Source: a bacterium
GTDB taxonomy: Bacteria > UBA8248 > JACPRG01 > G963555815
NCBI GenBank assembly: GCA_965261595.1
Contig: CBDHDG010000006.1
Span: 992,001-1,056,000, forward strand
Length of the DNA stretch: 64,000 nucleotides
Direction: 5' to 3'
Part shown: one piece after another, positions 1-64,000 of the stretch
Layout: every line of letters begins with the position of its first letter
Numbering within the stretch: the stretch's first letter is position 1
Made by a program: the position numbers and the translations under genes
Notes under the pieces: generated by a model
Told to the model about the DNA's origin: nothing
Database searches by the model: none
What the model saw: the letters and a program-made list of their open reading frames with translations, nothing else

Positions 1-720
1 TCGGAGATGAGGCGCGGGGCGCCTTCGGCCAACGCCCGCTGGGGCAACGAGGCCAGCGTCCTGGTGGGCGATTACCTGTTCGCCAAGGCCCTGTGGCTCA
101 TGGCGTCGGACGGCGATCTGGACATCCTCCGCGTCGTGTCCGGCGCCACGGTCTTCCTCTCGGAAGGCGAAGTCCTCCAGCTCATCAACGAGTACAACCT
201 CGCCTCCACCGAGGAGAGCTACCTGGATGTGATCTACCGCAAGACGGCGGCCTTGATGGCCACGTCCTGCCGCATCGGCGGCATCCTGGGGAACATGTCC
301 CGGGAGATCGAAGAACAACTGGGGGTGATCGGCTCGAACATCGGGTCCGCCTTCCAACTGGTGGACGACTCCCTGGATTACATGGCCCGGGCGGACCGGA
401 TCGGAAAACCCGTCGGGCAGGACCTCTCCGACGGAAACGTCACCCTTCCCCTGATCCACCTCTACCGCTCGGCGGATGAGGAGGAAAGACAGCGGATTCG
501 CCATGTCTTCTTCGAGTCCAACGGAACCCCGGACGGAAAGCTCGATTCCATCCTCAACATGATGAAAAAGCACGGGTCCATCGCGTACACCCTGTCCCGG
601 GCCGCCGACTTCGTCGAGCGGGCGAAGGCCTCCCTGCGCGAGTTGCCGGACAACCTGGACCCCTTCTACCGCAACGCCCTCATCTCCCTGGCCGATTACA
701 TCGTCGAGCGGGACCGGTAG
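1..720 (+). CDS. Polyprenyl diphosphate synthase (IspB/HepT-like), 5'-truncated by the window edge
   Basis: RRG after the first Asp-rich motif, GDYL, KTA, FQLVDD..D (second Asp-rich motif) and GKP.G.DL..G..TLP. Confidence 0.9.
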   Translation, partial: SEMRRGAPSANARWGNEASVLVGDYLFAKALWLMASDGDLDILRVVSGATVFLSEGEVLQLINEYNLASTEESYLDVIYRKTAALMATSCRIGGILGNMSREIEEQLGVIGSNIGSAFQLVDDSLDYMARADRIGKPVGQDLSDGNVTLPLIHLYRSADEEERQRIRHVFFESNGTPDGKLDSILNMMKKHGSIAYTLSRAADFVERAKASLRELPDNLDPFYRNALISLADYIVERDR

Positions 721-842
721 GGCGTGTCTCGTATATGGTTTTACATATTGAGCCCTGAATTGTCCCTTTCCGGCCGGACAAGGAGTCAACCGACTCAAAC
801 GCCCGGCCTACCAAACGGTGGATAGCCGGTTTTTCAAACTTA

Positions 843-866
843 GGTGGGGCGGGCATCTTGCCCGCC
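843..866. repeat. REP-like hairpin
   Basis: GGTGG-GGCGGGCA-TCT-TGCCCGCC, a perfect 8-bp stem in intergenic DNA. Confidence 0.5.
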
Positions 867-912
867 ATCTCCGGAACCCGAAAGCAACAAACGCCAATCA
901 AAAGGAAAAACC

Positions 913-1188
913 GTGGCCGGAAAATCCATCGGCTCCCTGATTCTCTTCATGGTTGTGGGCGGTCTCGTGGGGAGCGTTCTGGGCGAAATTCTCGGCCGTC
1001 TCGCGGGGCAGGGATTCTGGAACAACATCCTGACCACGGGCGTCCACTTCGGCGTTCAGGATCCGGTCCATCAACCCATCGCCGTCAATCTGGGCATTGT
1101 CATCCTTTCCTTCGGGCTCGCCATCAAGGTCTCCCTTCTCGGCATCCTCGGCCTGGTCGTAGGCGTGGTTCTGCACCGGAAGCTCTGA
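913..1188 (+). CDS. DUF4321-like small membrane protein
   Basis: GTG start after AAAGGA; hydrophobic helices; NLGIVILSFGLAIKVSLLGILG pattern; commonly found next to maf. Confidence 0.7.
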   Translation: MAGKSIGSLILFMVVGGLVGSVLGEILGRLAGQGFWNNILTTGVHFGVQDPVHQPIAVNLGIVILSFGLAIKVSLLGILGLVVGVVLHRKL

Positions 1189-1196
1189 ATCAGGAC

Positions 1197-1859
1197 ATGA
1201 CGTCTCCCCCCCTGGTCCTGGCCTCCGCCTCACCCCGCCGAAAACACCTTCTCGAACAAGCCGGCTTGGTCTTCGAGGTCCTGCCTGCCGACGTGGAGGA
1301 GCGCTACAACGGAGAACCGCCGGAAGAATTCGCCGGAAGGTGCTCAGCCCGCAAGGCCGCCGAGGTCTTCCCCCTTCGGCCCGCGGCGGCGGTCGTGGCG
1401 GCAGACACGATCGTCGTCCTGTGCGACCGCGCTTCGGGAAAAGACCGTGTGCTCGGGAAACCGGCCGGGCCGGCGGAGGCCCGCTCCATGCTGGCCGGGC
1501 TCAGCGGCCGGGAGCACCGCGTCATCACGGGTGTCACCGTCCGGCGGGGAAAGGAAGAGCGGACCGGCGCCCGGGAGACCCGCGTGCGTTTTCGGACGCT
1601 CGACCCGGAGACGATCGGCCGCTATGTCGCCACGGGCGAGCCGCTGGACAAGGCAGGGGCTTACGGAATCCAGGACCGCGGCGTTCACTTGGTCGAGAGC
1701 CTGGAAGGTTGTTACACTAATGTGGTGGGTCTTCCGCTCGGGCTCTTGAGAGAGCTTCTTCTCGGCGTGGGGCTGGACGCCCTCCCGCCAAGTCCGTGCG
1801 GCGCGTTCGCCAAATCGAAGGAAGTCGAGGAATGCCTCAACCGGACACGGCGCTCCTGA
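1197..1859 (+). CDS. maf: Maf family nucleoside triphosphate pyrophosphatase
   Basis: LVLASASPRR, ADTIV, GKP, DKAGAYGIQ, NVVGLP. Confidence 0.92.
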   Translation: MTSPPLVLASASPRRKHLLEQAGLVFEVLPADVEERYNGEPPEEFAGRCSARKAAEVFPLRPAAAVVAADTIVVLCDRASGKDRVLGKPAGPAEARSMLAGLSGREHRVITGVTVRRGKEERTGARETRVRFRTLDPETIGRYVATGEPLDKAGAYGIQDRGVHLVESLEGCYTNVVGLPLGLLRELLLGVGLDALPPSPCGAFAKSKEVEECLNRTRRS

Positions 1860-2998
1860 TCCTGGACATGCAGCGCGACCTGGCGGCGCCCGGGGGCGTT
1901 CGGTATCACGAACGGACGGCGTCGGTCATCGAGCCCATCCTCCGTCTGCGCGGGTTCGCCCGCGAGAAGGGTTGGCCCGTCCTCTACACCCGCAATGTCC
2001 ACGAGCCCTGGACGTTCGATCCGGAACGCGGCGGACCCCGCTGGTGCGTCCGGGGGACGCCGGGCGTCGAAATCATCGACGCGTGCAAACCCGACCCCGG
2101 CGAGACCGTCGTCCGGAAGCGGACGCCGGACGCGTTCTTCGGAACGGAGCTGGACTCCCTCCTGCGGAAGCTCGGCGTGAAGCGTCTGGTCCTGGCCGGG
2201 GTCTTCGCCAACGAAGGGGTCCTGATCACCGCCGGGGAAGCGGCGCTGCGGTGGTATGACCTGATCCTGCCCGCCGACACGGCGGCCGGACGAACGGACT
2301 TCGACGATCAGGCCACGCTCCGGGAGATCTCCTTCCTCTACCAAGGGAAGCTGACCACGACCGAAGCCCTCCTGGCGGGACGCGAGGCGGACGTGGCGGC
2401 GGACACCTCTGTCGCCCCTCCCGAGCAAGTCCGCCAAGAGTCAATCGGCCTGCCGGCGGGGGAGACCGCGCTGATCGTGGTCGACATGCAGAACGACTTC
2501 GCGCGGGATGGAGGCTCGCTCTTCGTCCCGGATACGGCGGACACCATCGAGCCCATCCGGTCCCTGCTGCACGAGGCGCGGGAGAAGGGGGTGAGGGCCG
2601 TCTTCACCCAGGATTGGCACCGTACGGACGACGCCGAGTTCCGGATCTGGCCGGTTCACGCCGTCGCGGGGACTCCCGGCGCGGAGGTGATCGGCCCGCT
2701 GGAAGCGCGGGACGATGAGCTTCGGGTGAAGAAGCTCCGGTACGACGCCTTCTACGGGACATCGCTCGATCACCTGCTCCGCCTGAGCGGCGTGCGAAAT
2801 GTGGTCGTGACGGGAACGGTCTCGAACATCTGCGTCCTCCACACAGTCGGCAAAGCGGCGCTCCACGGCTACCGCGTGGTGGTCGCGGAGGACGGTATCT
2901 CCTCCCTCGACCCCTTCGATCAGGCCCTGACCCTGCGCCAGATCACCGAGGTGTTCCAGGGCGAAGTGTGCGGCTCGGCCGGCGTGCGCTTCGACTGA
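1832..2998 (+). CDS. Tandem two-domain isochorismatase/nicotinamidase-family cysteine hydrolase
   Basis: Two copies of the fold (LDMQRD..KRTPDAF and VDMQNDF..QDWH..WPVH..KKLRYDAF..SNICV). Confidence 0.88.
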   Translation: MPQPDTALLILDMQRDLAAPGGVRYHERTASVIEPILRLRGFAREKGWPVLYTRNVHEPWTFDPERGGPRWCVRGTPGVEIIDACKPDPGETVVRKRTPDAFFGTELDSLLRKLGVKRLVLAGVFANEGVLITAGEAALRWYDLILPADTAAGRTDFDDQATLREISFLYQGKLTTTEALLAGREADVAADTSVAPPEQVRQESIGLPAGETALIVVDMQNDFARDGGSLFVPDTADTIEPIRSLLHEAREKGVRAVFTQDWHRTDDAEFRIWPVHAVAGTPGAEVIGPLEARDDELRVKKLRYDAFYGTSLDHLLRLSGVRNVVVTGTVSNICVLHTVGKAALHGYRVVVAEDGISSLDPFDQALTLRQITEVFQGEVCGSAGVRFD

Positions 2999-3138
2999 CC
3001 CGGCCCTTCCCTGTTGTGAGGCCGGGCGACAGGGATTAAAATGAATCCGTCCGAAATGGCCGACCGTTTAAAAATCGGAGCGGCGGGGGAAGCCCCGCGG
3101 CCGGGGAAATCACCATGCCCGAGATGAGGACCTGAATC

Positions 3139-3846
3139 ATGAAGCTCGAAGACGCCAAGAAAGAAGGCCGATTCCGGATCGGCCTCATCGTCCCCTCCTC
3201 CAACACCACGATGGAAGTGGATTTCTACAACCACCTGGAGGAGAAATCCTCCGTCCACATCGCCCGGATGTACCTGGACACGACGACCAAAGAGGCGGAG
3301 GAAATCATGGTCCGGGAGTCCGCCCCCGCGGCGGCGGATATGATCCGCACGCTCTACCCCCATGTGACGGTGTTCGGCTGCACCTCGGGCGGATCGATCT
3401 TCGGGATGGATTACGACCGGAAGATCGCCAAAGACCTGACCCAAGTGACCGGCGCGGGCCGGACCGTCACCGTCCTCGGGGCCGTCACCGAACAGCTTCA
3501 GCATATCGGGGCCAAGCGCATCGCCGTCTTCACGCCTTACATCGACGAGCTGAACCGGACCATTCAGTCCTGCATGGAAGAGGAAGGCTTCGAGGTCCTG
3601 TCCATCCAGGGCATGGGAATCACGGTCAACTTCGACATCGGCGTGGTGTCGCCCGAGGAAATCCTGGCGTTCGCCCGGGAGCGGTTCAAGGACCCGGAGG
3701 CCGACGCCCTCTTTTTCTCGTGCACGAACATGAGGGCCCTAGACTCCGTCCCCATCCTGGAGAAGGAATTCGGCAAGCCGATCGTCACCAGCAACCAGGC
3801 GGCGGTGGAGACCGTCAACCGAATCTACCGCTCGGTGATGAACTAG
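3139..3846 (+). CDS. Maleate cis-trans isomerase / Asp-Glu racemase family protein
   Basis: IGLIVPSSNTTME, FGCTSG, FTPY, FSCTN, PIVTSNQA; both catalytic Cys present. Confidence 0.88.
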   Translation: MKLEDAKKEGRFRIGLIVPSSNTTMEVDFYNHLEEKSSVHIARMYLDTTTKEAEEIMVRESAPAAADMIRTLYPHVTVFGCTSGGSIFGMDYDRKIAKDLTQVTGAGRTVTVLGAVTEQLQHIGAKRIAVFTPYIDELNRTIQSCMEEEGFEVLSIQGMGITVNFDIGVVSPEEILAFARERFKDPEADALFFSCTNMRALDSVPILEKEFGKPIVTSNQAAVETVNRIYRSVMN

Positions 3847-3986
3847 AGCACCGCGGCCGCCCCCCCCTCCGTCTCCGAAGTCTTTCACCCTTCGGGACAG
3901 GGGCCGTTCGTTTCTTCGCGCGAAAACCTGACCTGAACTTTCGATGGAATGATGGGCGGCCGACTCAGGGCGCGGAAGGGAGAACC

Positions 3987-5150
3987 ATGAAACTCGCGGA
4001 TCGGATGAGCCGGCTCGGAACGGAGTCGGCCTTCGAAGTCCTGGCGCAGGCCAAAGCCCTGGAGGCGCAGGGGAAGAAAATCGTTCACATGGAAATCGGG
4101 GAGCCGGACTTCGACACCCCGGCCCACATCGGCGAAGCCGCCTACCGGGCCATCCAGGACGGCTACACCCACTACGGTCCATCGGCGGGCCTGCGCGAGC
4201 ACAATCAGGCCGTGGCCGACTATTTCAACAATCGCCACGGACTGGACTACGGGGTCGAGAACATCGTCGTCGCGCCCGGGGCCAAGCCGTTTCTCTTTTT
4301 TGCCATCCTGGCGCTGGCCGGAGAGGGCGAAGAGGTCATCTATCCCAACCCGGGATTTCCCGTGTACGAATCCGTGACGGAATTCGCCGGGGCCAAGGCC
4401 GTCCCGCTCCCGCTCCTGGAGAAAAACGACTTCGCCTTCACGCTGGAGGACGTCGCTTCGCGGGTGACGCCGAAGACCCGGCTGTTGATCCTGAACTACC
4501 CCCACAACCCCACCGGGGGCATTCTGGGCCGGGAGCTCCTGGAGGGGATCGCCCGGCTCGCCATCGACCGCGACTTCGTCGTCCTGGCCGATGAGGTTTA
4601 CTCCCGCATGGTGTATGACGGCGAGCACTACAGCATCGCCCAGGTCCCGGGGATGAAGGAGCGGACCATCCTTCTGGACGGCTATTCCAAGACCTTCGCG
4701 ATGACCGGGTGGAGGCTGGGCTTCATCGCCGCGCCGGTCTTGCTGGCCGACGCCATCACCCGCCTCATCACCAACAGCGTATCCTGCACGGCCAGCTTCG
4801 AGCAGATGGCCGGCATCGCCGCCCTGACGGGTCCCCAGGACGAGGTGCACCGGATGGTCGAAGAATTTCACCGGCGGCGCGACTTCATCGTCAAGGGCCT
4901 CAACGAGATCAAGGGCGTGAGCTGCAAGAATCCGGGCGGGGCCTTCTACGTCTTCCCCAACGTGCGGGAAGTGCCCATGGCACCCGAGGAGGTGGCCCCT
5001 TATCTGATGAGAGAGGCCGGCGTCGCCTGCCTGCCGGGGACCTCATTCGGCGAGTACGGCAAGGGGCACCTGCGCTTTTCCTATGCGGTGTCGCTGGAGG
5101 AAATCGAAGAGGCCCTGACGAACATGGACAGAGCGATCAACAACATTTGA
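3987..5150 (+). CDS. PLP-dependent class I/II aminotransferase
   Basis: GEPDF, NYPHNPTG, DEVY, SKTFAMTGWRLG. Confidence 0.93.
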   Translation: MKLADRMSRLGTESAFEVLAQAKALEAQGKKIVHMEIGEPDFDTPAHIGEAAYRAIQDGYTHYGPSAGLREHNQAVADYFNNRHGLDYGVENIVVAPGAKPFLFFAILALAGEGEEVIYPNPGFPVYESVTEFAGAKAVPLPLLEKNDFAFTLEDVASRVTPKTRLLILNYPHNPTGGILGRELLEGIARLAIDRDFVVLADEVYSRMVYDGEHYSIAQVPGMKERTILLDGYSKTFAMTGWRLGFIAAPVLLADAITRLITNSVSCTASFEQMAGIAALTGPQDEVHRMVEEFHRRRDFIVKGLNEIKGVSCKNPGGAFYVFPNVREVPMAPEEVAPYLMREAGVACLPGTSFGEYGKGHLRFSYAVSLEEIEEALTNMDRAINNI

Positions 5151-5170
5151 GAAATCAGGGGAGAAATGAG

Positions 5171-6166
5171 ATGGCCGCAAAACCCAAAGTCCTGGTGACG
5201 CGCCGATTGCCCAAGGCGGCGATGGACAAGGTCCGCAAGGCGGTGAACGCCCAGGTGAACCCCCACGACCGCCCCATGACCCGCCGGGAGCTCCTGCGGG
5301 GGCTCAAGGGGAAAGACGGCGTTCTTTCCCTTCTCAACGACCGAATGGACGGCGAGGCCATGGACGCCGCCGGCCCGGCATTGAAGGTGATTGCCAACTA
5401 CGCCGTGGGCTTCAACAACATCGTCGTCCCCGACGCCACCGAGCGCGGCATCGTCGTGACCAACACGCCCGAGGTCCTGACGGAAACAACCGCCGACATG
5501 GCCTGGGCGCTCATCATGGCCACCTGCCGAAGAATCGCCGAGGGAGACGACTTCCTCCGGAGCGGAACGCCCTGGGACTGGGCGCCGTTGATGATGCTGG
5601 GCGCGGACGTCCACGGGAAAACCCTGGGCATCCTGGGTTTGGGCCGGATCGGCCAGGGGGTCGCGCGCCGCGCGCGGGGCTTCAACATGAAGGTCATTTA
5701 TTACGACGCCTTCCGCCAGAAACCCGCCGTCGAGAAGAGGCTGGGCGTTCAGTACAAGCGGTTCGACTCGGTCATCAAGCAGGCGGACATCATCACCGTC
5801 CACACACCCCTGATGAAAGAGACCATCCACCTCATCAACGCCAAGATCCTGAAGGCCATGAAGAAAACGGCCTACCTGGTGAACACCTCCCGGGGACCCA
5901 TCGTGGACGAGGCCGCGCTGGCCCGGGCGCTGCGGCGGGGGGACATCGCGGGGGCGGGGATCGACGTCTTCGAGGAAGAGCCCAAGGTTCATCCAGAGCT
6001 GGTGAAATGCCGCAACGCGGTCATTACGCCGCACATCGCCTCGGCCACCATCGAGACCCGGACGGCCATGGGGACGCTGGCGGCCTCGAACCTCATCGCC
6101 GTCCTCAATGGGAAAAAGCCCCCGACGTCCGTCAACCCGGAGGTGTGGCGGAAGCGGAGGAAGTAG
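5171..6166 (+). CDS. D-2-hydroxyacid dehydrogenase (glyoxylate reductase/D-glycerate dehydrogenase-like)
   Basis: TNTPEVL, GLGRIG, NTSRG, DVFEEEP, PHIASAT. Confidence 0.92.
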   Translation: MAAKPKVLVTRRLPKAAMDKVRKAVNAQVNPHDRPMTRRELLRGLKGKDGVLSLLNDRMDGEAMDAAGPALKVIANYAVGFNNIVVPDATERGIVVTNTPEVLTETTADMAWALIMATCRRIAEGDDFLRSGTPWDWAPLMMLGADVHGKTLGILGLGRIGQGVARRARGFNMKVIYYDAFRQKPAVEKRLGVQYKRFDSVIKQADIITVHTPLMKETIHLINAKILKAMKKTAYLVNTSRGPIVDEAALARALRRGDIAGAGIDVFEEEPKVHPELVKCRNAVITPHIASATIETRTAMGTLAASNLIAVLNGKKPPTSVNPEVWRKRRK

Positions 6167-6338
6167 TCCGCTCTCGCGGGTTGCGGGTTGGGCGCTTCGG
6201 GTGGACCGGCCTCGCCCGCGTCAGGCGCGACGGGCCGGCGGCGAGGAATGGTTCCATGCGCGAACAGGCGGATACGCGATTGGGCGTCGCCCCCGCGCCG
6301 GTCTCTCAGAGCCGATGGCGGGCGGGGAATCCTTCTGA

Positions 6339-6977
6339 TCAGCTCCGGTCCAATGCCGAGCGGAGGGTCGAGTTCTCCCGCTTTTGCTCCTCGGAAAGGG
6401 GAAGATCTTTTTGTGTGCGCATCAGCCCGCGCTCGTGCAGGTCATCCATGAGTTTCTTCAGATGGAGCCCCATCCAGACACCCTTCAGCCCCAGGAACCC
6501 CGACTCGAAGGCGCGGACCTCTCCCCGGCTCGTCGTCAGGTCCCTGAAATAAACCAAAAGACCCCTGATGGACATCCAGCGGCGGACCCGGGGATTTACC
6601 CGAAACCCCTTCACCACAACGATACGGTGCTTGGCCCTTTCGGGAAGCCTCAGGACCGTGAAGGCCTCGGAGTCGACGCCTTCCCGCTCCGGGGAGATGA
6701 TCAGGTGCGTCACCGAGGGGATGTGGTTCTTCCGAATCCATTGATTGACCCACCGATCCAAATTCATGGCGTCGGCGAACACCACCCGCACCATGAACTC
6801 GATGTCCTCCCGGCTGTAGGTTTCGCCGCCCCGCCGCAGGGCCAGGATGCGGTCCCGCCCGCGATTCGCCTCCAACGACGCGCTCGCCTCTTGCGCGTGG
6901 GCCGGCGCCCATTGGAGACCCGACACGCACAAGGCGGCCCCAAAAAAGCAGGTGATCCCTAAAGAAATCTTCTTCAC
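6339..6977 (-). CDS. Hypothetical exported protein
   Basis: MKKISLG..APAHA signal peptide; no family recognised. Confidence 0.6.
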   Translation of the reverse strand: MKKISLGITCFFGAALCVSGLQWAPAHAQEASASLEANRGRDRILALRRGGETYSREDIEFMVRVVFADAMNLDRWVNQWIRKNHIPSVTHLIISPEREGVDSEAFTVLRLPERAKHRIVVVKGFRVNPRVRRWMSIRGLLVYFRDLTTSRGEVRAFESGFLGLKGVWMGLHLKKLMDDLHERGLMRTQKDLPLSEEQKRENSTLRSALDRS

Positions 6978-7359
6978 AGTGACATCCCGAATCCCGCTCG
7001 ATGGACGAGCGTTCTTACCCGCGTGTCAGCGGGTCATTTTCATCCATGCAAACGCGGTTTGCGCGGACGATATCCGCTGAGGCCCAACAGCATTCCCCAG
7101 ACCATTCGGTTTGCGCGCTGGTGGGCGAGTCGGACAAGTCCGTCCGAATCCATCCCGGCATTTCTACGGCAGGCTGGAAAACAGGCGGGAACCCAAATCC
7201 AAGGATCTCAAAAGCGAGGGTGTTCAGTCCGAGGAGTATGAATCCGGCATTTCAACCCGGCCCGATCGGCGTGCGCCGAAGTGATTGCTCAACCAATCTA
7301 TAGCCATATGTAGGCCGTCGTTTCCGCAATCCAAAACGGTTATTTTGAAAATCCCCCCT

Positions 7360-8475
7360 TCACCCGGCGGAGGAATCCGGGATGCGCCACCGCTCGCCGA
7401 CGGCCATCAGCCGGACGGCCTCCGGGTCTCCCCCGGCGGCCCGGACCGCCTTCTTCAATTCCTTCGGCGGCTGGTCCACGGGTTCGTTGGTGAGGTCGAA
7501 GGCGCCCCAGTGCATGGGCAGCATCCAGCGGGCGCGAAGCTCTCCGAAGGCCCGGTAGGCCTCGGCGGGGTCCAGGTGGGCGTAGCGCATGAACCACCGG
7601 GGCGCGTAGGCGCCGATGGGCAGCATGGCCGCGTCGATGGGGCCGAACTTCCGGCCGTACTCGGCGAACCCTTGATAGTAACCGCTGTCTCCGGCGAAGA
7701 AGAATTTCCGGCTCTCCGATTCAATCAGCCAGGAGCACCACAGCGTGCTGTTCGCCCCCATGCCGAACCTGTTCGACCAATGCTGGGCCGGAAGACAGGT
7801 CAACTTCCAGCGGCCGCGCCGCGCCGATTGCCACCAGTCGAGCGCCACCACCCGCCTGCCCCGGTCACGGAACCACCCGGCCAGCCCCATGGGCACGTAC
7901 CACGTGACGCTGTCCGGAAGATTTTCCACCGTCCAGGCATCCATGTGGTCGTAATGGTTGTGGGAAAGCAAGGCGAAGGCATCGGCCGGAATTTTCTCTA
8001 TGGGGACGCCGGGCGGATGGAGCCGTTTGGGGAAAAAAGCGCGGGCGCCGAAATGGGGGTCGGTCAGAAACGTGTCGCCGCCGTCCTTGACCACATACGT
8101 ACAATGGCCCACCCAGGTGAAGGAGGTGGAGCGCTCCGGCTCAGACAGATAATCACCGTCATTGGCCACTGTGGGAACGCGGGGCGGCGTCCGCTTCGCC
8201 GTCCACCACTCGTTCCGGTAGAAGAGCCTCATCCGGTAATAGCTCAATGGACCGTGCCGCCTCTTCCACCAGGGGTTGAACCACTCTCCGGGCCGGCCGT
8301 GGGAAGCGTAGAGGGAGTCCGGCGATCCGGAGAGGAGACCTTCTTCCTCGCGCGAGGGAAGCGGCGAAGGGCCGGAGAACCCGAATCGCCCGCACCCGGA
8401 GAGCAGACCCGCCGCGCCGAGACCCGTCCCGGCGGCCAACCGGAGAAACCTTCGTCTGTCGAACCGGCCCTTCAT
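7360..8475 (-). CDS. Tat-exported MBL-fold metallo-hydrolase (NAPE-PLD/RomA-like), probable lipoprotein
   Basis: DRRRFL Tat motif, LSGC lipobox, SHNHYDHMD, PAQHWS, GDSGY, PIGAY, PMHWG. Confidence 0.88.
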   Translation of the reverse strand: MKGRFDRRRFLRLAAGTGLGAAGLLSGCGRFGFSGPSPLPSREEEGLLSGSPDSLYASHGRPGEWFNPWWKRRHGPLSYYRMRLFYRNEWWTAKRTPPRVPTVANDGDYLSEPERSTSFTWVGHCTYVVKDGGDTFLTDPHFGARAFFPKRLHPPGVPIEKIPADAFALLSHNHYDHMDAWTVENLPDSVTWYVPMGLAGWFRDRGRRVVALDWWQSARRGRWKLTCLPAQHWSNRFGMGANSTLWCSWLIESESRKFFFAGDSGYYQGFAEYGRKFGPIDAAMLPIGAYAPRWFMRYAHLDPAEAYRAFGELRARWMLPMHWGAFDLTNEPVDQPPKELKKAVRAAGGDPEAVRLMAVGERWRIPDSSAG

Positions 8476-8662
8476 CTCCAGACCTCCTGAAATATCCGAG
8501 CGCGGTCCCTTTCTTGAACGGACCTGCATGTCCCCTCTTTTATAGCCCATGGGAAACTCAATGAACATCGCGACCCGGACCCTTCATGCGCCGGTCGGCG
8601 TTGATGTGCGATGGTCATCGCCGCACCTGATTCGATCAAGTGGCCCAAAGTGTTGCAATGAT

Positions 8663-8691
8663 TTGACGAAAGAGACTTTCGAGATTAGACT
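8663..8691 (+). promoter_or_regulatory. Candidate sigma70 promoter for glutaredoxin
   Basis: TTGACG-N17-TAGACT. Confidence 0.5.
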
Positions 8692-8778
8692 GAGCAACTC
8701 GATGATCTGGAGGGGGAAACAATCAAAGGTCGCCGGGGCACCCTGGGCCGCCTGGGTGAGCGTGGAGGAATCGCGGCC

Positions 8779-9045
8779 GTGTCCCAACCCACAGTCGTCA
8801 TCTACACGACTGATCCATGCGGATACTGCAAGATGGCGAAAACCCTTTTCGATAAGAAAGGGGTTGCGTATGAAGAGAAAATGGTTTTCGGCGGAACCCC
8901 CGAATGGGAAGAAATGCTGACCGTCACCGACGGCGCCAAGACCGTGCCCCAGGTTCTGATCGATGGCCGGACCGTAGGGGGGTATCCGGATCTGTTGAAA
9001 CTCCAAAAGTCCGGAGAGCTGGATTCGCTCTTGAACCTCGCTTGA
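8779..9045 (+). CDS. grxC: Glutaredoxin 3-like
   Basis: CGYC active site, TVPQV, VGGY. Confidence 0.85.
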   Translation: MSQPTVVIYTTDPCGYCKMAKTLFDKKGVAYEEKMVFGGTPEWEEMLTVTDGAKTVPQVLIDGRTVGGYPDLLKLQKSGELDSLLNLA

Positions 9046-9197
9046 GGGATTCGGGCGTCCTTTGGAGCGCCGGGGGTTTTGTCTCCGGCGCCTGCCAGAC
9101 ATAAACCGCGGAAATCAGCCCCGTGCGGCGAGGCCGCGTCGGGAGGTTTCCTGAGACTTCAACCGAAGCATGATGTCCATTGCTTCGGGGGGGCTGA

Positions 9198-11141
9198 ATG
9201 GTCAAAGACGCAAGTTTGCCTGTAGAGCGCGCTCCGGAACGGGACGCTCTCTCGCGAACCCGGGACACGAAAAAGGTGGTCGATCGCGCCCGGGATTGGA
9301 TGCTGGCGCGTCAGGATCAGGAAGAGGGTTTTTGGGTCGCCGAGCTCCAGGCGGACACAACCCTGACGTCGGACTATGTGATGTTGAGGGCCTTCCTGGG
9401 CGCCCTCGACGAAAGGATCAAGCGGAAAGCCGTCCGGCATCTGGAGATGGAACAGCTTCCCGACGGAGGCTGGAACACCTACGCGGGCGGCCCGTCGGAA
9501 ATCAACGCGACCGTCAAGGCCTACTTCGCCCTCAAGCTGGCGGGGCTCAAGCAGGACGCCCCCATGCTCCTCCGCGCCCTGGAGGCGGTCCACCGGCTGG
9601 GCGGACTCGAGCGAGCCAACCTCTTCACCAAAATCTACCTGGCGCTCCACGGACAAGTGGATTGGGAGCACATTCCATCCATGCCGGTGGAGCTCATCTT
9701 CGCGCCCAACTGGCTTTACATCAACATTTATGAGTTCTCTTACTGGACCCGGACGATCATTGTGCCGTTGTTCATCATCGCGGCCCTTAAACCGAAAAAG
9801 CAGGTCCTCCCCCCGGACGCGTTGAAGGAGCTCTACCTGAGGGGACCCTCCAAAGCGGACTGGTTTCAGAATGGAGACCGGACCTTCCTGCGCACCCTGT
9901 TCATGATCGGGGACTCCGTTCTGAAGTTCCTGGAAAAGAAGCAAATCTCCGAGATCCGGGCCCGCGCCGTCCAGAAGGCCGAAAAATGGATACTTGAGCG
10001 CCATTTCAAGACCGACGGCCTCGGGGCCATCTACCCCGCGATGGCCAACGCCATCATCGCCATGAAGGCCCTGGGGTACGACGAGAAGGAAAATCCCACC
10101 CTGGCCAAAGCCCTCCGGGATTTTGAAGACCTGGTCATCGAAGAACCGGATCATCTTCGGGTCCAGCCCTGCGTATCGCCCGTCTGGGACACCGCCCTCG
10201 CTTGTTACGCCTTGCGGGAAGCCGGGGTCTCCGGCGAGCATCCGGCCCTGGTGAAGGCCGCCAACTGGCTCCTGGACAAACAAACCCGCACCAAGGGCGA
10301 CTGGCAGGTCAAGGGAAACGGCATGCAGGCGGGGGGCTGGTATTTTCAGTTTCAGAACGAGTACTACCCCGACAACGACGACACCAGCGCCGTTCTGATA
10401 GGTCTTCAAAAAATCGACGTCCGTGACGAAAAACGCAAGGCCGAGGCCATCGATCGGGGCCTCCAGTGGGTTCTCCACATGCAGTGCAAGGACGGCGGTT
10501 GGAGCGCCTTCGAGCGAAACGTCAACAAGGTCATTCTGAACAGCATCCCCTACGCCGATCACGGCGCGGTCCTGGACCCCAGCACGTCCGACCTGACGGG
10601 CAGGGTCCTGGAGCTGCTGGGGCGGTTCGGCCACAACAGGACAAGCCCCGCCGTGCGCCGGGCCGTCCGGTTCCTGAAAAAAGAGCAGGAGTACGACGGA
10701 TGCTGGTACGGGCGTTGGGGCGTCAATTACATCTACGGCACCTATCTGGTCCTTCAAGGCCTTGCCAGCGTGAAAGCGGACATGACCGCCCCTTACCTCA
10801 GGAAGGCCGTCCGGTGGCTGATGGATCACCAGAACGAAGACGGGGGCTGGGGCGAAACGATCGCGTCGTACGAAAATCCCGACCTGCGCGGGCAGGGACC
10901 GAGCACGCCCTCCCAAACCGCCTGGGCGATCACCGGACTGATGGCCGCCGGGGAGATCCAACATCCGGCCGTATCGCGGGGCGTCGATTTCCTCCTGGAC
11001 CGACAAACACACGATGGGACCTGGGAAGAAGAAGAATGGACGGGCACGGGCTTCCCCAAGGTCTTTTATCTGCGGTATCACTTCTATCGCCATTACTTCC
11101 CCCTCGCGGCCCTCGGACGCTATCACCGCCTCACCGCTTGA
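9198..11141 (+). CDS. shc: Squalene-hopene cyclase
   Basis: PDNDDT (DxDD) catalytic motif, QW repeats, SPVWDT, GTGFP. Confidence 0.96.
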   Translation: MVKDASLPVERAPERDALSRTRDTKKVVDRARDWMLARQDQEEGFWVAELQADTTLTSDYVMLRAFLGALDERIKRKAVRHLEMEQLPDGGWNTYAGGPSEINATVKAYFALKLAGLKQDAPMLLRALEAVHRLGGLERANLFTKIYLALHGQVDWEHIPSMPVELIFAPNWLYINIYEFSYWTRTIIVPLFIIAALKPKKQVLPPDALKELYLRGPSKADWFQNGDRTFLRTLFMIGDSVLKFLEKKQISEIRARAVQKAEKWILERHFKTDGLGAIYPAMANAIIAMKALGYDEKENPTLAKALRDFEDLVIEEPDHLRVQPCVSPVWDTALACYALREAGVSGEHPALVKAANWLLDKQTRTKGDWQVKGNGMQAGGWYFQFQNEYYPDNDDTSAVLIGLQKIDVRDEKRKAEAIDRGLQWVLHMQCKDGGWSAFERNVNKVILNSIPYADHGAVLDPSTSDLTGRVLELLGRFGHNRTSPAVRRAVRFLKKEQEYDGCWYGRWGVNYIYGTYLVLQGLASVKADMTAPYLRKAVRWLMDHQNEDGGWGETIASYENPDLRGQGPSTPSQTAWAITGLMAAGEIQHPAVSRGVDFLLDRQTHDGTWEEEEWTGTGFPKVFYLRYHFYRHYFPLAALGRYHRLTA

Positions 11142-11156
11142 ATCGAAGGTCTACCG

Positions 11157-11921
11157 GTGGCGCCGACCCCCCCCCCCCAGCCCGCGACGCCCCTCATCGG
11201 AATCCTCTCCGCTTTCCGAACGGAGGTGTCCACCCTCGCCGGAAGCCTGACCTCTCCCGGCAGGCTCCTCATCGGCGGAAGAAGGGCCTGGCGGGGGCGA
11301 CTCGGACGCCTCGGCCTCATCGTCCTTCCCGGAGGCATGGGCGGGGAGAAGGCGGCGGCGGCCTCCAGGGCCCTGCTCGACCGGGGCGTATCGGCGCTCC
11401 TTTGCGTCGGAGCGGCCGGCGCCCTGGACGACCGGCTCCAAGTGGGAGACATCGTTATCGCGGAGTGGGTGGTCTCGGCGGGCGACCCCGCGTCGCGCAG
11501 GTCATGCGACCCCGCCATGGCCGACAGGGCCAAAAGGATCGCGGCCGAAGGGGGGGGGGGATTCGGAACGTTCGCGGGCGGGCTGGCCGGCGCGGCTGAG
11601 CCCGCAACGACCCCCGGCGAGAAAGCGCGATTGCGGGCCGCCACCGGCGCGCTGGCCGTGGATCTGGAGAGCGCGGCGGCGGCCGAAGCGGCCGGCGGCG
11701 TCCCGTTCCTGGCCATCCGGGTCATCACCGACGATTCCCGGACCACACTCCCCGACTTCCGCTCCGGCTGGAAAAAACCCGCCAGGCTGCTCAAGGACGG
11801 GGCGGGGTTTGTCGGGCGGATCGCGTCGATGCGCCGGGCCCTTCGCACGCATCAGGAATTCCTGCGCCTCTTCCTCGACCGCCTCGCTTCCGCCAACAAC
11901 GGCCCGACGCCCGGCGCATAA
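11157..11921 (+). CDS. Nucleoside phosphorylase-like protein (HpnG-like)
   Basis: GGMG, VGAAGAL, AVDLES, IRVITD; lies directly after shc. Confidence 0.75.
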   Translation: MAPTPPPQPATPLIGILSAFRTEVSTLAGSLTSPGRLLIGGRRAWRGRLGRLGLIVLPGGMGGEKAAAASRALLDRGVSALLCVGAAGALDDRLQVGDIVIAEWVVSAGDPASRRSCDPAMADRAKRIAAEGGGGFGTFAGGLAGAAEPATTPGEKARLRAATGALAVDLESAAAAEAAGGVPFLAIRVITDDSRTTLPDFRSGWKKPARLLKDGAGFVGRIASMRRALRTHQEFLRLFLDRLASANNGPTPGA

Positions 11922-12012
11922 CCACGCGGCGGCTCATGAAGGGGGCGGCGATGGAAAGATTGGACACTTCGGGCGGGCTCCGCCAGACCGCCGAACCACT
12001 TCCGCGGCGGCT

Positions 12013-12041
12013 TTGACAGAGCGGAAGGGGTCCCCTAAAGT
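12013..12041 (+). promoter_or_regulatory. Candidate sigma70 promoter for the Rieske oxygenase gene
   Basis: TTGACA-N17-TAAAGT. Confidence 0.6.
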
Positions 12042-12232
12042 GAGGCTTGCGGAGACCATCTTCCGGCCCATTCGGCGTTATTCGGGACGCCCGCCTCGCT
12101 GATCCAACCGGGTGTCGGGGGAGGGGGGGGGAGAGGGGGACGCACTCCTCCGCATCAGGTGTGGACCCCAGGGGGAAACCGAAAACCCGGCGCCGTCAAT
12201 CCGACCGACGCCGATTCACGGAGTATGGATGA

Positions 12233-13216
12233 ATGGCAAAGAGAACAGAAAAACGGGAAGGCGCCCTCTGGCCCGCGCTGAGAGAATACTGGCATCCGGT
12301 GGCCTTCGCGGACGAGCTCAAGGACGATAAACCCCTGGCGGTCACGCTTCTGGACGAGCGCCTGGCCATCTGCCGGCTGGGCGGCAAGCCGCGGGCGTTC
12401 TATGACCTTTGCGTCCACCGGGGGACCCCCATCTCCCTGGGATGGGTCGAAGGGGAGAGCGTCGTCTGCGCCTACCACGGCTGGGCCTACGACAGCGGGG
12501 GTCAATGCACGCGCATCCCCTCGGTTCCCGATGGACACCCCATTCCGAAAAAGGCCTGCCTGACCTCATTCCTCTGCGAGGAGAAGTACGGCATCATCTG
12601 GGTCTGCATGTCGGAGAAACCCAAGACGCCCATCGCCGATTATCCGGAGTTCGACGATGGCGACTACGACGTTTTCGTCAAAGACAAGGACACGTGGGAT
12701 TGCAGCTCCGCCCGGGCCATCGAGAACTTCGTCGACCAGGCCCACTTTCCCTGGGTTCACGAGGGGATTCTGGGGGACCGCGAGCATACCGTCACGCCGG
12801 AAATCGAGCTCGAGCGGGACGGCGAGGCGCTTCTCATCCGACGTCAGGACCTCCCCACCAAGTTCCACCCAGTGCCCCACGTCCGCAATTACCGCCTCAC
12901 GCGGCCCTTCACCATCTACCAAAGGAAAGAAGAGGACAACGGCAACGCCGAGTGCTTCTATTTCGTCGTGACCCCCCATTCGGCCAAGAAAACCACTTGG
13001 TACTTCTTGATCGCCCGGAACTTCGACCCGGAGGCGATGGGCGTCCAGGGGGAAGAGCACTTTTACCGGACCATCCTCGAGCAGGACCTGGTCATTCTGA
13101 AAGAGCAACGGCCGGAGGAGCTGCCCCTCGACCTGAGCGAAGATCTCCACATCAAAGGACCGGACGCGGTGGCCTTGGCCTACCGAAGACTCCTGGCGGA
13201 ATTGGACGTCGAGTAA
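12233..13216 (+). CDS. Rieske non-heme iron oxygenase alpha subunit (VanA/N-demethylase-like)
   Basis: CVHRG..CAYHG Rieske ligands; ENFVDQAHFPWVH mononuclear Fe motif; EQD. Confidence 0.9.
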   Translation: MAKRTEKREGALWPALREYWHPVAFADELKDDKPLAVTLLDERLAICRLGGKPRAFYDLCVHRGTPISLGWVEGESVVCAYHGWAYDSGGQCTRIPSVPDGHPIPKKACLTSFLCEEKYGIIWVCMSEKPKTPIADYPEFDDGDYDVFVKDKDTWDCSSARAIENFVDQAHFPWVHEGILGDREHTVTPEIELERDGEALLIRRQDLPTKFHPVPHVRNYRLTRPFTIYQRKEEDNGNAECFYFVVTPHSAKKTTWYFLIARNFDPEAMGVQGEEHFYRTILEQDLVILKEQRPEELPLDLSEDLHIKGPDAVALAYRRLLAELDVE

Positions 13217-13372
13217 TAAGCCGGTGTGATGGGTCCGGCGAAATGCCCCGAAGCGTCCCGAACCGGGCGGACTCCCCCCCCCGTGTCGGCCCGTCATCCA
13301 TGACGAAGTGATGAGGTCGTGGGGACACGGGCTGCGCCCCCCCCTTCCCGCCTCTGCGGGTCTTCTTGGGAT

Positions 13373-15631
13373 TCAACCGGGTCGGATGATCTTGTCGGAG
13401 GTCAACGGAAGGTCCCGGACGCGGACCCCGGTGGCGTGATAGACGGCGTTGGCGACCGCGGCGGCCGTGGGGTTGATGGGCGCTTCGGAGCACCCCTTGG
13501 CCCCGTACGGGCCGATGGGGTCGTTGGACTCGATGAGGATCGAGTGGACCTTGGGGGAAAACTCGGCGTTGGGGAGTGAATAATCGGCCAGGCTGCCGTT
13601 CACCGCTTGGCCTTCGGCGTATTGCAACCCCTCGGTGACGGCGTAGCCGAGCCCCTGGATCACCGCGCCGTGCACCTGCCCGTCCGCCGTCAGGGGATTC
13701 AGGACGAACCCCACGTCGTCGGCCGCCCAGATGTCCAGCACCTCCACCTGGCCGGTCTGCATGTCCACTTCCACTTCAACCGCCTGGGCGGTGAACTCGT
13801 AAGCGGGGGCGAAGTTCCCGTACAGCCCCTTGTCGAGGACAAAATCGTTCGGGGCATCGTAGACGCCGTGACCGACGACGGGCTTTCCGTTCTTCCGGAA
13901 CAGGCCGGACGCGACCGTGTCGGCGACGGAGACCCTACGGTCGGGGGCGTTCTCGACGAAGACGAAGCCGTCCCGCATGCTCAGATCCTCGGGGCGGGCC
14001 TCGAGTTGTTCGGCCGCCCCTTCGAGAATCTGCCGCCGCGCGTCCTGCGCCGCAATGCGCGCCGCGTTCCCGCCGATCACCGTGAGCCGGCTCGCGTACG
14101 CCCCGAAGCTGTAGGGGCTCGTGTCCGTGTCGGCCGCGGATATCACCACGTCCCGGACGGACATGCCCAGCTCCTCGGCGACAATCTGGGTGAGGACCGT
14201 TTTGGCCCCCTGGCCGATGTCTCCCTCCCCGCATATCAGCACCGCGCCGCCGTCCTCGTTGATCCTTACGTCCATGCACGCCCCGTCCCAATCCCCGTAA
14301 ACGCGGGCGCCGCTGGTGTGGATGGCGCAGGCCAGACCGATCCCTCGCCGCTTGGCGCCGGTCCCGGCCGCGGCCCGCTTGGCATCCCAGCCGCAATCGT
14401 CGAGGACCCTCCGGATGCACCGCTCCATCTCGCAGGACTCGATCTTCCATCCGTGCACGGTGGTGTCGCCGACCCGGGTGCAGTTTCTGAGCCGCAGCTC
14501 GGCCGGGTCCAGGCCGGCGACTTCGGCCAGGGCGTCGAGGTGCTGTTCCAGCGCGAAGCCCATCTGCGGGTTCCCGTATCCGCGAAAGGCGCCCTTCGGC
14601 GTGGTGTGGGTGTAGACGAGCAGACCCTCGGTGTGGAGGTTCTTTTGCCGGTAATGGTTGTCCATCCGCATGATGCCGGCCCCGAGAATCCCGAGACACT
14701 TGCCGACGTAGCACCCCGTATCGGCCACGACCCGGCATTCCTTCGCGGTGATTTTCCCGTCCCGCTTGATCCCCATTTTGAGGTCGATCTTCATCGGGAC
14801 GCGGGGGCGTCCGGCCTGGAACTCTTCGAGACGGGTGTTCACCAGCTTCACGGGGGCGTCGGCCTTTCGGGCGAGCAGCGAGGCGATCATCGTCAGCGGC
14901 TCGTCCACGTACTTCCCGCCGAACGCGCCGCCCACGGCCGACTGGATCACCCGGACCTTCGACAGGGGGACGCCGATGGCCTTGGCGATCTTCTTGCGGG
15001 CGTAAAAGATGGCCTGGCAGGGCGTCCAGACTGTCAGGCGGCCTTCCCGGTCCCACCGGGACAACGCCCCGATGGGCTCCATGTAGGCCTGGGAGACGAC
15101 TGAGGTCCGGTAGGTTTCCTCCAGGACCACGTCCGCCTCGCGAAAGCCTCCGGCGGGATCGCCGCGCGTGAATTCAATCGGCGCGGCCAGGTTGCCGGAT
15201 TCGTGAACCTTCGGCGCGTCCGGCGCCAGCGCGGCCTCGGTGTCCAGAACGGCGGGAAGGGGCTCATACTCCACATCGATCAATCCCAGCGCGTCCAGGG
15301 CCGCGGCCTCGTCCACCGCCGCGACGGCCGCCACTTCGTGGCCCACGAACAGGGCGCGGTAGATCGCCAGCGTTGTCTGATCGTCGATGACCGATCCCCA
15401 CAGAATGGGAGGGACGTCCCGGCCGGTCAGGACCGCCTTGACCCCCGGAAGGCCGAGGGCGCGGGCCACATCGAGATGAACGATGCGCGCATGCGCATAG
15501 GGACTCCTGAGCACCTTGGCGTGAAGCATCCGCGGAAGCGTCATGTCCGCCACGTATTCGAGCGCCCCCGTGACCTTGTGGGGCGCATCGACCATCGGCG
15601 TCGATTTTCCGATCACTGAATATTCAGGCAT
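13373..15631 (-). CDS. Xanthine dehydrogenase-family molybdopterin-binding large subunit
   Basis: LRSPYAHA, VGGAFGGK, AFRGYG, DIGQG, GAKGCSE. Confidence 0.93.
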   Translation of the reverse strand: MPEYSVIGKSTPMVDAPHKVTGALEYVADMTLPRMLHAKVLRSPYAHARIVHLDVARALGLPGVKAVLTGRDVPPILWGSVIDDQTTLAIYRALFVGHEVAAVAAVDEAAALDALGLIDVEYEPLPAVLDTEAALAPDAPKVHESGNLAAPIEFTRGDPAGGFREADVVLEETYRTSVVSQAYMEPIGALSRWDREGRLTVWTPCQAIFYARKKIAKAIGVPLSKVRVIQSAVGGAFGGKYVDEPLTMIASLLARKADAPVKLVNTRLEEFQAGRPRVPMKIDLKMGIKRDGKITAKECRVVADTGCYVGKCLGILGAGIMRMDNHYRQKNLHTEGLLVYTHTTPKGAFRGYGNPQMGFALEQHLDALAEVAGLDPAELRLRNCTRVGDTTVHGWKIESCEMERCIRRVLDDCGWDAKRAAAGTGAKRRGIGLACAIHTSGARVYGDWDGACMDVRINEDGGAVLICGEGDIGQGAKTVLTQIVAEELGMSVRDVVISAADTDTSPYSFGAYASRLTVIGGNAARIAAQDARRQILEGAAEQLEARPEDLSMRDGFVFVENAPDRRVSVADTVASGLFRKNGKPVVGHGVYDAPNDFVLDKGLYGNFAPAYEFTAQAVEVEVDMQTGQVEVLDIWAADDVGFVLNPLTADGQVHGAVIQGLGYAVTEGLQYAEGQAVNGSLADYSLPNAEFSPKVHSILIESNDPIGPYGAKGCSEAPINPTAAAVANAVYHATGVRVRDLPLTSDKIIRPG

Positions 15632-15765
15632 GGCTTCTTCCCACGCGGCGTGATTCCAACCGCCCCGCCGCAAAGACGCGACCTTCTGACGCAATCCCGG
15701 TTGCAACCGGAACCATTTCAAGGGTAACGAACCGCCGGAATTCCGTCAACAACGGATTCGACAAC

Positions 15766-16680
15766 GGTGATGTACCGTTTTGTGTGTAGAAAGTGTTTTC
15801 GGGCAAAAAGAGAGGGTGTACTCTTCCTGGGAGCAAGAAACCCATTTTGGAGGAGCACACCCAATGCAACCGAAGTTGCTTTTTGGGGATAAGGATTTGG
15901 GCCGGGCATTTCAAGAGCTGAATGAGAGGTGGGAGGTGGAGTTGCCCATCGAGGCGAGCCTGAAAGGGTTTTTGGAGGGCCTGATGGCCGAGGAGCGGGC
16001 CGTCTACCTGGCGGCCGGGTTCCGGGAGCGCACGCCCAAGCGGCGCGACTGGGCCAACGGCCACTACGTCCGGGACCTGGGGGACCGAGGGGGGGCTGAT
16101 CCGCGCCCTGCGTGTGCCCCGGGTTCGCGGCGGCGGCTTTCAGAGCCGGGCGTTCGCGCTACCGGCGCCGCCGGGCGGTGGTGGACCGCACGCTTCGCGA
16201 TTGCTTCCTGGCCGGGGTGTCCACCCGCCGGGTGGGGGCGTGCGTGAAGGGGTTGTTGGGTGAAGCGGTGAGCGCCTCCACCGTCTCGCGGGTGTGCACG
16301 GCGCTCAGCCGAGACGTTGCGGCGTTCCACGACCGCCCTTTGAGCGACCACTACCGTTGTGTGTTCCTGGATGGCCTGGCTTTCAAGGTGCGCGGGGCGT
16401 CGAGAAGCCGGCGCAAGGTCCTTTTGTGCGCGATGGGCGTCACACTCGCGGGCCGGCGGGAGATCATCGACTTCCGTCTGGCCGACTCGGAGAGCGAGGC
16501 CACGTGGACGAAGTTCCTCGACGACCTCTACCACCGGGGGCTTTTGGGTCACTCCCTTCGCCTCATCATCACCGACGGCAACCCGGGGCTGTTGGCGGCG
16601 CTGGAGGTGGTCTACCCCTTCACGCCCCATCAGCGGTGCTGATTTCATAAGATGGAAAACATGGTTAAAATATCTCACCT
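15766..16680 (+). pseudogene. IS256-family transposase remnant (frameshift near 16080, TGA at 16640, 3' part missing)
   Basis: Terminal GGTGATGTACCGTTTTGTGTGTAGAA; NGHY.RDL, GVSTR, LDG, ITDG, QRC*FHKMEN. Confidence 0.85.
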
Positions 16681-16878
16681 CGCCAATGGTGCGACCGAGA
16701 ACGCTGTGATGAGATAAAGTGTTGTAAACATTGAATTTATTTTTCATTATCCCGACTCTTGCTCCTTGCATTCCCGCAACGCTTGTGCTCAAATACGCAC
16801 CGATTTGATGCAGCGTGTGTTCTATTTGATTACGGAATTGCATACCGAATCACCATAGAACAAAGGCAAGGAGCGACC

Positions 16879-19503
16879 ATGCCCAGAAGGAGCGAGCTCA
16901 GGATCACCAAACGCACCGTGGATGCACTCACCGTCGATGCCAAGGATGGCGTCTTCTGGGACCGGGACCTGGCGGGCTTCGGGGTGCGGGTCCATGCCAC
17001 GGGTCGCAAGGTCTACGTAGTGCAGTCCCGGGGGCCGGCCGGACCGAAGCGAGTGACCCTCGGACGGCATGGGGACATGTCGACCGAGGAGGCGAGGAAG
17101 CGGGCGGCTGTGGTCATCGACCGCATCAAGCGGGGGGAGGACCCCGTGCCCGCGCCGCCCGAGCCGGAGCTCACGTTGGCCGAACTGTCCGAACGGTTCC
17201 TGCGCACCCATGTCAAAGCCGAGCACCGTTGCAACGTACCGGAGCGTGCTCGACAAGCACATTCTTCCCACCCTGGGCGCGATGTCAATCAACGAGGTAG
17301 GACGAAGAGAGATTTCCGCGCTGCATCACCGGCTTCGTGACACGCCTGCAATGGCCAACCGGACGGTCAAGGTTCTGTCGAGAATGTTCTCGTTGGCGGA
17401 AGCCTGGGAAAGACTGCCGCCCGGCCGGAATCCGTGCCGGTCGGTGCGCCGCTACAAGGAGAGGTCGTGCGAGCGGTTTCTGACGCCGGAGGAGTTCCGG
17501 CGGCTGGGCCGTGTGTTGAGGGACGCGGAAACGGACGGCTCGGTGTGGCCGCCGGTGATTGCGGCGCTCCGGCTGCTGCTGCTGACCGGATGCCGGAAGA
17601 GCGAGATCCTGACGTTGCGCTGGGACGACGTGGACCGCACGGCGGGCGAGTTGAGGCTCAGGGACGCCAAGTCGGGTCCGCGCATGGCGCCCCTAACCGG
17701 GCACGTGCTGAGAGTGCTTAACGGCATTCCCCGTATCGAAGGCACTCCCTGGGTGCTTGTCGGACAAAGGCCGGGGACCGGTCTGACGAACCTCGACCAC
17801 TACTGGCAACCCATCCGGGCGCAGGCCGGCTTGGATGACGTCCGGATTCACGACATCCGGCACAGCTATGCATCGAGGGCCCTGGCGCTGAGCCTGTCCC
17901 ATTCATAGTTGCAGGTTGAGAAAAAGAGGTGGCGGTTCACTCCTGCCGACTCGGTTAGAATCGGGTTGGCAAACATTCAAAGAGGAGGAACCGCCATGAG
18001 TGAAGCTTACCAGATCATCGAGAAGAAAGAGACCCAAAGGTTGGCCGCCTTTGTGGCGGAGCACGGGCAGGCGTTTTTTCCTCTGGTGTCGCTGGTGGAG
18101 CAGTCCCAACTGGCGGTGGAGGACCTGATGGACGTCATGGGCCGGGCGGGCCTGGAGGCCGTGCTTTTGCTGTCGGCCAAGGGCTTGACGGGCGCGCCGC
18201 ATCCAGGCAAGCGGGGTGGCGAGGTCCGCCGGCACGGCAGCCAGGGGGGCCGGGTGACCCTGAAGGGGCGCAAGCTGAAGGTGAGAAAGCCGCGGCTTCG
18301 CCGCCGGGGCCAGGGTCGGGGCGGGGAGGTGGAGGTGCCGGCGTATGCGGCCATGCAGGCCGACCCCGGGCTGGGGGAGCGGATGCTGGATTTGCTGATG
18401 CGAGGGGTCTCGACGCGGAACTACGCGGCCGTTCTTCCCGAGCTGGCCGAGACGGTGGGGGTGTCGAAGTCGGCCGTGAGCCGGGAGAGCATCGAGGCGG
18501 CCGAGGCGGAGCTGCGGCGTCTTTGTGAGCGGCGTTTTGACGACATCGACCTCCTCATCCTCTACCTGGACGGTCTGCGCTTCGGCGCGCATCACGTCAT
18601 CGTGGCCGTTGGGGTGGACACACGGGGCCAAAAGCACGTTCTGGGCCTGAGGTCGGGCGCCACCGAGAACGCCACGGTCGTGACGGCGCTTCTTGAGGAG
18701 TTGGTGGAGCGCGGCGTGCGGCCCGGGCGGCGTCGGCTTTTCGTCATCGACGGCTCGAGGGCGCTTCGTGCGGCGATTGACCGGGTGTACGGGGACGACA
18801 ATCCGGTGCAGCGGTGCCGCAACCACAAGGTGAAGAACGTGATGGACCACCTGCCCGAGGAGTTGAAGGACCCGGTGAAGGCGACGATGAAGGCGGCCTG
18901 GCGGCTGGCGCCGAAGGAGGGGATTGCCCGTCTGCGCAAGCAGGCCCGGTGGCTTCAGATCGAGCATCCGGACGCGGCCGCCAGCCTTTTGGAGGGTCTG
19001 GAGGAGATCTTCACCGTCAACCGCTTGGCTCTTCCGCCCGGCCTTCGGCGCTGCCTGGTGAGCACGAACCTGATCGAGAGTCCCTGTTCGGGGGTGCGGA
19101 TGCGCACCCGGCGCGTCGGCCGCTGGCGGGACGGGGCGATGGTGAAAAGGTGGGCCGCTTCCGCCTTCCTCGCCACCGAGAAGAACTTCCGTCGCCTGGA
19201 CGGCTACCGGGACCTGTGGATCCTGAAGGCCGTTCTGGACGAGCCCCGCTTTGACACCCGAGAGGAGGTCGCATAAGGTGAACCACACACGGACCGCCGC
19301 CTCAAACCTTCAACTGAATTCGGGACACCCTCCTGGCGCTGGGCGAGAGCCTGCCCACGATCGGCAAGCTGCTCGGTCACAGTCAAGTATCAACGACAGC
19401 ACGTTATGCGCACTTGATGCGGGATGCGGAGAAGGAAGCCGCGACCCGGGTGGGCGACAGCATCGGCGCCCACATCGGACCGCGGAGCACCGAGGCGGCA
19501 TGA
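16879..19503 (+). pseudogene. Tyrosine integrase A1 (arm-binding DUF4102 domain plus catalytic domain); frameshift near 17220 and split by IS256
   Basis: WDRDLAGFGVRV, TGCRKSE and HDIRH; after the IS the frame resumes as GESLPTIGKLLGH..TTARYAH to TGA at 19503. Confidence 0.9.
17890..19332 (+). mobile_element. IS256-family element with intact transposase (17996-19276)
   Basis: Imperfect ~31-bp terminal inverted repeats; 8-bp TSD CTGGCGCT (17882-89 and 19333-40); LDG, VIDG, QRCRNHK, STNLIES. Confidence 0.93.
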
Positions 19504-19514
19504 GGCTGGATGAC

Positions 19515-20777
19515 ATGGCGAAGCTGGAATACAAGACGCTCTCGAACCGAACGGTCGAGAAGCTGAAGGTAGAAAAAGACACGGTGTTCTGGGATCACGA
19601 GCTCACCGGCTTCGGGATGCGGGTCTATCCCGCGGGCGGCAAGGTCTATGTCGCCCAGGCCCGGGGACCGGGGGGACCGAAGCGGGTCACGGTGGGCCGG
19701 CACGGGGTGCTCGGCGCGGAGCAGGCACGTCAGCGGGCGGCCCTGATCATCGCCCGAGTCAAGGCCGGCGAGGAGCCGGTGCCCGAGCCCATGGCGGTGA
19801 AGCTGTCCGGTGGGCCGACAGTGGGCCAGCTTGCGAGGCGGTTTCTCGAAGAGCACGTGGCGGTGCGCTACAAGCCGAGCACCATGAAGTCGACTCGCAC
19901 GGTGGTGAATCGTCATATCGTGCCCGCCCTCGGTCAGCTACCGCTGGAGGCGGTCAGCCGCGCACGGGTCATGGAGCTGCATGACGAACTCTACGAGACC
20001 CCTGCGATGGCGAACATGGTGGTCCGCACCCTGTCGCTGATGTACAGGCTGGCCGAGAGCTGGGGGCTCGTTCCGGAGGGATGCAACCCCTGCCGGCTGG
20101 CGGTCAGGTTTCCGGAGCGCAAGCGGGAAAGGTTTCTGACCGATGGAGAGTTCACCCGCCTGGGAAAGGTGCTGGATGAGGTCGAGACCCGGGGCGGCGC
20201 GTCGGCATCCGCGGTGATCGCTCTCCGTCTGCTCATGCTGACCGGGTGTCGGAAGAACGAGATCCTGACCCTGCGGTGGGAGGACGTGGCGCTGGATCAG
20301 AACGAATTGAGACTGCCCGACGCCAAGACGGGCGCACGGGTGGTTCCATTGTCGCCCTCGGCGGTGAGGCTTTTTTCCGGTCTGCCGCGAGAACCGGGCA
20401 ACCCGTGTGTCATTCCCGGCCGGAAGCCGGGCACGCATATGAGCAACGTGGATCAGGCCTGGCAGGTCATCCGGGCGAGGGCTGGCCTGGAGGACGTCCG
20501 GATCCATGACCTGCGTCACAGCTTTGCGTCCAGGGCCCTGGCGCTGGGGGAGAGCTTGCCGATGATCGGAAAGCTGTTAGGCCACAGCCAGGTCGAGACC
20601 ACGGCCCGGTACGCCCATCTGGCGCGGGATTCGGTGCAGGAGGCCGCGGAGCGAATCGCCGACAGCATCGCGGCCGACATCCTGGGCGAAGGCTGGATGC
20701 CGGCTGGAGTTACCCCGGTTTGGTGGAGAGTTAAGCACTTGGGTTTTCAGGGTGTGCGTTGTTGTCTCCTTTCGTAG
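19515..20777 (+). CDS. Tyrosine integrase B1 (DUF4102 plus integrase); extreme C-terminus replaced by IS3 sequence
   Basis: TGCRKNE, AKTG, HDLRH, LGH, TTARY; full catalytic set. Confidence 0.9.
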   Translation: MAKLEYKTLSNRTVEKLKVEKDTVFWDHELTGFGMRVYPAGGKVYVAQARGPGGPKRVTVGRHGVLGAEQARQRAALIIARVKAGEEPVPEPMAVKLSGGPTVGQLARRFLEEHVAVRYKPSTMKSTRTVVNRHIVPALGQLPLEAVSRARVMELHDELYETPAMANMVVRTLSLMYRLAESWGLVPEGCNPCRLAVRFPERKRERFLTDGEFTRLGKVLDEVETRGGASASAVIALRLLMLTGCRKNEILTLRWEDVALDQNELRLPDAKTGARVVPLSPSAVRLFSGLPREPGNPCVIPGRKPGTHMSNVDQAWQVIRARAGLEDVRIHDLRHSFASRALALGESLPMIGKLLGHSQVETTARYAHLARDSVQEAAERIADSIAADILGEGWMPAGVTPVWWRVKHLGFQGVRCCLLS

Positions 20778-21974
20778 TTAACGGGTGACAGGTTGTCGAT
20801 GGAGGAGTGCCGACGACGCGGGTTGTAGAAGCCCTCGATGAACCCGAACACCTCCATGCGCGCCTCGGCCCGGGTGCGGAAAGTGTGGCGAGCGAGGAGC
20901 TCGCACTCCAGCGTGGCGAAAAAGCTCTCACACAGCGCGTTGTCGTAGCAGTCCCCGACCGAACCCATGGAGGGACGCACGCCCGCCTTTGGGCAGCGCT
21001 GCCCAAAGGCGACCGAGGTGTACTGCGTGCCCTGGTCGGAGTGGTGGATGACGGCCCGGGGACGGCGCTTATACAGCGCCATGTCGAGCGCGTCGAGCAC
21101 GTCGAGCACCAACTCGGCCCGCAGGTGTGTGGCCATCGACCACCCCACGATGCGCCGGCTGAACGCATCGAGCGCCACGGCCAGATACAAAAACCCCGCC
21201 CATGTCGGAACGTAGGTGATGTCGGCCACCCACAGCCGGTCGGGGGCCTCGGCCGTGAAGTTGCGGTCCACCAGATCAGGGGCCGGCCGCGCCTCCTGCC
21301 GGCGCTGCGTCGTGCGCGCTCCCTTGCGCCGACTGACGCCCGCAAGTCCCGCCCCACGCATCAGCGCCTGGCGACGCGCTTGCGGCCCACACGCACTCCC
21401 TCAGCCTCCAGCTCGGCATGGACGCGCGGCACGCCGCAAGTCCCCCGAGAACGCTCGTGGATCGCCTGAATGCGTTTGGTGAGCGCCCGATCGGCACACG
21501 AGCGGGCACACGGCGCGCGCCTGCACCACGCGTAGTAGCCGCTGGAGGAGACCCCAGCACCCGGCACATGGTGGCGGTCCGATACATGGCCTGGTTCGCC
21601 CTCACGAACCCGTAGATCCGGACGGGATCGAATCGGTCTCCCGAGCAAACCAGGCCGTGGCTTTTGCCAGGATCTCCCGCTCCTGGCGGAGCTGTCGGTT
21701 CTCGCGGCGAAGTCGGCGCAACTCCTCCCGCTCATCGCTCGTGAGCCCGTCTTTGCGACGCCCCTCGTCGACGTCGGCTTGATGGGCCCAGGTGCGGATC
21801 GTCTGCACCGAGGGCTCGAACTCGCGCGCCAGCGCCTCGGGCGTGCGTCCCGCCCAGACCAACTCTACCATCTGGCGGCGGAACTCCATTGGATAGCGTG
21901 GGTGAGTCTGTGGCATCGTGAACACCTCCTTTACCCCCAAATCATCAGGTGTCCACCAAACCGGGTCAACTCCA
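20705..21974 (-). mobile_element. IS3-family element; orfA 21602-21916, orfB frameshifted
   Basis: TG..CA inverted repeats (TGGAGTTACCCCGGTTTGGTGGA / TCCACCAAACCGGGTCAACTCCA); WVADITY, HHSDQG, DNALCESFF; no TSD. Confidence 0.9.
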
Positions 21975-22252
21975 GTCGAGAGAGTGAGGAAGCTCTAGAC
22001 CGACTTGGAACGACGGTTGACGGCGGCCTTGGAGAGGTTGTCCGCGCAGTACGAGACGGAACAGCGGCGGCACTCAGAGCAGGTCGAGGCCTTGCGGCTG
22101 CAAGTCGAGCGACAGGCCGAGCAGAGCGAAGCCTTGCAGAGGCAGGTCGAGCGGCTGGCCGAGTACTACGGAACGCTCGCCGCGAGGTCGCGCGGCCGCT
22201 GGATCTGACGCGCCAGCGTGGACGAGAGCGCGATCATGGTCCGAGCCGCTAG
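21975..22252 (+). pseudogene. 3' remnant of a mobilisation locus (relaxase tail overlapping an MbeD-like coiled-coil ORF at 22005-22208)
   Basis: LERRLTAALERLSAQYE coiled coil resembles MbeD; the overlapping frame ends RERDHGPSR like relaxase tails. Confidence 0.5.
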
Positions 22253-22310
22253 AGGAGTCCCGGCAGCGGAATCGGCCGGACGCTACGAGCATCGACGGAG
22301 GTCTCGGGCG

Positions 22311-24089
22311 CTATTGGATTGACTCGGTCTTGCCGAAATGCTCGGCGACGTTGCCGCTTATCTCGACATTGAGCCTCTCGTCCAGAGAGTAGTTATCGAA
22401 TAGCCAATTCAGTGCTTCGTAATGACGTGTCATGAATTCGAGCAGGTCAGGACCAAAGCAGACGACCCCCGGCCTCAGCTGAGCGACAGAACACAAGCAG
22501 CACGCGATCACCCCCAGGGTCACTCCCTCCGTGGAAAGGAAGTAGAACCAATAGGGAAATGCGTCGTCCAGCTTGGAGCAGAAGCGCCGTACCTCCGGGA
22601 TGTCGCGTAGTTCTCGCGAGTCGCTGGAGTAACCGAAAAAGGCTAAGTCTACCCGCCCCCGATACCGTTCGACGGCGTCCCTGTCAGCGAGCACACGCGA
22701 CAGGGTTGCCGCCGTACCGGACACGTCGAGGGCTTCCACTTCCGAGCGGTCTACGACCACACGAAGCCAGTCGGCACCCAAGTCTTCCCGGAACCCCATT
22801 CCAGCAGCCTCGTCGGTTACCCAATCGCCCGATATGGGAGCGGTAATGATGGGGCTCCCCTCCGTGACAGCTTGAACCCGTTCGTGCGTAGTCGAGTCTG
22901 GCGCGTTCCCTGTTCCAGTTGGATCGTACACCACCGTCTTCCCCGTACGAAGGCCAAATCGGCTACGTGGGAACACGCCATGCGCGCAGGCGGCCGAGAA
23001 GATCTCCTTCAGCGTCCCTACGAAGCTCTCCTCGGTGGTCCGGAAGAAGGTTAGCTGTTGAAACTCTGTATGATCCAGAAGTAGGCAAGGAATGCCCGTG
23101 TCGTTGAATACGGTAAAGACAGGTGAGCTGCAGGTTGGTCGCTCCGGGTCGAACATCTCCTTGACGATGACGAGTCCGAAGACGTCGCGGCCGGACGTGG
23201 ACACTTCGCGGCTCTTCTTCTCGGTAGAGATCTCAATGGGATCCCCAGATCGGAGGTGATTGATTGATCCCTTCAACTGGCGGGTTGCCCTCCTTACATG
23301 GTGGGCAACGGTGGCCTTCTTGCGATCGATCTTCCGGTTCAGTGCTGACTCGTCGCTTGGGCTATCCTTGGCCTGAACCAGGAGGAGGGTCTTGTCCGTT
23401 ACCACCAGAACGTCTACGAATTCTCGTCCGTTGTCGGCGCGAATCGGGTTCGCGAAGACATTGTCACTCCCGAACGACCGATGCAGGGCGTTGGCTATGT
23501 CAGGATCGTTGAGATCGCCTGGGTTTTCGACGTTTTCTTCCAGGCTGTCGGGAAACAGCCGCTCCCGCAGGTGGATAGTGAACGCAGCGGCGTCGTCCGA
23601 CGGCGAGCGAGCGCCGAACCGGGATTGCATCACGTCGAGGACCTGGCGCGCTCGGTCAAGGGTTGGCGACGCGAAATGAATCGTATTCGAGAGTACGCGG
23701 AAGCGATGAGCATCCGGGTTCTCAGCTCGGAAGCCGAGCAGTTCCCGATTGTGCTCGTCGAAGAAATGGACATAGAAGGCGTCCGACGAGAGCAGCAAAA
23801 CGAAATCTCGGGTGATCTCCTCGTGGAAGAGTGGTGTCTGGATGACGAGCGGTTCATCGTTGTCGTCGAAGAAGGCTGTCACCAGACCATACGTAACCAC
23901 GCTGCCGGCATGGACAGGAACCAAATAGAAGCGGAATCCTTTGCGCAGTTTGGCCGTTTGAGCCGCCTCTCTCGAGGTCTTCACAACGAGGATCATTCGC
24001 GAGTCCCCAGGGCGGCGAATGGGCCATAGGCCGACTGGAATGTCCACGAGCGTGTCCAGAACCTCCGGGTTTGTTACGGTAAGCTTCAT
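22311..24089 (-). CDS. Hypothetical protein with a central PD-(D/E)XK/NERD-like nuclease motif and a C-terminal CRR6/DUF1817-like domain
   Basis: EFVDVLVV..LLVQAKD; RELRDIPEVRRF..LDDAFPYWFYFL. Confidence 0.6.
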   Translation of the reverse strand: MKLTVTNPEVLDTLVDIPVGLWPIRRPGDSRMILVVKTSREAAQTAKLRKGFRFYLVPVHAGSVVTYGLVTAFFDDNDEPLVIQTPLFHEEITRDFVLLLSSDAFYVHFFDEHNRELLGFRAENPDAHRFRVLSNTIHFASPTLDRARQVLDVMQSRFGARSPSDDAAAFTIHLRERLFPDSLEENVENPGDLNDPDIANALHRSFGSDNVFANPIRADNGREFVDVLVVTDKTLLLVQAKDSPSDESALNRKIDRKKATVAHHVRRATRQLKGSINHLRSGDPIEISTEKKSREVSTSGRDVFGLVIVKEMFDPERPTCSSPVFTVFNDTGIPCLLLDHTEFQQLTFFRTTEESFVGTLKEIFSAACAHGVFPRSRFGLRTGKTVVYDPTGTGNAPDSTTHERVQAVTEGSPIITAPISGDWVTDEAAGMGFREDLGADWLRVVVDRSEVEALDVSGTAATLSRVLADRDAVERYRGRVDLAFFGYSSDSRELRDIPEVRRFCSKLDDAFPYWFYFLSTEGVTLGVIACCLCSVAQLRPGVVCFGPDLLEFMTRHYEALNWLFDNYSLDERLNVEISGNVAEHFGKTESIQ

Positions 24090-24290
24090 TGGGGACGCCT
24101 CAAAGGGTGGCCTAGCGTGTCGGAGAAGGAACGTTGGAGTGAAGCCTCGTAGCAAGCTTCGCGGAGCCTCTACCTACGATCAAGGCAAGGCCTCCAGGGT
24201 CGCGCTAAAGGTGAGCCCCGGCGCGGGGCAGGCGGCTCTATCCCAGCGGGCCAACATGAGATGCCTTGGCGGTGTTACTGCGGTGTCTCC

Positions 24291-24795
24291 CTACTCGATC
24301 TCTCCAACCCTGCACCGGTCCAGATAACACGCCCAGTCGTCCATGAGCCGACGCCGCCACTCGAACAGGTCCGTACGTCGGTACGCCGCCTCGACTTGGT
24401 TGTGAACCACATGCGCTAGCGCCGCCTCCGCTACCTCGCGGGGATGGTCGGTCTCCTCGGCGGCCCAGTCCCGGAACGATGACCGGAAGCCGTGCGGCAC
24501 CGCCTTGATCCCGAGCCTCTTGAGCAGTCTGGACATCGCGGTGTTGGAGAGCGGTTTTCCGCGCATCGGGAACACGAGCGGACTGCTTCGACCCAACGCC
24601 AGCGCCTCCTCCAGAACCTCCAACGCGCGACGAGTAAGGGGGGCCCGGTGCTCGCGGTTCGGCTTCGTGCGCGGGGCCGGAATGGTCCACACCCCATGGT
24701 CCAGGTCGATCTCCGTCCACGCGGCCCCGCGGCCCTCGCCGCCGCGCGTCGCTGTCAACACTAAGAACTCGAAGGCCAGCACAGCTATCGCCGCG
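24291..24795 (-). pseudogene. C-terminal fragment of a P4-like integrase
   Basis: LTATRGGE, HGFRSSFRDWAAE, ALAH, AAYRRTDLFE.RR.LM..WA; no N-terminus. Confidence 0.85.
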
Positions 24796-24797
24796 CC

Positions 24798-25406
24798 ATG
24801 AGCGAAGAGGAGGGGTGGGCACACTACGGCTCCACCACGGCGAGGGGAACGATCCACCTGGCTGCGGCTGGGCCTTCCGGTCCATGGTTCCTCGCGCTGG
24901 ACCACGCCGGCGTCGTCGAGGATCTGACGCAGCCGCGCGCCGAGATGCCGGGCCCCGGTCTTGCGCGCTACGCCTTCGCCACGCTCACCGATCTCTACGC
25001 CGTGCTGCCCAAGGTTTATACTCTCGGGCGCACGCTTCCCGAAGGCCCGCTCGAAGATTTCCGCGACAAGACCTGCGGCCTGCCGAAGACGACGGAGGCC
25101 GAGCGCCTTGTCGTCCAACGCATCGGCCAGGACATCTTTCGTGACCGCCTGCTGACCTACTGGCAGGGCCACTGCCCTTTGACCGGAATCACGGACAGGA
25201 CCCTGCTGCGCGCCTCGCACATCATTGCGTGGGAGGACTGCCCCGACGACGCTGAACGGCTGAACATTCACAACGGCCTGCTTCTGTCAGCGCTTTGGGA
25301 CGCGGCCTTTGACAAGGGTTTGGTGACCTTCGACGACGATGGACGGCCAGAGTTCTCGCCTCTCCTGAGCGAACCGGCACGTTCCGCGCTGCGCTGGTCA
25401 AGTTAA
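24798..25406 (+). CDS. HNH endonuclease (HNH_2-like), possibly truncated
   Basis: RIGQDIFR..L..WQGHCPLTG..LLRASHIIAW..NGLLLS..D.AFDKG. Confidence 0.82.
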   Translation: MSEEEGWAHYGSTTARGTIHLAAAGPSGPWFLALDHAGVVEDLTQPRAEMPGPGLARYAFATLTDLYAVLPKVYTLGRTLPEGPLEDFRDKTCGLPKTTEAERLVVQRIGQDIFRDRLLTYWQGHCPLTGITDRTLLRASHIIAWEDCPDDAERLNIHNGLLLSALWDAAFDKGLVTFDDDGRPEFSPLLSEPARSALRWSS

Positions 25407-25785
25407 GAATATAATTCCCGGCGTTTTCCTCGGCCCGGAACATGAAGGCATGGCCGGAACATCTCCAGGAAAACCCTCACATGCAATGGCCCGGATTAGG
25501 GGGAAGCTTACGCATTCGTTCCAGAACTTCGAGCACTGGCTTTTACTCCTCGATCGATGCCTACCGTGAGCGGCATGGAATGCCGCCTTTCCGGCCTTCC
25601 TGACGCCGTCCAAAACGCTGGGTCGGACCCCAGGCTCACTGTGCCACTCCTCCGAACCGATGTCCACAGACTCGACTCCTGCGCCACCAAGAGGCCGAGC
25701 TTGGCCGTGAGCGGGGCGGCGGACGGGTGTCCCAGGGGAGGATATCGCCGCCTCTCTCAACCACCGCCCATAAGGAGACGGCGCC

Positions 25786-26103
25786 ATGCCAACGGTCCAG
25801 ACCCATCCCGGCAACGCAAGCACCTTTCTCACCCACCTGTTCGGCCAAGGTCTCGATGACGACCGCTACGTGGTCGAGCGCTTCCGGTCCATGGCCGACG
25901 GCGACATCCGGCCCCTGCGCGCCGGGGGTACAAGGACCAAGAACCAGTCCAAGGCGCCGGGGACGGTCGTGTCCCGGCAGGCGGTCCGGAAGATGCGGCC
26001 CGCGCGGGATGAGATCATCGTTGCAACCGGAATCAATCTCCGGAACTCCGGGGTCCAGTACTGGGGCTGTAATGTTATCTGGCGGAATATGCTGCAGCGA
26101 TGA
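25786..26103 (+). CDS. Hypothetical protein, probably interrupted near 26021
   Basis: Strong RBS TAAGGAG; the frame can be rejoined to 26474 through a repeated ATCGT. Confidence 0.45.
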   Translation: MPTVQTHPGNASTFLTHLFGQGLDDDRYVVERFRSMADGDIRPLRAGGTRTKNQSKAPGTVVSRQAVRKMRPARDEIIVATGINLRNSGVQYWGCNVIWRNMLQR

Positions 26104-26632
26104 CGGATCCTTCTGACTGCTATGGAAGGAGTCCGGATCGCCGCAACATAACCTTTTGCAATCATAGGGATTTCAGGAAGGCCATCAGCCCCTTGTTTTC
26201 CTTCCATGGCCGGATCGGGCCCCGTCCCGACCGCAATCGGATCCCGGCAATCTTTGCAACGCAAGCGGTCTGGTACTGCATTCCGTGCGATGGTGAAGAT
26301 ATCGCCACCCCCGAGCGAGCGGTGCCGCCTGGTATGCCTTGATGGTGTCCGGTTGTGTGAACAGTTCTTTGGACATAGTCGCGTCTCCCTGTTGGTGGAG
26401 GCACGATTACGTGCATAGGTGCCGAAAAATTATGTTGCATGAATTCTACTCAACCTCCTGCTGGACAGAAGGAATCGTCATCGATGCAACATATGGGCTG
26501 GATGGCAACGGGATTGTTCTGCGACCGCAAGCAGAAGCACTGATTGACGTTCTCTATCAGGACGTCCTGCCGGCCCGGCGCCGGCCGGGCGTCCGTCGTC
26601 CCGATTCCAGCCCCGATGGGAGGCGTCCACAG

Positions 26633-27442
26633 GTGTCCTACAAGAACCCCGACAAGGCCCGCGAGCATGACCGGGAACGCTACCGCCGGCTCACCAAAGA
26701 GCGCCTCGCCCAAGGCCTGTGCCCCAAATGCGGAAGAGAGCCCCTTCCTCCCGACTGTAGTTTGTGCCGCTCCTGCGGCGAGAAGCGGCGCAAGGCCGAG
26801 CGCGCCCGGTACGCCAAGGGCAAGGCCGCCGGCAGGCTCTACGGAGGCCGGGATCCCAAGGACTGCCGCAGGCTCGGGCGGGAGAGAAGCAGGAAGCGCC
26901 TCCGGGCATGCCGGGCCGCCGGCCTGTGCACGCGATGCGGGAACCGTCCTCCCGTCCCGGGCGGGGCGACCTGCCGGGCTTGCCGTGACGCCCGGCAAGC
27001 GGCCGAACAAGAGCAGTATGCCGCCCGCAGGGCCGAGGGACGGTGCGGCAGGTGCGGAAGACATATCCTTGACCACGCCTCGCGCTGCGGTCCCTGCGCG
27101 GCTCTCGAGGCCGGGCGCCATCCACGGAAGAACGCGGCCAGCCGAAGGCGCTACGCCCATAGGCGTGCGAGGTGGCGTTGCACGGACTGTGGCGAACCCT
27201 CTCAGGGAGCGGCGCGGTGCGTGCCGTGCGCGCACCGGTCCTGGGTGCGGTCGGGCTGGCATCGGGGCCTTCCGATCCTTCCGCCTCGCTACACCGTGAT
27301 CGAGGTCGCCACGGGCGAGGACCACGGGATCTGGGACAGCTGGGAGGAGGTGGCCATGTGTCTGGCCTTCGCGCGGCTGTCCCACCAACAGGTGGAGATT
27401 ATTTCGGATACGTCACCGATGGCGTCTTTTACGGGGCAGTGA
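26633..27442 (+). CDS. Arg-rich protein with four CxxCG-x(8-11)-CxxC zinc-ribbon repeats (start uncertain)
   Basis: CPKC/CRSC, CTRC/CRAC, CGRC/CGPC, CTDC/CVPC; GGGAGG before GTG 26633. Confidence 0.7.
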   Translation: MSYKNPDKAREHDRERYRRLTKERLAQGLCPKCGREPLPPDCSLCRSCGEKRRKAERARYAKGKAAGRLYGGRDPKDCRRLGRERSRKRLRACRAAGLCTRCGNRPPVPGGATCRACRDARQAAEQEQYAARRAEGRCGRCGRHILDHASRCGPCAALEAGRHPRKNAASRRRYAHRRARWRCTDCGEPSQGAARCVPCAHRSWVRSGWHRGLPILPPRYTVIEVATGEDHGIWDSWEEVAMCLAFARLSHQQVEIISDTSPMASFTGQ

Positions 27443-27780
27443 CCTCTATGCGCCGGCTCGCCGGGGGTACGTACTGCCGACCTGCCGCCCGCCAGCGGGG
27501 GGACCATCACCCGCGCCCCCCGGCGCACCGTCGACCCCTCAAGGGAGGCCCGCACATGACCGCGCACACCCTGCCGAAGAACCCCTACTACGCCTTCTCC
27601 CCGGCCTACGACCTCGACAACGATCTATAGCAGATCAGAATCGTTATCCACGACATGAGCGGCTACATTCCCACCACCCTGGCCGCACGGTCCATGCGCG
27701 CCGAGAACGGCGCACCGGATAGCAAGACCGTGCAGTGAGCCGACTGCATTGCTGCGCAGCCGGCCTGACGTCATCCGGCC

Positions 27781-28047
27781 TCAACCCCGCCGCGCGAGCC
27801 ACCACCACGCGATCCACACCGGAAGGCTCAAGACCATCGCGTAGTCGGCGATGACGATTGAGCCAAGCAGTCCCGCCATCAGCGACGCCGTCGACATCAG
27901 CAGCATCGACAGCCACATTCGGGGCTCCACCTCCGGCTCCGCCTCCGGCGCGAAGTGCACCGCCGCCGTCGTGACCACTCCGGCGGGCAGCCACAGGAGC
28001 GCCAGCAGCCAGAAGCCGCGCCGCTTGATGAGGCCCTGGTCGTCCAT
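27781..28047 (-). CDS. Small hypothetical membrane protein
   Basis: Hydrophobic helices (GFWLLALLWLPAG; WIAWWWL). Confidence 0.45.
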   Translation of the reverse strand: MDDQGLIKRRGFWLLALLWLPAGVVTTAAVHFAPEAEPEVEPRMWLSMLLMSTASLMAGLLGSIVIADYAMVLSLPVWIAWWWLARRG

Positions 28048-28309
28048 GCGCCTTATCCGACTCGAAACTCGCACCGCACGCAAGCCCGAGCGGGTCCGTG
28101 TTCGACGACAGCCGGGCGAGGGCGAAGACCGCGCAAGGTCGGCGAGCGGCTGCCGGCGTCCGTCGCGCCCTCTGAGCTCGCCCCGGGTCCCGTCACCGTC
28201 CTTCGAGTCAGAGGGAAGCAAGGGCCGGGCAAACGCCCGGCAGGGAAGAGGGAGACGGTCTCCCGGTCCCGATGCCGGGAACTGCAATCCCGGAACAGGA
28301 GACAAGCCC

Positions 28310-28450
28310 ATGATCGACCAGGACCTCGACCTCGAACTCCCCACAGGTGACGAACTGCTCGCCGAGATCGGCCTCGACTCTTACACCATCCGCAGGATCC
28401 TCACCGAAGCGGTCCATGCCGACACCGGCGAAGGAGAGGAGCTTTCATAG
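28310..28450 (+). CDS. Small acidic hypothetical protein (46 aa)
   Basis: AGGAG RBS; MIDQDLDLELPTGDELLAEIGLD... Confidence 0.5.
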   Translation: MIDQDLDLELPTGDELLAEIGLDSYTIRRILTEAVHADTGEGEELS

Positions 28451-28536
28451 GGTGAACCGAAGGGGCCGGGGAGAGAGGCTCTCCCCCCTTCCATCACCCG
28501 TTGTCTTCCACACCCTCACGCAGAAGGAGAACCGTC

Positions 28537-28962
28537 ATGGCATTCGGACTCAATCGCGCTGAAGTGATCGGCCGCCTCGGGGCCGACGTCACCGTCAACC
28601 ACCTCACCAGCGGCGGACGCGTCGCGAACCTGTCGATCGCCACCGACGAGGGCTACATCGACAAGCAGACCGGAGACCGGGTCGACAAGACCGAGTGGCA
28701 CCGGGTCGTGACCTTCCAGCCCGGGCTGGTGGACATGTTCGAGAAGCACGCGACGAAGGGCCGGCTGGTCTATGTGGCGGGCAAGCTGCAGACCCGTCGC
28801 TGGAAGAAGGACGAGGAGGACTCCGACCGGTTCTCCACCGAGATCCTGCTGGTTCCGGGCGGGCGCGTGCAGTTCCTCGACAAGCCCAACGGCAACGGCG
28901 CGCCGGTCGCGGAGGCGGAGACGCCGTCCGCCGAAGCGCCCATCGACGACATCCCGTTCTGA
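28537..28962 (+). CDS. ssb: Single-stranded DNA-binding protein
   Basis: LNRAEVIGRLG, TEWHRVV, G.LQTRRW, C-terminal DDIPF. Confidence 0.95.
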   Translation: MAFGLNRAEVIGRLGADVTVNHLTSGGRVANLSIATDEGYIDKQTGDRVDKTEWHRVVTFQPGLVDMFEKHATKGRLVYVAGKLQTRRWKKDEEDSDRFSTEILLVPGGRVQFLDKPNGNGAPVAEAETPSAEAPIDDIPF

Positions 28963-28990
28963 GCGCGCATTCCGTTTCCTCTCTCTACCT

Positions 28991-29023
28991 GGGCCGGCGC
29001 TTCGCGCGTCGGCCCTTTTTCTT
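28991..29023 (+). terminator. Rho-independent terminator after ssb
   Basis: GGGCCGGCGC-loop-GCGTCGGCCC followed by TTTTTCTT. Confidence 0.65.
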
Positions 29024-29156
29024 GCTGCCCGTTCCGAGACAGCGCCCGTTCGGGCCTCGCGCCAGCGCTACGCGCGGCGCTTCGTCCTCCGGCGCCGGCC
29101 GGAGGCGGAGGCCGGCCGGTATCGGGCGTTCCCCGTTCATCCAGAGGAGGCCCGTC

Positions 29157-30135
29157 ATGCCGCCCCCATCGTCCCGTTCCGTATCTCCCGCCGCCGACAT
29201 CGCCGCCGCGCTCGGCGCGTGCGCCGAGGCCGTCTGCCGGCGTTACCTGCCCCAGGGCAAAAAGCAGGGCCGGTACTGGGTCGCCGGCGATCTCGAAGGC
29301 GCTCGCGGCCGCTCGCTCTTCGTCCGCCTGCACGGTCCCGGCGTCCCCGGGAAGTGGACCGACGCGGCCACCGGAGAGCACGGGGACCTGCTCGATCTCG
29401 TCCGGCATCGCTCGGGCGCGCCGACGCTTCGCGCGGCGCTCGCCGAGGCCCGCGCCTTCCTCGCCCTGCCGGCTCCGCCGGCGCCGGGCGAGGGCTACGA
29501 CGCAACAGAAGCGGCCCGCCGTCTCTGGCGGCCTTGCCGCGCCATCGACGGCACCCATGCCGAAGCCTACCTCCACGCCCGCGGACTCGCGCGCTGCCGG
29601 TTCCCGGCATTGCGCTTCCATCCCGAGCTTCGCTATCGCGAAGGCTCTTCCCAGCGCCGTTTTCCGGCGCTGGTCGCCGCCGTGACCGGCGACGACGGCG
29701 CCATCCACGGCGTGCAGCGCACCTGGCTCGATCCGCGCTTGCCCGCCAAGGCGGACGTCGCGGCCCCGCGCAAGGCGCTCGGCCGCATCCACGGACGCGC
29801 CGTGTGCTTCGGCAAGCCCGCCGACGGTGCTGTCGATCGTCACCGCGGCGCCCGGGGTCATTTCGGCGGCCGCGCTCTCGGCCGGAAGCCTCGGCGCCTT
29901 CGCTCCACCTGGCGGGCTCAAACAGCTCGTCATCGCCCGCGACAACGATTCCGAGGGGGAGCGGGCCGCCCAACGCCTCGCCCGGCGCTGCGCGCGGGCG
30001 GGCGTCGCCGCCCACGTCATCGTCTCCGAATACGGCGACTTCAACGACGATCTGGTCACTCTCGGACCCCGAGCCCTGGCCCTTCGGCTCGCCGCCCTGT
30101 TCCCCGCGCCTCAGCGGGTCGGAGAGAGGGAGTGA
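29157..30135 (+). pseudogene. Plasmid/ICE-type toprim primase (DUF7146-like), frameshift/deletion near 29825
   Basis: GKWTDAATGEHGDLLDL, AEAYL.ARG, GVQRTWL; IARDND toprim motif in a second frame; the catalytic EG.E segment is missing. Confidence 0.8.
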
Positions 30136-30659
30136 AGAGCGGGGGAGGGGTGAACGGCTCCAAAGGAGAAGAGAGCATGGCGCACATCGTCAATCTCAGG
30201 CATGCGCCAGCCCTGCGGGCGGCGCTTCACGGCAAGCCGCTGGCCTTCTGATGCGCGCCGCTGCCCTGCCATGGGCAGGTCCTCGCCCGCGCCGCGGCAT
30301 GGGCGGCCTCCGTCCTGGCGGAACGGAGGGGAGAGTGAAGCGGGAGAGGGGCGAACGCCGCGAGGAGGGAGAGAGAGGGCCCCGGGCACCGGCAACACGG
30401 AAGGAGAACCGAAATGCAATCCGTCACTTTCAAGTGCATCGCCCCGTACGAGTCGAGGGTCTACCACGATGGCAATCTCGCCTGCGAGGTTGCGGAGCCA
30501 CTCGTCGATACGCGTCCGTTGCGGTGACGGGCCATGCCGTCTTCGGGCGATCCCTTCGGGCCGGGATCCCCGCTGCAATCTCCGCTCCGCTCCGATTTTC
30601 GCTTCCATCCCTATCGCCTCCGCTCGCTGGCGCTCGCTGCGCGCTCCTGTACCTCTTAT

Positions 30660-30845
30660 AAGTGACTCTGCGCTTCAATAGCACGGAATTGGGCAGGCCG
30701 CCGGGAGCAACCCTTGCGCGCTCAGTGCCATCAGCACCTCAAGCGGACAGGTGCCCCGGCGGTCCTGCCACGACGGATGCCCCGTGAGGAGTTAGCGCCT
30801 TGAGCGCCAAGTACAGGAGTCGGCAGGCGTCGTGGCAGGCCCAGC
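30660..30845 (+). ncRNA. Predicted IS110 bridge RNA (ends approximate)
   Basis: Two stem-enclosed internal loops whose segments match the target (TGCGCGCTC, CAAGCGGA) and the donor (GTGAGGAGT, GTACAGGA). Confidence 0.8.
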
Positions 30846-30876
30846 CACCATCGCACAGATTAGGGAGGGAGACGAA

Positions 30877-32247
30877 TTGGCAGATCTCAAGTGGTTTGTC
30901 GGAATCGATTGGGGGTCCCGAATCCACCAGGCCTGCATCCTCGACGCGAACGGCGACGTTCGAGCCGAGCATGCGTTCGCCCACGGCGGCGCCGGTTTCG
31001 CCGCGTTGACGGACTGGATTCTGTCCGGCACCGAGGAGGCGCCGGCGGACCAGGTCGGCGTGGCCATCGAGACGCCTCGCGGACCCGTGGTCGAAACGCT
31101 CCTCGGATGCGGCTTCGCCGTTCACTCCATCAACCCCAGGCAACTGGACCGCTTCCGCGACCGTTACTCGCACGCCGGGGCGAAGGACGATCGTCGCGAC
31201 GCCCTGGTGCTGGCGTCGGCGCTACGCACCGACCCGCACCGGCTGCTGCGGGTCAAACCAACGGCTCCCGCAATCGTCGAGCTGCGCGAGTGGTCCCGCA
31301 TCGTCGAGAGCCTGACGCGCGAGCGGGTGCGCCTGTCCAATCGCATGTGCGACCAGCTCTGGCGTTACTACCCCGAGTTCATCAATGTCGTGGAGGACTT
31401 CAATGTTCACTGGGCACTGGCCCTTTGGAACCGCGTGCCGACGCCCGCGGCCGTGCGCGGCGTCCGGCTTTCCACGCTCGAGAAGCTTCTGAAAAAGCAC
31501 CGCGTTCGACGTATCACCGCCGAGGAGCTCCGCGACCAGCTTACCGCGCGCGCCATCGACATCGACCCCAGCGCAATACGCGCCGCCGAGACCCACGCCC
31601 GCATCATTGCGAAGCAGCTTGCGCTCGTGAACCAGCAGTTGACAGAGGCCAACTCACGTCTCGAGGCGCTCGTCACCCAGCTCGCCGAAGCCGCCCCCGA
31701 TCCGGACGAAAGTTCCGAACCGGGGCAACACAAAGAACAGCGTGACGTGGCTATCCTGCGTTCTCTGCCCGGAGTCGGCACGGTTGTCCTCGCCACGCTG
31801 TTCGCAGAGGCCGATGACGCTCTGCAGCGCCGAGACTACCACGCGCTGCGCTGCTTGTGCGGCGTGGCGCCCGTCACCAAGCGCTCCGGCAAGAGCATGC
31901 GCGTCTCCCTCAGACGCGCCGCGCATCGTCGCCTGCGCAATGCCACCTACCATTGGGCACGCGTGGCCATGCAGAAGGACCCCGTCTGCAAAGCCAAGTA
32001 CCAGGTGCTTCGCTCCCGAGGCCACGGCCACGCCCGTTCGCTGCGCTCCGTCGCAGACCGCCTCCTCAATGTCGCCTGCGCCATGCTTCGCGACCAGACA
32101 CTGTTCGACCCGCAGCACGCCAGCGCTGCAGCAGGTTCACACCGCGAAGCGGTCAATGGAATCTCAATTGAATCATCTGTTGTTGGTCCTGTGGAGCTTG
32201 TGGGCGAGAGGGGCGAGAGTGTGGGCAACGCGGTGGGCAACGCGTAA
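30877..32247 (+). CDS. IS110-family DEDD recombinase/transposase
   Basis: VGIDWG, IE, KDDRRDA (DEDD); SLPGVG; GVAPVTKRSGKS (catalytic Ser); TTG start after AGGGAGG. Confidence 0.93.
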   Translation: MADLKWFVGIDWGSRIHQACILDANGDVRAEHAFAHGGAGFAALTDWILSGTEEAPADQVGVAIETPRGPVVETLLGCGFAVHSINPRQLDRFRDRYSHAGAKDDRRDALVLASALRTDPHRLLRVKPTAPAIVELREWSRIVESLTRERVRLSNRMCDQLWRYYPEFINVVEDFNVHWALALWNRVPTPAAVRGVRLSTLEKLLKKHRVRRITAEELRDQLTARAIDIDPSAIRAAETHARIIAKQLALVNQQLTEANSRLEALVTQLAEAAPDPDESSEPGQHKEQRDVAILRSLPGVGTVVLATLFAEADDALQRRDYHALRCLCGVAPVTKRSGKSMRVSLRRAAHRRLRNATYHWARVAMQKDPVCKAKYQVLRSRGHGHARSLRSVADRLLNVACAMLRDQTLFDPQHASAAAGSHREAVNGISIESSVVGPVELVGERGESVGNAVGNA

Positions 32248-32752
32248 GCGTTGTCCACGGACTTGTCCATACGGCCCGCAGGGCTCGCGCCGGTCCTCAG
32301 GACTCGTCCACAAATCCATAGGACTACCCCCTTGCAAGTTGGTGAGGAGTCCGCTTGCCGGGCCGGCGCCCGAGACCCGCGTCTCAATCCCGGAACCGCA
32401 CAGGGCGTCCGGGACAGTGGCTAACAATATCCCTCTCGACGTGATGGCCCATTGTCCCACACGTGCTCGCTGCGCCAACCCCGCCTCCGGCGGGGTCCTC
32501 CTCTTCGTTCCGGCCCTGGCTCGCAAGGCTACGGCGCTGAAGCGCCTAGGCGCGGCAAGAAACGCGACCGAGGCTCCGCGCTCCCTGCGGTCGCTTGTGC
32601 GCCCGCGCCACTCGCGCCCCTCGCCGCGCCAGGCCTTGCGGCCACGGTGGCTTTGCTGCGCGCGCGTGGGCCACTCAACCATCACGTTCGGAGACTCTCT
32701 CCGCACAACGAACCGTAACGGTTCTCAACCCTCTACCCGGAAGGAGAGCATC

Positions 32753-33676
32753 ATGCACGATATCGACAACATCTCAGAACAGAACCAGTCCGTCACCGCC
32801 ACCGTCTGCGAGCAGGCGGCTCTCTTCGGAGCAACCCCAGAGCGCGACGAATTCGACAACCGGGAGGTCTGGGATCCGGAGAACGCCCTCTCCGCCGTCA
32901 CGGAAGCCTTCCGCATCATGGCACACGGCGTCGCCCCCGACGGAACGCAACTCGCCGACGAGCGCGAGAGCCTGCTCTGGGGATTCGTCAACATGCTCGA
33001 CGCCCAGACGCAACGCCTCGACCGCGCGGCCGACAGGCTCCTCCCCGACATGCGCGACCTCCAGCGCGAGCAGGACGGCTCGGAGATCCGGTCCCGAGAA
33101 CTCGAACTCGTCACCGACCGAACCAAGAACCTCACGGACCGGCGGGACGCCTTCGAGCAACTCCGCGATACAGCGGCCGAGGCCTACCGGGTCGAGACCG
33201 GAGACCTCTGGCGGCCCCGGCGCGGGTCCCACACCTCCCAGACCGGCAAGCTCACTTCGGCCATGATCGATGCCCGCGACTTCCAGCGTGCCCGCAGGGA
33301 CCGCGAGAACAAGGCCCTCCTGCCCCAGGGAACGCTCGTCGCGGTGGCAGGCGGCAAGCACGCCGGCGACGCAGGCGCCATCATCCGCACCCTCGAGAAG
33401 CTTAAGGCCAAGTACGACGACGTGGTCCTGGTCCACGGCGGTGGTCCGGGCGTCGAGAAGATCGCGGCCAAGTGGGCGGACCGCAACGGTGTCCACCAGA
33501 TCGTCTGCAAGCCCAACTGGGACGCGCACGGACGCGCGGCGCCCTTCCGGCGCAATGACGAACTGCTCGATCTCCTCCCCAAGGGCGTCATCGCGTTCCC
33601 GGGTTCGGGCATCACCGACAATCTGGTCGACAAGGCGCGCAAGCTCGGTATCCCGGTCCAGTGCGTCGCCGCCTGA
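32753..33676 (+). CDS. DUF2493 (YspA/SLOG-like) domain protein
   Basis: AAGGAG RBS; LVHGG..GVEKIAAKWA..PNW..HGRAAPFRRND..FPGSGITDNL. Confidence 0.82.
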   Translation: MHDIDNISEQNQSVTATVCEQAALFGATPERDEFDNREVWDPENALSAVTEAFRIMAHGVAPDGTQLADERESLLWGFVNMLDAQTQRLDRAADRLLPDMRDLQREQDGSEIRSRELELVTDRTKNLTDRRDAFEQLRDTAAEAYRVETGDLWRPRRGSHTSQTGKLTSAMIDARDFQRARRDRENKALLPQGTLVAVAGGKHAGDAGAIIRTLEKLKAKYDDVVLVHGGGPGVEKIAAKWADRNGVHQIVCKPNWDAHGRAAPFRRNDELLDLLPKGVIAFPGSGITDNLVDKARKLGIPVQCVAA

Positions 33677-34358
33677 GCCCAACGACCTCGCGGGTCGCGT
33701 CGCCACCCGGCGGCGCGGCCCGTTCCTCTTCCGCGTTGCCCACTGCCGCACCGCCCGCCGCACTTCGCACCGCACCGGTGCGGACCCCGCTGCTCGCACC
33801 GCCCCGCACTGCCCCATGCACCATGCTCCGCACGGCCGCCCGCTCAATCGCCGCGGCGGCTCCCCCGCGCGTCACGCGCCCGCGGAGATCTTCCCTTCGT
33901 TCCTTTTACTGATTTTGGTCTGTCGGACGCCGGTCGGCGCTTTTACTCTCACACCTGACGCAGCAGGCTGCATGTGTACTCCATGCGCGCGCTTGTCCTA
34001 CATTCTTGTCCGCAATCAACGACCTGCGGTATCTCTGTGATGCCGGATAAAGTCCTACCAATCTGGTAGCTCGTAGGTATGCGGCGCTATCTCACTGATA
34101 TTCTTGCATTTATTCAAGTGCGCATCGCGCCCGGAGTTCGAGTGAGATCTCAAGCGGCATACGGCCGATACCAGACTGGTCGCGCGCGGATCCGCGCTGC
34201 GCTATGATGACTACCAATTTGGTTGTTCGGCCTCCGGCATCATTCGGAAGTTTTCTCCGGTCCGGGACGAGGGTGTGCGGTGTCCAGGACAAGGGCTAAA
34301 TCGGTCGTTTCCTGGACCGAGATGGACTGAAGTCTTCACAAAAGGATCGGCAAAGCTG

Positions 34359-34700
34359 ATGGTTCAGACACTGCAAAAGAACATTCGGGTCACGCCCGGG
34401 CAATGGAAGAGGATCGAAAAAGAGGCGGAGGAGCGGGGGATTTCGGCGAATCAGCTCGTGGTCGAGCTTGCTATGGAGGCGCTCGACCACAGGGAGTGGC
34501 CCCGAACGGAGCACGAAATCCAGCTCCTGCGGTCGGCGATGTTCGCGGCCCAGGCCATTGCGCGGGACATGGAGAGGGCCGGACGAGGGGATGAGGTCGA
34601 GGACATCAGCAGGAATATCTCCCAAATCGCACCGGAATTGCCTTACCATCCGATGAACGAATCGTCCGATGCCTCGCGGTTCGACGACACCGGGGAGTGA
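34359..34700 (+). CDS. Ribbon-helix-helix-like DNA-binding protein
   Basis: KNIRVTPGQW..IE.EA..RGISANQLV. Confidence 0.6.
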   Translation: MVQTLQKNIRVTPGQWKRIEKEAEERGISANQLVVELAMEALDHREWPRTEHEIQLLRSAMFAAQAIARDMERAGRGDEVEDISRNISQIAPELPYHPMNESSDASRFDDTGE

Positions 34701-34769
34701 ATTGGCACTCCGTTTGGGTACCGCTCCGCCGACAGACGGCGGGCAGACCGCCGGCCGCCCCGACCAATG

Positions 34770-35169
34770 GGGCGACGTGCGCGAACTGCTCGGCGAGCTC
34801 TACCGCATTGTCCATCGCTTAGAAGCCCTCTTTCCCGGCCGGAAATTCACCCCTGACGGCCATCTGGTGCGCAGCATCAGTAAGGTCCTTGCCGCCCACA
34901 CGTTCGCCCTCGACCTCCTGCCGGGCTCCTTTCCCAATCACGATGCCTTGGCCGCCGACGGGCGCAAGGTCCAGATCAGTTTCACCCAGGGCACCAGAAG
35001 CGTCGCGCTCAGGGTTGAGCCGGACCGTCTTATCGTCCTCCGCCTGACCTCCGACCGCTCCATCGAGGTCGACTCCCACGGGAAGGGCACATGCCCTCGT
35101 CCCATCGGGCAACGTACAGCGAAATGGTCAGGGGCAGATTTCTCTCTCACGTCTCCGTGCCATCGATAA
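34770..35169 (+). pseudogene. DUF6998-like protein, degraded
   Basis: LE..FPGRKFTPDGHLV..; HDA..ADGRKVQI; conserved positions appear mutated. Confidence 0.55.
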
Positions 35170-35422
35170 TGCCGTTCTCCGTCGCGAGCCCCTTCCTCTA
35201 CGGGACGCGATCAGCAACGCCCTGTAGATTCAACAATGAAATCTTTGTGTCATGCACGCATCCCCGGCTGTCCGCCAAACCGTCTTCGTGCCAGCAGCCG
35301 AGTCGCCGCAACGCATTCGTCGAGGGAGACGAACACAGCCAAGTCCGGGGACGTTGCTTCCAACGAGTACGGCCAAGTGTCGGCCGCTCCGTAGCCGAGT
35401 AGCGCAAGGCGTAGAACCAATG

Positions 35423-36826
35423 TCCCCCGCTCTAGGGTTTTGTTGGACACTCGATTGATCCATGATTCATGGAGAAAGGGGTGTCGCGATGAACGAACAA
35501 AAGCAAGAGGGGGCTTTGGCGGAGGGCGCCCGTAGGGCGAACGGAGCCAAGGCCCCAGGGCATCGCAGTGAGCGGGGTCGGTTCTCCTGCCAGCGCAAGC
35601 GGGAGGCGGTCCTGCGTCTTTTGCGGGGCGAGAGCCTGGAGACGCTCTGCCGCGAGTTGGGCACGACAGCGGCTCGGCTTTCCGCCTGGCGCGAGGCGTT
35701 CCTTCGCGGGGGCGAGGCGGCGCTCAAAGCCCGCCCGGCGGATGAGCGGGACGAGGAGAACGCCCGGCTCAAGGCCAAGGTGGGCGAACTCACGATGGAG
35801 GGCGAGGTCCTGCGGGAGAAGATCGACCGCCTGGAGGCCGGCCGCCCTTTAGCCGGCAGGAGGTGGAGGCGATGAGTCAGGCCCGCTTCACCTCCACGGG
35901 CAGAGCCTACGGCCTGAAGCGGGTGTGCGCCCTTTGGGGCTTGGCGCGCTCCACGGTCTACGCGCAACGGCGGCGAGAGGCGGTCCCCGTTCATGAACGC
36001 CCCACGCCCAATAAGCGCGGCCCTGTGGGCCCGTGCACCGATGCGGAACTCCTCGGCCACATCCGGCAGGTCCTGGAGGACTCTCCCTTCCATGGCGAGG
36101 GCTACCGCAAGGTGTGGGCGAGGCTGCGCTTCGCGGGCATCCGCACCAGCAAGGAGCGGGTGCGTCGCCTGATGCGGGAGGCGGGGCTTCAGGCCCCCCA
36201 CCGGGTGGGCAAACCCCGAGGTCCCAAGGCCCACAACGGGACCATCCGCACCGAGCGGCCCGACCGAATGTGGGGCACGCACATGACGACGACGGTGACC
36301 ACCGAGGAGGGGATGGCCTCGGTGTTCGTGGCGGTGGATCACTGCTCGGTGGACTGCGTGGGGATCCATGCGGCCAAGAGCGGCAACCGCTTCGAGGCCC
36401 TGGAGCCGATCCGGCAGGGGGTCGCCGAGCGCTTCGCCGGCTTGGAGGCGGACGTCGCCGAGGGGCTTAAAGTTCGTCACGACCACGGCCCCGCCTATCT
36501 GTCCGATGACTTTCAGCGGGAGATCGCCTACCTGGGCATGACCAGTTCGCCCAGCTTCGTGCGGGCGCCCGAGGGAAATGGCTACTGTGAGTGGTTCATC
36601 CGCATCTTGAAGGAGAATCTCCTGTGGGTGCGCTCTTTCGCCACCGTAGAGGAACTGCGGTGGGCGCTGCTTGAGTTCAAGAACCTGTACAACCATCATT
36701 GGATTCTCGAGGGCTACGGCTACCGAACGCCGGCCCAGGCAAGGCAGGAAAAACTCGCTCAAGTTGCGGAGGCCGCATGAGGTCGAATACCCTCACCCGA
36801 GTGTCCAATAACCCAGGGGCGGTCCA
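35423..36826 (+). mobile_element. IS3-family element copy 1 (1404 bp), TSD AATG; first DDE Asp mutated to His
   Basis: Ends TCCCCCGCTCTAGGG..CCCAGGGGCGGTCCA; orfA about 35489-35875, orfB to 36780; WGTHMT instead of WGTDMT. Confidence 0.92.
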
Positions 36827-36827
36827 A

Positions 36828-37718
36828 ATGACCGGAAGATACAAGGTCACCGGAATCGATCCCGGTGACATCTGGTTCCAGCTCGGCAACTGCCTCACGA
36901 TGCGCAAGTCCCGCGACCTCGTGAACACGCCCGGCATGTACGCAAAGACCCGCGACTCGGTCATGGGCTGGATGAATGCCCCAGGATCAATCGACAAGCT
37001 GGTGTTCTTTAACGAGCTGTTTGCGTCCGACGTCGTTTTGGACCATGTGGTTCCGGAACCACAGCAGCAGGGCGACGCAATGGAAGGCGCCGTTCTGATA
37101 GCAGCGCTCCTGATCGCCTTTCCGGACGCTCAATTCGGGTTCGGCTTGCCAGGCGGAGAGGACTCCCTCGGATCAGCATACTATTATCGTTCCCTCGGCA
37201 AAGACTCCGTTGACCTGCAGGATTGCAGCAACACCCGTGATCTACTCACACGATTGTTCAACTACCTGCAGAGTAACTCCTACTGGGTGGATGACGATCT
37301 GGTCCATATGCTGGCCCTATTGTCCGCCCTCTGCCAGGATCGCCACCGCACGACACCTGTCCAGGTGCTGTCTCTCTCGACCTCTGGAAATCACCAGGTC
37401 GATGCCGGACTGTTTCACGCCTACCAATTGGTCGAGGCCCTCTTGGAGATCCGCGACGGGGAACCGTTGCGCGCCGCCGTCGCCCGATGGAATGCCTCTT
37501 ACCCACATCAATTGGACGCCGCTCAAATCGATTTCATCAGAAACGCGCGAGACATATCCCTTCACTTCAAGGCACCGCGGGCCGCGAAGCGCCTGAAGGA
37601 CAGCCAGGTCGTGCTGGGGTTCGACCAAGACGGATCGCGGCAGAATGAATTTCGGAGGAACGGCATGCAAAGATTGCTGCGGGAGGCTGCGCAGGCTTAT
37701 TTTCTCGCCCGCCTGTAA
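36828..37718 (+). CDS. Putative HEPN-domain protein
   Basis: AYQLVEALL helix followed by RDISLH (Rx4H). Confidence 0.55.
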   Translation: MTGRYKVTGIDPGDIWFQLGNCLTMRKSRDLVNTPGMYAKTRDSVMGWMNAPGSIDKLVFFNELFASDVVLDHVVPEPQQQGDAMEGAVLIAALLIAFPDAQFGFGLPGGEDSLGSAYYYRSLGKDSVDLQDCSNTRDLLTRLFNYLQSNSYWVDDDLVHMLALLSALCQDRHRTTPVQVLSLSTSGNHQVDAGLFHAYQLVEALLEIRDGEPLRAAVARWNASYPHQLDAAQIDFIRNARDISLHFKAPRAAKRLKDSQVVLGFDQDGSRQNEFRRNGMQRLLREAAQAYFLARL

Positions 37719-37836
37719 ACCGTCTTCTCAGCATGAAATCAGGCTGCTTCGCACCGCGAAGGCCCGATCTCATCGCTGACTCTCAACGCACTGGATAGCC
37801 CGCGATCGGCCCGTATGCAACGTCCTGACGACTCTG

Positions 37837-38988
37837 TCAGGCGATATCGTCCGAGGGATCCTCTGAAGACGCCTTTCCGCGCCAGACCAAGCGTATTCCT
37901 GATTCGGCGTCTCCTACTGGGCGGATGCTGAGTTTGGGGGGCCGATCCGGGTCGGCCACCGCTTCGTCGAGCTGTTCCTGAGTGATCCGAACGGCATTGT
38001 CTTCCGCCTCATGTTTTCCGGCTCGGTCTATCCAATACACCCGTCCATGCAACTCGGCCCCAGTCAGGTTCGCGGCACCGAGGTCCGCGCCGGTCAGATC
38101 AGTGTTGGGAAATACCGCCTCCGTCATGTCGGCCTCCTCAAGGTCGGCGTCGACCATTTTCGCCGGCATTGTGGCGCCTCGGAACTTGCACTTGCGAGCC
38201 TGCACCCCGGAAAAGTCCGCATCGCTCATCTCGGCACCGGACAGATCGGCGTCTTCGAGAAGGGCCTGACGGCAGTTGGCCCATTGCAACTGGGCACCCG
38301 TCAGGTCCCTGTGCGCCAGATTGGCAAACATCAGGTTTGCATTCTGCAGGTTCACTCCTTGGAGCGGCATATTCAGCTCGACGCCACATAGCTGAGCGTC
38401 GTGGAGATCCAGCCAGACGGGTTCCCGTTTGTTCTGAATGGCGTCGATGCGCCGCATCTCCGCGATCGCCGTCATTGCCACCTGAACGTCCTTACTGGTC
38501 GCGGGTCTTTCGAGCTGCAGCCACCCGTCCCACACCTTGGGTTGAGGATAATTCAATTCCGGCGGGGTACGGACAAATTCGACGAGAAGCTTGATAGCTT
38601 CGAGTCGGAACTGGTCCGGGTGGTCCTCGGCCACACGTTCGAGGGCGTATATGCCGGCCAGACGGACCGGGAGCTCATTGTCCCCCAGCATGCTTGCTGC
38701 CTGCCGATATCTCTCGTACAGGTAAACCCGTTCACCGATCTCCGACTGCCGTTTTGCAGCTGTGGCTTGCCGCTCCGCCGCAAGACTGCGCCAGAGAGCA
38801 ATGAGGATCGCCACCATACCTCCGACCACGAGTGAGATGTTGCGAACTGCGGCGGCATTGCCCGTGTGTTCCGTCCCGCCCTGCAGCCAGTCCCAATATG
38901 CGACGGACAGGACGACTCCCAGCGAAATAACGACGACCACCGAAACGCCGAACCAGAACCCAAGTGACTTGACAGCGCGTAACAGCAT
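37837..38988 (-). CDS. Pentapeptide-repeat protein with two N-terminal TM helices (start uncertain)
   Basis: A(D/N)Lxx repeats; VRLAGIYALERVA. Confidence 0.85.
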   Translation of the reverse strand: MLLRAVKSLGFWFGVSVVVVISLGVVLSVAYWDWLQGGTEHTGNAAAVRNISLVVGGMVAILIALWRSLAAERQATAAKRQSEIGERVYLYERYRQAASMLGDNELPVRLAGIYALERVAEDHPDQFRLEAIKLLVEFVRTPPELNYPQPKVWDGWLQLERPATSKDVQVAMTAIAEMRRIDAIQNKREPVWLDLHDAQLCGVELNMPLQGVNLQNANLMFANLAHRDLTGAQLQWANCRQALLEDADLSGAEMSDADFSGVQARKCKFRGATMPAKMVDADLEEADMTEAVFPNTDLTGADLGAANLTGAELHGRVYWIDRAGKHEAEDNAVRITQEQLDEAVADPDRPPKLSIRPVGDAESGIRLVWRGKASSEDPSDDIA

Positions 38989-39118
38989 CGTGCTCGCCCA
39001 ACAAACTGTTGAACGCGCGCCTGCCAAACTCCATGAAAAACGCGTCAAAAGGTGTCCCATGATCCTGCTCGGCACCGTGGACATCGAGCATGCCCTCGCT
39101 TAGTCCCCAAGAAAGATC

Positions 39119-40522
39119 TGGACCGCCCCTGGGTTATTGGACACTCGGGTGAGGGTATTCGACCTCATGCGGCCTCCGCAACTTGAGCGAGTTTTTCCTG
39201 CCTTGCCTGGGCCGGCGTTCGGTAGCCGTAGCCCTCGAGAATCCAATGATGGTTGTACAGGTTCTTGAACTCAAGCAGCGCCCACCGCAGTTCCTCTACG
39301 GTGGCGAAAGAGCGCACCCACAGGAGATTCTCCTTCAAGATGCGGATAAACCACTCACAGTAGCCATTTCCCTCGGGCGCCCGCACGAAGCTGGGCGAAC
39401 TGGTCATGCCCAGGTAGGCGATCTCCCGCTGAAAGTCATCGGACAGATAGGCGGGGCCGTGGTCGTGACGAACTTTAAGCCCCTCGGCGACGTCCGCCTC
39501 CAAGCCGGCGAAGCGCTCGGCGACCCCCTGCCGGATCGGCTCCAGGGCCTCGAAGCGGTTGCCGCTCTTGGCCGCATGGATCCCCACGCAGTCCACCGAG
39601 CAGTGATCCACCGCCACGAACACCGAGGCCACCCCCTCCTCGGTGGTCACCGTCGTCGTCATGTCCGTGCCCCACATTCGGTCGGGCCGCTCGGTGCGGA
39701 TGGTCCCGTTGTGGGCCTTGGGACCTCGGGGTTTGCCCACCCGGTGGGGGGCCTGAAGCCCCGCCTCCCGCATCAGGCGACGCATCCGCTCCTTGCTGGT
39801 GCGGATGCCCGCGAAGCGCAGCCTCGCCCACACCTTGCGGTAGCCCTCGCCATGGAAGGGAGAGTCCTCCAGGACCTGCCGGATGTGGCCGAGGAGTTCC
39901 GCATCGGTGCACGGGCCCACAGGGCCGCGCTTATTGGGCGTGGGGCGTTCATGAACGGGGACCGCCTCTCGCCGCCGTTGCGCGTAGACCGTGGAGCGCG
40001 CCAAGCCCCAAAGGGCGCACACCCGCTTCAGGCCGTAGGCTCTGCCCGTGGAGGTGAAGCGGGCCTGACTCATCGCCTCCACCTCCTGCCGGCTAAAGGG
40101 CGGCCGGCCTCCAGGCGGTCGATCTTCTCCCGCAGGACCTCGCCCTCCATCGTGAGTTCGCCCACCTTGGCCTTGAGCCGGGCGTTCTCCTCGTCCCGCT
40201 CATCCGCCGGGCGGGCTTTGAGCGCCGCCTCGCCCCCGCGAAGGAACGCCTCGCGCCAGGCGGAAAGCCGAGCCGCTGTCGTGCCCAACTCGCGGCAGAG
40301 CGTCTCCAGGCTCTCGCCCCGCAAAAGACGCAGGACCGCCTCCCGCTTGCGCTGGCAGGAGAACCGACCCCGCTCACTGCGATGCCCTGGGGCCTTGGCT
40401 CCGTTCGCCCTACGGGCGCCCTCCGCCAAAGCCCCCTCTTGCTTTTGTTCGTTCATCGCGACACCCCTTTCTCCATGAATCATGGATCAATCGAGTGTCC
40501 AACAAAACCCTAGAGCGGGGGA
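39119..40522 (-). mobile_element. IS3-family element copy 2, TSD GATC
   Basis: Near-identical to copy 1; GATC at 39115-18 and 40523-26. Confidence 0.93.
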
Positions 40523-40986
40523 GATCCTCCGCAGTTCGGCCAGGGCGTCACGCTGCAGCCTCACAAATTCGTCCATATCCATCGTCGTGGACGGCTTCGG
40601 GTGCCCGATGGATTTTCTGTAACCGCGGTGCCGTTGATGGAATGTCTGCTTGTGCCTTTTCAAGCGCGTTTATATACTTGACGCAGTAAACCACAAGATA
40701 TAGGGGCCATTTTGACCCACTACATGTTGTGGTTACTCGAAATTGAACGTCATCTGACATTCTACCAATACCAGCCGACCCGAAAGCTTTGGGGGTCCCC
40801 CCACCAGTGTTCCGCGAATATAGAGAGGTGTGCGCTCAGGGGTTTTATCGGTTCGGATGGAAAAACGACCGGCAAGAAACGCAACTCCCATTTTGAAGAA
40901 ATCAACAACTTGGGACGCCGCTTCGGTGATGCCCCAATTCCACTAGTCAACAGCTTCGCAACGTGTGTTCATCTTGGGACTCCTTG

Positions 40987-42390
40987 TGGAGCGCCCCTGG
41001 GTTATTGGACACTCGGGTGAGGGTATTCGACCTCATGCGGCCTCCGCAACTTGAGCGAGTTTTTCCTGCCTTGCCTGGGCCGGCGTTCGGTAGCCGTAGC
41101 CCTCGAGAATCCAATGATGGTTATACAGGTTCTTGAACTCAAGCAGCGCCCACCGCAGTTCCTCTACGGTGGCGAAAGAGCGCACCCACAGGAGATTCTC
41201 CTTCAAGGTGCGGATGAACCACTCACAGTAGCCATTTCCCTCGGGCGCCCGCACGAAGCTGGGCGAACTGGTCATGCCCAGGTAGGCGATCTCCCGCTGA
41301 AAGTCATCGGACAGATAGGCGGGGCCGTGGTCGTGACGAACTTTAAGCCCCTCGGCGACGTCCGCCTCCAAGCCGGCGAAGCGCTCGGCGACCCCCTGCC
41401 GGATCGGCTCCAGGGCCTCGAAGCGGTTGCCGCTCTTGGCCGCATGGATCCCCACGCAGTCCACCGAGCAGTGATCCACCGCCACGAACACCGAGGCCAT
41501 CCCCTCCTCGGTGGTCACCGTCGTCGTCATGTCCGTGCCCCACATTCGGTCGGGCCGCTCGGTGCGGATGGTCCCGTTGTGGGCCTTGGGACCTCGGGGT
41601 TTGCCCACCCGGTGGGGGGCCTGAAGCCCCGCCTCCCGCATCAGGCGACGCACCCGCTCCTTGCTGGTGCGGATGCCCGCGAAGCGCAGCCTCGCCCACA
41701 CCTTGCGGTAGCCCTCGCCATGGAAGGGAGAGTCCTCCAGGACCTGCCGGATGTGGCCGAGGAGTTCCGCATCGGTGCACGGGCCCACAGGGCCGCGCTT
41801 ATTGGGCGTGGGGCGTTCATGAACGGGGACCGCCTCTCGCCGCCGTTGCGCGTAGACCGTGGAGCGCGCCAAGCCCCAAAGGGCGCACACCCGCTTCAGG
41901 CCGTAGGCTCTGCCCGTGGAGGTGAAGCGGGCCTGACTCATCGCCTCCACCTCCTGCCGGCTAAAGGGCGGCCGGCCTCCAGGCGGTCGATCTTCTCCCG
42001 CAGGACCTCGCCCTCCATCGTGAGTTCGCCCACCTTGGCCTTGAGCCGGGCGTTCTCCTCGTCCCGCTCATCCGCCGGGCGGGCTTTGAGCGCCGCCTCG
42101 CCCCCGCGAAGGAACGCCTCGCGCCAGGCGGAAAGCCGAGCCGCTGTCGTGCCCAACTCGCGGCAGAGCGTCTCCAGGCTCTCGCCCCGCAAAAGACGCA
42201 GGACCACCTCCCGCTTGCGCTGGCAGGAGAACCGACCCCGCTCACTGCGATGCCCTGGGGCCTTGGCTCCGTTCGCCCTACGGGCGCCCTCCGCCAAAGC
42301 CCCCTCTTGCTTTTGTTCGTTCATCGCGACACCCCTTTCTCCATGAATCATGGATCAATCGAGTGTCCAACAAAACCCTAGAGCGGGGGA
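40987..42390 (-). mobile_element. IS3-family element copy 3, no TSD
   Basis: Near-identical copy; the flanks differ. Confidence 0.93.
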
Positions 42391-43382
42391 ACGGCAAGGT
42401 CCACAGCGCTGATGACTGGCGGTCTGTATTGGAGCCGGTGGTAGCTCGCTACCGGGATGCGAAGGTCTGTCGGTTTTTTCGAGGCGACGCGGCATTTGCC
42501 AAGCCGGAGGTGTACCGATACCTTGAGGCGGAGGGCTACTCCTATGCGATTCGGCTTCCGGCCAACGCCATCTTGTACAGGGACATCGAATACCTTCTGA
42601 CCCGGCCGGTTGGCCGACCGCCCAAAAGGCCCATTATCTTCTACCACAGCGTCTCCTATCAGGCGGCTAGTTGGGAGAAGCCTCGCCGGGTGGTGGTGGC
42701 GGTCGAGTGGCACCAGGGCGAGTTGTTTCCAAGAGTCAGCTTCATCGTGACCAACCTGCACTGGCGGGAAGAGAACGTCGTGAGGTTCTACAACCAGCGT
42801 GGGACGGCGGAGCAGTGGATCAAGGAGGGCAAGTACGCCCTGAACTGGACGCGCCTGTCCTGCCACGGCTTTGAAGAGAGCCAGGTTCGCTTGCAACTAT
42901 TTGCCTTGGCGTACAACCTGGCAAACTTCCTGCGGCGGCTGGCGTTGCCCAGAGCGGTGAAGCACTGGTCGCTGACGACGTTACGCGAGAAGCTGATTAA
43001 GATTGGGGCCAAGGTGGTCACCCACGCCCAGTACACCACCTTCCAGATGGCCGAGGTGGCCGTGCCGCGTCAACTGTTCAGGGCAATCCTTGAACGAATT
43101 CGACGGTTGTGGTTACCGCCTCCCGTACCAGATACCGGATGACGGAGCAGATGGCCCGGAAGCTTAGTGACATGGTGGAGACGGGGGATCAGTCTGTGCC
43201 GAACTCCCCTGAGTGTGCCGGTAGAGCTGGGTTTTCAAGGGATTGCGGCTTTAGGACGGCCGTTGCCCCTCGATTGAGCAGAGGGTTCTGCAAAGAGACC
43301 CTGAATCTGTAGTAAAATGGGGTACTTTGATGACACAGGAGGACCGCAGGATGGCTAAGAGTGGTCATCTGGGAAATCCCGG
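42391..43382 (+). pseudogene. 3' half of an IS1380-family element (CDS to 43142), truncated by IS3 copy 3
   Basis: RGDAAFA, YNQRGTAEQWIKEGK, LIKIGAKVV; terminal CATCTGGGAAATCCCGG. Confidence 0.88.
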
Positions 43383-43599
43383 TTTAAATCAAGACAACTC
43401 TTGTATTGACCACCCGTTGCTCTTTAACTCAATTAGAGCCCTCTTTACCGGGGCTGTCAACACCATTTCGGGCGCCTGAAACCCTGATCGGAGCGGTATC
43501 CGCCATTGGAAAACCATGTCAGCGCCGGCGTGTAAACGGGCTTGACCACCAGGTTTGGAGTCTTCGTCATTTTGCCCTTGTGTGGACTCCGCTTAGGGT

Positions 43600-43990
43600 C
43601 GCTAGACAGGCACCGGGCATCATCGCTTGATTCTCTCCAAGATAAGGGCAAATGTCTTCCTGGATACACCGACCTCGGCCAACTGGAAGGTGATGTGGCG
43701 GGCGTACCGCACGAGCCGGCCGCCCATTTTGAGGAGCTTAAGCTGAAGGCCGCGTAACGACCAGTGCTTGATCCCTCTCGGCAGGCCAGCAATCCCGCAT
43801 CCGAAGTCATTCTGGTTCCGTGAAACTCAAGCCTCAGCCGACGCTCAAAACGGACCTTCAACGCCCACTTTTTCGCTTCACCCATTGGATTACCCCGCGA
43901 GAGGATGGCTCGGGGAGGCTCATGCATTGATTTTACTCCAGAAAATGTCCTCCGGTCCGACAAAAGTTATGATCCATATGGGATATCTGG
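43600..43990 (-). pseudogene. Internally deleted IS1380 remnant
   Basis: LRLEFHGTRMTSDAGLLACRE joined to LLKMGGRLVRHARHITFQLAEV; end sequence CCAGATATCCCATATGG. Confidence 0.75.
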
Positions 43991-44124
43991 GAACTATACC
44001 ATTTGTCCGTCGGATAGCGCTCTCTCGGGACATTGATGGGTGCGGAAAGCCCTAACAGGTTGCGGACCCCCCCCCAAGATGGGTATCCCCGCAACGGATT
44101 TCCAAGACATCCCGCTTTCAAGAT

Positions 44125-44242
44125 GTAGGGGAGTCCCTTGGGGCTCCCGCGGGGGCTCGATGGGTCATCGATGGAAGGACCAATGAATCCATGAGTTATA
44201 CTCCTCTCGTGAGAGGCGGGAGGGCGCAAGGCCCTCCCCTAC
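44125..44242. repeat. Inverted GTAG-type REP pair (REPIN-like)
   Basis: GTAGGGGAG ... CTCCCCTAC, each adjoining a hairpin. Confidence 0.5.
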
Positions 44243-44402
44243 AACGATCGCAATCGAGAAGAATTCGCACCCGAAAAGGTACGATGGACCATGCCGAAAT
44301 CGTTTTTCCGCAACCTGCTAAGGGAACCCCGCCGGTGGGGTTGTTTTCAGACGCGCCGGGTGATCGGCGCACCCGGGGGATCGGCCGGACATTCGATTCC
44401 TG

Positions 44403-44431
44403 TTGACTTCCAATTTTCATTGGGTTAGAAA
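44403..44431 (+). promoter_or_regulatory. Candidate sigma70 promoter of the ABC operon
   Basis: TTGACT-N17-TAGAAA. Confidence 0.45.
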
Positions 44432-44493
44432 TTTTCTCCACTTGGGATCCCCGATCCCCCACGAATTGCAGTCGCCCTCACTTGGACGGCCCG

Positions 44494-46026
44494 ATGCCTC
44501 CAATTCTCCGGATGAGCAAGGTCTGCAAGCGCTTCGGGCCCGTTATCGCCAACGATAATGTCGATCTCGAATGCGAGGCGGGAGAGATCCACGCCCTTCT
44601 TGGTGAGAACGGCGCCGGGAAAACCACGTTGATGAACATCCTCTATGGCCTCTACCAGCGGGACAGCGGGGAGATTCTATTCCGGGACCGGGCGTTGGAT
44701 TTCGACTCGCCGCGCGACGCCATCCGGGCGAGGATCGGAATGGTCCACCAGCACTTCATGCTGGTCCCTCCGCTCTCGGTCACCGAGAACATCATTCTTG
44801 GGGAGAAATCTCCCGGGCCTCTTCTGGGTCTTCGGAACGCCGAGGCGCGCATCCGGGAAATCTCCGAACGCCAGCATCTGGCCGTTGACCCCAAGGCGAA
44901 GGTGTGGCAGCTTTCAGTCGGGGAAGAGCAGCGCGTCGAGATCATCAAGGCGCTCTATCGCGGGGCGACGCTGCTGATTCTCGACGAGCCCACCGGCGTC
45001 CTGACGCCCGGTGAGGTGGAAGAGCTCTTCCGCGTCTTGCGCTCGCTTGCGGCCCGGGGCCACTCGGTGATCTTCATCTCCCACAAGCTGGAAGAGGTGA
45101 TGGCCATCAGCGATCGGCTCACCGTTCTTCGGGAGGGACGGAAGGTGGCCACCGTCTCCACGGCGGACACCCACCCCCGGGAGCTGGCCCGGATGATGGT
45201 GGGGCGAGAGGTGATCTTCGACGTGGAGAAGGAAATCGTCCCTCGGGGCGAGCCGGTGCTGGAGGTTCGCGGCCTCGGGGCGCGAAACGACCGCAAGATT
45301 GAAGCCCTCAAGTCGGTGGACCTGGAGGTTCACGCGGGGGAGATTGTAGGGATCGCCGGCGTGGACGGCAACGGCCAGAGCGAGCTGGCCCAGATCCTGA
45401 CCGGTTTGCGCAAGACCGACCGGGGGGACGTGCGGATCCTCGGGAACAACGTCACCCACCGCTCTCCCCGGGACCTCATTCGCATGGGGACGGCTCACAT
45501 CCCCGAGGACCGCCAGCGGGTCGGTCTCATCCTGGACATGACCGTGGCAGAAAACGCGGTGCTGGAAGTCCACGGGGAGCCTCCCTATTCCCGTATGGGG
45601 TTCCTCGATCATGAGGCCATCTCCCGGTTCGCCGAGGAGCTCATCTCCCGGTACGACGTGAAGACCCGGGGACCCGACGCCCCGGCCGGCGCCCTCTCCG
45701 GGGGCAACCAGCAAAAGCTCATCCTGGCCCGGGAGATGTCCAGGGACCCGAGGCTGCTGGTGGCCGTGCATCCCAGCCGGGGGTTGGACGTGGGGGCGAC
45801 CGAGTTCGTCCATCGCCAACTCCTGGCCCGCCGCAAGGCCGGCGGCGCAGTCCTCCTCATCTCCACGGAGCTGGAGGAGATCTTCCTTTTGAGCGACCGG
45901 ATCGCGGTGATGTACGAGGGGGAGATCCTGGGGGTGTTCCGGACTTCCGAGGTCACCCGGGAAACGGTGGGACTGTTGATGGCAGGCTCCCGCGTCGGGG
46001 GACATACCGGGGACCCGGCCGAATGA
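44494..46026 (+). CDS. Nucleoside/purine-type (CUT2) ABC transporter ATPase, two domains
   Basis: GENGAGKT, LDEPT, LSGGNQQK. Confidence 0.93.
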   Translation: MPPILRMSKVCKRFGPVIANDNVDLECEAGEIHALLGENGAGKTTLMNILYGLYQRDSGEILFRDRALDFDSPRDAIRARIGMVHQHFMLVPPLSVTENIILGEKSPGPLLGLRNAEARIREISERQHLAVDPKAKVWQLSVGEEQRVEIIKALYRGATLLILDEPTGVLTPGEVEELFRVLRSLAARGHSVIFISHKLEEVMAISDRLTVLREGRKVATVSTADTHPRELARMMVGREVIFDVEKEIVPRGEPVLEVRGLGARNDRKIEALKSVDLEVHAGEIVGIAGVDGNGQSELAQILTGLRKTDRGDVRILGNNVTHRSPRDLIRMGTAHIPEDRQRVGLILDMTVAENAVLEVHGEPPYSRMGFLDHEAISRFAEELISRYDVKTRGPDAPAGALSGGNQQKLILAREMSRDPRLLVAVHPSRGLDVGATEFVHRQLLARRKAGGAVLLISTELEEIFLLSDRIAVMYEGEILGVFRTSEVTRETVGLLMAGSRVGGHTGDPAE

Positions 46027-47090
46027 GCGCCGCCCGGCAACCGGGCGCTCCGGTAGAGAGGTCAGGCGTTTGGAGGAGAAGGCTCGGCGGCCTCCTTCTT
46101 CCGGCGGCCTCGGTCCTGGCGGCCTTCATCGTCGCCGGTGTGTTGATGGCCCTCACCGGCGTCAACCCCATCCGGGCGTACGCCTACCTCTTCCTGCATT
46201 CCCTCGCGGACCGGAACAGCCTGGCGGAGATCGCCGTCCGCGCATCGCCTCTTCTGCTGACGGGACTGGGAGTGGCAGTGGCGTTTCAGTGCGGGATGTG
46301 GAACATCGGCGCCGAAGGCCAGCTCTACGTCGGGGCCATCGTGACCACCGGAATTGGAATCACCTTCGTCGATTTCCCCCCCCTCGTCCTGCTTCCTGTG
46401 ATCATCCTGGCCAGCATGGCGGCCGGGGGGCTCTACGGGGCGTTGCCCGCCTGGCTCAAGGTCCGATTCGGGGCCAACGAGATCATCGTCACCATCATGC
46501 TCAACTACGTGGCCATCCTCGGGTCCAGCTACCTTTTGAGCAACCCATGGAAGGAGCCCTCCGGCCTCGTGCCGCGCTCGGCCAACATCGCGGAGGCGGC
46601 CCAGCTCCCCCGGCTGGTCGCCGGCACGCGCATCCACGCCGGGATTCTCCTGGCGCTGGCGGCCGCGGCCATCCTCTACGTCCTGCTCCGGAAAACCGTC
46701 CTGGGCTATCGCCTGCGCGCCGTGGGCCGGAACCCTCAGGCGGCCCACTACGGGGGGATCCGGGTGGGTCGGACGCTGATCACCGGGATGGTCATCAGCG
46801 GGGGCCTGGCCGGTCTTGCGGGTATGGGCGAAATCTCGGGAATCCACCATCACCTGCTGGACAATTTTTCGCCCGGCTACGGGTTCACGGGGATCATCGT
46901 GGCCCTGCTGGGAAATCTCCATCCCGTCGGCGTGGCCGTGGCGGCCGTACTGTTCGCCGCGCTTCAGGTCGGGGCGGAATCCATGCAACGCACCTTCCGC
47001 ATCGCCACCTCCCTGGTGTGGATTCTCCAGGGACTTGTGGTGCTCTTCGCCTTGGGCAGCCGCTTTCTGAAGCGCTACGTCGGGGAGTAG
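46023..47090 (+). CDS. ABC transporter permease
   Basis: NIGAEGQ, NEIIVTIMLNY, GYGFTGI. Confidence 0.92.
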   Translation: MSAARQPGAPVERSGVWRRRLGGLLLPAASVLAAFIVAGVLMALTGVNPIRAYAYLFLHSLADRNSLAEIAVRASPLLLTGLGVAVAFQCGMWNIGAEGQLYVGAIVTTGIGITFVDFPPLVLLPVIILASMAAGGLYGALPAWLKVRFGANEIIVTIMLNYVAILGSSYLLSNPWKEPSGLVPRSANIAEAAQLPRLVAGTRIHAGILLALAAAAILYVLLRKTVLGYRLRAVGRNPQAAHYGGIRVGRTLITGMVISGGLAGLAGMGEISGIHHHLLDNFSPGYGFTGIIVALLGNLHPVGVAVAAVLFAALQVGAESMQRTFRIATSLVWILQGLVVLFALGSRFLKRYVGE

Positions 47091-47096
47091 ATCCGG

Positions 47097-48062
47097 ATGG
47101 AATGGGACATCCTCATGGACCGGTTCTTCTGGATCAGCGTCTTTGCGGCCATGGTCCGGATCGCCGCCCCCATCCTGATGGCGGCCCTGGGGGAGGTGTT
47201 CGCCGAGCAGTCCGGCGTCCTGAACATCGGGCTGGAAGGGGTGATGCTCATGGGCGCGTTCAGCGGCTTCATGGGGGCGTACGTCACCGGCAGCAATTGG
47301 GTCGGCGTCCTGGCGGGGATGCTCGGGGGCGGCGCGCTGAGCCTCATCCTGGCGTACATGAGCCTGAACCGTGGGGTGGACCAGGTGGTCACGGGGATCG
47401 CCATCAACATCCTCGCCCTGGGCGTCACCAGCTACCTCTTCAGCCGGGCCTTCGCCATCTCTTTCGAGCCGCCGCGGATTCACGCCTTCAAGGCCTGGCC
47501 CATCCCCATCCTCAGCGACCTGCCGTGGCTGGGACGGATCCTGTTCAAACAGACACCGCTGGTCTACATCGCCCTGCTCCTGACGCCCGTCTGCGCCTTT
47601 GTCCTCTACTGGACGAAGTTCGGCCTGAAGATCCGGGCCGTCGGGGAGCACCCCCTGGCCGCGGACACCGCGGGCGTTCACGTGTACGGCGTGCGGCTGG
47701 CGTGCATCCTCCTGAGCGGGGTGATGGCCGGCTTCGGCGGGGCCATCCTGAGCGTGGGCCAGGTGGACGTCTTCCTGGAGAACATGACGGCGGGCCGCGG
47801 GTTCATCGCCCTGGCCGTCGTGGTGTTCGGGAAGTGGAACCCGTTCCGGGTGCTGGGGGCGGCGTTGCTGTTCGGGCTGGCCGACGCCTTCCAGCTTCGG
47901 CTTCAAGCCCTCGGTTTCGTCATTCCCTTCCAGTTCCTTCTGATGGCGCCTTACATATTGACCATCGTGGTCCTCGTCGGCATCGCGGGCAGGGCGACGT
48001 ACCCCGCCGCCACGGGTATCCCTTACATTGTGGAAAAGCGCCGCAAGCGGCGGAACCTTTGA
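47097..48062 (+). CDS. ABC transporter permease
   Basis: SGVLNIGLEG, AVGEHP.AADTAG, GRGFIALA. Confidence 0.92.
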   Translation: MEWDILMDRFFWISVFAAMVRIAAPILMAALGEVFAEQSGVLNIGLEGVMLMGAFSGFMGAYVTGSNWVGVLAGMLGGGALSLILAYMSLNRGVDQVVTGIAINILALGVTSYLFSRAFAISFEPPRIHAFKAWPIPILSDLPWLGRILFKQTPLVYIALLLTPVCAFVLYWTKFGLKIRAVGEHPLAADTAGVHVYGVRLACILLSGVMAGFGGAILSVGQVDVFLENMTAGRGFIALAVVVFGKWNPFRVLGAALLFGLADAFQLRLQALGFVIPFQFLLMAPYILTIVVLVGIAGRATYPAATGIPYIVEKRRKRRNL

Positions 48063-48245
48063 AGGAACGGAGAAATGGCAGGTTCGAGACCGATTGACAC
48101 GTGCGCGGGACTGTATCAAGATAGGTTCCCGACCGATAAAGCCAAGAGGCGATCAGGGTGCGTCGAAAGTTGCCGGGGCGAATTTCCGTTAAGAAGACCT
48201 AGTGATTTCTTCGGACCTGGGTGAAGCCCGCGAAAGGAGGGAGTC

Positions 48246-49271
48246 ATGAAAAAACTGATCCTGTTCGTTCTGGCGGGAATACTCGCGCTGGGAACGTCGG
48301 GGCCGGCGCTGGCGAAGCATAAGCAAACGCGGGTGGCGGCCGCGCTTCCGGGCACGGTCAGCGACGCCTCCTGGAACGCGGCCGCGGTGAAAGGACTCAA
48401 TCTTGCGAAGAAACGCTACGGCATCGAGTACACCTTTGTGGAGAGCGTCAAGCTGGCCGATCTGGAAGGCCTCTACCGGGATTTCGCGGCCAAGGGGTAC
48501 AATCTTATTATCGGCCATTCGTTTGAGTATGGGGACGCCGCCCTCAAGGCAGCAAAGGATTTTCCCAAGGCGAACTTTGCCGTTACCGCCTCCTCGGTGA
48601 AAGCGTCCAATGTTGCCTCCTTCGATATACGCCAACAGGAGACCCCCTTTGTCGCCGGCGTTCTTGCGGGCTTGATGACCAAGACCAACCGGATCGGGGC
48701 CATCGGCGGGTTCGGCTTCCCGGCCATCATCCGGCAGATGGAGGGGTTCCGTCTCGGGGCCCGGTACGGCAATCCGAAGGTCCGGATGTATCACACCTAC
48801 ATCAATACCTGGTCGGACGTGGGCAAGGCCAAGGAGACCGCCCTCGGCCAGTTCGACCTGCGCGCCGACATCGTGTTCACCGCCCTGGCCGAGGCGGGCC
48901 ACGGGGTCATCAAGGCGGCGCAGGAAAATGGGAAGTTCGCCATTCCCGGCTACTCCCCGCAACATCACCTCGCCCCGAAGACCGTCCTCACCAGCGTTCT
49001 CCACGGCGTGCCCAATGTGATCTTCAACATGGTGAAGGAGCTCCACGAGGGCACTTTCAAAGGGAAGGTTTATCAGCTGGGCTTCCGGGACGGCGTCGGC
49101 GGCTTGCCGCCCTGGCACCCGGAGGCGAAGGAGATCATTCCGAAGAAGATTCGCGATCGGGTGGAGCGGGTTGCCGCCGCCATGAGGAGCGGAGAACTTG
49201 TGATTCCCGAAATCATCAAGGACGGCGACGCGAAGGATTATGACATTTCCAAGCTGCCTGTGATCCGGTAA
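48246..49271 (+). CDS. BMP-family substrate-binding protein
   Basis: Signal peptide; D.SWN, GHSFEY, IG.IGG, W.D..KAKE.A. Confidence 0.9.
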   Translation: MKKLILFVLAGILALGTSGPALAKHKQTRVAAALPGTVSDASWNAAAVKGLNLAKKRYGIEYTFVESVKLADLEGLYRDFAAKGYNLIIGHSFEYGDAALKAAKDFPKANFAVTASSVKASNVASFDIRQQETPFVAGVLAGLMTKTNRIGAIGGFGFPAIIRQMEGFRLGARYGNPKVRMYHTYINTWSDVGKAKETALGQFDLRADIVFTALAEAGHGVIKAAQENGKFAIPGYSPQHHLAPKTVLTSVLHGVPNVIFNMVKELHEGTFKGKVYQLGFRDGVGGLPPWHPEAKEIIPKKIRDRVERVAAAMRSGELVIPEIIKDGDAKDYDISKLPVIR

Positions 49272-49442
49272 GCCTCGAAAATCAACAGGCCCTTCTAGTC
49301 GGGGAGGATTGAATCAACGGGCGGCTGTCCCGAGGATTTTTCCTCACCTTTGGGGGAACCGTGGTTTGAGCAGCGCGGAAATCGCGGCTATCAAGATGCG
49401 CCCCGATCAGGCCTGTGTACTTTCTCGCCCGGCGAGACCTGT

Positions 49443-49707
49443 CCCTTCGACAAGCTCAGGGCAGGCTCCGAGCGAAGCCGACTTAGCCTCCATTTCTCAC
49501 AAACAGAATCTTCAAGCTCGGATGGGTCGGTGAATGGGTTGCCTTTCAATCCATTGCCCGATGCGAGCGAGTTGATTGGCTGAGACACCCCGTTCTCCGC
49601 GCGGGCGTGTGACGGGCCGGTACGGAGACCACCGAGGCGGTGGCACCGTCCGGCCCCTACGGGCACACCACGTTTTCCGTCGTAGGGGCGGGTCTCCGTA
49701 CCCGCCC
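49443..49707. repeat. Cluster of intergenic REP-like palindromes
   Basis: CCCTTCGACAAGCTCAGGGCAGGC (49443-66); CCCCTAC (49654-60); GTAGGGGCGGGTCTCCGTACCCGCCC (49682-707). Confidence 0.5.
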
Positions 49708-49992
49708 GGAAAGACAACCTTTGTGCGTATCCGCCGGCCTCAATGGAACAAAGCCGCCGGTGGCGATTCCCTCGGCAAGCAAAGCGCGAGACCATGACTT
49801 GGTGAGAAATCCGAGTTAGAGGAGTGATGTACCGTTTTCATGGAAGAAATTGGGCGGCCTGCATGTGGATTCTCCCGGACGCGCCCTTGCGCCTGCTCCC
49901 CTAATCTCCCCCGATCACAAGTCCCGGCTGCACCGCGCGTCCCGCCCCTCAGAGAAGACGATCGGTACGCTACGCCTCCCCCGCCGCGAACC

Positions 49993-50943
49993 TCAGGAGG
50001 TCAGGACCGCCTTGGGCAGCATGGCGTGGATGCCTTTGTTGCCGTCCACGAGCTGGGTGACGCGAAGGTCGGCCGCCAGACTACACAGGGCGTAGGCGTC
50101 TTCGGGTGACAGCCCCGCAATCTCTCCCAAGAGGGTGATCATCTCCCGCACAGCCTGTTTGGCCGCGTCGTCCAGGTCGGGGTCCATCCCCATGGTGAGG
50201 TAGTGAGTCGGGCTTTCGGCGCGGGGGAACCGGAGGGAGAGGTCTTTTCGGACGATGATCTCAAAGGTCCCCGTCATGGAGGTCTCGAGGGCCGTTACAT
50301 TGACCTCGCCGTCCCCCTGAACGGCGTGGCCGTCCCCTATCGAGAGAAGCGCCCCTTCGTTCCAGACGGGAAGGTAGAGGGTCGTTCCCGCCACGAGTTC
50401 TTTGTTGTCCAGATTACCCCCGTGTTCTCTCGGCTCGATGGTGGAGATCCGCCCGTAGCTCGGCGGCGGCGCGACGCCGATCACACCGAAGAACGGCTTC
50501 AAGGGCAAACGAAGGCCCCACGGCGGCTCGGCGACCATGGCCTTGCGGTCGATGGGGATGTGGATCAGGCGGGTCTGCGGAAAATCCTCGGGCAGCGTCC
50601 CCCACAGCGCCAGCATGATGTTCCAACCCCAATCCTCGCGCAGCGTGCAGTCGAGGATTCTGACCTCTAGGGTGTCGCCCACCTCGGCCCCGTTCACCCA
50701 GATGGGTCCCGTCATGACGTGGGGACCGGGGCCCCGCTCGCACTTGGCGAGGAGCTCCAGATGCTCCGGCAGCACCTCGAAAGGCTCCGGTGGCAGTTCG
50801 TCGTGACCGACGGGACCGACCGACAGACAGTGTGTCGTGACCCGGTCGCCCGAGTCCACCCGAAGGACCGGGGGGAGGGAAGAGTCGAAGAACCCCCAGT
50901 GAACCGTTTCGGGCGAGGCGTGAAGCTCGTGGTGGGTGGGCAT
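49993..50943 (-). CDS. Acetamidase/formamidase family protein
   Basis: TGPI.V.GA..GD.L, HGGNLD, GDGHAVQGDGEV..ALET. Confidence 0.92.
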   Translation of the reverse strand: MPTHHELHASPETVHWGFFDSSLPPVLRVDSGDRVTTHCLSVGPVGHDELPPEPFEVLPEHLELLAKCERGPGPHVMTGPIWVNGAEVGDTLEVRILDCTLREDWGWNIMLALWGTLPEDFPQTRLIHIPIDRKAMVAEPPWGLRLPLKPFFGVIGVAPPPSYGRISTIEPREHGGNLDNKELVAGTTLYLPVWNEGALLSIGDGHAVQGDGEVNVTALETSMTGTFEIIVRKDLSLRFPRAESPTHYLTMGMDPDLDDAAKQAVREMITLLGEIAGLSPEDAYALCSLAADLRVTQLVDGNKGIHAMLPKAVLTS

Positions 50944-51042
50944 GATTTCTCTCCTATATTCTGTAAATGGCGGTGAAAAACTGCGGCGCTTGGCCATTGT
51001 CTACCCCGCTATGGGGTGGGTGTCAATCCCTCTGCCGATTGC

Positions 51043-51399
51043 GGTGATGTACCGTTTTGTGTGTAGAAGTGGTTTTTGGGCAAAAGAAGGGGGTGTACTC
51101 TCTCCTGGAGTGTTGAGTGTTGAACCCTTTGCAAGGAGGAGTACACCCATGCAGCCGAAGCTGCTCTTTGAGGATAAGGACTTGGGCCGGGCTTTCAACA
51201 GATGACAGAGGTGTTAGTGGACGAGCTGCCCACCGAGGCCGCCCTGAAGGGGTTTTTGGAAGGCTTGATGCGTGAGGAGCGGGCGGTCTACTTGGCCGCC
51301 ACCCCCCGCGAGCGCACCCCTTTGCGGCGGGATTGGGCCAACGGCCACTACACCCGGGACCTGGGCACCGAAAGGGGTCTCATCCGGGACCTTCGGGTA
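51043..51399 (+). pseudogene. 5' remnant of an IS256 element related to the one at 15766
   Basis: Same terminal sequence; MQPKLLF..; RDWANGHYTRDLGT; frameshifted and cut by IS1595. Confidence 0.8.
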
Positions 51400-52284
51400 T
51401 AAAGGTTTTGACACCAATTGGGTGAGTTGTTGGACCACCAGGGGAAAGGGATCTTGGTGGCGGTGATTGTAGCGGAATTCCATCTCCTTCAGGTAGAGGG
51501 GGAATCGCTCCTTGGACACGCCATGATGTTTGATGAGTCTCTGCTTGGCGTAGGCCCAAAAGCCTTCCAGGCCGTTGATGTGCACTTTGCCCCGACTGAA
51601 GCGCCGATCATGATCCACCCGCAGGTGGCGATAGCCGCAGAACATCAGGGCGTCATAGACGCTGGTAGCGGTCGGTGTAGACCACGCTGCCCCGACGGAC
51701 CCGCTTGAGGGTGGAGGCCAAGAGGGTCTGGGCCTTGACATTGCCGACCGCCTCCACCTTCACCCGGCCACCCCGCTCCAAGACACCGAAAACAGGGACT
51801 TTACCCGCTGCGCCTCGGCCTCTCTTCCCCTTGCCCCTGCCCCCGAAGTAGGCCTCGTCCGCCTCCACCTCCCCTCGAAGAAGCTCCTGTCCCCCCGGCG
51901 TTCCGGCCACAAGACTGCGCCTGAGCGTCGTCACAGCCCTGAGCGCCGTCGGATAGCTCACGGCGAGTTGCTGGGCCATCTTGCGGGCCGAGACCTCCAG
52001 CTCAAAGAGCTTCACCACCCAAAGCCACTGCCGGGCCGAGGGGCGAAGCTGGCCCAGCCAGCGGCCCGTGAACGGCCCGAAGGTGTACCGACACCCAGCG
52101 CAGCGAAAGCGCCCTTTCGTGCCCAGAACGTAGCATTTTCGACCCTCACAACGAGGGCAGATTTTACGCCCGTTTTTCTGACACGCCCTGAGCAGATGGC
52201 GTATCGCTGTAGCTTCCGATTTTACAAGGACTTCAAAGCTATTCAGGTCCACGACACCGGCCTAATCCGGTGTCATAGCTTTTA
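51400..52284 (-). mobile_element. IS1595 (ISXO2-like) element, transposase frameshifted near 51660
   Basis: Zn ribbon CPRC..CAGC, EADEAY, YTD, HINGLEGFW; inverted repeats TAAAGGTTTTGACACC / GGTGTCATAGCTTTTA. Confidence 0.85.
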
Positions 52285-52366
52285 CAATCCCCCAAAAGAA
52301 AAAATGGGTAGGGCGAGGGGAGAACGTTCGTCTGAGCCGAGTTATGGGCGTTGAAGGGGGGCAATC

Positions 52367-52540
52367 ATGGAGACATTCTGGATATGGGCGGGAACCGCGT
52401 GCGTGGCCGCCGTCTTAGGCGTATGGATAGCGCTATGGCGTGTCTATGGAAGGGCCTCACGGCTACGCATCTTGAGAATGATCCGAAAAAAGCGTCGGGA
52501 CTTAAAACCAGACTGGCTCAGCAGAACCAGGGACGGATGA
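52367..52540 (+). CDS. Small single-TM protein (57 aa, below the ORF-track cut-off)
   Basis: AAGGGGG RBS; METFWIWAGTACVAAVLGVWIALW followed by a basic tail. Confidence 0.4.
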   Translation: METFWIWAGTACVAAVLGVWIALWRVYGRASRLRILRMIRKKRRDLKPDWLSRTRDG

Positions 52541-52559
52541 TTATCTGTGAGCCACGCTT

Positions 52560-52967
52560 TCATAGCCGTGATCCGGCTAGCGCCTCAACGAGACGCTGAC
52601 TCGGATTTTCCGAGCTATAGTTTCCGTCCTCCTGCCATGACTTCGTGTGAAGCCAATTGGTGTGCTTCTCGACCAAGCGAACCAGCGCTTCATGCTCGAT
52701 CAGGTACCACTCCTGGCCCATCGGAAATGCCATATGGAGCGATTTTCCAACATACTTTTTTGAGAGTGTGAGTCGCGCTTTCAACTGCACTTTCAGCGTA
52801 CTTTTGCCATCTTTGTGATACGCGAGAAAGTTTGCTCCCTGCCAGTCGTCCGCGAGCTTGATGCAGTTGTATCCGTATTCGGAGAGTTTTCCCGCAATTT
52901 TGTGAAAATTGAAGACCTCCTTCTGCTTGGAGCCCAAATCGGTGTATTCGATCCTCCTGAGTTTCAT
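52560..52967 (-). CDS. Small PD-(D/E)XK-like nuclease-fold protein
   Basis: DDWQGANFLA..LKVQLK. Confidence 0.55.
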   Translation of the reverse strand: MKLRRIEYTDLGSKQKEVFNFHKIAGKLSEYGYNCIKLADDWQGANFLAYHKDGKSTLKVQLKARLTLSKKYVGKSLHMAFPMGQEWYLIEHEALVRLVEKHTNWLHTKSWQEDGNYSSENPSQRLVEALAGSRL

Positions 52968-52972
52968 GATGG

Positions 52973-54377
52973 TCCCCCGCTCTAGGGTTTTGTTGGACAC
53001 TCGATTGATCCATGATTCATGGAGAAAGGGGTGTCGCGATGAACGAACAAAAGCAAGAGGGGGCTTTGGCGGAGGGCGCCCGTAGGGCGAACGGAGCCAA
53101 GGCCCCAGGGCATCGCAGTGAGCGGGGTCGGTTCTCCTGCCAGCGCAAGCGGGAGGCGGTCCTGCGTCTTTTGCGGGGCGAGAGCCTGGAGACGCTCTGC
53201 CGCGAGTTGGGCACGACAGCGGCTCGGCTTTCCGCCTGGCGCGAGGCGTTCCTTCGCGGGGGCGAGGCGGCGCTCAAAGCCCGTCCGGCGGATGAGCGGG
53301 CCGAGGAGAACGCCCGGCTCAAGGCCAAGGTGGGCGAACTCACGATGGAGGGCGAGGTCCTGCGGGAGAAGATCGACCGCCTGGAGGCCGGCCGCCCTTT
53401 AGCCGGCAGGAGGTGGAGGCGATGAGTCAGGCCCGCTTCACCTCCACGGGCAGAGCCTACGGCCTGAAGCGGGTGTGCGCCCTTTGGGGCTTGGCGCGCT
53501 CCACGGTCTACGCGCAACGGCGGCGAGAGGCGGTCCCCGTTCATGAACGCCCCACGCCCAATAAGCGCGGCCCTGTGGGCCCGTGCACCGATGCGGAACT
53601 CCTCGGCCACATCCGGCAGGTCCTGGAGGACTCTCCCTTCCATGGCGAGGGCTACCGCAAGGTGTGGGCGAGGCTGCGCTTCGCGGGCATCCGCACCAGC
53701 AAGGAGCGGGTGCGTCGCCTGATGCGGGAGGCGGGGCTTCAGGCCCCCCACCGGGTGGGCAAACCCCGAGGTCCCAAGGCCCACAACGGGACCATCCGCA
53801 CCGAGCGGCCCGACCGAATGTGGGGCACGGACATGACGACGACGGTGACCACCGAGGAGGGGATGGCCTCGGTGTTCGTGGCGGTGGATCACTGCTCGGT
53901 GGACTGCGTGGGGATCCATGCGGCCAAGAGCGGCAACCGCTTCGAGGCCCTGGAGCCGATCCGGCAGGGGGTCGCCGAGCGCTTCGCCGGCTTGGAGGCG
54001 GACGTCGCCGAGGGGCTTAAAGTTCGTCACGACCACGGCCCCGCCTATCTGTCCGATGACTTTCAGCGGGAGATCGCCTACCTGGGCATGACCAGTTCGC
54101 CCAGCTTCGTGCGGGCGCCCGAGGGAAATGGCTACTGTGAGTGGTTCATCCGCACCTTGAAGGAGAATCTCCTGTGGGTGCGCTCTTTCGCCACCGTAGA
54201 GGAACTGCGGTGGGCGCTGCTTGAGTTCAAGAACCTGTACAACCATCATTGGATTCTCGAGGGCTACGGCTACCGAACGCCGGCCCAGGCAAGGCAGGAA
54301 AAACTCGCTCAAGTTGCGGAGGCCGCATGAGGTCGAATACCCTCACCCGAGTGTCCAATAACCCAGGGGGTGGTCCA
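52973..54377 (+). mobile_element. IS3-family element copy 4, TSD ATGG
   Basis: Near-identical copy; ATGG at 52969-72 and 54378-81. Confidence 0.93.
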
Positions 54378-54847
54378 ATGGGGTGTCCGCGTCTGTGGGC
54401 CTGGACCCGTCATTCCGCCCTGCGCGCCCCTCTGAAGGTCTTTTCTCTGTGCAGTCGGCCGCTATCAAAACCTTTACGACTTTCGATTTCGGGTCATTCA
54501 TGCCAATTCGATATCCAACCACCCTTGCCGCGTGATGGCATTCCTTCCTCGTCTCGAACTGGGCATTACCAGGTGGATAGTTAAACTCACAGGCAGGGTG
54601 CGTGAACACGGCCTATCCCTCCCTCTCGATTTCAGGACAAATACCAGGCAACTCCACAACGAGCGAATGCGAACCATAGGACTTTCCGTTGATTTCCCGC
54701 CCTGCGCGCGCCCCTGAAGAACTTTGGAAAACCTCAAAAGCCTCAATTTCTCAAAGGCGAGAGGCGAAAGCCGAGAGGCAAAAGTCAAAGGCGAAAGATT
54801 GAGGCGAAATCCCTGCGTCAGATATGGCTGGCCGCAGGTGGATCATC

Positions 54848-55400
54848 TTATGTTGGTTCATTTAACTTTTTGAGAATTTGAGAAATTCGGGCCGGCGTCA
54901 AGTCGAACGTTCGGGCGATCTTGATTTGCTTCATCCCGGCGTCTTTTGCGTCAAGTATTGCCAGGTTGCGCGGATGGTTTTTTTCCATTCGCACCTTGCC
55001 GCTGATTCTCCCCCGCGCCGCCTGCTTCCGAATCCACCCTTTTTTATGGAATCCCCTCGCCTCCCATTTCCGGCGATATATGGCCACTTTCTTAGCGGTC
55101 GCCCTTACCTCGCTTGTGTGAAGCGGAAATTGAAATGTGGCGTTAATCCATTGGGCTTCTACGAGAACGCTTTCGGCTTGATTGTCTTTTCGTCCGGCCC
55201 ATCTCATAAGGCCGGCGAACAGATCGCAGTTTCGGCCCACTCCCCCGGGTTTGGCCGTCGCTGTTTTCCAATTCGGCGGAAGCGCTGCGGAGACCGCCTC
55301 ATCAAGTTCCGACAATTCCCAGGGATGTTGACGTAACCACAAAACTTGAGTTCGCCATTGCGGTTTTGTGAGCGGATTCCTCGCCAATGCCCCGGAAATA
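54848..55400 (-). pseudogene. C-terminal half of a ColE2/pAL5000-type plasmid replicase (PriCT-1 plus HTH)
   Basis: RNPL..W, GRNCDLF..LMRWA, N..F..PL..SEV.ATAK, RQAARG, terminal HTH. Confidence 0.7.
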
Positions 55401-55610
55401 AAGCGCTTTTATATCCTCTTTTACGACTCCGTTCCACACGATACGTTTGCCGCTCCGGCGAGTCAGTCCCGCGTACTTCTCGACCCCCATGGCCTCCAGG
55501 CGCTTCGCCATTGCCATGGCATAACAATGGGTGCAACCGGTTGTCAGAACGGAGCATCCTGCCACGGGATTCCAGGTTGCATCCGTCCACTCTATCCGGG
55601 TCTCCGACAT
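55401..55610 (-). pseudogene. N-terminal fragment of DUF5131 (phage Gp37/Gp68-like)
   Basis: TRIEWTDATWNPVAGC..GCTHCYA. Confidence 0.85.
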
Positions 55611-55664
55611 CTTATTCTCCTTGATGACTCGCCATAACGAACTGAACGCTGAGCACTCGCTTTT

Positions 55665-55830
55665 TCATCGCGCCGCGTTTTGAAGCGGGTTGAACGTTTC
55701 GACGCCGATGAAGTCCCTCTCATTGTCGGTCACGACGATACATTCATTGGCTTCCGCGGTCGCCGCGATGCTCGTGTCGAGCGCGCTGCGGGAACGGCCT
55801 TGCGCCTTGCCTATCCGCCATAAGTCTTGC
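55665..55830 (-). pseudogene. C-terminal fragment of a PIN/VapC toxin
   Basis: D..IAATA..VVTDNERDF..NP. Confidence 0.7.
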
Positions 55831-56001
55831 CCAGACGAGACCGGCCTTCTCGTCGAAGGGGAGGACGCGACCGGCGAAAAGAGTCGATGGACTTTCAGGG
55901 CCCGCGAACCACGCTTCAAGTTGATCATGTTTGCGACCGGCACGCCACCTGCTCGCGTCGCAATCGGTTGGCCGGATAGGCCGATCATACGGCCGTCAGG
56001 T

Positions 56002-57552
56002 TCAGGCGATGGCATCAGCGAACACCTCGCGGTAAATCGTTTCAATCCGCGCGACCTCGTCATCGGTCAGCGCGGCAAATTCCTTTTCCTGGCCGCGCTG
56101 GGAAAGTCTACCGCCATTCTGGTGCAGGAATCGGAACAGAAGATCATACAGCCTCTCCGGCATATCGATCATCAGGTTCAGTTCCCTGCGAAATGCGTCG
56201 TACCGCTTCAGGAATGAGGCTTCTCCCGGCAGGTCGTGTTCGATGGTCTGCTGTACGCATCCATACAGAAATTCGGTGTGCGGCGTCGCATCGAAGAATC
56301 GGTAAAAATCGTCTGTATCATTCAACACCCGGACGTTGCCGCCATTCGTCGGCTCCCAGTCCACAACCGGCAGCAGTCGCCGTGAATAGTCTTCGAGCAC
56401 GAGGCGGTAGTCATCGATCCGTTCCAGAATGGCCGCTGATACAGGAAAGACGACGCCGGGCGGGTTGAAGCCCCGCTGGGCCAGGACATGGTGGACCAGA
56501 TAGCGGTGCAGCCGGCCGTTTCCGTCCTCGAAAGGGTGGATATAGACAAAGCCGAATGCGAGAACCGACGCCGCCACGACTGGATCGAGCTGTTGCGCGG
56601 CCTGCTGGTCGAAAGCGATCATGCCCTCTACGAGTCGGGTCAGATGTTCCGGTCTGGCGCTGATATGGCCTGGTATCGGCATGCCCGATTCGCGGTCTCG
56701 TTCGCCGACGAAACCGCCCTCGTTCCGCAGACCGAGATGGACGAACCGGGCATCGCCGATCACGATGCGCTGCAGGCGCAGCAGTTCGTCAAGACCGATC
56801 GGTTGTCGGCCGGCCTGGCCGATGGCGCGGCCCCACCGCTGGATGCGGTCCTGCGGCGGATATTCACCCTCAATGACGAAGCTGGATTTGGAATCTTTCA
56901 GCAACAGGAAGGCTGCCGTGCGCGCCAGGAGGTCGCGCGGGACTGCTGCAACGGCATCTTGTGCGCGCAGGTGCAACTCCATGGCGATGAAACGCTCCAG
57001 CGCCTCGGTGCGGAACACCAACGGACAGAAATCCGGCGTGCCTGGCAGGTTGTTCTTTACCCGGTGTCGTGACGATGTTTCCGAGCGAGCCGCATATTGC
57101 AGGTCCGGATCGACGATTTGCGCATAGGCTCCGCGATCGGAGTTCGGCAGATCGAGCCGCGTCCCGGTCAGCCATTCATAGAGGAACCAGATGCGTCTGG
57201 CGTAGGCGCCCGTCGGCCTGGTCTTGACGATGTTTTCGATGGGCGCGGGGCCGCTCGCGGCAAACAGGCGTTTGAGGACAGAGAGGTGAAGCCCCTCGTG
57301 CTTCAGCGCGAAGGTGAGATGGCCTTCAAGGCTCGCATTCGGTGTATAGCGAGGCGAATAGATGCGCCAGCCACCATCCTCGATGCGCCTGTGCCGCTCA
57401 CCCGTGGCGCTCAGAACACGAGGGAGCGGCACACGCAGACCATAGGTCCCGATAAGCGCGGCGTATCCGGCCGGGGTGGCTATCACTGGAAGCCGCCGTT
57501 CCTGAAAAACGGTAACCAGGCCTGAAAAACGATTCTGATCAGGGGCGTTCAT
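56002..57552 (-). CDS. Fic family protein
   Basis: HPFEDGNGRLHR Fic motif. Confidence 0.9.
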   Translation of the reverse strand: MNAPDQNRFSGLVTVFQERRLPVIATPAGYAALIGTYGLRVPLPRVLSATGERHRRIEDGGWRIYSPRYTPNASLEGHLTFALKHEGLHLSVLKRLFAASGPAPIENIVKTRPTGAYARRIWFLYEWLTGTRLDLPNSDRGAYAQIVDPDLQYAARSETSSRHRVKNNLPGTPDFCPLVFRTEALERFIAMELHLRAQDAVAAVPRDLLARTAAFLLLKDSKSSFVIEGEYPPQDRIQRWGRAIGQAGRQPIGLDELLRLQRIVIGDARFVHLGLRNEGGFVGERDRESGMPIPGHISARPEHLTRLVEGMIAFDQQAAQQLDPVVAASVLAFGFVYIHPFEDGNGRLHRYLVHHVLAQRGFNPPGVVFPVSAAILERIDDYRLVLEDYSRRLLPVVDWEPTNGGNVRVLNDTDDFYRFFDATPHTEFLYGCVQQTIEHDLPGEASFLKRYDAFRRELNLMIDMPERLYDLLFRFLHQNGGRLSQRGQEKEFAALTDDEVARIETIYREVFADAIA

Positions 57553-57880
57553 TTTAAAACTGTTTCCTATCCGGCGCAGGTCGGACTAGTCGTCCTGTCC
57601 ATGAAAAACGATACTTATCTATGAATATTGATAACATATACGGGATTAAATGAAAAACTATTATTTCTTGGGCCGGAATTACACGCAGTCCGCTCCAGGG
57701 CGACTGCCTGGCGAAGACGCGCGTCAACAAGGAGGTGTTGCTCCCCCATGACTATCCGGCGCGGCGAAGCAACTCCCCGACATCGATCCACCACTTACTG
57801 CATCATCCGGCTTGTTACACGGCCGAGCACCGGCGCGCCCGGCTGTCATCCGCGGTTCGCCGCTCAACACGCAAAGCCGC

Positions 57881-59158
57881 TCACGGACTGTTCTCTGCGC
57901 GAGGAGTGATGTCTTGCCCGACCGCGTGGGATCCTGTCCGGGCCTGTGCCGCGTATTGCCCGAAAGCATGCCTCCAGTCTTCGCCCAGAATGTCGGTCGC
58001 GATGCTGTCCGCGACCCGCACCGCCGCCTCGTGCACCGAATCACGCGCGAGATGCGCGTAGCGCGCCGTGGTCTCGACCTGCGTGTGGCCAAGGAGCTTT
58101 CCGATCATCGGGAGAGACTCGCCCAGCGCCAGGGGCCTGGACGCGTAGCTGTGCCTGCAGTCGTGGATACGCATGTCCGTGAGTCCCGCGCGCTCGCAGA
58201 CGATCTCCCAGGGGTCGTTCAGGTTGCGCATCGGCCTGCCCTTGACCTTGCCCGGAATGACGAACGGATTATCTTGAACGCGCGGGATAGCCGCCAGCAC
58301 CCCGGCGGCTTCCGGCGAGAGCGGGATCCTCCGCGGGCCGGTCTTGGTGTCAGGCAATCTGAGCTCGTTCGCCTCGAGGTCCACCTCGTCCCAGCGAAGC
58401 GAGAGGATCTCGTTCTTCCGGCATCCGGTCAGGAGAAGCAGGCGGATAGCCGCCACCGCGTGAACCGAAACCCCCTTGCAGGTCTCCGCCTCGTCCAGCA
58501 CCCGGCCGAGACGCCGGAACTCCTCCCCGGTCAGGAACCGGTCGCGGGCGCGCTCACGGTATTTGACCACCAGCCGGCACGGGTTGGCGGCCTCGGGGAT
58601 CAGCCCCCGGTCCCCGGCCGCGTTGTATATCCGCGAGAGCACGTCCACCACGCGGTTCGCCATGAACGGCGTCTCCCGGAGCTTGTGGTGCAACCCGCTC
58701 ACATGGGCGCGTTCGACCGCAAGCGCGGGCATTTTGCCGAGTGCGGGCAGGATGTGTTTCCGGACGGCCTGGCCGTACATCTCCGCCGTCTTCGGCTTGC
58801 ACCGCACCGCGACGTGTTCTTCGAGATACGCCCGGGCAAGCTCCGCCACCGTCGGTCCACCGGCCAGCCTGGCCGACATGGGTTCGGGGACCGGCTCCTC
58901 GCCCGCCTTGATCCGCGCGATGATAAGCGCCGCCCGCCTGCGCGCCTCCTCGGCCGTAACGACGCCGTGGCGTCCCACCGTCACCCGCTTCGCCGCCCGG
59001 CCGCCCGCGCGGGTCTGCACCACGTAGTACTTGCTCCCCGACGGATAGACCCGTACCCCGAAACCGCTCAGTTCGCTGTCCCAGAACACCGTGTCCTTCT
59101 CGACCTGAAGCGCCTCTACCGTGCGCCTCGAGATCGTCTTCGTCTCAAACCTCGCCAT
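57881..59158 (-). CDS. Tyrosine integrase B2 (DUF4102 plus integrase), paralog of B1
   Basis: TGCRKNE, TKTG, HDCRH, LGH, TTARY. Confidence 0.92.
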   Translation of the reverse strand: MARFETKTISRRTVEALQVEKDTVFWDSELSGFGVRVYPSGSKYYVVQTRAGGRAAKRVTVGRHGVVTAEEARRRAALIIARIKAGEEPVPEPMSARLAGGPTVAELARAYLEEHVAVRCKPKTAEMYGQAVRKHILPALGKMPALAVERAHVSGLHHKLRETPFMANRVVDVLSRIYNAAGDRGLIPEAANPCRLVVKYRERARDRFLTGEEFRRLGRVLDEAETCKGVSVHAVAAIRLLLLTGCRKNEILSLRWDEVDLEANELRLPDTKTGPRRIPLSPEAAGVLAAIPRVQDNPFVIPGKVKGRPMRNLNDPWEIVCERAGLTDMRIHDCRHSYASRPLALGESLPMIGKLLGHTQVETTARYAHLARDSVHEAAVRVADSIATDILGEDWRHAFGQYAAQARTGSHAVGQDITPRAENSP

Positions 59159-59170
59159 ACCCCTTCTCCC

Positions 59171-59251
59171 TTACGCGCCGCCGTTCAGAACGTCCGCCCC
59201 GATGCTGCCGCCGACCTTCGCGGCGGACGCCTTCTCCGTATCACGCGCGAG
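59171..59251 (-). pseudogene. C-terminal tail of upstream integrase A2
   Basis: LARDTEKASAAKVGGSIGADVLNGGA* aligns with the A1 tail LMRDAEKEAATRVGDSIGAHI. Confidence 0.75.
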
Positions 59252-60662
59252 TGGAGTTACCCCGTTTCAGTGGACAGTTTAGGGCTGTCGTCCCCAGCCC
59301 TGAGGTGGGCGACAGCCGGTGGACGTACAGTCTTCTCCCTATCCGATAGATAGGGTGCCCCCGGGGGGTATGTCTTGACCTTTGGCTCGCTGCTCCGGGA
59401 AGCACCGGGGACGGCTCGAGTCGGACGATGAGCGTTGCGCACTGCACGTGGCGTTTCCTTCGCCGCGGACCGTTCGAAGTCGTTGGGGCTGAGGTAACCC
59501 AGGGCCGAATGACGACGGCGTGGGTTGTACCAGCCTTCGATGAATTGGAAGATCGCCAGGCGCGCTTCGGCCTGGGTACGGAACGAGCGCCGGTCGATGA
59601 GCTCGCACTCCAGCGTGGCAAAGAAGCTCTCGGCCATGGCGTTGTCGAAGCAATCCCCGGCCGACCCGGTCGAGGGAACCACCCCCATCTCCCGGCACCG
59701 CCTGCCGAAGGCGAGCGAAGTGTACTGCGATCCCCTGTCGGAGTGATGCACGACCCCGTCGGGGCGGCGCTGTCCCAACGCCATGTTCAGCGCCCCGAGC
59801 ACCAGTTCGGTGCGAAGATGGTGGGTCATGGACCATCCCACCACCCGGCGGCTGAACACGTCGAGCACGATGGCCAGGTACACGAACCCCGTCCAGGTCG
59901 GCACGTAGGTCACGTCGGCCACCCAAAGCCGATCCGGCGCATCGGCCTGGAACTGGCGTTCGACCCGGTCCGGGACCACACAATGGCTCTGGTCCACGCG
60001 CGTAGTGCGCATGCCTCGGCGTCGGCTCACCCCGGCCAAGCCTGCCTCGCGCATCAGACGAGCCACCCGATTGCGGCTCACCCGGCAGCCGCCGGCCATC
60101 AGCTCGGCATGGACCCGAGGCGCCCCGTAGGTGCCACCAGATACCTCGTGGATGGCCCGGATCGTGCCCCGCAACGCCTCCTCGCGCTTCGCACGAAGAG
60201 AACGCCCACGGCTTCGCCACGCGTAGTATCCGCTGGGGGAGACACCCAGCCGACGGCACATCGTGGCCACCCGATGGCAGGCCTGATTCGCCTTCACGAG
60301 CTCGAAGACTTCGCCCGGACCGAGCCGGTCTCCCGAGCGAACCAAGCCGTAGCTTTTGCCAGTATCTCGCGTTCTTCGCGAAGCTGACGATTCTCCCGAC
60401 GAAGCCGCCGTAGCTCCTCGAGCTCTGAGCTTGTCAGACCGTCCTCACGACGGCCCTCGTCGCGGTCGGCCTGGCGCACCCAGTTGCGAATCGCCAAAGC
60501 GGAACACTCGAACTCCCGGGCCAGCTCCCCGGGCGTACGGCCCGAGCGAACCAACTCGACCATCTGGCGCCGGTACTCCGGCGCGTAGGGCGAATGAGTC
60601 TTTCGCATCTGAACACCTCCTGCGCACAGTCTGAAGGTGTCCACGAAAACGGGTCAACTCCA
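59252..60662 (-). mobile_element. IS3-family element (orfA 60294-60608, orfB to 59257), related to the element at 20705
   Basis: TGGAGTTAC../..GTCAACTCCA inverted repeats; WVADVTY, HHSDRG, DNAMAESFF; no TSD. Confidence 0.92.
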
Positions 60663-60825
60663 CCGATCCGTCCGGCCGCGCACCGTGCAGTTGAAAGCCT
60701 TGTTTCGCCAAATCAATGCCGATGATGTTCACTTGTTCCATGGACGCTTCCTCCTTCAGGGGTTGAACACGACACCACCTTGCCACAGCGTGATGCCGTC
60801 GGGAGGGGCGTCCACCCCATCGATA
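60663..60825 (-). pseudogene. Left end and first codons of an IS110/IS1111-type element
   Basis: MEQVNIIGIDLAKQGFQLHG; upstream ATGGGGTGGACGCCCC end motif. Confidence 0.75.
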
Positions 60826-61840
60826 CGGGTACCGCAGGATCACGGCGATGCTTCGCCTTAGAGGGGTGGAAGGTGAACCCCAAGCGCGTGGAAAGGCTTT
60901 GGAGACAGGAGGGGCTGAAGGTCCCGTCTAGACAGCCGAAACGAAGGAGACTGTGGCTCCATGACGGCTGTTGCGTACGCCTGAGACCGACTCATCGGAA
61001 CCATGTCTGGAGCTATGACTTCATGCATGAGCGCACCCAAGAAGGGAGGGCTTTCCGGCTGTTAACCATTTTGGATGAGCACAGCCTTTGAATGTTGTTC
61101 CATTGATGCCCCAAGGCAGATGAATCACCAGGATGTGCTGGAGCGGTTGGCAGAGCTGTTTGTGGGCCGGGGCGTCCCTGAATGCCTCCGGTCAGATAAC
61201 GGATCGGAGTTCACGGCCAGGGTGGTCAGGGACTGGCTCAAGGCGGTTGGCGTGAGGACGTTGTACATCGAGCCAGGGAGTCCCTGGGAGAACGGATATG
61301 TGGAGAGTTTCAATGGGAAGCTGAGGGATGAGCTCCTGGACGTGGAGGTGTTTGAGACGCTGAAGGAAGCCCGGGTGCTGGTGGAGAGGTGGAGGCGGGA
61401 GTACAACCAGCGACGGCCTCACAGCGCCTTGGCCTACCGGCCGCCTGCGCCAGAGGCCAGATTCCCAAGAACCCAAGCCCTGGCGCCGGTCCCCCGGGGT
61501 GGACTTCAAATGGTCCCGTGTCTAACGTAACAGGTGGTCTCGTTGGGGGGGGCAGGTCATCGAACCCGGTAGTCCCTGGGACAATGGGTATTGTGAGAGT
61601 TTCAATGGGAAGCTGAGAGACGAATGCCTGAATGGTGAGGTTTCTATTCGGGAGGAGGCCCAGATTGTGATTGAGCCATGGCGGGAGGAATATAACACCC
61701 GGAAACCCCACTCGGCGCTGAATGATAGGCCCCCGGCGCCGGAGGTCTGCACTCCATTCCTTCCCCCCAAACCGGTTTCACAGCCTCAGGCTGTCATGTA
61801 AACTCTCTCCCAAAAAGTGGTACAAAAACTCGTCTGGTCA
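60826..61840 (+). pseudogene. Two tandem IS3-family orfB 3' remnants
   Basis: WSYDF, RSDNGSEF, ENGYVESFNGKLRDE; right ends ..GGCAGGTCA (61559) and ..CTGGTCA (61840); second degenerate copy from about 61560. Confidence 0.8.
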
Positions 61841-62061
61841 GCCTGACGGAACGCTTACCGGAACAGTTACGGGGCATCCAGGGGGCGGCCGTCATTCGCA
61901 TCCATGTCACGCCGCAATAGTGCGCAAATCCGATTGCGAAATGCTTACGCAACTCTCTGAAGCGCAATCGGGTGCGCTGCGAAAAATAAAGCTAGCATTT
62001 TATTGTATAATGAAAATATCGGAGATACAACCGTAGGGCAGTTCATATATGTTCCACAAGA

Positions 62062-62115
62062 GTGGCCCTTGTGCAACGCGCGCATGACCTCGAAGCCCTT
62101 GATCGTCCCGTAGGC
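62062..62115 (-). pseudogene. Tiny IS6-family transposase scar
   Basis: AYGTIKGFEVMRALHKG resembles the IS6 C-terminal motif. Confidence 0.55.
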
Positions 62116-62124
62116 CAGAATCAT

Positions 62125-62787
62125 CTAGTCGTCCCCGGTGGCCCCAAACTCGGGGTGCAGGGGACCCACCAGCAGACCGTCCTCCTTATTGAAGAACATC
62201 CGTCGATTCGCCCGCTTGGCGAGCAGCCGGGGCCGGTCGATCACCGTGCTCTCGATCTGCACGATGACCGCGCCGATAAGCGCTACTACTAGGTTGGAAT
62301 CTCTGTCACTCGAGTTCCATACGACCCTCACGTCGCCGGTCCAGAGTGTCGTGCCCGAAGGGACGTCGACCAGCCGTCCCTTGACCGACACCACCGTCTT
62401 GGAATTCACCACTTGGTATTTCTGACCCCAGTCGACGATCGTGATGTACAGAACCGCATCCGCACCGATGATCTCGTCGATCTTGTTCAACGAGACGCCG
62501 TGCATCTCGCCGGCGGTCGGTAGCCCGTTGTCCTTCATGTATTCCTCAACGACCGACACCGGAAAAATGTAGTACCCGCGTTCGGCAACAGGCTTCGTGA
62601 CTGTGGTCAGGTAGGAGTAGGGTGCACTCACCTCCACCGATTCGTTGAGCGGCGGCAGCACGAGAATCGAACGCGGCATGTGTTCCCGGTAGGTGGAGTA
62701 GTCGTACGACGGCTCAGATACGGGTCCCGTGCACCCCATCACTCCCGACAGCAGGAACCCCGAGAAGAGGATGCGTTTCGAGCTCAC
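62125..62787 (-). CDS. DUF799/GNA1162-like lipoprotein
   Basis: VMGC lipobox; PRSILVLPPLNES, ERGYY.FPV, GADAVLY. Confidence 0.85.
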   Translation of the reverse strand: MSSKRILFSGFLLSGVMGCTGPVSEPSYDYSTYREHMPRSILVLPPLNESVEVSAPYSYLTTVTKPVAERGYYIFPVSVVEEYMKDNGLPTAGEMHGVSLNKIDEIIGADAVLYITIVDWGQKYQVVNSKTVVSVKGRLVDVPSGTTLWTGDVRVVWNSSDRDSNLVVALIGAVIVQIESTVIDRPRLLAKRANRRMFFNKEDGLLVGPLHPEFGATGDD

Positions 62788-63149
62788 TGCGATTTCCGCC
62801 TTATGCGGGAGAGGAGGCGGTTGATGAAGGTTGCCGATTCCGGAAAGAGCTCCCGCTCGCGCTCGAAGTGAGCACGTGCAGATTCCAAGTCGCCCAATTT
62901 GTAGTGGAGAAAGCCCAGATGGGCGTGGACACCCGGTGGCACCCGCTTGTCCTCGGCCTGGGTGCGTGCGATGTCTTCGCCGAGGCGTTGCGCCTGAGTG
63001 GCCGGATCGGCCTCACCCGGCTTGGCATACGAGAGGTACATGAGGTCCTCGTAGATGCCCCACCGGTACACGGTGGTTTCTGGTGGTGATGCGCACCCCG
63101 CGAGAACCACGATGCATGCGCTGACGCCCACGAGGAGACGACGGCTCAT
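62784..63149 (-). CDS. DUF4810-like lipoprotein
   Basis: LAGC lipobox; VPPGVHAHLG, E..LFPES. Confidence 0.85.
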   Translation of the reverse strand: MSRRLLVGVSACIVVLAGCASPPETTVYRWGIYEDLMYLSYAKPGEADPATQAQRLGEDIARTQAEDKRVPPGVHAHLGFLHYKLGDLESARAHFERERELFPESATFINRLLSRIRRKSQ

Positions 63150-63868
63150 CGTTCCGGAGTCGGCGACCACTCGCCTCGTTGGAGTCCATCGACCAGATTG
63201 TCCACGGCCTCGACAATCGCCAAGTTCAACACCTTGCCGTTCAGCGTGGAATCGTAGCCTGCTGTGCCTCCGAAGCCAGCAATCTCTCGGTTGGAGAGCG
63301 CGAACTCGCCGGCCCCCTGAGATGAGTACACGACTTCCGAGGTGCGCACGTCAACGACGTTGAGCGCGACCTTCGCATAGGCAACCTGTTGCTTGCCTGC
63401 CCCCAGAATTCCGAATAGTTGGCGGTCGCCCGTAGTCTTGCGGCCGAATTCGGTGACGTCGCCGGTGATGGCGACCTGTGCGCCCTTCAGCGCCTGTTGC
63501 GTCCCGCCGATATCCGCCTCTTGCTGAAGCACGGCCATGTTGTCCCGGTCGACCACGACGAAGCGTCCAGTCTGCTGGAGATGAGTCTTGAGGATGGTCT
63601 TCGCCTGGCTGCCCAGCCGGTCGCCCCCTTCGGAGAAAATCCCCTGCATATAGGTCGAGCGATTCTCGAAGTTCCCGATCACGAGAGTATGGCGAGACCC
63701 GCCAAAGGCGGTATCCGCCGAACGGGTAGTCTGCGCCTCAAGTGTTCTGGACGACTCGGTCGCGCAGCCTGAGAGGTGCATCCAGAGAGCCGCCGCGAGG
63801 ATGCTCGCGGCGGTCCGCGAAACACGGAGCCGATTGGCCTTGCACCATATAAGTATATTCACTAACAT
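63146..63868 (-). CDS. CsgG/HfaB family lipoprotein
   Basis: LSGC lipobox; F.NRS, RF.VVDR, GDVTEFGRK. Confidence 0.85.
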   Translation of the reverse strand: MLVNILIWCKANRLRVSRTAASILAAALWMHLSGCATESSRTLEAQTTRSADTAFGGSRHTLVIGNFENRSTYMQGIFSEGGDRLGSQAKTILKTHLQQTGRFVVVDRDNMAVLQQEADIGGTQQALKGAQVAITGDVTEFGRKTTGDRQLFGILGAGKQQVAYAKVALNVVDVRTSEVVYSSQGAGEFALSNREIAGFGGTAGYDSTLNGKVLNLAIVEAVDNLVDGLQRGEWSPTPER

Positions 63869-64000
63869 CCTCGTCCCGTTATGTCCGCAGGATCCTCGCT
63901 TGCCTTCACCGACGCCCAGAACTCGCGCTGCGACAGTACTCTGTATCAGGCCCTTGAGCCCATCGGTGTACGATATACATAAGACTTATAGTGTATTTGA

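Follow-up and report, generated by a model that had tools for sequence, protein, structure and literature searches.

An insertion sequence of the IS110 group lies at positions 30645..32352 of the window, the stretch of 64,000 nucleotides analysed here. The locus raises the question of which bases are shared by its target and its two ends, and of how far the guides of its RNA extend on either side of them. TCC is present at both junctions (30645-47 and 32350-52), as had been noted in the initial annotation of this DNA, and each of the two right guides extends 8 bases into TCC. A TC core, different from the CT of IS621, and longer right-hand guides of 6 nt had been proposed there. The features found are those of the IS110 family: a short core common to both ends, site-specific insertion, an empty allele, and a recombinase with an N-terminal DEDD RuvC-like domain (PF01548) and a C-terminal Tnp domain with the catalytic serine (PF02371).

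Junctions, core and guides

Homologs were collected by a metagenome scan, with alignment of 40 of 120 listed proteins, which gave the best 80 of 570 relatives (47-61% identical). One further homolog was obtained from viral contigs and one locus from a single-protein scan of genome contigs; among 101 kin genomes the protein was found at E 1e-40 in one only, its own. Together with the window element this makes 83 loci. Four of them are short of upstream DNA and 13 repeat a guide set, leaving 66 non-redundant guide sets, in which guide positions were taken from alignment columns. Neither the target guides nor any assumed core letters entered the junction calls. The donor arm by itself located the left junction in 54 of 66 sets, and the left donor guide followed by GT located the right one in 40 of 66.

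The two bases preceding the donor arm were CC in 53/54 left junctions, and CC followed the donor's T in 40/40 right junctions. Both ends were found in 35 sets; the suffix they have in common is CC only in 27, TCC in seven and absent in one; C took the place of the T in 44/54 left junctions. GG was found at the core columns of both right guides in 66/66 sets. Because of these junction counts and GG columns, the core of the clade reads as CC, and the T as position 7 of the site, common to target and donor by chance in the window copy. The site geometry so deduced is 7+2+5, 14 bases in total, as in IS621. A core other than CT is thus upheld by the homolog junctions; the TC core with longer right guides is rejected, and we attribute it to a one-base slip of register, the T being shared at position 7.

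In the window, all on the forward strand, the left target arm (positions 1-7; 30639..30645) is host-island DNA that matches the left target guide and is the same in four filled and seven empty copies of the island described below. It is followed by the left CC copy (positions 8-9; 30646..30647) and by the right donor arm (positions 10-14; 30648..30652), the first bases of the element's left end, which are the complement of the right donor guide and are conserved in homolog left ends. At the other end, the left donor arm (positions 1-7; 32344..32350), which matches the left donor guide, forms the last bases of the right end; the right CC copy (32351..32352) and the right target arm (positions 10-14; 32353..32357), host-island DNA identical in 11/11 island copies, come next.

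The left junction of a homolog on a Skermanella plasmid is the same as that of the window element, and a homolog on a Sinorhizobium plasmid has this left junction and a CC right junction. Two loci with flanks different from those of the window, L076 and L077, have CT at the left junction and CC at the right one. CC is accordingly not absolute: target position 9 can be T.

The left non-coding end (229 nt) carries a predicted bridge RNA with two guide loops (30691..30842, forward strand; fold z = -3.5), and the right end extends about 103 nt past the stop codon. An RNA in the left end is the property that separates the IS110 from the IS1111 group, as defined in the text consulted of PMC11208160. 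The four guide matches were confirmed, in order and where the annotation had placed them, with lengths of 9, 8, 9 and 8 nt. When the 5' non-coding region was shuffled 20,000 times with dinucleotides preserved, a chain of one match was obtained 292 times, of two 34 times, and of three or four never.

All guides are read on the forward strand. The left target guide (30716..30723) covers target positions 1-8; 30715 adds one matching base and position 9 is unmatched. The right target guide (30740..30746) is made of 5 variable bases and the GG opposite the core. The left donor guide (30786..30792) covers donor positions 1-7, with a match that reaches out to 30784, and the right donor guide (30811..30817), again 5 bases plus GG, matches the left end.

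The closing stems and small hairpins that had been described for this region hold in an alignment of 23 sequences, the window sequence and 22 homologs hand-picked from 79 aligned. The consensus structure had 96.9% of its cells paired, slid controls giving 28-43%; both-sided changes were found in 20/34 pairs, a number that 0/500 shuffles reached. The RNA region matched no Rfam family, and two weak eukaryotic Rfam matches, below threshold, were rejected. Two internal loops, the guide order left target, right target, left donor, right donor, and left guides pairing with bottom strands and right guides with top strands are features of IS621-type RNAs. With the covariation, these properties identify the predicted RNA as a bridge RNA of the IS621 type, as had been suggested. 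A T-to-C change at window position 30833 was seen in two of the four copies of the element, C6:1335583 and C3:36507, and would break one donor-loop stem pair.

Covariation of guides and flanks among the homologs had been put forward as a check, and was found. The five bases of the right target guide matched the right flank in 193/200 comparisons, against a mean of 83 and a maximum of 118 under permutation, and the next base out matched in 5/40, which speaks against a sixth guide base. For the left target guide 298/378 positions matched the left flank (permuted mean 184, maximum 216); its register varies by one among homologs, and both one-base registers were allowed in data and permutations alike. 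None of 10,000 permutations was as good in either case, P values that overstate independence since the loci are related. The donor guides vary too little for such a test and served to call junctions.

The 66 sets comprise 48 different predicted targets and 28 different right-guide pentamers, so the clade has been retargeted many times, a natural reprogramming across homologs. In many loci (L067, L069, L073, L074, L089, L090, L132 and others) the right target guide is all G and insertion is into C runs. The loci L075-L083 form a subgroup sharing one kind of target, seen in their left flanks. Its sequence resembles a tRNA T-loop; ARAGORN, run on seven of these loci, reported no tRNA gene, and insertion would split such a gene.

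The bases following GG in the right guides, previously counted as part of longer guides, read as handshake guides covarying with the target. In IS621, handshake guides pair with positions 6-7 of the other DNA within the 7+2+5 geometry (PMC11208158, text consulted; for the handshake logic also PMC13626964), and the same pairing is seen here. The target-loop handshake guide AC (30747..30748) is complementary to donor positions 7 and 6, with AC opposite donor T7/G6 in 34/40 sets, a figure in which the donor GT was itself part of the junction call. The donor-loop guide AG (30818..30819) is complementary to target positions 7 and 6. For its first base and target position 7 the pairs G-C (45), G.T (5), A-T (3) and T-A (1) were counted in 54 sets. 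Watson-Crick pairs thus account for 49/54, and 4/100,000 permutations were as good. At position 6, Watson-Crick pairing was found in 11/54 with no clade-wide covariation; the window copy is matched there. The 66 guide sets hence provide natural support for the handshake model.

Target and donor of the window copy have the same base at position 7, a coincidence avoided by designers of bridge RNAs (10.1101/2025.05.14.653916, text consulted). For this one element, only position 6 would discriminate, and it would be fully paired after exchange.

The recombinase and its known relatives

The recombinase gene (30877..32247, forward strand) codes for an IS110 DEDD/serine recombinase of 456 aa with matches to PF01548 and PF02371; the TTG start is inferred from an upstream GGAGG. 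The NCBIfam model NF033542 was matched with 169 bits (cut-off 140). The DEDD residues and catalytic serine reported earlier are present: D11, E65, D105, D108 and S337, numbered with the TTG at 30877 as residue 1, are aligned to the catalytic residues of IS621. The predicted structure (pLDDT 80.9) had IS621 and ISCro4 as best folds, with E 5e-12 and 19-20% identity. In agreement with the earlier description the enzyme is apparently intact, the four copies in the genome differing by 1-3 bases within the element. Three weak tblastn matches in the same genome (G000; C5:292737, C4:427342 and C7:424318) suggest distant IS110 remnants or members.

In the portion of PMC11208158 consulted, IS621 is described as reading T9 through the backbone of G63. 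The loop after Glu65 of the window protein is T-P-R, in place of the A-T-G that follows the catalytic Glu in IS621, and the residue aligned to G63 is Arg. His or Arg was found at this position in 75/82 loci parsed and Gly in none; six of the other seven are perhaps mis-parses. A causal link between the changed Gly position and C9 is only a hypothesis, because the contact in IS621 is made via the backbone.

The element resembles IS621 of Escherichia coli, as described in the text consulted of PMC11208160 and PMC11208158, in having the RNA in the left end, the same guide order, loops split by small hairpins, a 7+2+5 site, handshake dinucleotides for positions 6-7, DEDD and serine residues, a predicted junction promoter and the same fold. 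It differs in its core, CC for the window clade and CT for IS621, and in its protein, which is about 20% identical and, at 456 aa against about 326, longer, an additional helical block being predicted between the coiled-coil helices. Its natural right target guide spans all five bases, unlike that of IS621, and position 7 is shared by target and donor in the window copy. With a CC core and no Gly at the G63-aligned position, it is an IS110-group element with an IS621-type bridge RNA that stands outside the CT-core IS621 clade.

ISCro4 (IS622, Citrobacter rodentium; 10.1101/2025.05.14.653916) has the 14-base recognition and handshake guides, and 9t56 was the structural match; according to the text consulted it has a CT core and is 88% identical to IS621, and so is equally distant from the window clade. 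ISPpu10 of Pseudomonas putida, likewise of the IS110 group, fills many copies of one repeated non-coding target, although with a CT core and a REP target (10.64898/2026.03.19.712850, text consulted).

The protein clade itself is already in the discovery dataset of PMC11208160: a QLDRFR motif, seen in the window protein and its homologs, occurs in nine proteins of Supplementary Table 1, in an unnamed IS110 clade of the tree in Fig. 1c. None of these nine rows carries an ISfinder name, and neither an RNA nor a core for the clade was found among the text searched, Supplementary Table 5 lying outside it.

Bridge recombinases are described as using a CT core, with GT, AT and TT engineered and a second base that is almost invariantly T near IS621 (PMC11208160 and PMC11208158, text consulted). 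What appears new is the clade-wide C at core position 9. A text search of the IS110 literature, to which figures, most subscription papers and bioRxiv supplements did not belong, found no CC core. None is named in the searched text of PMC11208160, PMC11187229, PMC11213020, PMC13604230, 10.64898/2026.03.19.712850, 10.64898/2026.08.14.744561, 10.64898/2026.10.21.760802 or 10.64898/2026.08.31.748434. Bridge RNAs have been predicted for most IS110s (PMC11208160, in the part consulted), and 32,190 of them have been modelled with cores called per element (10.64898/2026.10.21.760802, in the part consulted). Because of this survey, and of the figures and bioRxiv supplements outside the search, the CC-core clade may already be in print.

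The mechanism class is unchanged by a CC core. More sites would become addressable with a natural enzyme of CC core whose right guide has the full five bases, and its core would be orthogonal to CT; orthogonal cores have been reported to suppress cross-talk between two bridge RNAs (10.64898/2026.04.29.721476, text consulted).

The island target and its alleles

The genome contains four copies of the element, the others differing from that of the window by 1, 2 and 3 bases, all at one site of a repeated region; gene, guides and ends are intact in 4/4. The site occurs in 11 copies, four filled and seven empty. It is non-coding, between a Toprim-domain (primase-like) gene and a YAcAr/SLOG-family gene, with ssb and phage-type integrase genes nearby. 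These neighbours and the 11 copies suggest that the region is a mobile island. A search of plasmids for the site gave short matches only (15-19%).

Other genes in the window code for transposases (IS256-like, IS1595-like and DDE_Tnp_1) and for several phage-type integrases. An IS3-like insertion sequence of 1.4 kb with an rve domain lies at about 35400-36800 and again at 39100-40500; among the matches listed, very many 99% identical copies of it are present across contigs.

Filled sites read TCC (4/4) and empty sites read TAC (7/7), a mismatch at the first core base. The empty TCC site that had been reconstructed by removing the element is absent from this genome, as is any perfect 14-base target. 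Comparing filled TCC with empty TAC by Fisher's test gave P = 0.003, a value not relied on, because the filled-site alleles are inferred and two copies are near-duplicates.

Empty TCC alleles do exist elsewhere. One (L007) was found in G006, a genome of the same family, where it is 87-92% identical to the emptied window; a protein search of G006 had no recombinase match. Among contigs of four runs from four studies, a joint fitting an empty TCC site was found in 3/4 and a TAC joint in 2/4, the TCC joints having sides of 26-27 letters at 90% likeness. The target motif also occurred in viral contigs (49 loci, 51 matches: TGC 24, TTC 16, TCC 7, TAC 4), in unrelated contexts, and these were dropped for allele frequency.

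In G006, eight of nine island copies (L157, L160, L162, L164, L168, L170, L172 and L174) have a deletion of about 48 nt between short repeats, which removes the left target arm and retains TCC and the right arm. It may be unrelated to the element, because the protein search of G006 had no match.

The reading that best accounts for these data, to which we give a probability of about 0.85, is that of an IS110-group element with a circular intermediate and a bridge RNA, acting on a 7 + CC + 5 site of 14 bases, TCC copies of the island being filled and TAC copies empty. Sequence comparison supplies the ends, the CC core, the four guides, the target and handshake covariation and the target site; the reaction steps are modelled on IS621. 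The element would excise as a circle whose joined ends make a promoter for the RNA, and a recombinase tetramer would hold target and donor. Top strands would be cut after the second C (position 9) and exchanged, a position taken from IS621, as the junction duplication fixes the shared bases and not the scissile bond. The handshake pairs AC/donor 7-6 and AG/target 7-6 would then favour insertion, and bottom-strand exchange would complete it. The left junction would retain the core of the target, which L076 and L077, CT left and CC right, fit.

The window copy would be programmed for the non-coding island site between the Toprim and SLOG-family genes. TCC copies would become filled, and TAC copies, with an AC core unmatched by either target guide or by the donor core, would stay empty; IS621 cores differing in the first base are reported to block cross-recombination (10.64898/2026.04.29.721476, text consulted). 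Before insertion, TCC was probably the allele at all four filled sites, because the left junction of L076/L077 fits retention of the target core. The TCC/TAC allele pair is a ready test of core stringency. The emptiness of TAC copies may reflect ordinary stringency and not a special core effect, because six other one-mismatch sites of the genome are also empty. The GCT-rich target motif recurs, with a variable middle base, in unrelated elements (viral contigs L022, L025, L026, L027, L029 and L036), so that a conserved motif may leave the mismatched core base free to vary.

A broader interpretation is held only tentatively, with the odds somewhat against it. Here the element would belong to a large undescribed clade of bridge recombinases whose native CC core is read by a RuvC loop remodelled from the Thr-Gly of IS621 to Pro-His/Arg, a clade orthogonal to CT-core tools at a position thought to be fixed. 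Handshake guides would co-evolve with targets, and the island would escape through a change of TCC to TAC or, in a relative, through left-arm deletion.

We judge it unlikely that all filled copies descend from a single ancient insertion into a TCC island, which homologous recombination or duplication of the island then carried to other copies, with no activity needed now. The island is mosaic, which fits spread by recombination; to the right of the site, the first variable position is C in 4/4 filled versus 1/7 empty copies, and two filled copies with identical near left flanks may represent one event. However, differences between filled copies are met within 39-46 bases of the junction on the left and 67 on the right, and amount to 3-4% in the near left flank; the elements themselves differ by 1-3 bases in 1.7 kb and are intact in all four. 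This explanation bears on the number of insertion events and not on the CC core.

Quite improbable is that the element enters the common TAC allele, its mismatched core notwithstanding, and that repair then turns both junctions to TCC. The genome has no empty TCC site and seven TAC sites. In the flank tree the filled copies are not grouped: three changes are required, and a tree that holds these copies together has p-AU 0.047. As one empty TAC copy is also only 4 differences in 400 bases away from two filled copies, TCC marks no single lineage. Against this, the mosaic island weakens the flank tree, empty TCC alleles exist in G006 and in the run contigs, and L076/L077 kept a deviant target core at the left junction. 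Moreover, given the stagger of IS621, every such event would have to leave a left junction with the target's base at position 6 and the donor's at position 8, to judge from the text consulted of PMC11208158.

The register first proposed, a TC core with 6-base right arms and a geometry longer than that of IS621, has very little left in its favour: it has the shared TCC of the window and of 7/35 sets behind it, but against it stand the CC-only majority, the C found where T is expected, a right target guide of which only five bases vary with the flank, and a donor-loop base after GG that follows target position 7 through three kinds of Watson-Crick pair, as a handshake base does.

The joined ends and the right end

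A linear promoter scan of the left end found none. When circle junctions were reconstructed by joining the two ends, a -35-like hexamer facing the left end (32332..32337 in the window, forward strand) had at least 4/6 consensus matches in 31/34 junctions, and TAnnnT was found at 17-nt spacing from it in 27/34. The window copy has the -35-like hexamer; in its candidate -10 region (30650..30662, forward strand) the family position, 30650-55, lacks the last T, and TATAAG is located seven bases further, at 30657-62. These elements suggest that the joined ends could form a promoter for the RNA. The back-joint of the circle was not found in contigs of the four runs, and contigs drop rare forms.

A long branched hairpin is predicted at 32184..32327 (forward strand), overlapping the disordered tail of the gene and the right end; its terminal motifs were found in 1/38 right ends, that of the window. 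Many homologs (right ends of L099, L101, L104, L106 and others) have in common a structured block of about 150 nt that is unlike this hairpin, and in others the right end is short. The pattern resembles structured cargo that can be exchanged. Contigs from other organisms accumulate over 32184-32327.

Follow-up and report, generated by a model that had tools for sequence, protein, structure and literature searches.

The window (the whole 64,000-nt stretch of DNA analysed) carries an IS110-group element, lodged between a toprim/DUF7146 gene and a DUF2493 gene, in the spacer that separates them within a plasmid- or ICE-like island. The question that this locus raises is whether the non-coding left end of the element encodes an RNA that matches both the element's ends and the site at which it was inserted, and at which dinucleotide the recombinase would exchange strands.

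A single IS110-group insertion sequence in an intergenic spacer

Positions 30648-32350 plus one CC constitute, with a probability that we put at roughly 0.88, a single 1,705-bp IS110-group insertion sequence whose own left-end bridge RNA matches the element ends and the insertion site and which, by analogy, would move by an IS621-like mechanism. All of its features lie on the plus strand. The left target (LT, positions 1-7; GCGCGCT, 30639-30645) is followed by the left copy of the probable CC core (30646-30647), and the left end (LE, 229 nt, 30648-30876) begins with the right donor (RD) TGTAC (30648-30652). Beyond the coding sequence, the right end (RE, 103 nt, 32248-32350) is closed by the left donor (LD) GAGGAGT (32344-32350) and is followed by the right CC core copy (32351-32352) and the right target (RT, positions 10-14; GCTTG, 32353-32357). 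The TGTAC(C) at the start of LE is kept in relatives, and an LE longer than the RE is the pattern of the IS110 group.

Disruption of a gene by the insertion was considered and rejected. The in-silico empty site is crossed by open frames, but its flanks show only a weak codon-phase GC signal; the DUF2493 gene starts from an ATG (32789) with a ribosome binding site of its own, and its 295-aa product is near in size to the 309-aa homologue of pCMU01. In a search of plasmids for an empty site, megablast of 29000-34000 returned no match at all. Distant blastn of 29300-33700 matched 346 records, none with at least 80% query coverage; the toprim-DUF2493 synteny was recovered with an identity of 65-72%, and IS110 genes with one of 66-71%, and because the spacers of these records are too diverged they are unusable as an empty site. 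Elsewhere in the window the reconstructed 15-nt site had two matches at 3 mismatches, under the chance mean of 5.2. For annotation of the 64 kb, the element serves as a marker of a mobile-element-rich island.

The recombinase carries candidate DEDD and serine residues

The recombinase coding sequence (30877-32247; 456 aa) starts with TTG at 30877 downstream of GGGAGG, while an alternative GTG at 30832 gives the 471-aa form found in the database. The product matched PF01548 (2.6e-33, full profile 1-155) and PF02371 (2.6e-18) of Pfam, and NF033542 of NCBIfam, 'IS110 family RNA-guided transposase', with 169.3 bits where the cut-off is 140, the match covering positions 1-342 of a profile of 343. 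Detected homologues number more than 7,800 and NCBI already names the family 'RNA-guided transposase'; apart from its apparent CC core, the element seems to be a further member of this known family with RNA-guided transposition of the ordinary type.

Sequence searches of the PDB returned ISCro4 (1.8e-8) and IS621 (1.6e-7), and the top 10 structural matches of the predicted fold (pLDDT 77.7) were all IS621 or ISCro4 chains, with E values of 2e-11 to 2e-10 and TM scores of 0.59-0.65 on target length. Identity to both proteins is only 19-20%, and in the predicted model the helical region between the two conserved domains is about twice as long as that of IS621 and ISCro4, so that the mechanism is transferred by analogy only.

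Candidates for the DEDD residues and catalytic serine that had been predicted from the sequence are D11, E65, D105, D108 and S337-G338 (numbered from TTG 30877), and all are invariant in an alignment of 32 sequences. D11, D105, D108 and S337 align with D11, D102, D105 and S241 of IS621, and S337-G338 with the SG of IS621 and ISCro4. E65 was placed by its shared IE motif and its invariance in the family, because at this point the phmmer alignment with IS621 is out of register by 3 residues; model confidence is low in the catalytic-loop region (333-349). The open reading frame and its catalytic residues look intact, in agreement with the claim of an intact element.

The bridge RNA has a conserved structure

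The body of the bridge RNA maps to 30685-30840, with the target-binding loop module at about 30693-30769 and the donor-binding loop module at about 30768-30836. The original prediction had named a covariance model built from homologues as a check; such a model, built from 39 relatives with the window left out, matched 30685-30840 over its full length with 131.6 bits (E 2e-22). This was its sole match in the 64 kb, which thus hold no further copy of the RNA detected by the model. Compensatory changes were found in 18 of the 29 consensus pairs. The small hairpins described earlier, GTGC/GCAC (30725-30728 and 30734-30737) and GCGC/GCGC (30795-30798 and 30804-30807), reappeared together with both closing stems in the single-sequence fold as well as in the consensus structure of the family. 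The single-sequence fold itself had an energy of -99 kcal/mol (z -2.1), and 5 of 200 shuffles folded equally well. Searching Rfam over 30300-32700 gave no bridge-RNA family and only two sub-threshold chance matches, snoU82P (24.3 bits against 42, minus strand) and mir-138. The same RNA is carried by 74 of 80 sources (79 loci and the window), 64 of them with both junctions in a search that required CC.

Four guides and two handshake dinucleotides match the junctions

Direct reading and a script both located the four guides where they had been predicted, in the order LTG, RTG, LDG, RDG, and every guide string extends to an exact 9-nt match to a junction. TGCGCGCTC (30715-30723) is identical to 30638-30646, the left flank plus first C; this LTG consists of T, which also matches T 30638 just upstream of LT, of GCGCGCT (30716-30722, LT1-7) and of C at core position 8. 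The next base, A 30724, mismatches core position 9. In relatives the core-8 base of LTG is C in 35 of 36, and the core-9 base is C in 23, T in 9, G in 2 and A in 2. CAAGCGGA (30740-30747) is the reverse complement of 32350-32357 and, with C 30748 added, of the 9 nt at 32349-32357. Within it, the RTG (30740-30746) comprises CAAGC, which pairs with RT GCTTG, and GG, which pairs with the core CC; the following AC (30747-30748) is the handshake guide of the target loop and is complementary to donor positions 6-7 (GT, 32349-32350). GGAC is kept across relatives.

The donor loop is built in the same manner. The LDG, GTGAGGAGT (30784-30792), is identical to 32342-32350, the last 9 nt of the element; of the bases that follow it, T might form a wobble pair at core position 8 whereas A mismatches, and the second core base is left unpaired by LTG and LDG alike. 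GTACAGGA (30811-30818) is the reverse complement of 30645-30652 and, with G 30819, of the 9 nt at 30644-30652. Here the RDG (30811-30817) is made of GTACA, which pairs with RD TGTAC, and GG, which pairs with the core CC, and is followed by the donor-loop handshake guide AG (30818-30819), complementary to target positions 6-7 (CT, 30644-30645). Both handshake dinucleotides therefore match positions 6-7 of the non-cognate DNA. The right-hand guides, originally described as 6 nt long, are thus to be divided into 5 nt, the CC core and 2-nt handshake guides. Handshake guides were known already for IS621 (Hiraizumi 2024, PMC11208158), and longer right-hand guides had been noted in some orthologues by Durrant 2024 (PMC11208160).

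When 30653-30876 was shuffled 20,000 times with dinucleotides preserved, the exact 9-mers appeared in 35, 33, 21 and 32 shuffles, respectively, and two or more jointly in none. The strand rule described in Durrant 2024 (PMC11208160), by which left guides carry the top strand and right guides its reverse complement, is obeyed by all guides of the window. The proposal that the element belongs to the IS110 group and encodes a bridge RNA of IS621 type in its left end is supported, and one single copy displays all guides and both handshake dinucleotides, a clean natural example.

In relatives, guide sequences vary in step with insertion sites and element ends

Covariation of guides with insertion sites among homologues, whose absence the original prediction had itself named as refuting it, was found. 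Cognate guides and flanks matched on average at 7.13 of 8 and 6.44 of 7 positions, as against 5.32 and 4.41 in non-cognate pairs (n=2,812), averages that come from a junction search with a CC requirement built in. In a permutation test over 30 distinct target loops, a score of 405 of 450 was observed, while the permuted mean was 303 (sd 8) and none of 20,000 permutations reached the observed value. Donor guides shift together with the element ends: LDG and LD show compensatory changes in the window and in three relatives (L034, L056 and L069), and RDG and RD change jointly in L078/L079, where ATACA stands with TGTAT in the LE. The first base of the donor-loop handshake guide is Watson-Crick to LT7 in all 30 distinct combinations (G:C 24, T:A 4, C:G 1, A:T 1), the A:T combination being that of the window alone. 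The second base complements LT6 in 6 of 30 only, and more than one mismatch in LT1-7 is present in 13 of the 49 distinct loop/LT pairs.

Relatives were found mostly in metagenome-assembled genomes of Vicinamibacterales, Alphaproteobacteria and Longimicrobiales, and occur in multiple copies per genome, individual contigs carrying 6, 7 and 12 loci, an argument for mobility of the family. Natural retargeting events, of which the family offers dozens, obey the published rules, giving more confidence in these rules far from E. coli. Some relatives lie in repeated motifs.

A candidate junction promoter and the predicted route of transposition

A candidate -35 box, TTGCAA (32332-32337), lies in RE and would come to stand, after joining of the ends, 17 nt from the candidate -10 box TACCTC (30650-30655) of a circle-junction promoter, proposed by its match to the consensus. 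Of 37 distinct in-silico junctions, 28 had a hexamer of TTG type at -19 of the core in their best-scoring site, and 28 had TACCnT at +4 there; no sigma-70-like site was found in the integrated state over 30500-32500. The candidate junction promoter thus appears conserved in position across the family, and its -10 in the window appears weak: the position-conserved TACCTC is poor, having no final T, and TATAAG at 30657-30662 is an alternative.

By analogy with IS621, the element would be excised in circular form, CC joining its RE to its LE, and the circle junction would assemble the -35/-10 pair and drive transcription of the bridge RNA and probably of the recombinase. The predicted RNA of about 155 nt, encoded in the left end, would expose two internal loops. 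In the target loop, LTG would represent 8 nt of the left flank and the first core C, both as on the top strand, and RTG would pair with CC and 5 nt of the right flank; in the donor loop, LDG would represent the element's final 9 nt, and RDG would pair with CC and the 5 nt with which the element begins, the 2-nt handshake guides after RTG and RDG matching positions 6-7 of the other DNA partner. A DEDD/Ser recombinase tetramer would hold both loops and cut beside the CC cores via a phosphoserine intermediate, and strand exchange would insert the circle at GCGCGCT-CC-GCTTG. Such an element may be active and, by changes in its loops, reprogrammable.

We consider it unlikely that the element, structurally intact, is effectively immobile or very sluggish at this locus owing to a 'locked' handshake and a weak junction -10. 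Position 7 is T in the target as well as in the donor, so that the opening handshake base of either loop is able to pair with its own DNA too, before strand exchange; among the 30 distinct family combinations, LT7 is T in the window alone. IS621 G166A and pre-HSB RNA are described as cleaving without productive recombination, with recombination strongly reduced (PMC11208158), and a single copy in 64 kb as well as a TACCTC short of its final T would suit a slow element. However, insertion at the present site did occur, there is no decay in the open reading frame or in any guide, and position 6 discriminates (target C, donor G), both second handshake bases matching the non-cognate partner; the IS621 result, moreover, may not carry over to a protein of 20% identity. 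The position-7 T common to target and donor offers a natural means of testing the handshake 'lock' idea.

The core dinucleotide is most likely CC

The original prediction placed the core at TC. The junctions of relatives and their empty-site copies favour CC, which from the sequence comparison is most likely the core (30646-30647 and 32351-32352). In the window TCC is present at both junctions (30645-30647 and 32350-32352), the third shared base being T because target and donor both carry T at position 7. That the same element uses a TC core (30645-30646 and 32350-32351) with 6-nt right-hand guides is a reading that we judge quite improbable. It draws on the fact that TC, CC and TCC give identical target and donor sequences in the window, that LTG runs to TC and then mismatches, and that one relative (L044) reads TC after its LD. 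Yet in relatives aligned on the same RNA positions, L031, L052 and L056 among others, CC alone is common to both junctions, and L013 and L030 have no preceding T; one of the junction searches behind this comparison had CC as a requirement. With right junctions located by LDG alone, CC followed the LD 9-mer (AGT-CC) in 58 of 59. In the flanks, 5 loci had between them 8 unoccupied copies of GGGGTCCCTTTTC, the site that corresponds to CC, against 0 of GGGGTCCTTTTC, the form expected for a TC core. Furthermore, the base following GG in RDG tracks LT7 through all four bases (30/30), which is the behaviour of a handshake guide and not of a core. An explanation of the guide-like matches as coincidence or ordinary terminal repeats, the protein alone choosing the target, has the modest fold score and the lack of an Rfam match in its favour and nothing further, and is contradicted to the point of near-certain rejection by the shuffles, in which even two of the four 9-mers never coincided, by the family-wide covariation of guides with flanks and element ends, and by the covariance model match.

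With a CC core, the element and its relatives stand outside the CT-core subgroup. The core is given as CT for IS621, IS622 and ISPpu10, and as GT for some IS622 site selection (PMC11208158; Perry 2025 preprint; 10.64898/2026.03.19.712850). The T at position 9 of IS621 is described as 'almost invariant' and as read by the main chain of G63 (PMC11208158), whereas the window element and its relatives have no near-invariant T at this position. A narrow phrase search of the bridge-recombinase literature did not meet 'CC core' in the matching papers listed, which is no proof of absence; the word 'core' is absent from the preprint 10.1101/2025.10.25.684509, and in the part of the Durrant 2024 supplements that was searched, the LDG and RDG strings of the family gave only unrelated oligos and alignments. 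Tentatively, and at a little under even odds, we propose that the window element and its relatives form an experimentally uncharacterised clade of bridge recombinases, with a CC core, C tolerated or preferred where IS621 and ISPpu10 have T, a different loop after the catalytic Glu (ETPRGP), contiguous 5-nt right guides and a fully covarying handshake position. Such a clade, if real, would widen the sequence space open to bridge editing and make it possible to test in a natural system how the core is read; an enzyme accepting C at position 9 could reach sites closed to CT-core elements.

Comparison with characterised elements

IS621 of E. coli (synaptic complex 8wt6-8wt9) resembles the window element in its RuvC-like DEDD domain and Tnp domain with a Ser-Gly catalytic loop, and in an LE bridge RNA with a target loop followed by a donor loop, both of them divided by a hairpin and bounded by a closing stem. 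The two also share the reading of the bottom strand by left guides and of the top strand by right guides, the 7 + 2 + 5 layout of target and donor, and the 2-nt handshake guides following RTG and RDG. IS621 has a -35 in RE and -10 in LE brought together only in the circle, an arrangement to which the candidate boxes of the window element would correspond. They differ in the core (CT against CC), in the ETPRGP motif after the catalytic E of the window protein and in length, 326 aa against 456 aa, the predicted model of the latter having extra helices (about residues 166-223) in the coiled-coil region and a disordered C-terminal tail. Native IS621 has an RTG of 2 + 2 nt and a split RDG, whereas RTG and RDG of the window are contiguous (5 + 2 nt) and longer; unlike that of IS621, its LTG does not pair at core position 9, and the element is GC-rich with an RNA module of about 155 nt.

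IS622/ISCro4 of Citrobacter rodentium (9t56) has the same fold (TM 0.59-0.62 on target length) and is the best PDB sequence match (E 1.8e-8), and the same loop and handshake logic is described for it (Perry 2025 preprint); it is a close relative of IS621 with a CT core and 20% identity to the window protein. ISPpu10 of Pseudomonas putida, which targets REP sequences, is described as having an LE-encoded bridge RNA, as in the window element, a hybrid promoter P_junc, to which the candidate boxes of the window element would correspond, and insertion into repeated intergenic sequence, some relatives of the window element also lying in repeated motifs; it differs by a CT core and a requirement for a target stem-loop (10.64898/2026.03.19.712850). 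The IS1111 group belongs to the same protein family and follows the same RNA-guided principle, but is characterised by an RNA downstream of the gene, an RE longer than the LE and long subterminal inverted repeats (PMC11208160), whereas in the window element the RNA lies upstream of the coding sequence and the LE (229 nt) exceeds the RE (103 nt).

Four exact guide matches in a conserved bridge RNA

Reading 30400-32600 directly, we found every predicted guide string of the bridge RNA in the left end (LE) of the element (30648-32350 plus one CC): the left target guide (LTG) TGCGCGCTC at 30715-23 is identical to 30638-46, the right target guide (RTG) CAAGCGGA at 30740-47 is the reverse complement of 32350-57, the left donor guide (LDG) GTGAGGAGT at 30784-92 is identical to 32342-50, and the right donor guide (RDG) GTACAGGA at 30811-18 is the reverse complement of 30645-52. 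Both right-hand matches are one base longer than the original prediction had them, so that each of the four guides matches a junction exactly over 9 nt. When 30653-30876 was shuffled 20,000 times with its dinucleotides preserved, these 9-mers turned up singly in 35, 33, 21 and 32 cases, and two or more together in none. The proposed hairpins and closing stems are present in the minimum-free-energy fold; the fold of the bridge-RNA region has -99 kcal/mol (z -2.1; 5 of 200 shuffles equally good).

A genome-contig scan with protein alignment gave 494 pattern matches, 487 of them confirmed, of which the best 80 were kept, yielding 79 loci of 50-65% identity, the majority from Vicinamibacterales, Alphaproteobacteria, Longimicrobiales and 'Multivorans' MAGs, with many copies per genome in several genomes. 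Counting the window as the 80th source, both junctions were located in 64 and the bridge-RNA region was recognisable in 74; in the other six the locus was 5'-truncated (L027) or had no RDG anchor (L033, L042, L073, L077) or no LDG anchor (L072). The 40 distinct RNA sequences align with a mean column identity of 74%, and of the 29 pairs that RNAalifold places in the two closing stems and two hairpins, 18 show compensatory changes. The covariance model of homologues that had been suggested as a check, built from 39 relatives with the window left out, gave a single full-length match in the 64 kb (30685-30840, plus strand, 131.6 bits, E 2e-22). No Rfam 15 family matched the bridge RNA. Opposite the target loop, on the minus strand (30673-30737), lies a match to the C/D-box snoRNA snoU82P that falls below the gathering score (24.3 of 42 bits, E 0.002) and is probably due to chance.

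Relatives point to a CC core

The window alone cannot place the core, because TCC is common to both junctions; three bases rather than two are shared because position 7 is T in target and donor alike. TC had been proposed as the core, and the relatives argue against it. When right junctions were located with nothing but the LDG 9-mer, 58 of 59 read AGT-CC. The exception, locus L044, reads GGGGAGT-TC-CCCG on the right and has CC on the left; its TC could have arisen by mutation or by insertion at a mismatched core. At L031, L052 and L056, among others, the bases flanking CC differ between left and right, leaving only CC in common, and the base before CC in L013 and L030 is G or A, not T. In relatives of the L007 type the empty site expected under a CC core, GGGGTCCCTTTTC, with CC adjoining TGTAC, differs from the one expected under a TC core, GGGGTCCTTTTC; the former was counted 8 times in the flanks of L007, L008, L015, L016 and L017, and the latter 0 times. 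The junction finder demanded CC, and therefore the presence of CC in all 64 sources is partly by construction. By this evidence from relatives, the core is most likely CC.

A CC core gives the window the IS621 layout of 7 + 2 + 5, with left target (LT) GCGCGCT at 30639-45, core at 30646-47 and right donor (RD) TGTAC at 30648-52, and with left donor (LD) GAGGAGT at 32344-50, core at 32351-52 and right target (RT) GCTTG at 32353-57. The IS621-type architecture of the original prediction is supported. The five L007-type loci lie in a repeated motif, GGGGTCCCTTTTCA...TGGCCAC, in which occupied and unoccupied copies are separated by a few tens of bases, suggesting that the target of these relatives is REP-like and present in multiple copies.

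Guides covary with target and donor DNA

Each target loop was scanned with two sliding queries, LT1-7 followed by C and the reverse complement of CC-RT1-5. Among 55 distinct loop/target combinations the cognate means were 7.13 of 8 and 6.44 of 7, against 5.32 and 4.41 for 2,812 non-cognate pairs. With one representative per distinct loop (n = 30) the summed score was 405 of 450, a value reached by none of 20,000 permutations (mean 303, sd 8.1, maximum 344), so that the covariation of guides with insertion sites, on which the original prediction had staked its refutation, is present among the homologues. For 19 of the 30 loops no foreign target scored better; the remaining 11 mostly involve near-identical target types or left halves that match poorly. 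The window loop reached the full score of 15 on its own site, against 9-11 on every other.

The element ends are conserved in the family (right end, RE, ...GGTGGGGAGT; LE TGTACC...), and where they differ the guide differs too: the LDG is GTGAGGAGT in the window, GTGGAGAGT in L056, GTGGGAAGT in L069 and GTGAACAGT in L034. In L078/79 the RNA carries ATACA, paired with LE TGTAT, and one LDG difference is uncompensated. Seven copies on contig OZ220750.1 (L045-L050 and L071) have one common bridge RNA; RT TCACC is matched 5/5, and, except in L046 and L071, agreement between left target and LTG is limited to the final few Cs, a pattern that recalls the 'half-match' insertions described for IS621.

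Handshake guides and guide lengths

According to Hiraizumi 2024 (PMC11208158), once strands have been exchanged in IS621 the two bases that follow RTG, and likewise RDG, pair with the other DNA at its positions 6-7. In the window AC at 30747-48 matches donor GT at 32349-50, and AG at 30818-19 matches target CT at 30644-45. In the donor loop, the first base of the handshake guide forms a Watson-Crick pair with LT7 in all 30 distinct combinations (G:C 24, T:A 4, C:G 1, A:T 1); its second base matches LT6 in just 6 of the 30. The 6-nt right-hand guides once proposed give way to another division, in which each 8-nt string comprises a 5-nt guide, the 2-nt core and one handshake base. These guides are nevertheless longer and more contiguous than the native IS621 RTG (core + 2) and split RDG, as described in the same paper; longer right-hand guides had been noted for some orthologues in Durrant 2024 (PMC11208160). 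Of the two core bases, the left guides pair with just the first: at core position 8 the LTG has C in 35 of 36 relatives, and at position 9 it has C in 23, T in 9, G in 2 and A in 2 (A in the window), counts from which 13 of 49 distinct loop/LT pairs with more than one mismatch were excluded.

Since T occupies position 7 in both target and donor, the DNA bound by each loop is itself a possible partner for that loop's first handshake base. The same situation in IS621 (G166A, pre-HSB RNA) allowed cleavage and blocked productive exchange (PMC11208158), and later IS621 work on excision and half-match recombination is relevant background. Of the 30 distinct combinations, the window's is the only one with T as LT7. 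Position 6 still discriminates target from donor and the insertion exists, so the shared T is not evidence of inactivity; by analogy, we hypothesize that it may lower recombination efficiency.

The recombinase and known bridge recombinases

The recombinase ORF (30832/30877-32247, plus strand) carries PF01548 (2.6e-33) and PF02371 (2.6e-18), and scores 169.3 bits against NCBIfam NF033542, 'IS110 family RNA-guided transposase' (cut-off 140). Its TTG start at 30877 has GGGAGG upstream and is the position at which relatives begin; the identical database protein starts at GTG 30832 (471 aa). A word-indexed search scored at least 7,806 homologues from 8,000 candidates, the closest non-identical ones among the matches listed being 85% identical. 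The candidate DEDD residues D11, E65, D105 and D108, the candidate catalytic S337 and G338 are invariant in a 32-sequence alignment. By phmmer against the PDB only ISCro4 (1.8e-8) and IS621 (1.6e-7) matched; window D11, D105, D108 and the SG loop align with IS621 D11, D102, D105 and S241-G242, and the alignment is three residues out of register around the catalytic Glu. The ten best PDB matches to an AlphaFold2 model (pLDDT 77.7, pTM 0.66) are all IS621/ISCro4 chains (E 2e-11 to 2e-10, TM 0.59-0.65 by target length, 19-20% identity). The model has long helices at 131-164 and 231-271 with additional helices in between, and a Ser loop (333-349) of low confidence. Its C-terminal tail of ~40 aa, predicted to be disordered (420-456), is missing from most listed homologues (~91% query coverage); a perfect 12-nt tandem duplication (GTGGGCAACGCG twice, 32221-32244) codes for the final residues. 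Nop5/Nop56 structures occur among the weaker fold matches, and a preprint connects IS110 transposases with Nop5 and C/D RNPs.

By analogy the element would work like IS621, IS622 and ISPpu10; it shows the tested family features except a CT core and an Rfam match, the junction promoter being a candidate. The respective reports state a CT core for all three (PMC11208158; Perry 2025 preprint; 10.64898/2026.03.19.712850), and IS621 and orthologues related to it are said to have a nearly invariant T9 (PMC11208158), in contrast to the probable CC core of the window element and its relatives. A narrow search for the phrase 'CC core' did not find it in the portions of the bridge-recombinase literature searched; the use of 'CT core guides' as a filter in Durrant 2024 (PMC11208160) implies the existence of other cores. 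The RNA-guided mechanism of IS110 elements is known, and a core variant common to the element's clade is moderately interesting.

Junction promoter candidate and genomic context

When the ends are joined in silico, an RE TTG-type hexamer (mostly TTGACA or TTGCAA) lies 17 nt from LE TACCnT, and this pair ranks first by score in 28 of 37 distinct junctions. In the window the candidate hexamers are TTGCAA (32332-37) and TACCTC (30650-55), and the top-scoring pair is TGGTGA (32340-45) and TATAAG (30657-62) with a 16-nt spacer (8/12). No sigma-70-like site was found in the integrated sequence 30500-32500. From this consensus match, expression from a reconstituted junction promoter may be inferred, in parallel with the junction promoter described for IS621 and ISPpu10.

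The element lies in a spacer, ~510 nt past a toprim stop and ~435 nt ahead of the start of a DUF2493/SLOG gene (8.2e-21), a pair adjacent in many alphaproteobacterial plasmids, e.g. pCMU01 (334-nt spacer). Open frames cross the reconstructed empty site, with a weak codon-phase signal. Upstream, DUF7146 (4.4e-33; aa 270-371 of ORF 28695-30251, ~nt 29502-29807) and Toprim_3 (9.4e-17; ORF 29827-30135) lie in different reading frames, and the pCMU01 toprim homologue is a single 352-aa CDS; the upstream gene (29500-30135) looks frameshifted and may be a pseudogene or reflect a sequencing error.

The surroundings (17909-25271, 42363-43142) are rich in mobile elements, with a transposase of the Mutator family at 17909-19276, tyrosine integrases at 19251-20777 (which has an Arm DNA-binding domain) and at 24291-25271 (minus strand), and a DDE_Tnp_1_4 transposase (42363-43142), N-terminally truncated (profile 189-433 of 435). 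Four IS3-type copies (35467-36780, 39165-40478, 41033-42346, 53017-54330) show recurring pairs of 305-aa and 431-aa ORFs on opposite strands, with HTH_21 and an rve integrase core in both 305-aa ORFs scanned; the second and third have the same orientation, with only ~0.55 kb between them.
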